Below are positions 1 to 64,000 of a stretch of 64,000 nt of DNA, in pieces. The notes under the pieces are model-generated. The model saw nothing but the letters and a program-made list of their open reading frames with translations, ran no database searches and had not been told where the DNA came from. Position 1 is the first letter of the stretch, and every line of letters starts with the position of its first letter. This stretch comes from Macrostomum lignano (taxonomy: Eukaryota): NCBI GenBank assembly GCA_002269645.1, contig NIVC01001685.1, positions 62,001 through 126,000 on the forward strand, in the 5' to 3' direction. The translations under genes and the position numbers were made by a program.

Positions 1-367
1 CATAATTATTCCCTAAGCTAAAACTACTGACAGTAGTGTAAAAGCATATCTGTATTTTTTGGTTTTTTTTCTTTATGTTTTGCTTTATTTATTGTTAATT
101 TTCGAATTCATTCAAATAACTGGATAGTAATCTCTGCAGGCATATAAAACTCTGCTGGCCATTGTCGTGCCCAAGCTGTATAAAAAACCTGCATCTTCTT
201 AACGATTTTTTACGATTGCTGCTGGCTATAATAATTAATCTCAGATGCTCTATTGATGCGAGAAAGTAAACACAGTTGCCTGCCTTAAAAAGTTTCTTTC
301 CAAAAAAGTTTTAATACGATGTAATATCTTGTTCATTTTCGCTTTGCGTCCGGCTAGGTACTTGTAA

Positions 368-497
368 TACTACTACTGTTACTACTACTACTACTACTAG
401 TACTACTACTGCTACTACTACTGCTGCTGCGACTACTACTACTACTACTTACTACTTACTACTGCTACTACTACTACTACTACTACTGTTACTACGC
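368..497. repeat. (TAC)n microsatellite
   Basis: Imperfect tactactac run. Confidence 0.9.
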
Positions 498-601
498 TCG
501 TAATAAGAGCTACTATATTTATGTAGTTATTATTAGGCCAGCAGGGCACTGCAATCCGCAGCCAATGCTTCTAATTCGTCACTTTTCCAGCCTCCCCACG
601 A

Positions 602-3600
602 ATGTTCGCCTCAATCTGGCCGGCAATTATCGGATTAGTTTTGCTCCCACTGCTCAGTGCTAAATTGGAAGAATATTCCTCAGTCTCCAATGATTTTTTA
701 AGGCCAAATATATGGCCAAACGGCAGCCACGTGCTTCAAGCTGGCAGTGACGTCACTTTCCAATGCTCCGGCCAAGCAGCAGCCAATCGGCGATGCTCGA
801 ATTTGACTCTGCTGTACTCACCAAGGGGATCTGATTGGCAATCTGCCAGCACTACTGAGCTGCTGATGATAAATCACTCATGCCGGAATCATTCTTTAGC
901 GAGTTTTCTGCTCAGCAATGTGAGCACATTCGGCGGCTACACCGGCTGGTATTGGTGCGGCTGCACTTTTACTGCCGCTGACTCTGCGAACGTCTCTACA
1001 AGTCGGCTGTGGGTTTTGAGTCACCCCACCAGACTTTTGGTTGGCTGTGAGTGACGGGTTTGGAAGACAGATAGACAGACATACTAAAAAACAAACGCTA
1101 AAACAGACAGACACACAAAGACAGACAGTGCCAGAAAGTCAGATAGACGGGTAGGTAGGTAGTTAGGTAGGTAGGCAAACAGACAGACAGCCAGCTAGAT
1201 AGGTAGGTAGGCAGTTTGACTGGTAGACAGAAAGACACTCAGACACTCACACAGACAGACAGACAGACAGACAGACAGAAAGAGACACACAGGTAGACAG
1301 GCAGACAGACAGGCAGACACTAAGGCAATCAGAGCTGACACCAGTTGTCTGTCTATCTCTCTATGACAGAATCGCACGCAGACATTCGCACAAGGCAGAC
1401 AAAAGCAAAGCTAGCAACAAAGCTCGCATATTTAAATACCCGAGCGCATTATCCTTCGATGTTTCCAGCAAAGCCTCGCGCTGCGAACCTCAGTTTCTAT
1501 TGGCTAGACCGAAAAGTTTTGAGTTCAAAAATTCACCCGGCCCCATCCTTCATCGCCAATGCCAGTGGAGTTCCGCCTGAGCTGGGCGGTTCAGTCTCAA
1601 TACGGCTCCATTATTATCTGGGGTAAGTCAGAGCCACTGTGCAGATGTAGTGCTTTCTGCCATAGACCAAACTGACTGTACAAAGCGACTCAATTTGCAG
1701 AGATAAGCAGGGCGATTGCGATAATTACAATGACAGGACAGGTGTCTGCGACTGGGGCTTGGAGCTGGCTCAGAGCTCTGTGTACATATTTAAATATCGG
1801 GTCAATGTGACTCTGACACTGTGCAATCAGCTGCAATGGTGCAGCACTCAGCTGTATGAGTTTGATTTGCGGGATAAAGGTGAGATAAAGGTGTTCCATA
1901 AGTTTGGCTTTTGCGATTTTTGCATATATTTTATTGTTAGGTAGATGATGTGAGATCATTCAGGCAGCACTGGGATCATTCAGGCAGCACTGGGATCATT
2001 CAGGCAGCACTGGGATCACTCAGGTAGCACTGGGATCATTCAGATAACACTGGGATGACTCAATCATCACTGGGATCATTCAGGTAGCACTGGGATCACT
2101 AAATCAACACGGGGATCATTCAGGTAGCACTGGGATCATTCAGGCAGCACTGGGATCACTCAGGCAGCACTGGGATCACTCAGTCATCACCGGGATCACT
2201 CCAAATGCATTCCAGAGAAGCCCAGCCCCGTCAAGAAGCTGACCCTCCACTTTGAGCCCCAGCAGCTCAACATCAGCTGGACGGCACCAAGCTCACCGTT
2301 GCCTGGCAACCAGGAGTACAGCTACCAGGTGCTTCTGTCTGACGGCCGCAGCCTCGCAACCAACTCCACAGCCGTGTCCGTTGCAGTCAGTCCCGACACA
2401 GAGTACTCGGTGACCGTCCGGTGCAGACCGCGGCACTTCAGCGGCCACTGGAGCGACAACTCGAGCGGCAGCGGCAGATCAGGGGAGTGGCTGCCCTGCA
2501 ACCCGGAGCTTGATGAGGCATTTCTGCTGCCTCCCAACCAGCTGTTGTTCCCAGCCTCCGACAGGTGAGAGAGAGCTTTCGTTTTTTGCAGCTTCATCAT
2601 CTGCTGTAAATTACAGGATAGGTGATCGATTAGTCCCACAAATTATTTTCGAAGTTCCCATCTTTTAGCTTTTTCACAAATTACATTTTGAAATCGCCTC
2701 TTCAGAATTGCCTCTTCAGAATCGCCTCCTCAGAATCGCCTCTAAAATCGCCTCTTCAGAATCGCCTCTTAAAATCGCTTTTTCGGAATGGCCTCCTTAG
2801 AATCGCCTCCTCAAAATCGCCTCTTCAAAATCGCCTCTTCAGAATCGCCTCTGCAGAATCGCCTCTTCAAAATCGCCTCTTCAGAATCGCCTCTGCAGAA
2901 TCGCCTCTTCAGAATCGCCTCTGCAGAATCGCCTCTTCAAAATCGCCTCTTCAGAATCGCCTCTTCAAAATCGCCTCTTCAGAATCGCCTCTTCAGAATC
3001 GCCTCTGCAGAATCGCCTCTGCAGAATCGCCTCTTCAGAATCGCCTCTTCAGAATCGCCTCTTCAGAATCGCCTCTGCAGAATCGCCTCTTCAAAATCGC
3101 CTCTTCAGAATCGCCTCTGCAGAATCGCCTCTTCAGAATCGCCTCTGCAGAATCGCCTCTTCAAAATCGCCTCTTCAGAATCGCCTCTTTAAATTCGCCT
3201 CTTCAGAATCGCCTCTTCAGAATCGCCTCCTCAGAATTGCCTGTTCAAAATCGCCTGTTCAAAATCGCCTCTTCAGAATCGCCTCTGCAGAATCGCCTCT
3301 TCAGAATCGCCTCTGCAGAATCGCCTCTTCAGAATCGCCTCTTCAGAATTACCTCTTTAAAATCGCTCTTTCAAAATCACTTTAAAAATCGCCTTTAAAT
3401 CGCCGCAGGCGCTGCAGGAACGGCCGAGTCCTGCTCTACAGAGTCGCAAACCTCGGCACCAATCAGAGTGAAACGCTGGCTGTTTCTGACAAATTCTCAA
3501 CAACCTCATATCTCAGCATTGTTCTCAACTCCTCCATGCTCAGCCTCGAGTTTGAGTCAACTTTGGCAATCTTCGCCTCCACATCTTACGGCGAGAATTC

Positions 3601-5153
3601 GAGCTTGCCAAATCGTTTAATTCACCTGCCACCTTTGACAGCTGCTTGCTCAGGTGGTTCGGACAGTCAGAAATTTGTCATCTGCCTGATTAATTCAACA
3701 AACTTTATCGCAGACTGCAACCGGTCTGGTCACGTGACCAAGCCGGTGACGTCATCTGTAGCCAATCATCAGAATCGAGGATTTGCCAAAAACACCTGGC
3801 AAATTCGCAGAGGTGTTGCGTGTCCAGTTTTGCCTGTTTCTGCTTCTGCAACGACTGAAGGTTCATCCGGTTTTTCATCCTGGTATCCGGTTCTTTTAGC
3901 AGTTTCAGTTTTAATTGTCGTTGGCGTTGGCGTTGCTATGGTGGTTAGACGTTTGAAAATGCGGCGTCAAGCTCAAGCAGTGCCAAAGTCTGACCCACAA
4001 AAGTACATTTCTGAACCCGACGCAACGGTGAGTCGCTTTTCAAATCATGGTTATGAAGTTTATGTAGCCGGGTTTAGCATACTGACTGGTTGTCAATGTA
4101 CATATTTGCCTTGCCGCTTTCAATGTACACACCTCCCCTGCCACCCCCAATGTACACACCTCCCCTGCCGCCCCCAATGTACACACCTCCCCTGCCACCA
4201 CAATGTACACACCTCCCCTGCCACCCCCAATGTACACACCTCCTCTGCCGCCCCCAATGTACACACCTCCCCTGCCACCCCCAATGTACACACCTCTCCT
4301 GCCGCCCTCAATGTACACACCTTCCCTGCCGCCCCCAATGTACACACCTCCCCTGCCACCCCCAATGTACACACCTCCCCTGCCACCCCAATGTACACAC
4401 CTCCCCTGCCACCCCAATGTACACACCTCCCCTGCCACCCCCAATGTACACACCTCCTCTGCCGCCCCCAATGTACACACCTCCCCTGCCACCCCAATGT
4501 ACACACCTCCCCTGCCACCCCCAATATACACACCTCTCCTGCCGCCCTCAATGTACACACCTTCCCTGCCGCCCCCAATGTACACACCTCCCCTGCCGCC
4601 CCCAATGTACACACCTCCCCTGCCGCCCCCAATGTACACACCTCCCCTGCCACCCCAATGTACACACCTCCCCTGCCGCCCCCAATGTACACACCTCCCC
4701 TGCCGCCCCCAATGTACACACCTCCCCTGCCACCCCAATGTACACACCTCCCCTGCCGCCCCAATGTACACATATCCGCTACCGCCCCAATGTACACATA
4801 TCCGCTACCGCCCCTAATGTAACTGCAGAGGGGAATTATTTACCTGTTTATTTGGACTCGAGAATTAATTGCGTGTCTAATAGTAGGGGAATTATTTACC
4901 CACACCCAATGCCTGCCAACAGATGCTGATGGCAGAGCAGAGCTACTCTTGGCCCCCATCTGCTGCAGCCGCTGACAGCAACGAAACTCAAAACACTCAC
5001 AATGCAGCCAGTTGGCCGAAGTCTGCCATGTCAGTTGCTCATCAATTTGCGACATCAGAGACACCAGCTGCCAGTCAGCAGACTGAGTCTACCGGTGCTG
5101 ATTGCACCACCACAGTCGAACCGGGATACAGCAGCCGGTCCCAGTGCTTCTAG
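602..5153 (+). CDS. Type I cytokine receptor-like protein 1 (gp130/Domeless-like: signal peptide, Ig, cytokine-binding module, FN3, TM, short tail), about 658 aa
   Basis: Exons 602-1046, 1469-1622, 1701-1879, 2216-2564, 3409-4027, 4923-5153; all GT-AG with matching phases, total 1977 nt with no internal stop. Motifs: signal peptide MFASIWPAIIGLVLLPLLSA; Ig cysteines (VTFQC...GWYWCGC); CDW; TLCNQLQWCSTQLYEFDLRDK-EKPSPV resembling gp130 ENALG...FDPVYK-VKP; YSVTVRCRP..FSGHWSDNS at the WSxWS position; NGRVLLYRV...ASTSYG FN3; TM WYPVLLAVSVLIVVGVGVAMVV followed by RR. Confidence 0.8.
1066..1325. repeat. (CAGA)n/(GGTA)n simple repeat in intron
   Basis: Direct inspection. Confidence 0.9.
1955..2200. 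repeat. 20-bp minisatellite CACTGGGATCATTCAGGCAG (intronic)
   Basis: About 12 tandem copies; the same family recurs at 10305-10410 and 16285-16360. Confidence 0.9.
2690..3400. repeat. 14-bp minisatellite AGAATCGCCTCTTC (intronic)
   Basis: About 50 tandem copies; source of spurious ORFs 2688..3398 and 2788..3192. Confidence 0.95.
4121..4815. repeat. 26/27-bp minisatellite AATGTACACACCTCCCCTGCCACCCCC (intronic)
   Basis: Tandem copies between the donor at 4028 and the acceptor at 4922; source of the Pro-rich and Gly-rich ORFs. Confidence 0.95.
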
Positions 5154-5589
5154 CGATATCGAATTGATCGATTTTCTTCAGTGTTCAAATTTATAGAGTA
5201 CTCTGTGTACTTAACTTTTTTATGGGTTCTTTTTTATCATCCCCTTTTATTGTTGCTCAATAACTTTTCTTCCTAAAGTTTACATGTATATTTTACACTC
5301 TAGTCTGACTTTTTATTTACTCTTTTTTATTATGGTTCCGGTTTGATAGTTCTTCAATATACACTTTTAAAGCATTTTTCCTTCCAGAAATGTCTTTTTG
5401 TGTTCATATTTTCTTTCTGAGCTTACTGTAAAAGCTAAGGATAGTGTGGGGCAGGGGCAGGGAAGCAGAGATTCCCCCCCCCCCAGGTTCGATTCACGAA
5501 AATTAGCCCAACCCCCATAAGACACGGAGACTGTACATGCCTGATGATTAGAAAGTCTAAAAAGGGCCCAGGGATCAGCGGGGTCGCCA

Positions 5590-6490
5590 TCACAAAACCG
5601 AAATATTATAACTCCGAAAGTGTTAGCAACGCCCATCATAAAACCGAAATATCATAACTCCGAAAGTGTTAGCAACGCCCATCATAAACCCGAAATATCA
5701 TAACTCCGAAAGTGTTAGCAACGCCCATCACAAAACCGAAATATCATAACTCCGAAAGTGTTAGCAACGCCCATCACAAAACCGAAATATCATAACTCCG
5801 AAAGTGTTAGCAACGCCCATCACAAAACCGAAATATCATAACTCCGAAAGTGTTAGCAACGCCCATCACAAAACCGAAATATCATAACTCCGAAATTGTT
5901 AGCAACGCCCATCACAAAACCGAAATATCATAACTCCGAAATTGTTAGCAACGCCCATCACAAAACCAAAATATCATAACTCCGAAAGTGTTAGCAACGC
6001 CCATCACAAAACCGAGATATCATAACTCCGAAAGTGTTAGCAACGCCCATCACAAAACCGAGATATCATAACTCCGAAAGTGTTAGCAACGCCCATCACA
6101 AAACCGAGATATCATAACTCCGAAAGTGTTAGCAACGCCCATCACAAAACCGAGATATCATAACTCCGAAAGTGTTAGCAACGCCCATCACAAAACCGAG
6201 ATATCATAACTCCGAAATTGTTAGCAACGCCCATCACAAAACCGAGATATCATAACTCCGAAAGTGTTAGCAACGCCCATCACAAAACCGAGATATCATA
6301 ACTCCGAAAGTGTTAGCAACGCCCATCACAAAACCGAGATATCATAACTCCGAAATTGTTAGCAACGCCCATCACAAAACCGAGATATCATAACTCCGAA
6401 AACCGAAATAGTGTTGGACATTGCTATCAATTTCGGGTTTATGATATTTCGGGTTTATGATGGAAAGCGCTTTTCGGAGTTGTGATGCCC
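5590..6490. repeat. 46-bp tandem array (CCGAAATATCATAACTCCGAAAGTGTTAGCAACGCCCATCACAAAA) with a short inverted degenerate copy at 6430-6490
   Basis: About 17 near-identical units with no spacers, then tttcgggtttatgatatttcgg...ttttcggagttgtgatg, which matches the reverse complement of the unit. Confidence 0.85.
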
Positions 6491-6924
6491 CCCCCCCCTT
6501 TTTTAACTTAGAATCTTAAAAGAGTTGCCCAAGAATCGTGTTGACGCTTAACTTTCTACTTACTCAGTAAGCTAGTTAGTGCTTCAAACGCAACTTTACT
6601 GTGGACTCTACAGTGACTCAAGTACGACTCTACGCCCCCATAGTCGTTATACTGTCGCTCCCGAGCCGTTTTAGAGTCGCAGAAGACATTAAGACGCCTC
6701 AATGTGCATGATTCTGGGGCAACTTGTACCTTGACATCTCGTCGTTTTAGAGTTGTCTAAGAGTCACTTTTTAAATACTTTGCTCATACCGATACAGGAG
6801 AATTCTTCTCTGAAAAGGAATTCCCAATAGAAAAGTTCTTCTTTACAGGAAAATTCGGCAGTTTTTGGAAATTCTTATTGTGGGGAATTCCGTTGAAGTA
6901 ATATTCTTCTCCAGGGGGTTGTAG

Positions 6925-7075
6925 CGAGGGGGTTCGATTCCCGATCCCACTAGGAACAATCTGTGTCCCCTGAGCAAGACACTTATAACTCTGCATTGCT
7001 TCAGTTCACCCAGCTGTAAAATGGGTGCCAGCATTAGCTGGGGTAATTGAGGGTGTGTGGCGACCCCCCCCCCTC
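6925..7075 (+). mobile_element. tRNA-derived SINE fragment with a conserved central domain (CORE/Meta-type)
   Basis: Pol III B-box-like GGTTCGATTCC at about 6931, followed by tgtgtcccctgagcaagacacttataac...cagctgtaaaatgggt, resembling the gggcaagtcacttaacc...tctgtaaaatggg central domain of widespread metazoan SINEs. Confidence 0.6.
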
Positions 7076-7288
7076 CCCCAGTCCTTGGACTGAACAGCCG
7101 TACGCAGCCTTCAGATGCGCCGCGCAATAGCTGCGGCTGAGCTGTCGGTTGCACATCTGGCCCAATTGGGGCAGGTGTTGTCAATTATTTTTATTATTAA
7201 TAGTTGAAACTCAGCAACTCAGCTATTATCATATATGCTGATTATAACAAAATTGCAGCCAGTATCAGCGAGCAGCAGAGTTGTTGCC

Positions 7289-10200
7289 ATGCATATCGGT
7301 GGGGCAGGGCTGACAGCAGCAACTCTGCTGACGGGTCTGATGGTGGCTGCTGCAGCTCAGCTTCCAGCAGTGTTTGGTGAGGACTCTGAAGTTCTAACTG
7401 ATAGCAACTCAGTTTGGTGTATTTTTAACACTTTAAATGCACCAACGTTTCCCACAGTTCTGGAGCAAAGTCCAGCAGACAAAGTGCTTCTAAAAGGCAG
7501 CAATGTCACATTTTTCTGCCACTACCAGAAGCAACAGCAAGCTTTTGTTAACAGCACTCCACTGGACCAAGTCCGTTTGCTATTCAACCAGGACCCATCG
7601 GACTCAACCAAGATGACGTTTCTGCCACAGCTGTGGCGCAATTCTAGCGTTGCTGCTTTTCATTTTGCCAACGTCAGCGTTAGCCGGCACAGCGGCTGGT
7701 ACCGGTGCGGTTGCAGGGACAGCGGTGGGCGGCCTCTGGTGATGAGCGAGGCGACTCAGCTCACTGTGGGATGTGAGTGACGGCTTCTGGTGTGCTTTGG
7801 TGTACATCATGGCCCAGCAACTGGGGATCTGTGAGGCTGACCCAGCAACTGAGGATCTGGGAGGCTGGCCCAGCAGCTGAGGATCTGGGAGGCTGGCCCA
7901 GCAACTGGGGATCTGGGAGGCTGGTGGCCCAGCAACTGAGGATCTGGAAGGCTGGCCCAGCAACTAGGGATCTGGGAGGCTGATGGCCCAGCAACTGAGG
8001 ATCTGGCTTAGGAGGCTGGCCCAGCAACTGAGGATCTGGGAGGCTGGTGGCCCAGCAACTGAGGATCTGGGAGGCTGGTGGCCCAGCAACTGGGGATCTG
8101 GGAGGTTGGCACAGCAACTGGGGGTCTGGGAGGCTGGTGGCCCAGCAACTGGGGATCTGGGAGGCTGGCCCAGCAACTGGGGGTCTGGGAGGCTGGCCCA
8201 GCAACGGGGGATATTGGATTTTAAAATCTATTGTCTTAAAACTTTTGTCATATCTGCTGAAACTGAAGCACAGCTGCATAATTGCACAGGCTGCTTCATC
8301 AGTCGCCCTCACTCCCCATCCCCCAGCGCTCCCAGTCCCGACCGCAGTAGATTTCTTCTGGCAGGACCGGCGCTACGCCACTCTGGTTGTGCGGCCCAGC
8401 CTGCCGGCGATCGCCAACTCCACAGGTGTCCCGCCGAGTCTTGGAGGCCGACTGACTCTGGCTGTGGGCGTGCTGCAGTTGTGAGTTCAGTTTGCTTGTT
8501 GAGACTGTGCAATCCTATAATAGACACCATTTTGTTAGAAATCCACCCCATAGATTTAGCGATTATTCAGTTATTTGGTAAATTTAGTCTTGCTGTAAAA
8601 TAGAGGCCAGCACCAAGGGGCGCCAGCACCAAGGGGCGCCAGCACCAAGGGGTGCCAGCACCAAGGGGCGCCAGCACCAAGGGGCGCCAGCACCAAGGGG
8701 CGCCAGCACCAAGGGGCGCCAGCACCAAGGGGCGCCCAGCACCAAGGGGCGCCAGCACCAAGGGGCGCCAGCACCAAGGGTGACACGCACTCAGCAACTC
8801 CTAAACTTAGACCAGAGAAACTGAATTAACCTGCAGAACGCAGATCATTCGATTGGATGAGATCTGCTCGGCATGTCAACCAGCTGCATCGCCAGATCTC
8901 TTCTTTACTAATGATGATGTCAGGTAGCTGTTGTATCGATGTTTCTGATTTACTCTTTATAGATTGTTCTTTATATCATTTTTTCAGTCTGTGTCCTCTC
9001 TATATACTACTGATTTCCCCTATTTATAGTAGTATGTATTTGTTTTATCTTAGTTTGCCACTTTTAAAATCGCCTTTTGTAGCTTTTCTGTTGCACGAGG
9101 CTCTTAATTGATTATAAATTATGGCATTTATTTTTTTGCTATTCTAAACGCCTGTTTGTAGTCGGGTTCTGATGCTGAAGTGTGAGCAGAAGCAAATCAT
9201 GTGCTTTCAGTGCATCTGAGGTATGTCATCACGTTTACTAGTTGGTTAAGCATAGGTAGTTTGGCTTATTTATTATCGTTATCGTTATGGCATTTCGATT
9301 TGTTTATAAAATTCATTTATAGGTGTTATATGTAACGATGCACGCTTTTTTGTCATGTGTGTTATTTATGGTGTTCTGTACGTAAATGTATGTAATTTTT
9401 TATGTTTTCATGTTACTTAAAACCGTATGCCTTATCGTTTCAAACTCTAAATCATTTTTATTAAATTCGATAAAGATTAAAAATTGCCTTTTTTCCCAAA
9501 CCCTCAGTTGCTGGGTCACTGCCAAACTCCAAGATCCTCAGTTGCTATGCAGCCTCCCAGATCCTCAGTTGCTGGGCCACCAGCCTCCCAGATCCTCAGT
9601 TGCTGGGCCACCAGCCTCCCAAATCCTCAGTTGCTGGGCCACCAGCCTCCCAGATCCTCAGTTGCTGGGCCAGCCTCCCAGATCATCAGTTGCTGGGCCA
9701 CCAGCCTCCCAGATCCTCAGTTGCTGGGCCACCAGCCTCCCAGATCCTCAGTTGCTGGGCCACCAGCCTCCCAGATCCTCAGTTGCTGGGCAAGCCTCCC
9801 AGATCCTCAGTTGCTGGGCCAGCCTCCCAGATCCTCAGTTGCTCGGCCAGCCTCCCAGATCCTCAGTGTCTACGCCACTGTAAATATTGATACTGCAGTT
9901 AAAGGTTCCAATGCACTTTAAGGATAAAGTGGTTACTTTTATGAATAATTATCTCTCAGCTAATCTGTCATACCTCTCCTCCTGAATGTTGGCTTTACTT
10001 CTGATTACTCAATGCATATTTCCTGTTACTTTTGCCTTTATTACAATAAAGTGAGGGCACAATCTGAATCAGTAACAATAGCAACTTCCATAAATTTTTG
10101 CAGTTTGTCCCGCAAAGAGGCCGATTGCAGCTGCACCTGCGACAGCTCTGGTTTCTGCGAATTTGGCATGATTCACCAGTCATCTGAGTATGGACCTGAC

Positions 10201-12411
10201 ATTGTCCGGCTGACTCTGAGCTTGTGCAATCAGCTGGGCTGGTGTGTTAATGAGTCTTCTGTGTTTGACCTTCGTGACAAGGGTAAGTTTTCCTTGCTTT
10301 AGAGATCATTCAGGTAGCACTGTGATCACTCAGATAGCACTGGGATCATTCAGGCAGCACTGGGATCATTCAGGCAACACTGGGATCACTTAGTCATAAC
10401 CGGGATCATTCCAAATGGCATTCCAGAGAAGCCCAGCCCTGTCAGGAAGCTGGCCCTCCACTTTGAGCCCCAGCAGCTCAACATCAGCTGGACGGCACCA
10501 AGCTCACCGTTGCCTGGCAACCAGGAGTACAGCTACCAGGTGCTTCTGTCTGACGGCCGCAGCCTCGCAACCAACTCCACAGCCGTGTCCGTTGCAGTCA
10601 GTCCCGACACGGAGTACTCAGTGACCGTCCGGTGCAGACCGCGGCACTTCAGCGGCCACTGGAGCGACAACTCGAGCGGCAGTGGCAGATCAGGGGAGTG
10701 GCTGCCCTGCAACCCGGAGCTTGATGAGGCATTTCTGCTGCCTCCCAACCAGCTGGTGTTCCCAGCTTCAGACAGGTGAGAGAGCGCTTTCGTTTTTTTG
10801 CAACTTTATCATCTGCTGTAAATTACAGGATAGGTGATCGATTGGTCCTACTAATTATTTCCGATATTCCCATCTTTTTGCTTTTTCACCTCGAAGAATC
10901 GCCTCTTCAAAATCGCCTCTTCAGAATCGCCTCTTCAGAATCGCCTCTTCAGAATTGTTTGTAAAAATCGCCCTTTAAAATCGCCGCAGGAGCTGCAGGA
11001 ACGGCCGAGTCCTGCTCTACAGAGTCGCAAACCTCGGCACCAATCAGAGTGAAACGCTGGCTGTTTCCAAGAAATTCTCAACAGCCTCATATCTCAGCAT
11101 TGTCCTCAACTCCTCCATGCTTAGCCTCAAGTTTGAGTCAACTTTGGCAATCTTCGCCTCTACATCTTACGGCGAGAATTCAAGTTTGCCAAATCGATCA
11201 ATTCACCTGCCACCTTTGACAGCTGCTTGCTCTGGTGGTTCGGACAGTCAGACATTTGTCAGCTGCCTGGTGAACTCAACAAACTTAATCGCAGACTGCA
11301 ACCGGTCTGGTCACGTGACCGGTAATCGAGGATTTTCCAAAGAGACCTGGCAAATTCGCGGAAGTGTTGCGTGTCCAGTTTTGCCTGTTTCTGCTTTTGC
11401 AACGGCTGAAGGTTCATCCGGTTTTTCATCCTGGTATCTGGTTCTGCTTGTTGTAGGTTCAATTTTAATTGTCTCTGCAATTGGCGTTGCTATGGCTGTT
11501 AGACGCTGGACAATGCGGCGTCGAGCTGAAGCAGTGCCATTGTCTGACCCACAAAAGTACATTTCTGAACCCGACGCGACGGTGAGTCGCTTTTAAATTC
11601 ATGGCTATGAAGTTTATGTAGCCGGTTTTAGCATACTGACTGGTTGTCAATGTACATACTTGCCTTGCCGCCCCCAATGTACACACCTCCCCTACCATCC
11701 CAATGTGCACACCTCCCCTACCACCCCAATGTACACACCTCCCCACCACCCCAATGTACACACCTCCCCTACCACCCCAATGTACACACCTCCCCCACCA
11801 CCCCAATGTACACACCTCCCCCACCACCCCAATGTACACACCTCCCCCACCACCCCAATGTACACACCTCCCTTACCACCCCAATGTACACACCTCCCCT
11901 ACCACCCCAATGTACACACCTCCCTTACCACCCCAATGTACACACACCTCCCCCACCACCCCAATGTGCACACCTCCCTTACCACCCCAATGTGCACACC
12001 TCCCTTACCACCCCAATGTACACACCTCCCCTACCACCCCAATGTGCACACCTCCCCTACCACCCCAATGTGCACACCTCCCCTACCACCCCAATGTACA
12101 CACCTCCCCTACCACCCCAATGTACACACCTCCCCTACCACCCCAATGTACACACCTCCCCTACCACCCCAATGTACACACCTCCCCCACCACCCCAATG
12201 TACACACCTCCCCTACCACCCCAATGTACACACCTCCCCTACCACCCCAATGTACACACCTCCCCACCACCCCAATGTACACACCTTTCCTCTAACATTC
12301 CAGCTTGTTTCGGCTGGGCTGCCCTATGACACAGCGCAGTCGCTTCTGCATCAGGAGGACCCTTCGTCAGCTGGCAGCATTGAAGCTCCCGAAGGCTACG
12401 TGAGCAGATAA
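7289..12411 (+). CDS. Type I cytokine receptor-like protein 2 (tandem paralog), about 594 aa
   Basis: Exons 7289-7376, 7458-7772, 8327-8480, 10104-10282, 10427-10775, 10990-11581, 12304-12411; phases match, total 1785 nt. Three internal exons have the same lengths as in paralog 1 (154, 179, 349 nt). Same Ig/CBM/WSDNS/FN3/TM layout. The 81-nt first intron has no stop and could be retained; the 3' end could continue from a possible donor in tac|gtgagc. Confidence 0.78.
7810..8205 (+). repeat. 28/31-bp minisatellite GGCCCAGCAACTGAGGATCTGGGAGGCT(GGT)
   Basis: Tandem copies; an inverted array of the same unit lies at 9505-9868. Confidence 0.9.
8606..8780. repeat. 16-bp minisatellite CCAGCACCAAGGGGCG
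   Basis: About 11 tandem copies. Confidence 0.9.
9505..9868 (-). repeat. Inverted copy of the 28/31-bp minisatellite (AGCCTCCCAGATCCTCAGTTGCTGGGCC)
   Basis: Reverse complement of the 7810-8205 unit. Confidence 0.9.
11670..12285. repeat. 26/27-bp minisatellite AATGTACACACCTCCCCTACCACCCC (intronic)
   Basis: Homologous to the 4121-4815 array, in the equivalent intron of paralog 2. Confidence 0.95.
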
Positions 12412-12829
12412 ACAGCTGTTTAGCCTGTGTATTTGTATTAAGAGCTTGCTGCGCGGTTCTCACTTTCAAAGGCCAACATAATTGCCGCTCCACTCGCACA
12501 GACGGTGTGAAAAGGTGCCCTAGTAAAAACCAGCTGAGATAGTGCCAGTTTACATTTTCCCCGATTTTTTTAAAAAATTGTTAAAACGTACATTTGCGGT
12601 CAGATATTACATAACTTTTGTCAGTTTAACATATTATGTGTTGTTGTACATTATTTATCAGAATTTCCTGTGCATTCCCGCTGCCCCAGTTTATTCATTG
12701 CAATTTTTTCTTCAAACTGATATGCAATTCCACTTTTATCAATTTTACACAGCTATTATCTTGACAAATTAAGCTGTCCATACTTTCCTATATGATTTAT
12801 TTTTGTGACATTTTCAATAATTAATCGAT

Positions 12830-13190
12830 GTGTGAATTGGGTCTGTGTGCATTCACACACAGACTGAGTGATTAGAGTGAATGTGTGAATTGGGTCTGTG
12901 TGCATTCACACACAGTCTGAGTGAATGTGTAAATTGGGTCTGTGTGTATTCACACACACACCGACTGAGTGAATGTGAATTGGATCTGTGTGCATTCACA
13001 CACACCGACTGAATGAATGTGTGAATTGGATCTGTGTGCATTCACACACACACCGACTGAATGAATGTGTGAATTGGATCTGTGTACATTTACACACAGA
13101 CTGAGCGAATGTGTGAATTGGGTCTGTGTGTATTCACACACACCGACTGAGTGAATGTGAATTGGATCTGTGTGCATATTCACATACAAA
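12830..13190. repeat. Degenerate ~45-bp tandem repeat (GTGTGAATTGGGTCTGTGTGCATTCACACAC...)
   Basis: About 8 copies, each with an internal gtgtgaat/attcacac inverted pair. Confidence 0.8.
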
Positions 13191-13844
13191 ATGAATGCAT
13201 GTGTGAATCGAGTATACATAAAGTCAATACTCACTGAGCACTGTAATATTCTTTTCAAATTTACTAAACTATAGATATCGATACATTTTTTTTGTTCCTG
13301 TTTTTCTTCAGCAACCCCTGGCGCCAAAGCTAAGCTTGCGGCTGTTTATCAAGTTATTTTCTTCATATTTTCAAGTCCATGGCGCCCCAAAGACAGGCAC
13401 ATATCACAATATCTAATTTCCATATATTCACTGCAAATCCTTAGCTCTTTTGTTCTTTGTTAGTTCTAGGGGTACTGTGGAATTATTTGTCAGACTGTCT
13501 GTCCTGTGTGCTTGATTTTAGCACTATTTATCATGCGCCTTTGTTTATCAAAACTGTATTTGCCAAATATTATCATACTACTTAGCTGTACTTTTGTAAG
13601 TAGGCAGCGTTGCGCCTTCTTTTATGCTGCAATTTATAAATTTTCAGCTGTGCGTCGGAACTTTATAATCCGAGATTCTCAAATAAACTGTATATTTGAC
13701 TCTTTGTTTTGTTTGTTTAATAATTGAATAATGTTTTCTGTATTTGCTACTTGTTTCTTATTTTTAGTTTTATAAATTCAAAATTATGTGCAATTCATAA
13801 AGATTGCTACTAAAAACTTCACTACCTAAAAGCTGATTTCGATA

Positions 13845-15800
13845 TCTGATCCCTTGAGTACAGATCCCTAATCCCTGAGCACAGATCCCTAATCCCTGAG
13901 CACAGATCCCTGATCCCCTGAGCACAGATCCCTGATCCCCTGAGCACAGATCCCTGATCCCCTGAGCACAGATCCCTGATCCCCTGAGCACAGATCCCTG
14001 ATCCCCTGAGCACAGATCCCTGATCCCCTGAGCACAGATCCCTGATCCCCTGAGCACAGATCCTTGATCCCCTGAGCACAGATCCCTAATCCCCTGAGCA
14101 CAGATCCCTAATCCCCTGAGCACAGATCCCTGATCCCCTGAGCACAGATCCCTGATCCTCTTAGCACAGATCCCTGATCCCCTGAGCACAGATCCTTGAT
14201 CCCCTGAGCACAGATCCCTGATCCCCTGAGCACAGATCCTTGATCCCCTGAGCACAGATCCCTGATCCCCTGAGCACAGATCCCTGATCCCCTGAGCACG
14301 GATCCCTGATCCCCTGAGCACAGATCCCTAATCCCTGAGCACAGATCCCTAATCCCCTGAGCACAGATCCCTGATCCCCTGAGCACGGATCCCTGATCCC
14401 CTGAGCACAGATCCCTGATCCCCTGAGCACAGATCCTTGATCCCCTGAGCACAGATCCTTGATCCCCTGAGCACAGATCCTTAATCCCCTGAGCACAGAT
14501 CCTTGATCCCCTGAGCACAGATCCCTAATCCCCTGAGCACAGATCCCTAATCCCCTGAGCACAGATCCCTGATCCCCTGAGCACGGATCCCTGATCCCCT
14601 GAGCACAGATCCCTGATCCCCTGAGCACAGATCCTTGATCCCCTGAGCACAGATCCCTGATCCCCTGAGCACAGATCCCTGATCCCCTGAGCACAGATCC
14701 TTGATCCCCTGAGCACAGATCCCTAATCCCCTGAGCACAGATCCCTAATCCCCTGAGCACAGATCCCTGATCCCCTGAGCACGGATCCCTGATCCCCTGA
14801 GCACAGATCCCTGATCCCCTGAGCACAGATCCTTGATCCCCTGAGCACAGATCCCTGATCCCCTGAGCACAGATCCTTGATCCCCTGAGCACAGATCCCT
14901 GATCCCCTGAGCACAGATCCCTGATCCCCTGAGCACAGATCCTTGATCCCCTGAGCACAGATCCCTAATCCCTGAGCACAGATCCCTAATCCCCTGAGCA
15001 CAGATCCCTGATCCCCTGAGCACGGATCCCTGATCCCCTGAGCACAGATCCCTGATCCCCTGAGCACAGATCCTTGATCCCCTGAGCACAGATCCTTGAT
15101 CCCCTGAGCACAGATCCTTAATCCCCTGAGCACAGATCCTTGATCCCCTGAGCACAGATCCCTAATCCCCTGAGCACAGATCCCTAATCCCCTGAGCACA
15201 GATCCCTGATCCCCTGAGCACGGATCCCTGATCCCCTGAGCACAGATCCCTGATCCCCTGAGCACAGATCCTTGATCCCCTGAGCACAGATCCCTGATCC
15301 CCTGAGCACAGATCCTTGATCCCCTGAGCACAGATCCCTGATCCCCTGAGCACAGATCCCTGATCCCCTGAGCACAGATCCTTGATCCCCTGAGCACAGA
15401 TCCCTAATCCCTGAGCACAGATCCCTAATCCCCTGAGCACAGATCCCTGATCCCCTGAGCACGGATCCCTGATCCCCTGAGCACAGATCCCTGATCCCCT
15501 GAGCACAGATCCTTGATCCCCTGAGCACAGATCCTTGATCCCCTGAGCACAGATCCTTAATCCCCTGAGCACAGATCCTTGATCCCCTGAGCACAGATCC
15601 TTGATCCCCTGAGCACAGATCCTTAATCCCCTGAGCACAGATCCTTGATCCCCTGAGCACAGATCCCTGATCCTCTTAGCACAGATCCCTGATCCTCTGA
15701 GCACAGATCCCTGATCCCCTGAGCACAGATCCCTGATCCTCTGAGCACAGATCCCTGATCCCCTGAGCACAGATCCCTGATCCCCTGAGCACAGATCCCA
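13845..15800. repeat. 22-bp satellite GATCCCCTGAGCACAGATCCCT
   Basis: About 88 tandem copies; source of the many minus-strand GSGICAQGIRDLC ORFs. Confidence 0.97.
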
Positions 15801-15927
15801 AAAATCCCAATATTTCCCAACTTTCATGTAACATAAATGTCGATGAAAAACGCTAAAAAATACCGCACTACTCACAAGGAAGCTTGAGTAGTATAAAACT
15901 CCCATAAATTGTTGCAGTTTTCCCCAG

Positions 15928-18900
15928 CAGCCGCCTCTGATGCCGCCAGTGTCGGCCGCAGGCTCTGCTGCCTGCTCGACAGTCTGACCTTCGCCTTCTC
16001 CGAGCACCTTGACGACAGCCTTGTGCAGCAGCTGGCTGCCGAGCTGTCCTCTGTGAAGCTGAGTCCTTCATCAGTTGATGAGGCTAAGCATCTGTTAGCG
16101 ATTCTGAGGAGATATTGTCAGGCTGCTGTTGGAAAATCGGATTGCGGATCCGGTGCTGAGCAGCATGCTGAGCTGCTGCCGCTGTACCTGCCTGTGGCTG
16201 AGGCTGTTCTCACCTCTGAGGTGAGGCTGCAGTGCTGATTAGTGTAGCTTTGTAGGGATTCTGTCCTGGCTTTGGAGTGCAGGTAACACTGGGATCACTT
16301 AGACAGCACTGGGATCATTCAGGTAAGCACTGGGATCATTCAGGCAGCACTGGGATCACCCTCACCCTCATTGATCCCACAGCCAGCAGCCATGCCGCAG
16401 GTGGCCAATGAAGCCAAATCCCTGCTAGTTGGCGCCCTGCTTAATTCGCTTCGGTCTGGCCGGCCTCGGCAAGCCAGGATCGGCGCCGATGTGCTGTGCT
16501 GGCGGCTGTCCGCATCGGCAGCTGACCGGTTCGATGCCTCCGACTGGGCCGGCCTGGCTGCGGCTCTGGCCGACGCCCTAACCCGGCCAGATGTCACTGG
16601 CAACCTGCACGCCAGGGCTGCGCTGTGCCTGGCGCTGGCGCACGTGTGGACTCGGTGAGTGAAAAATTCTAGGCATTCGAAAGAATGTCCTGATTATTCT
16701 ATTCTATAATTTGCTACTGCGTTGTGTAATTTTAGAAAATAATGTCGGTAAAGATTAGGAAGTCCATAAATGCAGAAACTTTCTAGCAAAAAGAAGTTCG
16801 CCGTGTACTTTCTAGAGAATGAAAAGTTCGTCGTGTACTTTTTACAGAATGAAAAGTTCGTCGTGTACTTTCTCGAGAATAAAAAGTATGTCGTGTACTT
16901 TCTAGAGAATACAAAGTTCGTCGTGTACTTTCTGGAGAATGAAAAGTTCGTCGTGTACTTTCTACAAAATTAAAAGTATGTCGTGTACTTTCTAGAGAAT
17001 GAAAAGTTCGTTTTGTACTTTCTAGTGAATAAAAAGTTCGTCGTGTACTTTCTAAATAATGAAAAGTATGTCGTGTATTTTCTACAGAATTAAAAGTTCG
17101 TCGTGTACTTTCTGGAGATCGATAAGTTCGTCGTGTGCTATCTAGAGAATGAAAAGTTCGTCGTGTACTTTCTACAGAATGAAAAGTTCGTCGTGTATTT
17201 TCTAGAGAATAAAAAGTCCGTCGTGTACTTTGTAACGAATAAAAAATTTGTCGTGTCGCTTAGTTGCTAGAAAACTAAAAGTCTACCATGTACTTTCTCA
17301 GAACTCTCTTGTGTACTTACAATTTTTATTCTATTTAGAAACCTTATAAGCAATTCGCTGTGAAAATTTATTCCCAATCCAATCGCACTTTCAGATCCCA
17401 GCAAACTCCAGCCTGCACAGCCAATCTACCAGAAGACATCCTAATGGAAACAGTCTGCAATATGCTCTTTGCCACCTGCTCAACTATTAACCAAATTAGA
17501 AATTTATTAGACTCAAATTTGATCTCACTGCCAGCACCAGCGGAGGCTACTGAGTCTTGGCCCACCGAATCCGTGTTGGTGCTGGCCGCATTAAAACCGG
17601 ACACCGTGACATCCTGGTCCTCTGGTCTCACTTCACCAGCTCGAATCCAACTGCTCAAACGGCTGCTGTATTTCTCTTCTGCTCCGAAATTTTCCCGAAC
17701 TCGAGGCTTCGAAAGGGCTTTGGAGTTGATTCTTGAAGTTGCAGTTCCGGCTGGGGAATTGCGGGAAGATCTGGTTGAGTTTCTGTCCTCCGATGGGAGC
17801 TGGGATTACCGTAGTAAAACCCTGACGCTGGCTGACTTGGCCAGGAGAGGCCTCTTCCTGCGGCTGCCAGGGACTGCTAAGAAGCTGGTGAGGGGGCCGG
17901 AGTTCACTGCTGGGAGTTATGACCTTAGTTTATGACCTAATGCATGACCAATTGGAATTGGCTGTTAATGATCGATTAGAATTATCTGTTAATGACTGAT
18001 TAGAATTGGCTGTTAATGACCAATTAGAATTGGCTGTTAATGACCAATTAGAATTGGCTGTTAATGACCAATTAGAATTGGCTGTTAATGACTGATTAGA
18101 ATTGGCTGTTAATGACCAATTAGAATTGGCTGTTAATGACCAATTAGAATTGGCTGTTAATGACTGATTAGAATTGGCTGTTAATGACCAATTAGAATTG
18201 GCTGTTAATGACCAATTAGAATTGGCTGTTAATGACCACTTAGAATTGGCTGTTAATGACCAATTAGAATTGGCTGTTAATGACTGATTAGAATTGGCTG
18301 TTAATGACCAATTAGAATTGGCTGTTAATGACCAATTAGAATTGGCTGTTAATGACTGATTAGAATTGGCTGTTAATGACCAATTAGAATTGGCTGTCAA
18401 TGACCAATTAGAATTGGCTGTTAATGACTGATTAGAATTGGCTGTTAATGACCAATTAGAATTGGCTGTTAATGACTGATTAGAATTGGCTGTTAATGAC
18501 CAATTAGAATTATTGGCTGTTAATAACCGATTAGAATTGGCTGTTAATGACCAATTAGAATTGGCTGTTAATGACCAATTAGAATTGGCTGTTAATGACT
18601 AATTAGAATTGACTGTTAATAACCGATTAGAATTGGCTGTTAATGACTAATTAGAATTGGCTGTTAATAACCGATTAGAATTGGCTGTTAATGACCAATT
18701 AGAATTGGCTGTTAATAACCGATTAGAATTGGCTGTTAATGACAAATAAAAATAAACTTTTCTAACTCCTCAAAAGGCAGACGACTTCTGCCTGTCCGCA
18801 GCCTCCAGACCGACAGCTCGCGACGCTGCTTTGGCCTACTTCTCGGCCAGCTGTCCGAGTCCGGACACTTTGGCCGGTCTGATTGCGGCCGCCTCGGACA

Positions 18901-19955
18901 CGGCGACTGGCGTGGGGCCGGACGCTGCCCTGTTTCTGTGCCTTCGCGACTGCCTTGTTGGAACCGGAAGTGAGATCAGGAGTGTAACCGGAGAGTGGAA
19001 CCGGAAGGAAAACGTAAGTGGACAAGCTGACTCAACCGGAAGTGGACAAGGTGACTCAACCGAAAATGGACAAGGTGACTCAACCGGAAGTCGACAAGGT
19101 GACTCAACCGGAAGTGGACAAGGTGACTCAACCGGAAGTGGACAAGGTGTCTCAACCGGAAGTGGACAAGGTGCCTCCACAGGAAACGGACAAGGTGACT
19201 CAACCGGAAATGGACAAGGTGACTCAACCGGAAGTCGACAAGGTGAATCAACCGGAAGTGGACAAGGTGACTCAACCGGAAGTGGACAAGGTGACTCAAC
19301 CGGAAGTGGACAAGGTGTCTCAACCGGAAATGAACAAGTTAACCAATCAACAGACTTAAGCATTTGGAACTCAGTCGTCACCGGAAGTACCAATATTACA
19401 AAGGTCAAACCGGAAACGAAAACCAGCAGCAAATCATTGAACAACGCCCGACTTCAAGCTGGCATCTGCACTCTCTGTCGCAGCGCCAAAGCCGATGCAG
19501 CCAGCGGTTCACTGGCACCGGAAGCTGCTCACGCTGCAGCCAAATTTGCTGGCGATCTTCTCGCCGATCCTGGAAATTGTGCGCCACCGGAAGTGGTCAG
19601 GAGCCTGGCTCAGCTGGTGTCTGCAGCGGCTGGTGGCGGCAGCGAATGCGACCGTCTGCCACTTGACGGCCTGCCGGACATTCGAGCCGCCGTGTCAGCC
19701 GCTCTCGACCGTCTGGGCGAAGCTGGGATCGCTGATGAAGGTCTTGGCGTCAGTTTGAGACTGGCGCTGCACCGACTGGATGAGCGATGCCGACTGCTCG
19801 ATGATGGAGCTGGGGACTCGGCTGATGAAGAGTCTGGGGATGCGGCAACCAGCGGTGATGACGCGGCATGCAAGCGAATTCTGTGCCTCATCGACGACTT
19901 GGAGCTGTCGATCAGAGCTCACGACCCAATGGATAACGAATGCCTTGGAGACTGA
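15928..19955 (+). CDS. Multi-exon alpha-helical (HEAT/ARM-like) protein of unknown function; 5' end not located
   Basis: Exons ~15928-16220, 16383-16654, 17395-17887, 18777-19955 join with consistent phases (0, 2, 0) at GT-AG sites. Leu/Ala-rich helical composition. The WDYRSK segment weakly recalls THADA, which is not enough to name it. Confidence 0.55.
16790..17255. repeat. 30-bp minisatellite GAAAAGTTCGTCGTGTACTTTCTAGAGAAT (intronic)
   Basis: About 15 copies. Confidence 0.9.
17950..18742. repeat. 24-bp minisatellite TTGGCTGTTAATGACCAATTAGAA (intronic)
   Basis: About 33 copies. Confidence 0.95.
19020..19340. repeat. 24-bp repeat GGACAAGGTGACTCAACCGGAAGT (GQGDSTGS in the gene's frame)
   Basis: About 13 copies inside ORF 18831..19955. 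Confidence 0.9.
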
Positions 19956-20189
19956 GAGTCCTGAGTGACTTGTCCGGTGATTTTTTATTTTAGGAAAATA
20001 TAGGCATTTGTACTTGACTGGTTGCTTGATAATAAATTTAATTAAGTTTGATTGATTATGTCTACTATAATACAATCCATAAATTTGCTTTCAGTTTTAA
20101 CTTTGTTTCTAATTCTTTCTTTTTATTTCGTTTATTTCTTTCAACCACAACCCCTTAAGGCACAGATAGTGTACATGGGTCTATGAAAT

Positions 20190-21985
20190 TTGCTAGCAGG
20201 AAATCTGCTAGCCGAAGTTTGCTAGCGAGAAATTTGCTTGCCGAAATCTGCTAGCCGAAGTTTGCTAGCGAGAAATTTGCTTGCCGAAATCCGCTAGCCG
20301 AAATCTGCTAGCCGAAGTTGCTAGCCGAAATCCGCTAGCCGAAGTTGCTAACCGAAATCCGCTAGCCGAAATGTGCTAGCCGAAGTTTGCTAGCCGAAAT
20401 CCGCTAGCCGAAATCTGCTAGCCGAAGTTGCTAGCCGAAATCCGCTAGCCGAAATGTGCTAGCCGAAATGTGCTAGCCGAAGTTGCTAACCGAAATCCGC
20501 TAGCCGAAATGTGCTAGCCGAAATGTGCTAGCCGAAATGTGCTAGCCGAAGTTGCTAACCGAAATCCGCTAGCCGAAATGTGCTAGCCGAAGTTTGCTAG
20601 CCGAAATCCGCTAGCCGAAGTTGCTAGCCGAAATCCGCTAGCCGAAATGTGCTAGCCGAAGTTGCTAGCCGAAATCCGCTAGCCGAAGTTGCTAGCCGAA
20701 ATCCGCTAGCCGAAGTTTGCTAGCCGAAATGTGCTAGCCGAAGTTTGCTAGCCGAAATCCGCTAGCCGAAGTTGCTAGCCGAAATCCGCTAGCCGAAGTT
20801 TGCTAGCAGGAATTTTGCTAGCGAGGATTTTGCTAGCCGAAATCTGCTAGCGATAATCTAACCAAAACCGGCGAACAGCAATTTACGAAGTTGTAATTTG
20901 CTAGAGACATTTTTTCTTGTCCAATTTTGCAAGAAACTTTGCAGGACTTATCATGCAGGACAAATAAATACCTTTTCTTCAAGTTTGTTGGCTCTGTTGT
21001 TTTGTTTGCCCGCTCTCGGTAGTCAGAGTAAATTAAGAAGGCAATCTGTTGTGGGGACGACTTAATCTGCCGCCTAGCCTTCGCCGTGGGTTCTCGTACA
21101 TGTACGCGTTAAAACGCAATCAGTAGATGACGTCATAGACAAAAAGAAAATAAGATTTAGGTTTTAACGTAGGTGGATTGAAAAGTTCATATACAAGCTA
21201 TTGAATAAAGTAAATATATTACATCTATCCATGATCACAGGGTAAGAGCTTGTGGGCCACACCTGCATAGAGTTTTTGCTTGTACACAGTGCCGTAAGCG
21301 ATGGAAAATATCTATACATTAACAATACATATAGCTATAGTAAATTGTACCTTGGACATACATGTATCTAGCTATAGATACTGTACACCAACATGTGTGT
21401 TACTGTATGCTAAAGTACTGTATATGCAAAACTGCACTTGGAAATCGTCAAAATCATTTATAATTTTTTGTCCTTTTTTACTTGTAGACATTTGATAATA
21501 TTTTAGCATTATCAGCTGTAAGGCCGTAGTTCAGGTAGCTCAGGCAGCTGTAGTTCAGGTAGTTAAATTTAAACTTATCTATACACACAACTTTCAGTCT
21601 TAATGGCTGGTAGTGGCAGTATATGGTATATAAGTTATATATTTACTCGTACGAATCAAAGCAGCTCAAATCGGAATCAAAACACAGCAAATAACATGCA
21701 AAAGCTACGAGAGCAAGGCAGCTAGCAAAATTCCTGCTAGCAGAATTCCTGCTAGCAGATTTCGGCTAGCAGATTTCGGCTAGCAAACTTCGGCTAGCAA
21801 ATTTCGTCTAGCACATTTCGGCAAGCAAATTTCGGCTAGCACATTTCGGCAAGCAAATTTCGGCTAGCACATTTCGGCTAGCATATTTCGGCTAGCACAT
21901 TTCGGCTAGCACATTTCGGCTAGCACATTTCGGCAAGCAAATTTCTCGCTAGCAAACTTCGGCTAGCAGATTTCCTGCTAGCAGA
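20190..21985. mobile_element. Foldback-like element: inverted arms made of GCTAGCCGAAAT tandem units around an ~870-bp AT-rich loop
   Basis: Left arm 20190-20850 (+), right arm 21720-21985 (-). About 55 bp of the outer ends are complementary (tgctagcaggaaatctgctagccgaagtttgctagcgagaaatttgcttgccgaaat), and the inner ends share tgctagcaggaattttgctagc. No transposase and no clear TSD. Confidence 0.6.
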
Positions 21986-22361
21986 TCTCGTACTCCCGGC
22001 TAATGGCTTGCACTTTATACTACATACCGTGAAAAATAATGAAACTCTAACAGCTGAATAACAGCCAATTTGATATGGCTTTGCAAGCTATTCTCTTCTA
22101 TCGGACATAAGAAGATGGATTGTCAAGTATAGCCAATTAATTAATTAAACTTGATAAACTCAAATTGCTTTAACTTCCGCATTCTCATCTCGACCCATTG
22201 GGGCACAGTGCCGAGCCTTCTAATGCATCCTCTCCGAAGCACACTGAATAGTTCAGCATCTGAGCAGCCACTTGCTGCCACCACCAACTCTTGCTCGTCC
22301 ACATCCTCCCTGTAAGCCACATCTCGGATCCAGTATTTAGCTCCCGAGTCTCCTGTTCCGA

Positions 22362-25300
22362 TCAGATCAAATCGCAGTGCTTCAGGAGAGCGTCGAAGTT
22401 CACCAAGAATAAACTTCTGTTCTGCAACTGCAGTGGAAAATAACTTGCAGCAGGTTTTTTATGAAACGGCAGCTCAGGCCGCTCGTCAAAATCGAAGCAG
22501 AACTTCCATGCTGAGTCTCGGCTTCTCAGGTGCTGCATCACGAAGTCCGCAGTCGCCTCACTCGCCGACCTCTCAGCGGACCAGTCGATGCCTCTGCTCA
22601 CCCTGAAATGCCTGCAGTCGCTCACGACTTTCGCTGCAGCCTCTCTGTCGCCGAACTTCAGGCAGCTCAGCGCCCTCAGAGACTCTCGCGCCGAGCGGGC
22701 GCAGTCCGGCAGCTTGCCGATCAGCTCCGAGAGACGCTGTCGGGACTCTGGGCTTCGGTCTCGGTCCGACACACGGAGCACCGACTCTCTCACGACGTCG
22801 TAGATCTCGTGGTACTCGCATTCCTTCGCTTGTGTCACAGGTCGATCAGCTTCCATGTGCGGCAGGATGAGGAACGGGTGGAAGTGGAATCGGCCCGAGT
22901 CGGTGACGGGTCGCAGGCTATCCTCGAACTCCAGCAGCAGCTCAGGCAGCCTATCGATCGCCTCTCTCACTGCATCGGCTGCCTGACTCAAAGCTTCGCT
23001 CACCTCAGCCGGTGTGCTGGTGTCCACGCCTCTCAGGTACACAGCGGCATCGCGAAGGAAGAAGTGGTCCATGATCCTGGCGTCAGGTCCGCCTGATCTG
23101 CAGTCGCTCTCAAGCATCTGCAGCGAGCGTCTCGCGAGACTCACGAGATTCCGAGGGTCGTTCCACTGCTCGGCCGGCGTCTCCTCCAGCATTCGGAACG
23201 CGATGGTCTTTGCGTGATACGACTTGAAGCCGTCGTGTTGGACGGCCTTCTTCAGCAGCCACTTGAGCGTGACGAACAGCTGGCCCTGCAGAGTGGTGAG
23301 ACTCCGCAGCAGCCGCCTCTCCAGGAAGCTGGTGCTCACTCGGAGCTGCTCGCCCTCCTTTCCGGGAGCAGCTGCGTGCACCACGTGACAGGGCGATGAG
23401 GCAGAGGTGAGGAGATGCTGGAGCGACTGCAGCACGGACTGGGGGATGTTTGAGTCGGAGACTCGGTTGTTGAGTAGCGGTGCGATGGGCGGGTAGCGGC
23501 AGAGGCGCCGAGCGTTAACGTGGTCAATAGCTGGTCTTAGAAATGAGCCTTTGAATTGTGTTGCTGGCGTGGAAGCTACAATGCATTTTTCGGCAAGCGG
23601 TTTTGATTAAATAGTAAAGTAGGAAATATTTTTTTCGTGAAGATAATTCTGTTTTTAAATAAATCTGGCTAAAATAAATTAGGGACAATTTTGACGATTT
23701 CCATTAATTTGTTACTACGTAGCTCGTACTTTGGGTTTCTATAATTTTAAAATAGCTCTACTGTTGTTATTAAGTTTGTTTATTTACAGCTATAGTCATT
23801 TTGATTGAAGCTACATGTATTTATGTGCTAGCTAAATCTTTTAATAATTTACTCACCATATCCAGGGCTCTGTATGTGTCCATTATTGTACTTGAAGCAG
23901 TGAGAATTGGTTTCAACGCATTCGCACAGATCCAGCAGATGAATCAGACCTCCCTGGAAAAAATGCGTCACGTCAATGTCCGACTCGATGTTTGTTCTGC
24001 CGTCAAGAGTAGCGAGGGTGTTGCCCCAGCCCTCGGAGAAGCTGCCTACCACAAAGCAATCATTATCATCGAGTCTTCTTCTGATAATGTCCTGCAGCGC
24101 TTCAGCCACAGCGCTCTGCAAGGCGGCTCTGGAGTCCACGAATCCCGACCGATTGAGCGCTTGGTGCAGCTGCTGGCTCAGCTCTTCGTCACTTGGGGTG
24201 GCTCTGCAAAGTCAATTCAAGTCATGAATCGATTTGAAATTTTTCTTACTAAATTCACTAGAAAAATGACTTCGCAAAGCCTTAGTTTTCCAGATAAAAT
24301 TTCGATGCATGCTCAGTAAAAGCGAACTCACATTTCTGTAATCTTCCATGTGAGATCGCTTTGTCTTCTGCCACTGTTCAGTGCACGCTGCAACAGAGTT
24401 GCTGACCTCTCGCTGCCGAATTCTTGAGCGCGTCTCAGTGCAATCCAAATCGATTGTCGATTGTCGACGTTAGCCTGGAGAAGCGACTCGACCACTAGAA
24501 AGTGGTTATTTTGTGATGCGATGTAGAGAGACGACTCTCCGGTGTTGAGCCTAAGATTGACATCCGCTTTTGCTTTGAGCAGTACGTTAACCACGCGATG
24601 ATGCCCAATTATTGATGCAATGTAGAGAGGTGACTCACCTGTGTTTAACTGAAGATTGACATTGGCCCCAGCTTTGATCAGCAATTCGACTACTGCGTGA
24701 TGCCCGTTTAGTGACGCAATATATAGAGGCGACTCGCCGGACCTTGTCCGACATTCTACTTCTGCCCCAGCTTCGATGAGTAAACTGACAATTCGCTTGC
24801 AGTTATATTTGGATGCAATGTAGAGCGGTGAATCGCCACTTCTCATCGGAAGATTGACGTTAGCTTTCGCTTTGATCAACAATTCGACTACATAACCGTG
24901 ACCGTTTTGCGATGCAACGAACAGGGCCGATTGGCCGATTTTTCTTTGGAGATCGACGTCCGCTCGTGCTTTGATAAGGAGTTGGACGACCAAATAATGA
25001 CCATTTTGAGAGGCAGTGTACAGAGGCGACAATCCAGTGCTTTGTTGCAGATTGACGTTGGCTCGAGCTTCAATTAGCGATTCAACAACGTGCCGATGAC
25101 CTTTTTGTGCTGCGATATAGATTGGTGACAGGCCCGACTTCTTTCGGAGATTTACATCGGCTCGAGCTTTGATAAGTAAATTAACTACCCGATAGTGACC
25201 ATTTTGTGACGCGATGTACAGTGGAGACGTACCTGAGTTTGCTTGGTGATTGACGTTGCCTCGTGAATTGATGAGTGATTCAACGATAAGATGATAACCT

Positions 25301-26220
25301 TGTTGGGATGCAATGTAGAGTGGAGACAGCCCAGTGTTGTCCGGGATATTTACATCGGCTCCAGCGTTAATGAGCAAGTTAACAACATCGTTGTGGTCGT
25401 TTTGCGATGCAACATAGATGGGGGTGCAGCCTCTTGTCTGAAGATTTAAATCCGCTCGAGCCTTGACGAGTAAGTCGACCACAAGAAGATGGCCATTTTG
25501 TGAAGCAACATACAGCGACGACGAACCGTGCGATTTTTCCAGAAGATTCACTTCTGCTCCGGCGCCAATTAGTAAGTCAACAACCCTAAAATGACCTTCC
25601 TGAGAAGCAATATAAAGAGGTGATGAGCCAGTGTTTCTCTGCAGATTTACTTTAGCTCCTTCTTTAATAAGCTTTTTGACAACAAGATGATGGCCTTCCT
25701 GCGATGCAGCGTAGAGAGGTGAACGCCCGTCGACCTTTTCCTGAAGATTGACATCGGCTTGAGCGTTGATTAGTAACTTGACTATTTCATGATGACCATT
25801 TTGTGAGGCAATGTAGAGAGGCGATTCGCCAGTGTTTCGCTGAATATTGACGTTAGCTTTTGCCTTAATTAGCGAGTCGACCACGTGACGATGGCCTCGC
25901 TCTGATGCGAGGTAAGCTGCAGCGATGCCGTCTCGGTTTTGCCGGTCCAATTTTATGTTTTCTTTAACAAATCTGAGCAAAATTTCGTTCATTCCGTAAT
26001 TGCAGGCCACCATTGCCGGAGTGACTTCGACTTACCTGTAAGTTAAAAGCTTATCCACGCTCCTGCCACTGGTAATGTAGCTCTCGACCGCTTCCAAATT
26101 GTTTGATTCGATTGCCGAAATAAGATATTCGTCTAGGAGCTCTGCCCCAGGCTCCCGCTTGGTGAGGAGTCGCAAACAGCAGGCGGCCACTGCGCTGCAA
26201 AGTCTTTGAATTGGACCCAT
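22362..26220 (-). CDS. Ankyrin-repeat cGAS-like receptor (ANK-cGLR/Mab-21) copy A; carries an in-frame TAA at 26032-26034 and a 1-nt frameshift near 22383, possibly a pseudogene
   Basis: Exons 26220-24332 (leader plus ~16 ANK), 24203-23857 (NTase: GSFSEG...SDID) and 23575-22362 (IDHV third acid, [17 protein letters not shown] Mab-21 motif); phases 2 and 1 match. The paralogous C-terminus continues in a shifted frame to the stop at 22143-22141. Confidence 0.8.
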
Positions 26221-27009
26221 TGGATGGATATCAAAACAGCGCTTTAGCCTAACAGGTAGCGTAGTTTGCGTTTATTTATATCTTTCTGCTGCCGGAGCAG
26301 TACTGCGCGGCTATTGTTGGCAATACAAGCCTGTCACTTCGACTAATGAGAAAGTGCGGCTCGATTACAGTTCAGTTACAATTGCAGTAAAGTTTCGAAG
26401 TTTCATGAGTGATCGCTGCGCAACTTCAAATCTACGGAGTCTACTAGCTGCTGTCCACTTTCGGGGAATCGCGAAGATCCATTTTTCCGGAAGCTCTGGC
26501 AGTGTAGATGGTGAAACTTTATACATAAAGATTGGATTCGTCTTATATCGAAGGCAGATTTGAGACACAAAGTGCAGCACAGGAATTGAATACCATGAAT
26601 TTAGTTAGGTTGATAAATTTTAAAAGCAGATTACTGCAAGTATATCCAATGTTGCTGTCGAGGAATTCTTTTCTCCGCAGTTGACATGCTAATAAATTAA
26701 ATAAATACATATTGTACGGACACACTATTATATAGGCATAAACTGTCAAGCAAAAGCAAGCAGGGACTAACACGAGCGTAAAATACATGCGTGTACATTT
26801 CACAAAGATTGGCCCTCATTGCACTCAGATCCCCGAGAAATTCGAAACCATCCAATGCACTAGGCTTGAAAAAACGCCCCCCCCTCACCAATAAGGGGTG
26901 TTTCAGTGCAATTATACTACTGCAAAACTTGCGAAAAGACTTGCAAAGGATTTATTTTAATGCAAACTATGACAGCAAAACTATAATCTCTAATCAAATG
27001 TCTAATCTC

Positions 27010-27480
27010 TACATGTAAAAATGAAAACTGAAAGAACTAAATGAGAGAAATGAGAAGAGATAAGAGAGAAAAGATAAAAGCGAAAGGAGAGATAGATAAG
27101 AAAGCAAAGACGAGAGAAGAGAGGTGAGGGAAAAGACGATAGAAGAGAGGAAAGGAGAGAGAGGAGAGAGTAGAGAGGAGTGAGGAGAGGAGAGAGTTGA
27201 GAGACGAGAGCAGAGAGGAGAAAGGAGAGAGATGAGTGAAGTGTTGAGAAAGGGTAGAGTAAGGAGTGAGAAGAGAGGAGAAGGAAGAGAGAGCAGAGAA
27301 ATGAGAATAGATAAAAGAGGAGAAAGGGAGAGATGAGAGAGCAGAGACGAGAGAAAAGAGAGGAGAGGAGAGGGGAGAGAAAAGAATAGAGGGGAGAGGA
27401 AATAGACGAGAGAAGAGGGGAGAGAGGAGAGAGAGAAGAGACCAGAGACGAGAGAGAAGAGAGGAAACACAAGAGAAGAT
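27010..27480. repeat. Purine-rich (GA)n low-complexity tract
   Basis: Direct inspection; produces spurious Leu/Ser ORFs on the minus strand. Confidence 0.9.
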
Positions 27481-29949
27481 ATAAGTTTCTAAGGATCCAA
27501 GGGACATAAGGAGAGACAGAGGCAGAGGCCAGAGGTGCCAATACATGAAATCCTAATTTTACACAATTGTACTCCATTTTATGTTTAACCCTATCCTTAC
27601 TAACTAATAACAAGTTTTTGTTTGAGTATTGCCCCATATACAATAATACATGCAAAAATAGCTCCGAGAATTAAAATTCCCCGGGTTCAAAATCCGCGCG
27701 TTTCAACAGCTTGTCCCATATAAATTAAGCGACGAATCATTGGATTGCATTGAAGCAAAAACTTTTCAAGGATGAAAACCATACCAATGATTCCCAAGGA
27801 TTCGAAAAATCGAAAATCATAAACGATGAAACAGCGAAAACAGCAATATCACAAATGTGACAAAACTGACTTCGACTACTTCATCCAACCCAACAAAAAC
27901 ATCTCACGCCTCAAAATTCCAATGATTTTCACAATTTTTGTAACTATTCTCAAAGAAAAATTTCTCACAATACTGTTCTGCTGTCCCCACACTCTGCATT
28001 GGATCTTTAACTGCTTCTTACTGCTCAGTCACCGTTGATTTTACACCTGCCCCGTTCCGACCATGGATTTCGTCGCATTTAAGCGAACAGAGGTGGCCTC
28101 CATCTCCATCCTGCTGCTCAGATTGGCGGCCCCAACGCTGGCCTGCGGGCTGCACCGGCTGTCGAAAGTCGAATTTAATTTCTATACTTGCTGGGATCAA
28201 CGTGATCTAGACACCAGGTCACTTGGCGACGAGCTTGTGGAGCAACTCGCCAAACGAGGACGCAACCTCGGGCAGTGCAGTAAAGCTCGGTCAAGCCGCC
28301 AACCTGCAGGAAGTCATACGTGATCCCTGCTATAAACCAGAATGTATCCGAATAACTAATCTTTCAAATGAAACTGACCTCAGGGAGACTTGCATAGTAA
28401 TCAGTAGCCATTGCTTCTTCCAGAGGCATATTTCACTACAAAGTGGTTGCTTCCCCATCTGCCCCCTCGCCACCTTCTGCCGGCACTTCGACGAAGCGCG
28501 GAGACATCACCTCCGCTGCCCGTTAAGGTGGGTCAAGCTGACCACCCCATATCGGATCCGTGACCTACTAGCATTCGTCTGGGGTTCGAGCAGATGCCAC
28601 TCTCGCGAACTCTTCTGCTGCTGGCGATGGATGGCACAGCCCCAACCTTTGGGGCCTAATCAATGTTGAAGTTATAGAAAGTCTCCATTATTTAAGAGTG
28701 GTCTGAAACCGTTCTGCGTTTTTCCACCAAACCCACTGAAAGAATTGACACATTCTATAGCAGATAGAACGTAGACATAACGGTTCTCCAGATCATAATG
28801 TTGGATAAAGATGAATAGCTAATGCCGAAAACCGTAATGATTTCTTTCGGAAATTGTTATATCTGTTTTACGTTGAAAAAAGTATGGGCCTACAGGTAGC
28901 CGTTGAAAATTTCTGCTTCAGAAATACAGTGAGGGAATGAATGTCCAATGTCCATACGGGAGCAACCGTTTGAGATTTGGAAACATTGCAAGTCGGCTGG
29001 TGCTAAATCTGGTAATATCGCAGACAGGGGAAGGTTGCAACGAGCGTCGTGTATTGCGACGTGTGCAGCCTGACATTGCCATGATGAAGAAGCAGCGGGC
29101 AGCTAAGGCAGCGGGATGTGTGCAACCTGGTGAAATTTGAACGACATTGTCACAACCGACGAGAGGCATTACTGCCCATTCCGCCGACTCCCCTGAGCAG
29201 GCATACATACAATCGCGCGCGGCTACGTACGCAGTCATACACACAGGCACACACTCACACAGGAGTTTACAGCGGTCTTAATTTTATTTATCGTTAGGCA
29301 TGTACACTTCACTGCACCTTGGGGGTTGGCTCTCAATAGCGTTAATTGCAAGAGTAGAGCAGAGAAGTTCTTAGAATCGATTCTGGGCCGCTGGCACGTA
29401 AGAGTACCGCGCTACTAGACCACTAGTCTCGAGCCTACGACACCCCGTCCTGACAATGTCGGGCATTTCTTAGAAAATCTGGTTACTATAATTCCTGCAT
29501 GGAAAAACAGAGCTTCGAACTACAAAATAATTACGCCGTCAAGCTTCTAAAATGTTTTAATAATAGCAAAAGAATCTGTTTATTGTTGGATTCATTTTGA
29601 GTTGAAGCAATGTCATAATTTAGTCAGATATTTAAGACAGATAGTGGATTGTAAACATGAAATAAAAAATTATTTTTTTTTAATTATTACGGCACATTGT
29701 AAATCTACTTTGCAAGTAAGACAACAGTGAATTTTGTGTTTCTGTAATTAGATGTTCACATTTTTATATACACTAAGCAGTACTAGCATTTAGAAGTCGC
29801 TTTCAAAACGTTCAATCTTCCTATTTAAATGTACCTCAGAAGGTGCAAATCTCAGAAAAAAGTACCAGTGTATAGGTTGGGCTATATCAGACAGATTGAC
29901 ACAGACTGGCCTCAGACATTGAGTTCCAACGTGGAGTTACAGACGCAGT

Positions 29950-32900
29950 TTACTTAAAGACACTCGGCTCCAGCCAAGGTGGGACTTTGCCGAACCTCCT
30001 GATGCATGAATTGCGGAATGACCGCCGCAGCTCGAAGTCTTCACAATAAAGGGAAGCCACATGCAACTCCTGATCATCCGCATTCTCATCCTGTGCCACA
30101 TTCCGGATCCAGTCTCGACCTGAAGATTCTCCTGCTCCAATCAGATCAAAGTGGAGTGCCAACAGCAGGGCCTCAAAGTTGAAATAGTACGAAGAGCTGT
30201 AGTTTCCTGCATTTTTTGGAAAACTTACTTTAACTTGGCTTTTAACTGGCAGCTCAGGCCGCTCGTCAAACCAAAAGCAGAACTTCCACGCGGAGTCTCG
30301 GCTCCTCAAGTGCTGCATCACAAAGTCCGCAGTCGCCTCACTCGCCGACCACTCAGCTGGCCAGTCGATGCCTCTGCTTGCCCTGAAATGCCATAATTCG
30401 CTCACGACTTTCGCTGCAGCCTCTCCGTCGCCGAACTTCAGGCAGCTCAGCGCCCTCAGAGACTCTCGCGCCGAGCGGGCGCAGTCTGGCAGCTTGCCGA
30501 TCAGCTCCGAGAGACGCTGTCGGGACTCTGGACTTGGGTCTCGGTCTGACACACGGAGCACCGACTCTCTCACGACGTCATAGATCTCGTGGTACTCGCA
30601 TTCCTTCGCTTGTGACACAGGTCGATCAGCTTCCATGTGCGGCAGGATGAGGAACGGGTGGAAGTGGAATCGGCCCGAGTCGGTGACGGGTCGCAGGCTA
30701 TCCTCGAACTCCAGCAGCAGCTCAGGCAGCCTATCGATCGCATCTCTCACTGCATCAGCTGCCTGACTCAAGGCTTCGCTCACCTTCTCAGCCGATGTGC
30801 TGGTGTCCACGCCTCTCAGGTACACAGCGGCATCGCGAAGGAAGAAGTGGTCCATGATCTTGGCGTCAGGTCCGCCTGATATGCAGTCGCTTTCAAGCAT
30901 CTGCAGCGAGCGTCTCGCGAGACTCACGAGATTCCGAGCGTCGTTCCACTGCTCGGCCGGTGTCTCCTCCAGCATTCGGAACGTGATGGTCTTTGCGTGA
31001 TACGACTTGAAGCCGTCGTGTCGGACGGCCTTCTTCAGCAGCCACTTGAGCGTGACGAACAGCTGGCCCTGCAGAGTGGTGAGACTCCGCAGCAGCCGCC
31101 TCTCCAGGAAGCTGGTGCTCACTCGGAGCTGCTGGCCCTCCTTTCCGGGAGCAGCTGCGTGCACCACGTGACAGGGCGATGAGGCAGAGGTGAGGAGATG
31201 CTGGAGCGACTGCAGCACGGACTGGGGGATGTTTGAGTCGGAGACTCGGTTGTTGAGTAGCGGTGCGATGGGCGGGTAGCGGCAGAGTCGTCGGGCGTCA
31301 ACGTTGTCAAATGCCGGTCTCAGCTTGGATCCTTCCATTGCTATCGATGGTTTTGAGGCTGAAATTCGTTTGATGGGGTATAATAGTTCGTTGACGCATT
31401 AAAACCATAGAATAATGTATACATTAGACGTGCTAATGATGTTTATCTACATGTACGCTCGTATACCCAAAATTTGCAGCCTGCAGACTAAACTCACTAC
31501 GGAGAATGTCTTAGGCTATCTTAAAATTTTCTTGATCCAAGTCTTTCTACCTAAAAATGCAAGACTGCTAAAAAGCGCGATTTTTTCACTAAATCCTCCA
31601 TAGGGTTGCTCCACTTTATTAATCCTATTCGAATTTAACACAATCTTTAACTATTTTGACACAAACCCGTGAAATTTCAGGTGTTAAAGTCAACCCGAAA
31701 CGGTGCTGTGCATAGTTTGTCTGTTTTTTTTGTAAGGGGAAGACAGCCACCCAGATCTCCGCCTGCCTCTCTTTTCTTCGCTTACGAGTATCTGGCCTTG
31801 GTGTAAATGGGTTTCGAAATTTACTATCTTCCGGCTGCCATAAGTTTGCTCTACGTGAAGCGATTGACTGCAAACTGGAAACAATTCTTCATTGATATAT
31901 TTTCTGTCTAAATAATGGCGGACGGTCTGTCTGACCTGTTTGGCACTTCATATGACCTGTTGACTGTGCCGGCCGACATCCCAGCGGATCTGAAGTGCCG
32001 CAGCGCAGAGGGGCAGACGACCACGCTCGCACGCTGCCAGCGGTTCACCTACCTCGGCGGCCTGGTGCCCTACGTGGAGGAGGACCTCCTGCGGCGCAGA
32101 GGACTTGCCTGGGCGGCTTCCGTTCGATTCGAGCAATCCTCCAGTCCGAAGCGCTGCCCGATCGCCAGAGGGCTCGGCTGTCGCAGGCGATGGTCGAAAC
32201 CGTCCTGCTCTACAACGCCGAGACGTGGACGCTCGTGGAGGCTACGCTAGAGCGGCAGCTAAACTCGGCGCACTCAGGGCTGCTACGTGCGGCCTTTCAA
32301 GCTGAAGAGAGCGTTGGGACTGAGGCCCTGTACGATCGGGCCAAGCTGCAGCGCAATTCCACCATCCTGCGCCGAGGACTACTAACCCCAACCTGTTCAT
32401 GACGTCCTGCTGCTCACCTTGCAGGGCCCCATCAGGCGGGGTCAGGCCCGGACCCGTCGATACGGGTACACAGGATTATACACAGGACTGCCTGCTGTGC
32501 AACGCCCGACACTGCCAACATGGCGAACTTCGTCCGCTCTCAGGCTCTGCGGCTTTCCATCTGACGCGCCCTGCTCTAACTGTGACCTTGCATGCTTGGC
32601 TGCGTATTTTGTTGGTCTCTCCTTGGCTCCTCTGTCTCTCCTTGGCTGCGGCTTCTATTCCGTTTTATTATTTTTGTTGATAGTATTAGAATATTAGATA
32701 GTATTATTTTTACCACGAGTTTTTTTCCAAGGTTTGTTTACCTATATTCTTATTTTCAATTTTAACAAATTCACGGGCTTCAACAGCTCGTATAATATGT
32801 GTTTACGCCACACTCAAATTAATGTTTACAACGGTAATTTAAAGGCATTAAGGACATCGCTCTCACCGTATCCGGGATACAACACGTGCCCATTGCTGTA

Positions 32901-35900
32901 CTCCACTGTTTCGGGCTCCGCCCCAGCGCACTCGCATAGATCCCTCAGGTGGATGCTGCTTCCTGGGAGCAGCTGCATCACGTCAATGTCGGATTTAGGG
33001 TCAGTTCTGCCATCCAGAGTAGCCAGGCTGTTGCCCCAGCCTTCAGAGAAGCTGCCTACAATGAAGTAATCATTATAATCGAGTCTTTTCCTCAACATGC
33101 TCTGCAGCGCGTCAGCCGTAGCGCTCTGCAAGGCGGCTCTGGAGTCCACGAATCCCGACTGATTGAGTGCTTGGTGCAGCTGCTGGCTCAGCTCTGCGTC
33201 GCTGGGGGCGGCTCTGAAGGTTGAGTGAGACGAAATCTGTCATCTGATTAGCATTAAATTTTAAGAATAGAGTTTCCAGACGATTTTTCTTTCTTGAGAA
33301 CTCTCTCCCTAAACCCCCCCATTTTTTGCATATTTCTTCACATCTTCACTTAAGTCAGGGTTTTGAAGCTTGGTGTCAGTTGTTTTGTGCTTGAGAAAAT
33401 CAAATTTAAAATCAAAATAAAATGCTGCTGCTTCTTATTTTATTTCTTTGAGTGATATTGCCACAAGTAAAGCCATCAGACGTATTTCTTTCAGATATTC
33501 TACTTTCAATGTAATTGCCAGCTGACCCCAAGTCTATACAGTGAAAAGCTTCGTTGACTGCACTAAACATCGCCGCGACTAGAGACGAACTGAACCCGCT
33601 TAAATATTGTCTAATCACTGTTACGATAAAATACCGTATCTCACCTCTTCAAAGGCAACGGAGTCAAAGGCTGTCGATAATGCCCACTCATGGCTTCGGT
33701 CAGCATCCGTGTAGTTTCCCTGTTTTCCAGTTCCTGGGCTTGACTAAATGCGGCATGTAAGTCATCAGAATGAGTGACAGCAGCGCAGGCATGAAGAAAA
33801 AGCAGCTCAAAAGCCTCAATATGGCCATTCTGTGATGCAACTTCAAGAGGTGAGCTGCCATCAGCAGATTTAAGATTAATGTCCGCTTGCCCTTTAATAA
33901 GTGCGTAAATTACTTTCTGATGACCCTTCTGGGATGCAATGTAAAGAGGTGACATGCCTTGGTATTGTTGAATATTTACGTCGGCTTGTGCTTTGATAAG
34001 CGACTCAATTACTTCGTGATGACCCTTCTGTGATGCAATGTGGATAGGTGACTCGCCAGTGTTTCGTTGAAGATTGACGTCGGCTTGTGCTTTGATGAGT
34101 GACTCAATTACTTTGTGATGACCATTCTGTGATGCAACATGGAGAGGTGACTCGCCAGTGTTTCGTTGAAGATTGACGTCAGCTTGTGCATTGGTGAGTG
34201 ACTCAATTACTTCCTGATGACCATTATGCGATGCAACGTAAAGAGGCGACGCACCTTGGTTTTGTTGAAGATTGACGTCAGCTTGTGCATTGATGAGTGA
34301 CTCAATTACTTTGTGATGGCCATTCTGTGATGCAATGTAGAGAGGTGAGTAGCCTTGGTTTTGTTGAATATTGACGTCGGCTTGTGCTTTGATGAGTGAG
34401 TCAATTACTTTGTGATGACCATTCTGTGATGCAACATGGAGAGGTGACGAGCCAGTGTTTTGTTGAAGATTGACGTCGGCTTGTACTTTGATAAGTGACT
34501 CAATTACTTTGTGATGACCAATTACAGATGCAATGTAGAGAGGTGACGCGCCAGTGTTTTGTTGAAGATTGACGTCGGCTTGTGCTTTGATGAGTGACTC
34601 AATTACTTTGTGATGACCATTCTGTGATGCAATGTAGAGAGGTGAGCAGCCTTGGTGTTGCTGAAGATTGACATCGGCTTGTGCATTGATGAGTAACTCA
34701 ATTACTTTGTGTTGACCATTCTGTGATGCAACGTGGAGAGGTGATGCGCCTTGGTTTTGTTGAATATTGACGTCGGCTTGTGCTTTGATGAGTGAATCAA
34801 TTACTTTGTGATGACCATTCTGTGATGCAACGTGGAGAGGTGAAGAGCCAGTGTTTCGTTGTAGATTAACGTCGGCTTGTGCATTGATGAGTGACTGAAT
34901 TACTTTGTGATGGTTATTCTGTGATGCAACGTAGAGAGGAGATGCGCCTTGGTTTTGTTGAAGATTGACGTCGGCTTGTGCTTTGATGAGTGAATCAATT
35001 ACTTTGTGATGACCCTTCTGTGTTGCAACGTGGAGAGGTGATACGCCTTGGTTTTGTTGAATATTGACGTCGGCTTGTGCTTTGACGAGTGACTCAATTA
35101 CTTTGTGATGGCCATTCTGTGATGCAATGTGGAGAGGTGACTCGCCAGTGTTTTGTTGAAGATTGACGTCGGCTTGTGCTTTGATGAGTGAATCAATTAC
35201 TTTGTGATGACCATTCTGTGATGCAACGTGGAGAGGTGATGCGCCTTGGTTTTGTTGAATATTGACGTCGGCTTGTGCTTTGATGAGTGCCTCAATTACT
35301 TCTTGATGACCCCTGTGTGATGCAATGTAGAGAGGTGACTCGCCAGTGTTTCGTTGTAGATTAACGTCGGCTCGTGCATTGATGAGTGAGTCAATTATTT
35401 TGCGATGATTATTCTGTGATGCAACGTAGATAGGTGAATCGCCAGTGTATGCTTGAAGATTGACGTCGGCTTGTGCATTGATGAGTGACTCAATTACTTC
35501 GTGATGATTATTCTGTGACGCAGTGTAGAGAGGTGAGCAGCCTTGCTTTTGTTGAAAATTGACGTTGGCTTGTGCTTTGATGAGTAACTCAATTACTTTG
35601 TGATGACCTTTCTGTGATGAAATGTAGAGAGGTGATGAGCCAGTGTTTGCTTGAAGATTGACATCAGCTTGTGCTTTGATGAGTGAGTCAACTACTTTAT
35701 GATGACCTAGGATGGATGCAATTAGCAGTGCTGTTGTTCCATCTTCAGTTTGTAGGTCGAGATTAGCTTTTGCTGCAATTAATTTTATTAATATTTCGTG
35801 TCTGTCAAAAAAACTCGCTACCATCGCGAGTGTTAAATTCTTTCCATTAAATTTTACAACTCTGTCGACACTCTTCGCCTTGGAAACAAATTTGTCAATC

Positions 35901-36028
35901 GTCTTCAGGTCATTCTCAGTTATCGCTTTAATGAGAGTTTCGTCCGAGAGCTCTGCGTCAGATCCGGATTCGAACACGGGCATGCAGAAGGCGCCCACGA
36001 AATTCAGCAGCCATTCCAGGAATCGCAT
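29950..36028 (-). CDS. Ankyrin-repeat cGAS-like receptor (ANK-cGLR/Mab-21) copy B, intact, about 1379 aa
   Basis: Exons 36028-33645 (~21 ANK), 33213-32867 and 31358-29950; total 4140 nt in frame, [54 protein letters not shown]. Confidence 0.88.
31915..32400 (+). mobile_element. Degenerate RTE-like non-LTR retrotransposon 3' fragment inside intron 2 of ANK-cGLR B
   Basis: Frameshifted peptides RFTYLGGLV...[11 protein letters not shown] and IRAILQS...[22 protein letters not shown] match the typical post-RT region of RTE-clade LINEs (FxYLG...R.G.AW.AF...VLLYGxETW). Confidence 0.75.
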
Positions 36029-37689
36029 GGCAGTGGGCCTGTGTGTCTTGCTTAGTTACCGAATACTGTGTTTTGGCTTATGGTTGCTTTTGGGCTTTCA
36101 GACCTTAAGAAGGCCGCAGTTGAAAAGTTTAAACAGAATGTGTGGGCAGAAAATATAATTAAGCAGACTATGAACCAATGAGTGAGTGCTGATGCAGTGG
36201 CTGGCTGGCCGTTAGTCTTCCAGTTTTCTCTCGGTTAAATTTATATTTCTACTGTAGAAAATTTGACAACAGTGAGTGACCACTGACAAAAATATAAACG
36301 ATTTCAAATGTTTGTCAAGTTTTTTTAAGAAAACAACAGTAGTCCTTGGGTGCGGCATTCATCATGGAAGCCAGCATGCTACTGTCCCTTGGGCCTGTGA
36401 AAACATTGATTCAAATATAGACAAGTGTTGTCTACGACATCTCTTTAACTCAAATTCATTTTTCTCTTTAGTGCATTATTAAAACCGTTAAAGATTAATA
36501 AAAACAGTACTTATGTCTCATCATCAAAAGGAAATCGTCATTGATAAGATGAATCGTGATGAATAAAGTGATGAATCGTTCAATTTGGGTTCAATTCTAA
36601 TCAATTGCATAACAGACAGGGGCATGTATCTATATCTAACATATATCTGCATGGCACATGTCTGAAAAACACCTGTCTGCATTATATGCATCATATAACA
36701 TTTATCTGCATAATACATGTACAAGTATACATAACACTTTTCTGCATTACATCTGTCAGCATAACACCTGTCTGCCTAACACCTGTCTGGATGACACTTG
36801 TCTACATAACACCCATTTTAACGCACGTCTCAACTTTGTCAATGTTTACATAGTCTCAAACTTTTATCTGGCACGGCCCCATCCAGAATAACAAAGGCTG
36901 ACTTGCTTGAGATCGAAGTCGCCCCATACTCAGCTTTCTAACCAATTCAGATTTTCTGCCCAGGGCTGCACTGCTGTCTCTCCAAACGCAAAAACCCAGA
37001 GTTTTTTATTGCTTTACAATTGGAAGAAGAAATAATAGAAAGCAGTGCAACAGTTCTTCGATCGTCCTTCATCTCAGCGCAACTGCGCAATTCTTTCCAG
37101 CCTCTCAGGCGCTATTGAAACAACTGGCAGAGCTCTGCGTCGCCACCCACCAACTCTCCCCACTCCCTCTGCGTCTCAAGCTTCATCTGCGGCTTAGCGT
37201 TCGGTCGGTTGTCATGGCGAAGGTCTCAGACTCTGCATGCTGCAGCTTCGCCTGATATTTTAGTGCCTTAAGAGCCGAGTGTCTCGGCCGCTTTGAGCAG
37301 CTGTGTTCTAAACCGCCACCCAGTGAGTACTCGTCCAGGCACTCGCAGGCCATAAATTATAAAGCTGAGAAACTGGGGCGAAAATGCATTCGTACAAGCG
37401 TAATTGCATTCATTTTTGTCATTTTCAGTGTTGGGTAAAACCTCATCCAGTATTAAAAACATTAATAATGTTTTGGCATTGAGTCCAAGTTAAAGACTCA
37501 AATTATGTAACTTCAATTTGCTGTTTTCTCGTTAAACTGTAGCACAATATTGTACCTGGAGAATGGAACAAAAATTAAAAGTAAAAACTCATATAGAGGT
37601 CACCAAATCTCTTCAACTCAAAATGGTTCCTCAATCAATTAAGCCCGGGTCACATTTTATAACTGCGAATCCTGCCACCGTTTTGTCGC

Positions 37690-38955
37690 TAATCTCCCAG
37701 CTGGAAGAGTGATGAAGAATCACTAATCACCCATCTGGAAGCTGGAAGAGTGATGAAGAATCGCTAATCACCCATCTGGAAGCTGGAAGAGTGATGAAGA
37801 ATCGCTAATCACCCATCTGGAAGCTGGAAGAGTGATGAAGAATCGCTAATCACCCATCTGGAAGCTGGAAGAGTGATGAAGAATCGCTAATCACCCATCT
37901 GGAAGCTGGAAGAGTGATGAAGAATCGCTAATCACCCAGATGGAAGCTGGAAGAGTGATGAAGAATCGCTAATCACCCATCTGGAAGCTGGAAGAGTGAT
38001 GAAGAATCGCTAATCACCCATCTGGAAGCTGGAAGAGTGATGAAGAATCGCTAATCACCCATCTGGAAGCTGGAAGAGTGATGAAGAATCGCTAATCACC
38101 CAGATGGAAGCTGGAAGAGTGATGAAGAATCGCTAATCACCCATCTGGAAGCTGGAAGAGTGATGAAGAATCGCTAATCACCCAGATGGAAGCTGGAAGA
38201 GTGATGAAGAATCGCTAATCACCCATCTGGAAGCTGGAAGAGTGATGAAGAATCGCTAATCACCCATCTGGAAGCTGGAAGAGTGATGAAGAATCGCTAA
38301 TCACCCATCTGGAAGCTGGAAGAGTGATGAAGAATCGCTAATCACCCAGATGGAAGCTGGAAGAGTGATGAAGAATCGCTAATCACCCAGCTGGGAGAGT
38401 GATGAAGAATCGCTAATCACCCATCTGGAAGCTGGAAGAGTGATGAAGAATCGCTAATCACCCAGATGGAAGCTGGAAGAGTGATGAAGAATCGCTAATC
38501 ACCCAGCTGGGAGAGTGATGAAGAATCGCTAATCACCCAACTGGAAGAGTGATGAATAATCGCTAATCACCCAGCTGGGAGAGTGAAGAAGAATCGCTAA
38601 TCACTCAGCTCGGAGAGTGATGAAGAATCGCTAATCACCCAGCTGGGAGAGTGATGAAGAATCGCTAATCACCCAGCTGGGAGAGTGATGAAGAATCGCT
38701 AATCACCCAGCTGGGAGAGTGATGAAGAATCGCTAATCACCCAACTGGAAGAGTGATGAATAATCGCTAATCACCCAGCTGGGAGAGTGAAGAAGAATCG
38801 CTAATCACTCAGCTCGGAGAGTGATGAAGAATTGCTAATCACCCAGCTGGAATAGTGATGAAGAATTGCTAATCACCCAGCTGTAAGAGTGATGAGGAAT
38901 TGCTAATCACCCAGCTGGAAGCTGGAAGAGTGATGAAGAATCGCTAATCACCCAT
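37690..38955. repeat. 41-bp satellite (CTGGAAG)2AGTGATGAAGAATCGCTAATCACCCAT, shifting to a 34-bp variant
   Basis: About 33 tandem copies with no unique spacers. Confidence 0.95.
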
Positions 38956-39019
38956 CATAAGAACATCAAATAGACTCATAAGAGAATATCTCGGTATATC
39001 TGCGAGTCTTACAAATCTG

Positions 39020-39200
39020 TGAGCGTAGCTCGTAAGCACTGGAAAATTGCTCACATCGGAGCGGAAAAAAACAACCTCTGGGCGTCTCGACTAAAGCTAC
39101 TCAAACAGACCAGCTGCAGACTAGCCCACCTCAATCCCTAAAGGACAATAGCGAAGCTGAGGTTTGAGGGCCAAGCCAGCAGCCTGCCAACGCGTGACAC
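39020..39200 (+). mobile_element. Possible LINE reverse-transcriptase C-terminal remnant
   Basis: Peptide KHWKIAHIGAEKNNLWASRLKLLKQ loosely resembles the W..HI..+..K...RL.+L+ segment of LINE ORF2. Confidence 0.3.
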
Positions 39201-39719
39201 AGCTAATACTCACAGAGTAATAATATTCGGTATGGCGAATTCTAAGATAAGAGCCTCACACTCATAACAGGGTTTTTAGAGGCCAGTGTGCTTGGTAGTC
39301 TCACAAAAAACTTGCAGCTTTTCAAAGTGTTTTAGATTAGCATGCTCAGGCAGAGTTGTACTATAGTCGATTTATTGATTTTCTAGGGTTTTATACTTTT
39401 AGCGGCATGTAACTAAGAGTAATTTTAATAACAAAACTAAAATTACTTGATTTCATAAATTTTTGAATAAGTTGAAATATACAATAAACTCAGGTTGATC
39501 TCAGATTTATTTGCAAAGAATTGTATCTATCATTAAGGTAGATTAGGGAAATTACAAGCATCTTCAGTTCAGTTATTAAAAATATATAAGTCGCACAATA
39601 GGTACAAAACAAAAGATCAACTAAATGAAAGTAGCAAAGCCCCAATGTAGCTCGTACATGAGCCTGACAGATCAGACAAATTTCCCTTTCTTTATGTGCA
39701 CCTCATTGGTTTGACTAAG

Positions 39720-42700
39720 CTACTCCAGTCTCGCCTTCTTGGCCTTCGGTTCGAACTCACCTGACAAATACTGCATCTTCAGATCCAGCCATTGTGGCAC
39801 GTCTCCAAACACCCTGACGCTCTTATTTCGAAGGAGACGCAACAGTTCCACATCTTCGCAGCCATAGGACGCAACCAGCAGCTCTTGCTCATCAACAGCA
39901 TCTTTACACAGCGCAACATCACGTATCCAATTTTCACTGTTTGAGTCTCCTGTCCCTAGCAGCTCAAAGCATAGGGCCTGAAGAAGAGCGTCAAAATTCA
40001 CAAAGAAGTACGTTCTGTAATTCTCCATTTCGACTGGAAAGAATGTTCTGATAAAATCAATTTCTATCTGAAGATCTGGTTGCTCGTCAAACCAAAAGCA
40101 GAACTTCCACGCGGAGTCTCGGCTCCTCAGGTGCTGCATCACGAAGTCCGCAGTCGCCTCACTCGCCGATCTCTCAGCGGACCAGTCGATGCCTCTGCTC
40201 GCCCTGAACTGCCTACAGTCGCTCACGACTTTCGCTGCAGCCTCTCCGTCGCCGAACTTCAGGCAGCTCAGCGCCCTCAGAGACTCTCGCGCCGAGCGGG
40301 CGCAGTCTGGCAGCTTGCCTATCAGCTCCGAGAGACGCTGTCGGGACTCTGGGCTTCGGTCTCGGTCTGACACACGGAGCACCGACTCTCTCACGACGTC
40401 ATAGATCTCGTTGTACTCGCATTCCTTCGCTTGTGACACAGGTCGATCAGCTTCCATGTGCGGCAGGATGACGAACGGGTGGAAGTGGAATCGGCCCGAG
40501 TCGGTGACGGGTCGCAGGCTGTCCTCGAACTCCAGCAGCAGCTCAGGCAGCCTATCGATCGCATCTCTCACTGCATCGGCCGCCTGACTCAAGGCTTCGC
40601 TCACCTTCTCAGCCGATGTGCTGGTGTCCACGCCTCTCAGGTACACAGCGGCATCGCGAAGGAAGAAGTGATCCATGATCTTGGCGTCAGGTCCGCCTGA
40701 TCTGCAGTCGCTCTCAAGCATCTGCAGCGAGCGTCTCGCGAGACTCACGAGATTCCGAGCGTCGTTCCACTGCTCGGCCGGTGTCTCCTCCAGCATTCGG
40801 AACGCGATGGTCTTTGCGTGATACGACTTGAAGCCGTCGTGTCGGACGGCCTTCTTCAGCAGCCACTTGAGCGTGACGAACAGCTGGCCCTGCAGAGTGG
40901 TGAGACTCCGCAGCAGCCGCCTCTCCAGGAAGCTGGTGCTCACTCGGAGCTGCTTGCCCTCCTTTCCGGGAGCAGCTGCGTGCACCACGTGACAGGGCGA
41001 TGAGGCAGAGGTGAGGAGATGCTGGAGCGACTGCAACACGGACTGGGGGATGTTTGAGTCGGAGACTCGGTTGTTGAGTAGCGGCGCAATGGGCGGGTAG
41101 CGGCAGAGGCGTCGGGCGTCAACGTTGTCAAAGGCAGGTCTCAGCTTGGATCCTCCCTCTGCTTTCGATGGTTTTGAGGCTGAAATTTGTACAAGAAGTT
41201 TGGAAAGTTTAGTTAGTATGTCGGTAATGCGTGTATGTGGAAAATTAAGCTACCCGGTATTACCTCGTAATAAATAGCTACATACGTCAAAACTTTCGAG
41301 AAAGCATTGTCCATGTTCCTAATCTGGGACTGCTTCAAGCATATCTTACCATATCCGGGGTTTATGATATGTCCATTGCTGTATTCCATCGTTGGATTGG
41401 TCGAACTAGCGCATTTGCACAGATGCCTCAGATGAATTGGCTGTCCAGTTAACAGCTGCATCACATCTATATCAGATTCCATGGCTGTTCTGCCATCAAG
41501 AGTTGTAAGACTGTTGCCCCAGCCCTCGGAGAAGCTGCCTACCACATGGTACTTGTCATCATCCAATCTGCTTCTCAAAATGTCCTGCAGCGCATCAGCC
41601 ACGGCGCTCTGCAATGCGGCTCTGGAGTCCACGAATCCCGATTGATTGAGCGCTTGGTGCAGCTGCTGGCTCAGCTCTGCGTCGCTGGGGGCGGTGGGGG
41701 CGGCGGCTCTGAGGGTTGAACAGGGTTTGGCTTTATTGCTTGATTCACTAAATTTTTTTATCATTTTTCCTTAAAGAGTCAAGTAGTTCAAGCGTACGAG
41801 CGTCAATATAACTACTGCAGTTTAATCTTGTAAAACAATCAAACACCAGATTCAATGTAGCATAGATATGCAAAATATGGCTAAATATTGAATATAAAAA
41901 CCATCTAACTTATTTTAGAAACTCACTTTATTGATTGCAGCTTTACGTGCTTCCTGATTGAGACGCCATTCAAAGACGATTGAAGCATTGAAGCGGCTTT
42001 AAATTGATCGAATTCCTGAGCTCTAAACAGTGCCTCCTTTAGCAGCTTTTTTAAACTTCCTGTGCTGCAGACTGCAGGAATGAGCAACTGGAGGACACGA
42101 CTGTGACCGTTCTGTGCTGCCATGTAGATAGCTGACTCGCCAGTGTCTCGCTGAAGGCTGACATCGGCTTGTGCCTCGATGAGTAACTTGACGACACGGT
42201 GATGACCATTCTGCGATGCCACGAATAGAGGTGACTCACCGGTGTCTTGCTGAAGATTGACGTCAGCTTGTGCCTTGATAAGTGTCTTGACAACTTTTAC
42301 ATGACCATACTTTGATGCAATATAGAGAGGGGACAAGCCATCGTCGTCTTGAAGATCAATGTCGGCTTGTGCTTTGATGAGTGAGTCCACCACTCTTTGA
42401 TGGCCACTTCTTGAAGAAATGAAGAGAGGTGACTCGCCAGTGTCCCTCTGAAGATTGGCATCTGCTTGCGCTTTAATAAGCAAATCAACGATTTTGCTGT
42501 GGCCTTCTTGTGACGCATTGTAAAGAGGTGAGCAGTCGTTATTATCTTGAAGATTGGCGTCGGCATTTGCCCTAATAAGTGAGTCGACGACTTTAACGTG
42601 ATCATTCTGCGATGCAATATTAAGAGGGGAAGCGCCATCTATGTCTTGAAGATTTACATCGGCTTGTGCTGCAATAAGGGTGTTTACGACATGCGGATGA

Positions 42701-43461
42701 CCTTGCTGTGCTGCAATGTAAAGAGGTGAGCAGCCATCGGCTTGTTGAAGGTTTACGTCCGCTTGTGCTTTGATAAGTCTGTCAATGACTTGTTGATGAC
42801 CTTCCTGTGAGGAAATATAGAGAGGTGATATTCCATGGATTGCCTGAAGATTGACGTCGGCTTGTGCTTTGATAAGCGAGTCAACTACTTGGTGATGGTC
42901 GTTTTGTGAAGCGATGTAAAGAGGTGACTCGTCGTTTGCTCCTTTCAAATTGACGTCGGCTTGTGCTTTGACGAGTGAGTTAACGACATGCAGATGACCC
43001 AGCTGGGATGCCATATAGAGAGGTGAGCAGCCTTCGAGTTCTTGAAGATCCACATCGGCTATTGCTCGGATGAGTGAGTCAGAGACAAGCTGATGACCCT
43101 GCTGTGCTGCGACGTAGAGAGGTGAGCCGCCGTCGACTTGTTGAAGATTGACGTCGGCTTGCGCTTTGACAAGAGTTTCGACAACTTGATTGTAACCATA
43201 CTGAGAGGCGATGAACAAAGCCGTGATTCCGTCTTCAGTCTGAATGTCAACATCTGCCTTAGCTTTGATAAGTCTCATCAACATCTCATGCCTTTCAAAC
43301 TGGCCAGCTAGCATGACTAGAGTCAAATTGTGGCCATCAATACTCACAGATCTGTTAACTGACTTCGCGTTGGAGGTGAAGCCGTCAATGGTTTTTAGAT
43401 CGTTAGTTACTATAGCTCTCACGAGAGCTTTGTTCGACGGCTCAGCGGCAGACCTTCGCAT
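39720..43461 (-). CDS. Ankyrin-repeat cGAS-like receptor (ANK-cGLR/Mab-21) copy C, intact, about 1117 aa
   Basis: Exons 43461-41927 (~13 ANK), 41708-41350 and 41179-39720; total 3354 nt in frame, [41 protein letters not shown]. Confidence 0.88.
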
Positions 43462-44559
43462 AATTTGATAACCCGTTGCAGATATTGCTTAATCTGCTGC
43501 AGATTGGTCTCTGTTTATTATTGACTATGAAAATCTATACGACGTAAAGGCAATTTGAAGCAGAAAATGTTGAACATTAACCAGCCTGCCGATGGGGACA
43601 GAATGGACCGGCAATGCTTGGCTTACTGAATGCAATGAACTGTGTTATCTGTCATGTCTACGCTCCTACGTACATCTAATGCGAGCTATTCCGCAGTGGG
43701 GTACAGAAAAATAAAAGAGAGTAGAAGATTTTTAGAATTTCATTTATTGTACGATGATAAGAGTTTAATGAGAGCGTACACGGTCTTCTTACTCCAACCC
43801 TCTGCCTCTGTCCAGTGATATTCCATGTACAAGTTAGACCAGACCAGAAGAGCAACTTGAGGATAAATATAGCAAGCGGAGGGAAGAGTACAACGGACTC
43901 TAGAATAAGAGATGAGGGCACGCTCTGAGCCCAACCCTTCATTTCAGCCAGCACCCAGCCCGACCCAAACGAGACAGGAGCGGAGGGGCAGACCCGGGGA
44001 AAATAAGCGACCGATGACCCCCTGGCAACGGGGCGAGATGGAGATAATTTGAAGATGGACGGAGATTGAGAAGACCCAGACGACACCAGGAGATGACCAG
44101 GAGAAGGTACCATCATTGATAAAGAAAGGACTGAAAGACTGATGGACTGAATAGAGGTCTAGGAATAGCAATAAAACTTATCAAACGCAACCATGAAATG
44201 CATTTTAACCGGGCTGCGTCCCTACTAAAAACAATTATGTACTCAAGTGCTGAAGCAGGCGTCAGGGTGGCTTCATTAATAAAGAATTTATTATTTAGTG
44301 TCTAGGCAGGGCAGCAATTGCTTGACACCATGATTTATGATTTGGCCAGATTAGTTTTGACTTCACGAGATCGAAATAATTAAGCTACATGAAAAATACA
44401 CGAGTTACAGACAGCAGCTAGGTTAAGTTTAGCGTGCTCTTTTGTCCAACATTCGATTTTTAGACAGCTAGTTTAATGAGCCACAGTTTGCACGGGTTGT
44501 TTTTCACAGGCTAGCTTGATCTTGAGAATTAAACAATCTCGCAAAGATCTTCTACCCCT

Positions 44560-45450
44560 CAAATACTCTCTGCTCGTACGTATTTACTCATTGACGATCA
44601 GCTTCAGGGGCTCCCGGGCATCCGGAAGCAGCGGGGAGACATCACCGCCCATTCCGCTAGCCCTGGCGATCACGGGCAGCTATAATAGAGATCCAGTGGC
44701 GCCGGTGTCCAAGGAGTCCATGAGGTGGATGATTGTTCGCCAGGTAGCCCTGATCTCGCGGGCTGAAAAGGTCGGAGAAATCCAGAGAAGTTTTCTTCTG
44801 AAGGTACATATAGCGGTGCCTAGCAAAACTGTCATTATATGGCCTGAGTTTTGGTTATCTCTCGATCTGATGGGCCTGCGGTTAAGTTCCAGCAGGGCCC
44901 CGTGGAGGGCGAGGAATCCCTCGTAGGGATAAGTAGTGCAAGACCGACTGTCGGCAGTCGGGGCAGGGCGTTAGCCCCCTCTTTTCCAGTGCTTAAATAC
45001 CACCCACTGATTAATCTGAGCAGTGACAACGGTGGAGATGCCAGTGATCAAGGACCCTGCATGTCCAGCCAGGTGTTCGACCATTTCGTTGCCGGAGTGT
45101 CCCGACCGAGTGTCCCTGGATCCACATTTATTGGGATACTGTTATATGCGCGTGATCAGTAGCTCCGCAGATGCAGTCAAGGCCCGCACGTCAGTAGTGA
45201 ATTAGCAGCAAATTTAATAAAATTTACGGGGTTTGCCACGGCCAGCTGTCTCTTCAATCATGACGTGGCTTTGAATGCTGGTTTTAAATTCAAAACGGTG
45301 TTTGGACGGAGGTTTCGAATGAGCCAGCAGGCCTAGCTTCCGCTGCATGCTTCTAGGTCCCGCAGGCTGAGATCGCCCTGGGTCTGGTGGCCGTCGAGGT
45401 TCCGTTTCTGAATAAAGCAAAACTGCTTTAATTGGGACGCCCAATGTCTA
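44560..45450 (-). mobile_element. Degenerate RNase H-bearing non-LTR retrotransposon remnant
   Basis: Minus strand gives MWIQGHS followed, after a frameshift, by GNEMVEHLA (about 45120-45065), matching the RNase H W(I/V)xGHxxxxGNExADxLA motif. Surrounding frames are full of stops. Confidence 0.5.
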
Positions 45451-46393
45451 GGGGGTTGGATGTATGGCTTCTTTTTAGCCAAGGACCACTGTATATAGCG
45501 TATATACACACTACTACTGTATATGTATACACTGTATAACACTAGTGGTAATAGACGTATATACATGTACGTACAGGCGAGCTAAATGTATATATCTTCT
45601 TACCTGTGCTCACCTTGTTCATCTCCTCTCCATTTGTCAAGAGATTCGTTAAACGAAGATCGCTATGCGATTTTTTCTGAATATTTTGTGACCCAAAAGC
45701 TAAAAATATAGGCCGCAATTCTTTATAACATGTAGTTACATTTTGTATCATTATATAGTGTCATTTTGGGGGTTTGAAATTGGTTTGGCAGTTAGTATAA
45801 TTGAAATGGACTATGGAAGCACAGAAACTCTAAATTGTATGTGAATTGGCAAGATAAATTCACTCAAATCTTGAAAAAATAGTTCTATCATGCATTTTGT
45901 AAAAAATTCCACGATGCCCAGACTAAGAATTATTCCATTCAGTAAAAGATGGTTATATATAGCTACTTAAGTTGTAGTAACTTCAATGGCCCATTTTTGA
46001 TTTTGTGATTTTGATTTTGATTTTGTGATTTTGTGATTTTTTTGTGATTTCAGTGATTTTTGCTTTATATATTTTGATATATTTGCAAAGTCATATGCTC
46101 AGGTTAAATTAACTGGACAGTACATAAAGAAGCTAAAAAGAACGCTAAAGTCGCAATTAAAGTATCCGAATTTTCCGGATTTATACTCATCAGACAGAGT
46201 TATCGTGACGTTGGCGCTCTTTGAAAAGCAGAAATTATATGTAAACAAAGTTCTGTTCACCACCGAATGTTAAAATTTGACTTAAGGCCCGACTGGCGAC
46301 TTGTCCCGACTTCCAACCAGACGTGAAGTGTTGACTCGTGGATTATATTGCTCGTCTTGTTTTTAAGTTGAAAGAAGACAATAAAAATCCATA

Positions 46394-49300
46394 ATGACAA
46401 TCAGTGATCCAATTTACACTCCCTTTTTTGGAGTTATGGGAGCTTCTGCAGCAATGGTGTTTTGTGGTAAGACTATATATTGTCAACTTGATGAATAAAT
46501 GATTCTAAAAGTTGACAAGTTTACTAGCACCCATATTCATAGCCATGGCAAATGGCCTAAAAATGTAAATGCAGATTAAACAAATTTTAGGACTATTTGA
46601 AACTAGACTAAGCCTATTAGTTTATTTTAGGCTCCTATTTAAAATTAAACCCATAGTCAGGATAATGGCACACCTGTGCTAGAACAGATCTTATTAAAAA
46701 AATTAACTGTACTGTGCACCAGAACTATTCTTGAATCTTGAAAAAGTGCTCATATAAAAATAAATTAGGCCTACATACTAATTTTCTATCTATTTTATCT
46801 GAGAAAATATTGTCTTGTTGAAAGTTTTTGTCTTGCACTAAATTGTGCTAATTTTTTGTCTTGCATCATATTGTGCCAGATTTTTCCTTGCTTATTGTTA
46901 TGCTAGAATATATATATATATTGGCATAGTATACATTCAATTTCCTTTTGTGCTAGAATTTATGAAAAGGCCATCTTCCTAACTATTTAATTATTAAATT
47001 ACAATATAAAACTTACATCTAGTTGCATTAAATAGTTATACCAAGACTAGATCTAAGCTAGGCTTTTATTCTTTAATATATTTAGAATTCTATCATAGTT
47101 ACAAATATAGCTAAGCTAAAGCCAAGGATATTATAGATAGGGCCTATATATGCTTAGCTCAGGCACAACCTAGGGATTCACCTTGCTGTTTCTATTGACA
47201 ACACATACATGTAAGTTGCTATTGGACGGAATAAGTCACATAACTGCTTTTAGCCAAAAGCAGCTTACATATATATATTGCTAATAGAAATGGCCAAGTG
47301 ATTCTTAAGGTTGCACATGTATGCATGGATGTAGAGGTTTTTTTGGCAAAGCATAAATATAATATAGACCATAGTCTAGTCCTCTAGATCGTGCCAAATA
47401 TATGTTAGAATGCTTCAAACCAACACATGCATTGCTAAGCAGATGTACACTGATACCAAATTTCTTTTTGCAATTGCAATAATAAGATATATTTTTAAAT
47501 GGTTGCAACAAAATGACAATCGGCTTTATTTTCTTTAAATATCAACAATATAAGCTTCAAATCAATTAAAACTAAACTAAAATAATAATATAGTCTTTAT
47601 GTAGCTACTGAATAACAGTTGACATTTTAAGTGTTTTTTATTATATATCTCTAGAAAGAATCCTCTAATCATGAAGTATTTTCTATAAATAACTCTAATA
47701 TCAATCTCTTATATCTTAGCATGCTATAATGCTCATTGCATAGGAATTGTGCATATTGCAACTATGCATTTTTAGTTATATACCATGCATACTGATATTT
47801 TAAAATTCACACTATACATGTATATGCTAACATTTTCAAATGCATGCCAGAAAATTTTGGGGTGCACTATATCTTTTACAATAAGGTATATAGAAGCATA
47901 TAGTTATGGGAACACATTTCCTATATCTAGTTACCTTATACAGTAGTACTATACCATTCAGCTAAGACTTTAAAAAGAATTGAAGCTTTGATCTAATAGG
48001 GGTAAAGTAATAAAAAATGAATGTTGCAAGTTTCAAAGTGAGAGAAACAAAGTCTAAAATTTAGGACTTAATTATCAACATAGATCTTCAATGCCATGTC
48101 TATATTGTGGTTGAATAGTAAAGGCTAAAGTAAAGATATCTTAATTAAAAAAAAGTTTTTTTCACTCTTAATGAGCTCCTAAAGTCTTTTCATGGATTTG
48201 GGGGTTTAAGCAATAGAATTTTAATGCTATATGCATATTGGGGTTAGGTGGTAAGACTAAAGTTAAAATGAATGAAGGGTGCTTTTAAGTCCCTAGGGTT
48301 AAGGACTAGGATAAGGTTGGTTTAGGATGCTAATGGCTAAATTTAAGAGGAATATTTCTACTTTCAATGTGAAAGTAAGTCCTTTAGAATCAGGGACTCA
48401 AGTAACAGACTGAAAATTTTGATATTACATACACATTGGGATTGAAATAGGGGGGATGAGGCTAAATTTAAGATATATATTTTCATTTTCAATACAAAAG
48501 GAGCTCTTTGAGGTCCCTGAGGTCAAGGAGTAAAGGACTCAAAGATTTCAAACAGGTGGGATGATAGGGGTTTAAGTTAAGATAAATAAAGCCAATTAAG
48601 AAACTGCCAAGCATTTTAAACTCTCAAAGAAGGCTATACTGATAAGTAGGCTATCACCTTTACAGAAGATCTTGCATGGTAAGAATTAAAGATTTTGTTA
48701 CTTTAGTTATTTAAACAAGTCAAGAAAAATATGAAAAAAGGAAAGAAAAGAGAAAAAAAGATAAAAGAGAGGACAAAAGACAGAAAACAGTCATAAAAGG
48801 CAACCAAGTTGACAAAAACAATAACAAAAATGCTTCTAATAGCCATAGCCCTAAAAAAGTCATCCCAGTTTGGTCTAGGATGTCCAGCGTCAGTCAAAAG
48901 CCAGTAAAGATATCTTGCCATTCTTGCCATGCCAAAGATAACTGACAGATTTTGAGAGTCAGTGCTGATAAACTGACAGATTATGAGAGTCAGTGCTGAT
49001 AAACTGACATATTTTGAGAGTCAGTGCTGATAAACTGACAGATTTTGGGAGTCAGTCAGTGCTGATAAACTGACATATTTTGAGAGTCAGTGCTGATAAA
49101 CTGACATATTTTGAGAGTCAGTGCTGATAAACTGACAGATTATGAGAGTCAGTGCTGATAAACTGACATATTTTGAGAGTCAGTGCTGATAAACTGACAG
49201 ATTATGAGAGTCAGTGCTGATAAACTGACAGATTATGAGAGTCAGTGCTGATAAACTGACATATTTTGAGAGTCAGTGCTGATAAACTGACATATTTGAG

Positions 49301-50426
49301 AATCAGTAGTGATAAACTGACAGATTATGAGAGTCAGTGCTGATAAACTGACAGATTTTGAGAGTCAGTGCTGATAAACTGACATATTTTGAGAGTCAGT
49401 CAGTGCTGATAAACTGACATATTTTGAGAGTCAGTGCTGATAAACTGACATATTTTGAGAATCAGTGCTGATAAACTGACAGATTTTGGGAGTCAGTCAG
49501 TGCTGATAAACTGACAGATTATGGGAGTCAGTGCTGATAAACTGACAGATTTTGAGAGTCAGTGCTGATAAACTGACAGATTTTGGGAGTCAGTCAGTGC
49601 TGATAAACTGACATATTTTGAGAGTCAGTGCTGATAAACTGACATATTTTGAGAGTCAGTGCTGATAAACTGACATATTTTGAGAGTCAGTGCTGATAAA
49701 CTGACATATTTTGAGAGTCAGTGCTGATAAACTGACAGATTTTGGGAGTCAGTCAGTGCTGATAAACTGACAGATCATGGGAGTCAGTGCTGATAAACTG
49801 ACAGATTTTGGGAGTCAGTCAGTACTAATAAACTGACAGATTATGGGAGTCAGTGCTGATAAACTGACAGATTTGAGAGTCAGTACTAATAGACTGACAA
49901 ACTTTGAGAGTCAGTGATGATAGATTTCTAATCATCCAAACGTACTGATAGAAATATTTATTTTATTGCAAGTCATATCTAGCATAATCATAAATCATAT
50001 CTCACGCATCCATTTCCCTCCTCAACTTCACCCACCGCAGCCCTGGGCGCCGCCTATGGCACCGCTAAGTCTGGCACAGGCATTGCCAACATGGCGGTGC
50101 TCCGGCCCGAGCTGATCATGAAATCCGTGGTACCGGTGGTCATGGCTGGTATCATTGCTATTTATGGCTTGGTAGTTGCTGTGCTCATCTCGCAGAATAT
50201 GACGCCAGACTACACGGTTGAGAAGTCGCTGCGTCATCTCGGCGCCGGTCTGGCTGTCGGACTGAGCGGCCTGGCCTCAGGCTATGCTATTGGCATTGTT
50301 GGAGATGCCGGAGTTCGCGGTACCGCCCAGCAGCCGCGCCTGTTTGTTGGCATGATCCTCATCCTGATCTTCGCCGAGGTGCTGGGTCTCTACGGTTTCA
50401 TTGTTGCGCTGATTTTGTCGGTGTAA
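46394..50426 (+). CDS. ATP6V0C: V-type proton ATPase 16 kDa proteolipid subunit c, 152 aa
   Basis: Exons 46394-46466 ([24 protein letters not shown]) and 50041-50426 ([12 protein letters not shown]...[21 protein letters not shown]), phase 1 match, conserved TM4 Glu. Confidence 0.95.
48940..49915. repeat. 31-bp satellite GAGAGTCAGTGCTGATAAACTGACAGATTTT with internal palindrome (intronic)
   Basis: About 31 copies; GTCAGT...ACTGAC inverted pair in each unit. Confidence 0.95.
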
Positions 50427-51734
50427 AAATATTTAAAAACTAATAAAACACAGGACATCAAAAATGAGGAATCGGTCAGTCGGGTTTCGAGGATTTTGAG
50501 TTAACATTGTGTTGTGTAACTGTAATATTAAATATATATGAAATACTGCTTTGTTATTAAAAACATTTGTGTTAGATCAAGGCGGTTTATATATATTATA
50601 CAGATAATATCTAATGATTGTATTAGAATTCACCTATCCAAAAGTGTTGTTATAAGAACTTGTTATCAATATCATAAAATCTAGTGTAATTGTTGTTGTT
50701 GTGGATTTTTTATTTCAATTCAATAAATTCTAGGTGTAGACGTTAGTCAGTTGGTTTTGTGTGTGTTTGAACAAACAATTTCTATGCATAATCACTCTTT
50801 TCCTCTCTGCTCGGTCTCTCTCCCAGTGTGTTATTGTTTGAATTAAGTCTTTATTTATTCCGATATTATCAATATGTTTACTAGTAGTAGTAGTAGTAGT
50901 AGTACTCATAGTACTTAAAAAATGGATTCACTCTTAAATTTCCAACTTTTATTTTCTTTCATTCCAAATAATTATTTATTACGGATTAATTAAAAAATGT
51001 CAGTTTTAAATGCCTGTGTTTAATATGTGGCTTTATTAATTAATTTAATTAAATATGTACTTCACTGACTATATCTGTGTTGTCTTACAATGCCATTATA
51101 AATCATCAGTTTAATTATATATATATTGTGATTGCTCCGTTTGCATTATTCAATTGAAAAATCAAATAGTTTAAAAAGAAAATAGAATTGAAACCTTAAA
51201 TATAAGAATTGAACTTTAGTCGAATTTTGGTTGCAACTGGCTTATCTATCTTTAATCAGCTAGCGAGAATGTATGACGTGTGCGCTTGCTAACCATTTGG
51301 TCACACTGTGCGCGGCGGTGGCAGTTGGTAGAATTATATAGAATATATCGTGTTTAACACAGCGCTGGCTAACCACTTCGGGTGTTGAATTGTGCTTTTG
51401 GAAACCGAGGTTAAACGTTAAAAGATTTATTTGTATATCTTTCACCTGCTGTTGTTATATTAGCGTCAACTGTTGAATTCTGTAGTTTGATAAAACCGTT
51501 TTAATGTTAATTTATGCATACCTACAACGTTTATTGAAATTATATTGTGAACAAATTTAATATATTAAAGCTTGTGTTCGTTTAAATAGTCATTAAAATT
51601 GCTTCTAAAATTACTAAAAGTTATGCTGTCTTTTAGTTTTTTGTTCTTTTGATTCCGTTTCTAATATTAGGAGTAGGAATGGGTAAAAATTGAATCTTAA
51701 TTTGGCAGAGGTTGGTTCGTCACCCTCAATGTCA

Positions 51735-52670
51735 TCTTATCACCTTCATGTACTCTTAGGACAGGGTCATCTTATCACCCTCGTGTACTCTGACAGGTCA
51801 TCTTATCACCCTCGTGTACTCTGACAGGGTCATCTTATCACCCTCGTGTACTCTGACAGGATCATCTTATCACCCTCGTGTACTCTGACAGGATCATCTT
51901 ATCACCCTCGTGTACTCTGACAGGGTCATCTAATCACCCTCGTGTACTCTGACAGGGTCATCTTATCACCCTCGTGTACTCTGACAGGATCATCTTATCA
52001 CCCTCGTGTACTCTGGACAGGATCATCTTATCACCTTCGTGTACTCTTAGGACAGGATCATCTTATCACCCTCGTGTACTCTGACAGGATCATCTTATCA
52101 CCCTCGTGTACTCTGACAGGATCATCTTATCACCCTCGTGTACTCTGACAGGATCATCTTATCACCTCGTGTACTCTGACAGGATCATCTTATCACCCTC
52201 GTGTACTCTGACAGGGTCATCTAATCACCCTCGTGTACTCTTAGGACAGGATCACCTTATCACCTTCGTGTACTCTTAGGACAGGGTCATCTTATCACCC
52301 TCATGTACTCTCTGACAGGATCATCTTATCACCCTCATGTACTCTTAGGACAGGATCATCTTATCACCCTCGTGTACTCTGACAGGATCATCTTATCACC
52401 CTCGTGTACTCTGACAGGGTCATCTAATCACCCTCGTGTACTCTTAGGACAGGATCACCTTATCACCTTCGTGTACTCTTAGGACAGGGTCATCTTATCA
52501 CCCTCATGTACTCTCTGACAGGATCATCTTATCACCCTCGTGTACTCTTAGGACAGGATCACCTTATCACCTTCGTGTACTCTTAGGACAGGGTCATCTT
52601 ATCACCCTCGTGTACTCTTAGGACAGGATCATCTTATCACCCTCGTGTACACTTCTGATAGGGTCACCTA
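51735..52670. repeat. 32-bp satellite CAGGATCATCTTATCACCCTCGTGTACTCTGA
   Basis: About 28 copies with small indels. Confidence 0.95.
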
Positions 52671-52838
52671 GTCATTCTTTCTGTTCTTTTATTATTGTCT
52701 AGTTTGTCCGTGATTTTTCCGTATTTTTCAAGAAAATCATTAGCTAACACATTTAAAGCATTGTATTTCTCACAGAGCAAGTCTTCTTGTGCTCTAAAAA
52801 TCATAGTTCATATTTAACCGATTCATGCTGAGCAGAGA

Positions 52839-53217
52839 ATGTCAGCGCAGCTTCAAAGGCTCTGGTCTCAGCTGGCACCGCAGTCCCGGCAACTGTCTGC
52901 TCTGCTAACCTGCATTCGCGGCAACGCACATCGCGCCAGTTTAGCGCCAATCCGTCGGCGCCACTTTCCGCGCCAATACCCGGGCGTGCTGCTGCTGCAA
53001 CCAGACGGATCAACAATTCGCCTCAGGTACACGGAGCCGCGTTGCGTCCTGCACATGCCAGTTGATATCAGCACCTTCGGCAGCGGTTCGAGCTAAAAAA
53101 TTGGCCGGTAGACAGCCGAAAATTGCTGTGAGACGGGTTGAAGAATTTGAGGACACTTTTGACGCCGACGAGCTGCTTAATGAAGCGGAGATGGCTAAAC
53201 CTGGACGCTTTAAATAA
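52839..53217 (+). CDS. MRPL55: Mitochondrial ribosomal protein L55 (bL31m) with an apparent frameshift at about 53076
   Basis: RASLAPIRRRHFPRQYPGVLLLQPDGSTIRLRYTEPRCVLHMPVDIST matches the MRPL55 core. The expected tail SAAVRAKKLAGRQPK...EEFEDTFDADELL follows in a shifted frame to the stop at 53215-53217. Confidence 0.82.
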
Positions 53218-53850
53218 GAGTTTTTATGACTGACACGATAGCTAGTTTATTCATGAAGGGTTAACAGTCCACTTCGATAACAAGTGATGGCAGTGGATGC
53301 TGCACAGCATCTTCTATACCTGCTCATAACATGAGCTACCAGTTTCAGTCAATGTTCGTGTTTTTTGGTTTCAATCGGTTTATTACGTCAATTTAAACAA
53401 CTGCATCTTTCATGATTCAGAAATTTGTCTGCATTTATCGATCCAAATAGTTTAAACGACGTATAATACAATTTAACTAGATAACAGCCGCACCTTCAAT
53501 TAATTAATAACAACTTAATGAAAGTCCATTTCCTTGAACTCACAATTGTCGTAAAATAAACTTGCTTTGTTACCGAAGTGGATTGTATCCTTGATGAAGT
53601 AGTGCCGATTTCTAAACCCCCTGCATTCAGTACTTTTATAAGTAGTAGTAGTTGGTTTACATAAATATACGTGCTTATTGAAATAATTTATCTGTTCTTA
53701 AAAAATGAACTCAAAAACACGGTTAAATCAGCTTTCGATGTCATGCTCATCTATTTGTTAATATTGTGCAATTTATTATTAGTGTACTAAAAGTTTCAGG
53801 GAGTTAAAAATATTTGCAAGAGTCAAACTAGTCTTCAAATCATAAATTGA

Positions 53851-55213
53851 TCAATTCCAATACTCTCCCGCGCACACTGTCTCGGTACGAGTCGTGACCA
53901 CCATCCGGTGACGCGAGTGACTTCTTCCACTACTCCGTCTGGGCGTACTCGAGTGGTCTTCTGGATGGTTCTCGGTTGGCTTGATGTTCTCATGTTGTTG
54001 GCTGCTAAATTTGTCGGGTTGATGAAGCTTTACTGCAGTCTCCCACCAGGCGGTTGTCGGGGCTTGATCGTCTTCGCTGTCTCGGCTCTGGCAGCCAGGC
54101 ATGTTTTCGAAGCTGTTGAAGAAATCGAAGTATTCCCGGTAGACTTCGTAGGCGTCGCGAAAAGTTGAAATTGCCGCAGCTCTGGCGAAGATTTTCGCGC
54201 ATTTTATTGATGAACTCGTTGGCTGTAGTGGCGTCGTTCGGTGCGCACAAAAGTTCTTGTTGTACTCTTGGTGGTCTTGAAGCTGTAGTGAGTTGCCGCG
54301 CCGGAGGAGTTGGCGAAATGGTCGGGCAGTTTGAATCCTTGCTGTGGTGGCTTGAAGCATTCTTGTACATGTTGCTGCTTCTGCTGCTGTTCTTGCTGTT
54401 TCTTCTGTTGTTTCTTTCGCTCTTTCAAGGTCTCGTCGTGTTGCCTGCGTCCTACCGGGTCTGACAGCACCTGAAGGCTTCGCTAATTAGCTTGAACCGG
54501 TCCTCGGCTTCGGCTTTTGATTCCGCCGGGTGCTTGTCTGGGGCCACCTGAGCCATCGATCATTGGTTTACATGTAGGATGGGTTTTAAGTACATGTACG
54601 AGCGTAGGCTTCGATTTGGGTTCGTTCATGAACGTTCACCTGTGAACTCGCTCGTTGACTCATGAACTCATTCATTCACTCGTGAAACCATTTCATTCAC
54701 ACGTAAACTCGCTCATTCGCCCGTGAAAGAATTCACCCTTGAACTCTCACCTATGAGCTCTGCACTCATTTACCTGTTGAAGTTACTCATTCATCCTTGA
54801 ACTCACTCATGAACTCTTGAACAATTAATACACCCGTGAACACATTCACTGTAAACTTATTCACCCGTAAACTCATTTACCTGTTAACTCGCTGATTCAC
54901 CTCTAAACACACTCTCATTTACCTGTGAAGTCACTCAATGACTCATTCTTCCTTGAACTCGCCAAACTCGTTTGTGAACCACGACCAATCACTAATAGTG
55001 CCCACGAATCACAGATTCAGTCGCGGAATCGTGAACTCGCTCATAAACACTCCTTCGTGAACGGACTCACTAGCCAATCACTCAGCACCAATAAAAATTT
55101 TAATCAAAATTATTTGAACACTTAATTACCTTAGCGCCATTTGCGATAAGCCTTGCTCACGTCGCCCCAGCTTGCGTCAGATGACAACCAAGTATTTCGT
55201 AGTAGTCGGTCAT
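53851..55213 (-). pseudogene. DNAJB6/B2-like J-domain gene with multiple 1-nt frameshifts (pseudogene or assembly errors)
   Basis: Exon 55213-55130: MTDYYEILG/LSSDASWGDVSKAYRK/(M)ALR. Exon from 54547: W/(H)PDKHPAESKAEAEDRFKLISEAF/(Q)VLSDPVGRRQHD, later TFRDAYEVYREYF (compare DNAJB6 FRNPDDVFREFF). At least four single-base deletions are needed to restore the J domain. Confidence 0.72.
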
Positions 55214-56161
55214 ATTGTGAATTGGGCTGCAACGTGTCTCTTTCACAGTGAAGCAAGCAGTCGTTGTGAAGTAGTGACTGGAATTGCTCATCTCCCTTTT
55301 TATGCTGAATTGGGCAATTTTAATGTGTGTACATCGATTGCTGAAATTTGATTGGCTGATCGGGTCCCTCTTATCAAGTTTAACTTGCTAAATAGCTATT
55401 TCGTCTACTAAGATACCGCGCTTTGCTATTAAGTGTACATGTGTTAAATCTCAGCACTTCAGTACACTGGTCAGCTCAACCTCACCCCCTTCATGCCTGC
55501 CTGCACTGATTCCGATTGGCTCTTAAGTCTCAACTTTCAATTAAGGGTTTGTTCAAAGTTGTTGGGGTGATTATTTTATGGTGCCAAAGCTGGTACTTGC
55601 ATGTTTTTTTATCTATAATAATAATTAGGTTACAAAATGCCTAAGAGAGAAATGCGTATAATATATATCGCCCTGCTCTACTACCTGACATACGTAACAG
55701 AGTAATCGTTTTTAAGGTTAGCTGAGGCGCGCGTATGTTCAAGGCCTGTTTTTGCATGGCTCTGTCTTTGTTCACTCACTTATACAGCTAGCTAATTGAC
55801 CTCAAGGTTTGTGGCATTTGATTTGATGGCTCATTGATGGCAGTGTGAACGAGACTGTTTTCACTTAATCACTTACTAGCTATTAATATCACTCACTCAT
55901 TCACTCATTCATTCACTCACTCATTCACTCACTCATTGGCTATCTCACTCTCACATGTACTCATATAACATATCCTTATTAGTGCATGCTTGGATGCAGA
56001 CCATAGACAAACATATAATTGGCTGTTTCAACTGTGGTCATGAATTTTTTTTATTAATTTCTGTCTAAACTTCTTTATTTTAAAATCGCTATAGCTTCTT
56101 TACTAATGCGTGTATTATCTCAGTAAATTATCACGGTCTTATACAAGAAACTATACCAATA

Positions 56162-59120
56162 ATGATGAACCCTAGGCGACCCACCGTGACCAGGGTGTCG
56201 CAACCGAAGCTATTCCTGCCAACCTCCGTTGCGGTGACTACTCCGAAGCAACCGTCTCATCAAAGTAAAAGAAAGACCGTCATCTCAGACGCACCTGGAC
56301 CGACTGACTCTTCATGTCTACTAGAAGAGGATTATGTAGTAACTAACAAAGATCCCGAGCTAGATGTGATCAGCGATGCGTCATTGAGAACAGTTCGATG
56401 CGCATCGGATCGAGTGTCCAGTGACACCCTGCGGGGTCTGGTCTCCGCGAAAGCCGCTTCAGGCGAGGCCTCTTCTGCTGGTGAAAAACTGCTGGTGCAG
56501 CAGAGCCTGTGGCTGCAGCAGTGGAGCTCTAAACTCAAATTGAACTCTAAGGACTGCGACCAACGACAGAGACCGGCTGAGCAGGAGAAAGGTGAGATCG
56601 CGACCTGCTGGGTAGGTTGGATAGGGAATGGGGTAGGTTGGATAGGGTAGGTTGGATAGGAAATGGGGTAGATTAGATAGGAAATGGGGTAGATTTGATA
56701 GGAAATGGGGTAGATTTGATAGGAAATGGGGTAGATTTGATAGGAAATGGGGTAGATTGGATAGGAAATGGGGTAGATTTGATAGGAAATGGGGTAGATT
56801 AGATAGGAAATGGGGTAGATTTGATAGGAAATGGGGTAGATTAGATAGGAAATGGGATAGATTTGATAGGAAATGGGGTAGATTTGATATTAACTGGGGT
56901 AGATTTGATAGGAAATGGGGTAGATTTGATAGGAAATGGGGTAGATTTGATAGGAAATGGGGTAGATTAGATAGGAAATGGGGTAGATTTGATAGGAAAT
57001 GGGGTAGATTAGATAGGAAATGGGATAGATTTGATAGGAAATGGGGTAGATTTGATATTAACTGGGGTAGATTTGATAGGAAATGGGGTAGATTTGATAT
57101 TAACTGGGGTAGATTTGATAGGAAATGGGGTAGATTTGATAGAAAATGGGGTAGATTTGATAGGAAATGGGGTAGATTTGATAGGAAATGGGGTAGATTG
57201 GATAGGAAATGGGGTAGATTTGATAGGAAATGGGGTAGATTAGATAGGAAATGGGGTAGATTTGATAGGAAATGGGGTAGATTAGATAGGAAATGGGATA
57301 GATTTGATAGGAAATGGGGTAGATTTGATATTAACTGGGGTAGATTTGATAGGAAATGGGGTAGATTTGATATTAACTGGGGTAGATTTGATAGGAAATG
57401 GGGTAGATTTGATAGAAAATGGGGTAGATTTGATAGGAAATGGGGTAGATTTGAAAGAAAATGGGGTAGATTAGATAGGAAATGGGGTAGATTTGATAGG
57501 GAATGGGGAAGATTAGATAGGAAATGGGGTAGATTTGATAGGAAATGGGGTAGTAGATTGAATAGGAAATGGGGTAGATTTGATATTAAATGGGGTAGGT
57601 TGAAATTCCGAAACTGCAGATTTGGTATTTTAAAAAGTTCCAAAATTCCACAATTCCTTCTTTAACTCAACAAAATTTACATGTACATCCCCATTTGCAG
57701 ATATTCCAATTCAGAAGTCGTTAAATAACTATAGTAAGTTTTTGCAACAATACACGAGCAGTTATATAATTTGCCTCCATTTTAAAAAGCGTATCTACAC
57801 ATGGCTAAGACCATCAATCTCTTTAACTCCATCCAAACAGCAAAGCGCTCAGTCCACAACCGCAAGCAGCAGCAGCAGCCACTGAGCGAGTCAGAGAGCC
57901 CGAAGCAGCATCGCGACAGCAGCCACCAGGCCGCCGACAGCACCGCGGCAGCCGCCTCTGCAGCAGCCTCTGTCGAGCAGCTGAATTTGAGTTGCCCCAG
58001 TCGGACAGAATATGACCTGAGCTTACTGCTGCAGGCTCTGTTCGGTCACGTGTACGGCTCAGACAGCCAGCGGGTGTTGGGCAGCAGCTCGCGTCTGGTG
58101 GAAGCCGCAGGTGCCAACTGTGACAGCGCAGACTCCGCCGAGCTGATGCTGCCGGCGCCGCCTGCGGTGCTGCTTGATCGACTGGACGATTCCTTGTCGG
58201 AGTTCTTAACTTTAACCTGCGGCGATGCCAGTCAGACACTGCTGACAGAGCTGTGCAGGCAGATCCAGGGTCAGCCGCCTAAGCTTGCGGATTCCCCAAA
58301 GACCAGCGCCACCGGTGATAAATCGAACAATAAAGATCGAGCCTCATCGTTGAGACTGAAAAAAGGCCAATCCAGCATGTCAGCGGTTGGCAGCGAGCAG
58401 GACCAGACTCTGGCAGCCACGGCGTTGCAGCTTCCGCCGCCCGACAGTCAGTTTTCCGCCATCATGGAAGCCATTCCGCCATCCGATCGGCTGGGGAAGA
58501 AAGTCGACGAACAGAAGACAAACGCCGGCGACACGACGGCACTGTCGATTGGTAGCACTAAAAATGAAATCGTGACAGTTGAGTCCAAAGTCGAGCTGGA
58601 CGTGGGTGACTGCGCAAAACCCGACCAGGCCACCAGCTTGGGTCGGTCCTCCAACCGGTCGAATCTGTCAGCCAGTAACGTGAAAAGTCGCAACCGAGTA
58701 GCCCGCAGGCAGCACTGGCAAGACTCGCCAACGCTCTGCGATCCGTCGTTGTCTGTCGTTAACGACAGCAGCAGGTTCGCGTACCTGCGCACCCCCGAAC
58801 CGAGCGTTCAGCCGGCTTGCAACTCCGACGGCAATAATGATGATGCGGCTTCCAGCTTCACGGCCGCTATGGTTGAATGGGACGATCAGAAGCGTCGGGC
58901 CTACAACAGCAGCAGCCAGAGGAGGAGGCGATCCGGCAGCAGAGGCCGCGACAAAAAATCCGCTCGTCGCGACGAGGGCGTCAAGCGACGAGACGCCGAC
59001 GGTAAATCCGGCAGGCGCCAACAATCGACGAAAAGTAAGCAAAGGCGAACTGCAGATTCTAAAAAGAAGAAGAATAAGCGCTCGAATTCCAGACAGTCGC
59101 GATCAGCCAGACGTCATTGA
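56162..59120 (+). CDS. Uncharacterised Ser/Arg-rich, largely disordered protein, about 569 aa
   Basis: Exons 56162-56591 and 57841-59120 join in phase 1 (1710 nt). GC-rich and coding-like relative to flanks; basic C-terminus; no family recognised. Confidence 0.6.
56610..57600. repeat. 21-bp minisatellite TTGATAGGAAATGGGGTAGAT (intronic)
   Basis: About 46 copies; source of the DRKWGRF and LSNLPHF ORFs. Confidence 0.95.
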
Positions 59121-60041
59121 TTTTTATTTTATCGTAATGCTCCAAAAGTAAACAAGCATGCCAATCATTGCAGCACTTACTTTAATACTATATAGTTAAT
59201 AGAAGCATGTTACGTGTACGTCGTAATTTTTTTAATGTTAAGAGTTTTTGCTTTGCATTTCATAATATAATTTTGCAACTATTATTGCTGCATACTATAA
59301 GTAAATGAACAAAGCTGTTGCACTTTTTTAATTATTGCTTTTTTGAATGTAAAGTGAATAAAGTAACTTTTTCTTCTAAAAATCTGTGATTTTTATCACT
59401 ACTTAAAAAGAAGTATGCGCGTGCGAGTACGATACTATTAAAATATATATAAATACGAGCGTATGCTCTTATAACATGAAACGAAATTTAATCGCTGTAA
59501 TATTAGTTACTTAATTTCAATGAGATTCCGTTTTAACTTTTAACATGTCGCGATTGATATTTCAAGAAGAATTCAAAATTAGTTAACAATTTTCATACAA
59601 TAACTTCTTGGTTTGAATTTTTAGATTTTACAAAATTCTATATACTTCTTTTCTTGAATTTATAAGTTTCAAAATGATAAGAAATTCAACAAAAATACGT
59701 AATTTAACCAAGGTGGTTGAAACAAACAGGTGACAAATTAATGTACGATCGTAATAAATTTACATTTGTTATGTACTGATTTTTAATTATAAACTTAATT
59801 TATACTTTGAATTACATCAGGTAAAGTTAACCTATAGTTTTTTGGTAGTCAAGCTTTTCATTTTTGTTTTAACGAGTTACATTTACCGCGCCCTCTATAT
59901 TCAAAATATAACCATTGGTTTTTTTACCAGAAAACCAAAGCATGTCAATATGATAGAATATTAAGATAATAGCCACTGTTTTAACTATTGCCTTCAGAAT
60001 AAATTATTACTTTATTGTCTAATGACGTTTTCGAAGTACCC

Positions 60042-60845
60042 ATGAAAGCATTGCAAATTTCTCTGCTGCTCGTAGCAATTCAAATTCAACTGACAGGATA
60101 CGGACTGTCTCAGGCAAATGCGCAGACTACTCTTTCGTCTGTAAAGGTAAGTTTTAATGATTTTTCACTGAAAAATATTTAATAAATTCTTTTAAAAGTT
60201 TTAATAAATGTAAAGTAAATGGCGTCTTTTTGTTTTGTGTAAAAAATTTATATGAAAAGTTGATCTTAAGGTTATTTAGTTTAAATACATCACAAATCAG
60301 CTGTGTTCTAATCAATTTTATAAAAAAATTAAATAATTGGAACTATTGAACTATGGAATTATTAACATCACTAACAAACATGTAAAATTATTTAAATAAA
60401 AGTATTAGTTTTTTTATTAAATCATGGCTTGGTTTTACAAGCCCACATTTTTTCGTTTAGATAAAATTTTCGCATTCAAACAATTAAATTTATTTCTTTT
60501 TTGAAACGATGTTTTTTGTAATAAATAAGATTTAAATTTGATTTTTGTTAATCTGCTTCGTAAAGGGCAGCGGCAGCGGCTCAGGCGCCTGGCCTCTTGA
60601 CGACGAGGACCTCGGCCGCGGACGGGCCAGCGGCGACGGACAGCCATCGGGAGCCTCGGTGCCGCCCTCATCGTCTCCTGTTGGACCGTCCAGCTCGCCT
60701 GCCTCTCCAGCCGTTGGCACCGGGGTCGCAGTGACCCGCATCGCTCTGCCAACTCTGCCAACCGATCTGGTGCAACCGGGATTTGACAGCACCAGCAGGT
60801 CCGCGACTACTGCTGTAACTGTAACAAGTTCGACTCGGACTGACT
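60042..60845 (+). CDS. Syndecan-like secreted/membrane proteoglycan, first two coding exons; 3' exons not identified
   Basis: Exon 60042-60146 is a signal peptide (MKALQISLLLVAIQIQLTGYGLSQANA); phase-0 join to exon 60566-60845 GSGSGSGAWPLDDEDLG followed by a Ser/Thr/Pro-rich spacer. Confidence 0.5.
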
Positions 60846-60949
60846 GTGAGTTGCTTTGGTATCGGGCAGCTGTGACTGCTTTGTATTTGGCTTATTTATG
60901 TCATTATGGCCTGCATATCCTTGCCTTGCCGTTCCCTAACTGTCCTTTA

Positions 60950-62790
60950 CTGCCTGTCTCTCTATGCCTGTCTACTTCCTGTACTTCCTGTGCCTGTCTC
61001 CCTATGCCTGTATCTCTATGCCTGTCTCTCTATGTCTGTCTCTCTATGCCTGTCTCTCTATGCCTGTCTCTCTATGCCTGTCTCTCTATGCCTGTCTCTC
61101 TCTATGCCTGTCTCTCTATGCCTGTCTCTCTCTATGCCTGTCTCTCTATGCCTGTCTCTCTATGCCTGTCTCTCTATGCCTGTCTCTCTCTATGCCTGTC
61201 TCTCTATGCCTGTCTCCCTATGTCTGTCTCCCTATGCCTGTCTCTCTATACCTGTCTCTGTTTGCCTGTCTCTCTATGCCTGTCTCTCTATGCCTGCCTC
61301 TCTATACCTGTTTCTGTTTGCCTGTCTCTCTATGCCTGTCTCTCTATGCCTGTCTCTCTATGCCTGTCTCTATATGCCTGTCTCTCTATGCCTGTCTCTA
61401 TATGCCTGTCTCTCTATACCTGTCTCTGTTTGCCTGTCTCTCTATGCCTGTCTCCATTTGCCTGTCTCTCTATGCCTGTCTCCCTATGCCTGTCTCTATA
61501 TGCCTGTCTCTATATGCCTGTCTCCTTATGCCTGTCTCTATATGTTTGTCTCTCTATGCCTGTCTCTCTATGCCTGTCTCCCTATGTCTGTCTCCCTATG
61601 CCTGTCTCTCTATACCTGTCTCTGTTTGCCTGTCTCTCTATGCCTGTCTCTATATGCCTGTCTCTCTATACCTGTCTCTGTTTGCCTGTCTCTCTATGCC
61701 TGTCTCTATATGCCTGTCTCTCTATACCTGTCTCTGTTTGCCTGTCTCTCTATGCCTGTCTCTATATGCCTGTCTCTCTATACCTGTCTCTGTTTGCCTG
61801 TCTCTCTATGCCTGTCTCTATATGCCTGTCTCTCTATGCCTGTCTCCCTATGCCTGTCTCCCTATGCCTGTCTCTCTATGCCTGTCTCTCTATGCCTGTC
61901 TCTATATGCCTGTCTCTCTATGCCTGTCTCTCTATGCCTGTCTCTCTATGCCTGTCTCCCTATGTCTGTCTCCCTATGCCTGTCTCTCTATACCTGTCTC
62001 TGTTTGCCTGTCTCCTTATGCCTGTCTCTATATGTTTGTCTCTCTATGCCTGTCTCTCTATGCCTGTCTCCCTATGTCTGTCTCCCTATGCCTGTCTCTA
62101 TATGCCTGTCTCTCTATGCCTGTCTCCCTATGTCTGTCTCCCTATGCCTGTCTCTCTATACCTGTCTCTGTTTGCCTGTCTCCTTATGCCTGTCTCTATA
62201 TGTTTGTCTCTCTATTCCTGTCTCTCTATGCCTGTCTCCCTATGTCTGTCTCCCTATGCCTGTCTCTATATGCCTGTCTCTCTATGCCTGTCTCTCTATG
62301 CCTGTCTCTCTATGCCTGTCTCCCTATGCCTGTCTCTCTATACCTGTCTCTGTTTGCCTGTCTCTCTATGCCTGTCTCTCTATGCCTGTCTCTCTATACC
62401 TGTCTCTGTTTGCCTGTCTCTCTATGCCTGTCTCTCTATGCCTGTCTCTCTATGCCTGTCTCTCTATGCCTGTCTCTCTATGCCTGTCTCCCTATGTCTG
62501 TCTCCCTATGCCTGTCTCTCTATACCTGTCTCTCTATGCCTGTCTCTCTATGCCTGTCTCTCTATCCCTGTCTCTCTATGCCTGTCTCTCTACGCCTGTC
62601 TCTCTCTATGTCTGTCTCTCTATGCCTGTCTCTCTATGTTTGTCTCTCTATGCCTGTCTCTCTATGCCTGTCTCCTTATGCCTGTCTCTATATGTTTGTC
62701 TCTCTATGCCTGTCTCTCTATGCCTGTCTCCCTATGCCTGTCTCTATATGCCTGTCTCTATATGCCTGTCTCTCTATGCCTGTCTATCTT
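60950..62790. repeat. 14-bp minisatellite CCTGTCTCTCTATG
   Basis: About 130 imperfect copies; source of the 632-768 aa CLSLYA ORFs. Confidence 0.97.
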
Positions 62791-63679
62791 CCCAACCCCG
62801 CTAAGCCTCTTTCTCATCTATCTAATCTTTTATCTCTCTCGTTCTGTTTAATCTACCCGTCGATCTCAATCTTCCCTAAGGCCATCTTAAACTCCAACAA
62901 AAGCCAGTCTTGTCCACAAACAGACTTCCACTTTAGCATCCCCCCAAAAAACCGCCGCCTTTGTCGGGCCGCCCCTTCAACCGTGACAGCCCCGCGCATA
63001 GATGGCCCCAGAGCGGCAGGCATGCCAACAACAACAATGAATGCAACGCCAGTCCAAAACCAGAGTTGATGCATAATTATTCACGCAACACTGCAGCAAC
63101 TCTAGAGAAGGAAAGCACGTCTATATGATTGTAGATTTAGGAACTAGACTAGACAATGGTCGAAACCCTTTCAGCTTATATAAGGCTTTAAATCCCTGCA
63201 GGATGATGGCCTGTGTGATTGCGTGTTTGACTGCTCTAAAGGTGTTGTTGTCGGTTTGGGTAGCATTGAATTCACTCACGCTCCAGTGAGCCCGGGCTCT
63301 CAGCTCAGATACAGATTGATAGATATGCAGACTTGAAGCTATATACAGGCTTTTACTGTAGAAAGATAAAGAACCTTTTTTGACACTATTACTAATTATA
63401 AACTACTGTTAAAAATAGTTGGATCGAGAACTGCAAAGTTTCTGAGTTTTGCCAGACGCTTGAGATAATGTATCTGCATTGTACATGTATAACTGTGCCC
63501 CGGGCCGTCAGGTCATACACTTCGCTACATGTACGCTCGTAGGTACATTTTAGAAGGTCGAAAAATGCGCGCAATGAGACCCTGGATCACGCTGCTGCGA
63601 GAAATGGCAGTGTGTTTTCTGAAATTCGGCATCTGTAGTCCATTAATGCTCTCAACTGACGTGGTTTCTCCAGCTGAAT

Positions 63680-64000
<321 letters not shown>

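Follow-up and report, generated by a model that had tools for sequence, protein, structure and literature searches.

Ankyrin-repeat cGAS-like nucleotidyltransferase paralogues in the flatworm Macrostomum lignano share a gene-converted exon-3 block

Which proteins are encoded by a run of three related genes in the genome of the flatworm Macrostomum lignano, and could the ankyrin arrays that they carry act as sensors for a cGAS-like enzyme? The genes, here A, B and C, are minus-strand paralogues lying within positions 22141-43461 of the window, a stretch of 64,000 nucleotides of contig NIVC01001685.1. The window holds exactly three copies of this gene family (tblastn), and 10 other ORFs in it gave no significant Pfam match. 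An earlier note on this DNA had described a same-strand trio sharing one three-exon plan with intron phases 2 and 1, and the rebuilt splice models agree with it (Table 1). All introns (6/6) run from GT to AG, with intron 1 in phase 2 and intron 2 in phase 1 in A, B and C; exon 2 measures 347 nt in A and B and 359 nt in C. The introns and the perfect agreement with a contig of flatworm origin rule out a bacterial or viral source.

Table 1 Features of the three genes and of the homogenised block; positions refer to the window.
Feature	Positions	Strand	Content and evidence
Gene C exon 1	41927-43461	minus	Start codon, ~13 ankyrin repeats, capping helices; phase 2 end (ORF, Pfam, splice model)
Gene C exon 2	41350-41708	minus	Linker, N-terminal spine helices, NTase N-lobe; phase 1 end
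Gene C exon 2 motifs	41539-41516; 41476-41462	minus	G569-S570 motif; D591/D593 in SDIDV
Gene C exon 3	39720-41179	minus	Third acid, Mab-21 C-lobe, ~260-aa C-terminal domain, stop codon (AF2 models)
Gene C third catalytic acid D649	41138-41121	minus	PAFDNV, exon 3
Gene C Mab-21 C-lobe motifs	40946-40923; 40826-40809	minus	RVSTSFLE; SYHAKT; exon 3
Gene C C-terminal domain	from 40490-40473; 40313-40284	minus	Begins at FHFHPF; further 10-residue motif; exon 3
Gene B exon 1	33645-36028	minus	~21 ankyrin repeats
Gene B exon 2	32867-33213	minus	NTase N-lobe; GSFSEGWG 33056-33033, SDIDV 32993-32979
Gene B exon 3	29950-31358	minus	Third acid PAFDNV 31317-31300, Mab-21 C-lobe, C-terminal domain, stop
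Gene A exon 1	24332-26220 (uninterrupted ORF 24332-26013)	minus	~15 ankyrin repeats
Gene A exon 2	23857-24203	minus	NTase N-lobe; GSFSEGWG 24046-24023, SDIDV 23983-23969
Gene A exon 3	22141-23575 (frame stops 22362)	minus	Third acid PAIDHV 23534-23517, Mab-21 C-lobe, C-terminal domain
Homogenised exon-3 block	C 40188-41072; B ~30367-31251; A ~22587-23468	minus	

The spliced products of gene C (1117 aa) and gene B (1379 aa) are complete ORFs with canonical splice sites. Gene C is identical (100%) to the GenBank entry PAA65091.1, a "hypothetical protein" from NIVC01001685.1 in which exon 1 accounts for residues 1-511, and comparison with this protein places the exon-2 acceptor at 41708 and not at the alternative 41747. 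For gene B, the GenBank gene call spans the identical 6079 bp. The GenBank models of M. lignano derive from a genome-guided RNA-seq assembly (PMC5730564), and the ankyrin and nucleotidyltransferase (NTase) exons, which the earlier note had taken to be spliced together, are joined in such a model. The M. lignano DV1 assembly is highly redundant (PMC5730564); a duplicate copy of gene C, C', is 99-100% identical to it, too close for dN/dS to be informative.

Within the proposed trio of genes, B and C are intact and look functional, whereas A, with a TAA and a frameshift, looks damaged. The homologous frame of gene A begins at ATG 26220 but is interrupted by a TAA (26034-26032), so that the ORF that opens at Met 26013 lacks the N-terminal end. 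This TAA sits on a consensus CAG/GTAAGT, and judging by this pattern a putative in-frame cryptic intron of 63 nt (26035-25973) is possible. In exon 3, a 1-bp deletion near 22378 leads to the stop at 22362, and homology beyond 22378 runs on in the +1 frame to TAA 22141 (tblastn match 22383-22159, in a different frame). The gene reaches 22141, given earlier as the end of the interval, only if the frameshift is ignored. A PacBio indel error may account for the frameshift, and gene A is probably either decaying or mis-assembled.

The N-terminal part of each protein is built from 13-21 ankyrin (ANK) repeats across A, B and C (Pfam Ank_2 in gene C, E 5e-136), with a 33-aa periodicity and the consensus G-x-SPL-x-A-x-x-GH; 14, 20 and 12 repeats precede the caps in A, B and C, respectively. 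The array of gene B consists of 19.1 tandem copies of a 99-nt unit with 84% matches (TRF). Repeat number varies among the paralogues, and the two locus copies differ in it as well. Canonical ANK binding positions have about double the entropy of framework positions, a difference that is typical of ANK proteins generally and no proof of ligand diversification.

For the core that follows the array, an AlphaFold2 model was obtained (pLDDT 82.6, pTM 0.85), and in a Foldseek comparison with the PDB its best 50 matches were all cGAS, aligned over 350-410 columns with a probability of 1.00 and E between 8e-8 and 3e-6; normalised to the target, TM was 0.5-0.6. The family profile likewise found cGAS as its sole match among PDB sequences (E 5e-6). 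Both results bear out the Mab-21/cGAS-like fold claimed before, and Pfam ANK matches, cGAS fold and active-site residues agree with the description of the genes as fusions of an ankyrin array to a cGAS-like NTase. As far as predicted models can tell, the cores of A, B and C show the structural homology that serves as the AlphaFold2 criterion for a cGLR. Sub-threshold Pfam matches to VPS9 and PAP-type (MTPAP-like) domains were dismissed as noise, since fold and profile point to cGAS.

Direct alignment was more restricted. Using hhalign, the family profile and human cGAS were aligned over the C-lobe only (probability 65%), where RVSTSFLE and SYHAKT are paired with RLSFSHIE and SYHVKT of cGAS; the equivalence of the catalytic residues consequently rests on the motif pattern, the secondary-structure position and the Foldseek superposition. 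Mab-21_C was found at E <= 0.01 in 7/14 family members (best E 1.4e-7). Genes A, B and C scored 14-16 bits for PF20266 (cut-off 24.1) and gave no Pfam match to PF03281, either as single exons or as the spliced core. Other members of the family do exceed the cut-off, and PF20266 also occurs among their precomputed annotations. As the values of A, B and C lie below the Pfam Mab-21 thresholds, superfamily membership rests on profile and fold evidence. In addition, distant phmmer matches of the family are bona fide PF03281+PF20266 proteins, and for the N-lobe phmmer ties query residues ~106-270 to PF03281 proteins, a weaker link than that of the C-lobe.

All three proteins carry GSFSEGWG, followed 20 residues after GS by SDIDV, and a third acid in PA(F/I)D(N/H)V...RRLC. 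The retention of GS, DxD and third acid throughout the trio had been noted before, and it extends to paralogues that are 30-40% identical. When paralogues down to 37% identity are aligned, G52, S53, D74 and D76 never vary, D132 shows a conservation of at least 90%, and the pattern GS-X20-D(I)D-X~51-PAxD is present in 68 family sequences. On this sequence comparison, invariant or near-invariant catalytic residues at ~30-37% identity argue for selection on catalysis. The strict cGLR motif of Li et al. 2023 reads h[QT]GS-X8-20-[DE]h[DE]h-X50-90-h[DE]h. With (V/I)VGS-X20-DIDV-X51-PA(F/I)D(N/H), A, B and C contain its GS, both spacings and the three acids, but V stands for Q/T and N/H for a hydrophobic residue, so that they fall outside the strict pattern as written; their GS-to-DxD spacing of 20 equals the upper limit of the published motif. 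The looser final rule of the same study (G[S/G] loop + [E/D]h[E/D]-X50-90-[E/D]) is matched by all three.

Past the Mab-21 fold, A, B and C share a conserved helical C-terminal domain of ~260 aa, which is absent from the earlier note. No relative was found among PDB sequences (best E 0.18; annexin was dropped as a candidate at this value), and a Foldseek search with its AF2 model gave no structural neighbour (best E ~1, generic helical repeats).

The three genes form a mosaic. A central exon-3 block (Table 1) is 97-99% identical at the nucleotide level among A, B and C (dS 0.043-0.052), whereas outside it exon 2 and the exon-3 tail show a dS of 0.5-1.2 and the introns are unalignable. This is the pattern of a gene-conversion mosaic in which the central block was homogenised. 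In the non-converted parts, dN/dS is ~0.25-0.45. Regarding the family as a whole, at least 95 clusters (50% identity) were found at E < 1e-10, and every cluster sampled came from M. lignano. A, B and C are paralogues in this M. lignano-specific cGLR clade, where they constitute a separate subclade with best database paralogues that are 56-84% identical. Judged by tandem duplication, repeat-number change and the divergence of ANK array, N-lobe and tail, the cluster appears to evolve like an immune-receptor family. The mosaic marks the constant parts, likely the signalling interface, and the divergent parts, likely the sensor.

The design itself is not novel, a point on which the earlier note had been reserved. 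The animal cGLR survey by Li et al. (2023, in Cell; preprint PMC9980059) names ANK-cGLR fusions as one of its architecture classes and already catalogues M. lignano members (Table S2), five of them cloned for the screen: PAA86972.1, PAA45980.1, PAA57558.1, PAA93208.1 and PAA68676.1. In the accessible part of that source, these five were screened as cores without ANK arrays and with a nucleic-acid ligand pool only, and none is labelled among the 15 active enzymes of Table S3. Aligned with the core of gene C, they show 30-38% identity across ~400 aa (E 1e-48 to 1e-69), and they share with A, B and C the N-terminal ankyrin repeats, the GS-X20-DxD loop, RxSTSxLE, YHxKT and the beginning of the C-terminal domain. 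The cluster is thus a well-characterised example of a published architecture and family, not the discovery of a new kind; what is new here is the C-terminal domain without a PDB neighbour and the gene-conversion mosaic.

More distant relatives help to place the family. Stylophora pistillata ANK-cGLRs have the same architecture, with ankyrin repeats N-terminal to the cGLR core. The nearest non-flatworm relatives in sequence are TPR-fused bivalve cGLRs (Sinanodonta woodiana KAL3855470.1 = P0133, E ~1e-4), a lineage-expanded family that also combines a Mab-21 core with a helical-repeat interaction module; however, their TPR is placed C-terminally, they pass the Pfam Mab-21 thresholds and they lack the flatworm C-terminal domain. 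With vertebrate cGAS (PDB 6CT9, 4K9B, 5XZB) the Macrostomum family shares the bilobed Mab-21 NTase fold, the GS loop, the DxD + D triad and the C-lobe motifs RLSFSxxE and SYHxKT. In contrast to cGAS, to which it is ~15% identical, it has an acidic surface, no Zn-ribbon or basic N-terminal tail, a GS-DxD loop of 20 residues instead of 11, an N-terminal ANK array and a ~260-aa C-terminal extension.

Taken jointly, these features are best explained, with moderate confidence, by ANK-cGLR signalling enzymes that respond to a non-nucleic-acid trigger and form an immune-receptor-like cluster, and the ANK-cGAS-like design probably belongs to innate immunity. The NTase core would make a nucleotide second messenger from NTPs, and the trigger would be a protein or other non-nucleic-acid ligand rather than dsDNA or dsRNA bound along a basic groove. 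Recognition of this ligand would fall to the ANK array, to the C-terminal domain or to the two together. A linker of ~20 residues would tie the array to the N-terminal spine helices, which run on into the GS activation loop, and gene conversion would hold a common central module while ANK arrays, N-lobe and tail diverge. The array may be a ligand sensor that gates synthesis, an idea with which the acidic core and the variable ANK binding positions agree.

A non-enzymatic role has to be weighed against this. The fold could serve as a binding or structural module as in MAB21L1 or MiD49/51, made an adaptor by the ANK array; a large C-terminal domain and an array that are both of interaction type, an acidic core and the absence of the cloned M. 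lignano relatives (0/5) from the 15 enzymes labelled active in the accessible part of the survey would fit. However, in Mab-21 proteins that do not catalyse, most of the five active-site residues are gone (Wu et al. 2014), and while MAB21L1, MiD49 and MiD51 belong to the same fold superfamily, the flatworm family has kept all of its catalytic residues, GS, DxD and third D, which leaves a pure scaffold unlikely. Less likely still is a classical cGLR whose core binds dsRNA or dsDNA in the manner of cGAS or Drosophila cGLR1, with the ANK array confined to localising or scaffolding the enzyme. The overall fold does superpose on cGAS, and every cGLR ligand characterised to date is dsDNA or dsRNA; for several active cGLRs, the response is to 'unknown ligands' (PMC9980059, accessible part). 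High pI, in the same source, goes with dsDNA/dsRNA-sensing cGLRs, and the core pI of 5.7-6.6, compared with 9.1 for the cGAS catalytic domain and ~9 for nucleic-acid sensors, is the reason why the trigger is probably other than nucleic acid. Furthermore, the Zn-ribbon insertion is missing (a gap in hhalign), and, as far as the accessible part of the screen goes, the nucleic-acid PAMP pool did not single out the relatives as active.

A different product, namely linear 2'-5'/3'-5' oligonucleotides or the nucleotidylation of RNA or protein in place of a cyclic dinucleotide, could be read from the unusually long activation loop (20 residues) and from the weak likeness of GSxxxGWG...SDIDV to the poly(A)-polymerase-type palm PF22600 (E 0.006-0.06). 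Yet this match is far below threshold, and the whole-domain fold and C-lobe motifs are those of cGAS/Mab-21 and not of PAP/TUTase, making such chemistry highly improbable. It is scarcely credible that the genes are decaying duplicates without present function: the premature TAA and frameshift of gene A and the redundancy of the DV1 assembly would suit this, but that frameshift is possibly a PacBio indel error, B and C have complete ORFs, of 1379 and 1117 codons respectively, their splice sites are canonical and their gene models RNA-seq-based, and dN/dS is ~0.25-0.45 outside the converted block.

Going beyond the preferred reading of ANK-cGLR signalling enzymes, we tentatively consider an NLR-like repertoire of non-nucleic-acid, probably protein, sensors as possible. 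Varied ANK arrays, N-lobes and tails would bind different pathogen- or self-derived ligands, whereas the converted C-lobe and C-terminal domain would couple to one shared downstream partner, with a signal that may be a novel nucleotide acting via a receptor other than canonical STING. M. lignano does not appear in the accessible part of Table S5 of Li et al. (PMC9980059), and a literature search on Macrostomum STING found nothing. STING is absent from S. mansoni and S. mediterranea, and flatworms other than M. lignano lack cGAS and STING. To our knowledge, fused-repeat cGLRs (ANK, TPR) have never been assayed with their repeat domains attached. The intact, compact genes B and C offer a test system for repeat-array gating of a cGAS-like enzyme, in a species with established transgenesis (PMC5730564). 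The pathway output is of interest with regard to parasitic and planarian flatworms without cGAS and STING, and the NLR-like reading, if true, would mean a sensor repertoire in a phylum from which cGAS/STING is otherwise believed to be lost. The analogy with NLR/STAND receptors would be functional: a variable repeat sensor is combined with a conserved signalling module, in tandem clusters with repeat-number variation and gene conversion. However, the flatworm family has no NACHT/NB-ARC ATPase, and its output module is a nucleotidyltransferase.

An open reading frame scan of the window returned three long minus-strand sets within 22141-43461, and tblastn with the non-ankyrin part of gene C (the core) gave exactly three matches, the number of copies read from the sequence in the earlier note. 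The rebuilt three-exon models of A, B and C all have canonical GT...AG introns and the identical phases reported there (intron 1 phase 2, intron 2 phase 1). The exon 2 acceptor of gene C at 41708 is homologous to those of A and B; when it is set there, the model equals GenBank PAA65091.1 ('hypothetical protein BOX15_Mlig030155g1', Macrostomum lignano, contig NIVC01001685.1, GCA_002269645.1). This 1117-aa protein (P0041) was found by exhaustive phmmer to be 100% identical across the entire 600-aa core query. Similarly, the span of gene B carries an annotated gene of 1313 residues with exactly the same extent. Since the GenBank annotation was built from a genome-guided RNA-seq transcriptome (StringTie/TACO/TBONE; PMC5730564), transcripts support the splicing of ankyrin (ANK) to nucleotidyltransferase (NTase) exons at least in genes C and B.

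Positions of the features in the window
Feature	Positions	Strand	Basis or remark
Gene C exons	43461-41927, 41708-41350, 41179-39720	minus	rebuilt spliced model
Gene B exons	36028-33645, 33213-32867, 31358-29950	minus	rebuilt spliced model
Gene A exons	26013-24332, 24203-23857, 23575-22362	minus	rebuilt spliced model
Near-identical exon 3 block (putatively homogenised)	40188-41072 (C), ~30367-31251 (B), ~22587-23468 (A)	minus	
C-terminal domain	39720-40490 (C), 29950-30669 (B)	minus	model and family motifs
Intron 2 of gene B	31359-32866		1508 nt, vs 170-281 nt in C and A
Antisense ORFs in intron 2 of gene B	31915-32402	plus	in a GC-rich insert
Intergenic repeat between B and C	37699-38956		satellite, 41-nt units, ~33 copies, 92% matches
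Intergenic repeat between A and B	27044-27465		GA-rich microsatellite
Coding-looking tandem repeats	2688-4929, 7761-9921, 11644-12411, 13770-16007, 56459-57665, 60545-63069		
Two similar ORFs	602-1054, 7235-7780		weak Ig-like match
Two similar ORFs	3536-4822, 11117-11596		hydrophobic, possibly membrane-spanning stretch

Several lines of evidence consistently point to Mab-21/cGAS homology of the family, and the fold is cGAS-like, as had been proposed. A, B and C stay under the Pfam cut-off (Mab-21_C 14-16 bits vs 24.1), and 7 of 14 family members reach Mab-21_C at E <= 0.01. The top PDB-sequence matches of the core were cGAS only, at the SYHxKT region (phmmer, E 0.035), and a profile of the family alignment (14 sequences) matched cGAS only (E 5e-6). 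In hhalign, the C-lobe segment ending in SYHAKT pairs with cGAS RLSFSHIEKEIL...SYHVKT, whereas the family profile shows a gap at the place of the vertebrate cGAS Zn-ribbon. The most distant phmmer matches are ordinary PF03281+PF20266 proteins. The core was also modelled with AlphaFold2 (pLDDT 82.6, pTM 0.85), and all 50 top PDB matches of this model in Foldseek were cGAS chains; they had E values of 8e-8 to 3e-6 and a probability of 1.00, aligned over 350-410 columns and gave a TM of 0.5-0.6 with the target as reference.

G52, S53, D74 and D76 do not vary in the family alignment, and D132 is conserved to at least 90%, among paralogues down to 37% identity. In the core model, G52/S53 directly follow the strand 48-51, D74/D76 lie on strand 74-80 and D132 on strand 130-139, so that the catalytic residues are predicted to sit as expected for a Pol-beta-type NTase. 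The pattern GS-X20-D(I)D-X~51-PAxD is present in 68 family sequences. Compared with the published motif of animal cGAS-like receptors (cGLRs), h[QT]GS-X8-20-[DE]h[DE]h-X50-90-h[DE]h (Li et al. 2023, PMC9980059), acids and spacings agree, the GS-to-DxD spacing of 20 being the upper limit; V stands in place of Q/T, and the residue following the third acid is polar. A, B and C agree with a looser published cGLR rule.

Exon 3 had been described as a single Mab-21 exon, which has to be corrected: the Mab-21 C-lobe stops at about core residue 335, after which the exon encodes a separate uncharacterised domain of ~260 residues. This domain carries family-invariant motifs (FHPF, EYHxIY, DSAWKF, NF(D/E)AL and one further motif) and, modelled alone, is confidently predicted (pLDDT 85.2) to consist of helices and two small hairpins. 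It had no fold neighbour in the PDB (Foldseek, best E about 1), no PDB sequence or Pfam match, and no sequence relative was found outside the M. lignano family.

Exon 1 indeed codes for ankyrin repeats, with Pfam Ank_2 at E 5e-136 in gene C. We counted 14 (A), 20 (B) and 12 (C) in-register 33-residue repeats, caps being additional; the array of gene B is a 99-nt tandem repeat with 19.1 copies at 84% identity. In each gene, entropy at the canonical ANK binding positions (2, 3, 5, 13, 14 and 33) is ~2x that of the remaining positions, which is usual for ANK proteins and only weakly informative. A second copy of the locus on contig NIVC01000591.1 (L003) contains gene C at 99-100% identity with shared neighbours (MRPL55-like, ATP synthase subunit c), in line with the redundancy known for the DV1 assembly (PMC5730564). 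The B-like gene at L003 16464-19055 has an ANK exon of 863 aa with many substitutions, compared with 795 aa in the window; the ANK array therefore evolves more rapidly than other parts of the locus. The N-terminus of gene B is a hydrophobic 19-mer, and P0042, an M. lignano family member from MetaClust, has a hydrophobic Cys-rich N-terminal stretch (..GYIIIFGVLGHVLIGLLICCGLCCCPCC..) ahead of its ANK array; this may point to membrane anchoring of some members or to fused gene models.

Of the three paralogues, gene A is damaged as assembled. Its reading frame that corresponds by homology to the N-termini of the other two genes begins at ATG 26220, but an in-frame TAA follows at 26034-26032 within a perfect CAG/GTAAGT donor consensus. 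Conceivably, a cryptic intron could take in this TAA, corresponding to an in-frame 63-nt interval closing with TTTTGCTCAG at 25973. Near 22378, gene A has one base fewer than B and C (AAGG to AAG), leading to a stop at 22362 and the loss of ~73 last codons. Homology resumes in another frame up to 22141, the 3' end proposed earlier, whereas the frame itself stops at 22362. As the assembly is PacBio/Canu-based (PMC5730564), the 1-bp indel may be an error; gene A is either a young pseudogene or an assembly error.

The family has undergone a lineage-specific expansion, in which converted and diverged parts form a mosaic. All matches (39/39) in a 90%-clustered database belong to M. lignano, and at 50% identity the exhaustive search gave 129 clusters, of which 95 have E < 1e-10; these counts are inflated by two proteome releases and duplicated chromosomes. 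Ten matches were sampled: seven (E ~1e-93 to 1e-19) are named M. lignano, P0111 (E 3e-14) has a MetaClust accession only, P0126 (E 1.2e-6) an ENA record only, and the tenth (E ~1e-4) comes from a bivalve and combines TPR with Mab-21. When A, B and C are compared, exon 2 shows 76% nucleotide identity (dS 0.5-0.8, dN ~0.2), introns are unalignable and the last ~400 nt of exon 3 are ~68% identical (dS 0.6-1.2), while the central ~885 nt of exon 3 reach 97-99% (dS 0.043-0.052). A synonymous divergence more than 10-fold lower within a single block points to gene conversion rather than selection alone. The block spans the Mab-21 C-lobe and runs halfway into the C-terminal domain; its protein identity is 96% in P0001, a further M. 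lignano member of the family taken from UniRef only, and 83-86% in the database matches P0002 and P0004. The contrast between block and flanks was absent in the more distant paralogues compared.

Domain composition, cGAS-like fold, conserved catalytic residues and transcript-supported fusion are shown by the analysis. Regarding function, we consider it fairly probable that the core synthesises a nucleotide signal, that the activator would be other than nucleic acid on a basic groove, and that a ligand would be recognised by the ANK array and/or the C-terminal domain. In cGAS, the N-terminal helices relay ligand binding to the GS loop; the ANK array would be joined via ~20 residues to the corresponding N-terminal helices. 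Such a gating mechanism is a reasonable inference, and the idea has already been voiced in the field. The core has a pI of 5.7-6.6 vs 9.1 for the cGAS catalytic domain, and high pI was tied to dsDNA/dsRNA-sensing cGLRs (Li et al. 2023, PMC9980059), which together argue for a different activator; a conventional nucleic-acid sensor with an accessory ANK array, as the cGAS-like fold might suggest, is distinctly unlikely.

The ANK-cGLR design itself is not novel. Among ~3,000 animal cGLRs surveyed, some bear ankyrin- or TPR-repeat modules, and ANK-cGLR is an architecture class (Fig. 1C/S2A, Table S2; PMC9980059). 'Most platyhelminthes' were described as having no cGLRs apart from Mab21-like proteins (Li et al. 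2023, PMC9980059), and Table S2 includes M. lignano PAA accessions with Ank_2. In Table S3 (PMC9980059), rows 89-93 hold five M. lignano proteins whose cores were cloned for a biochemical screen (30-38% identity to the core of gene C, with E 1e-48 to 1e-69); their 'active enzyme' entry is blank, and Sp-cGLR1 and Cg-cGLR1 are labelled active. A non-catalytic scaffold is unlikely, a different NTase chemistry very unlikely and dead duplicates extremely unlikely, although gene A taken singly may well fall into this last class. Losses of cGAS and STING have been reported for Schistosoma mansoni and Schmidtea mediterranea, and a literature search for STING in Macrostomum found nothing. Altogether, the structural reading of ANK plus cGAS-like NTase is supported after the corrections to gene A and the domain count; as far as we found, the C-terminal domain, the gene-conversion mosaic and the acidic core are undescribed.

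Besides that, the antisense ORFs in intron 2 of gene B resemble a fragment of a retroelement and had no Pfam match. Coding-looking tandem repeats fill much of the remaining window and give long repetitive ORFs in several frames. The paired similar ORFs suggest that another duplicated pair of genes lies upstream of the cluster.
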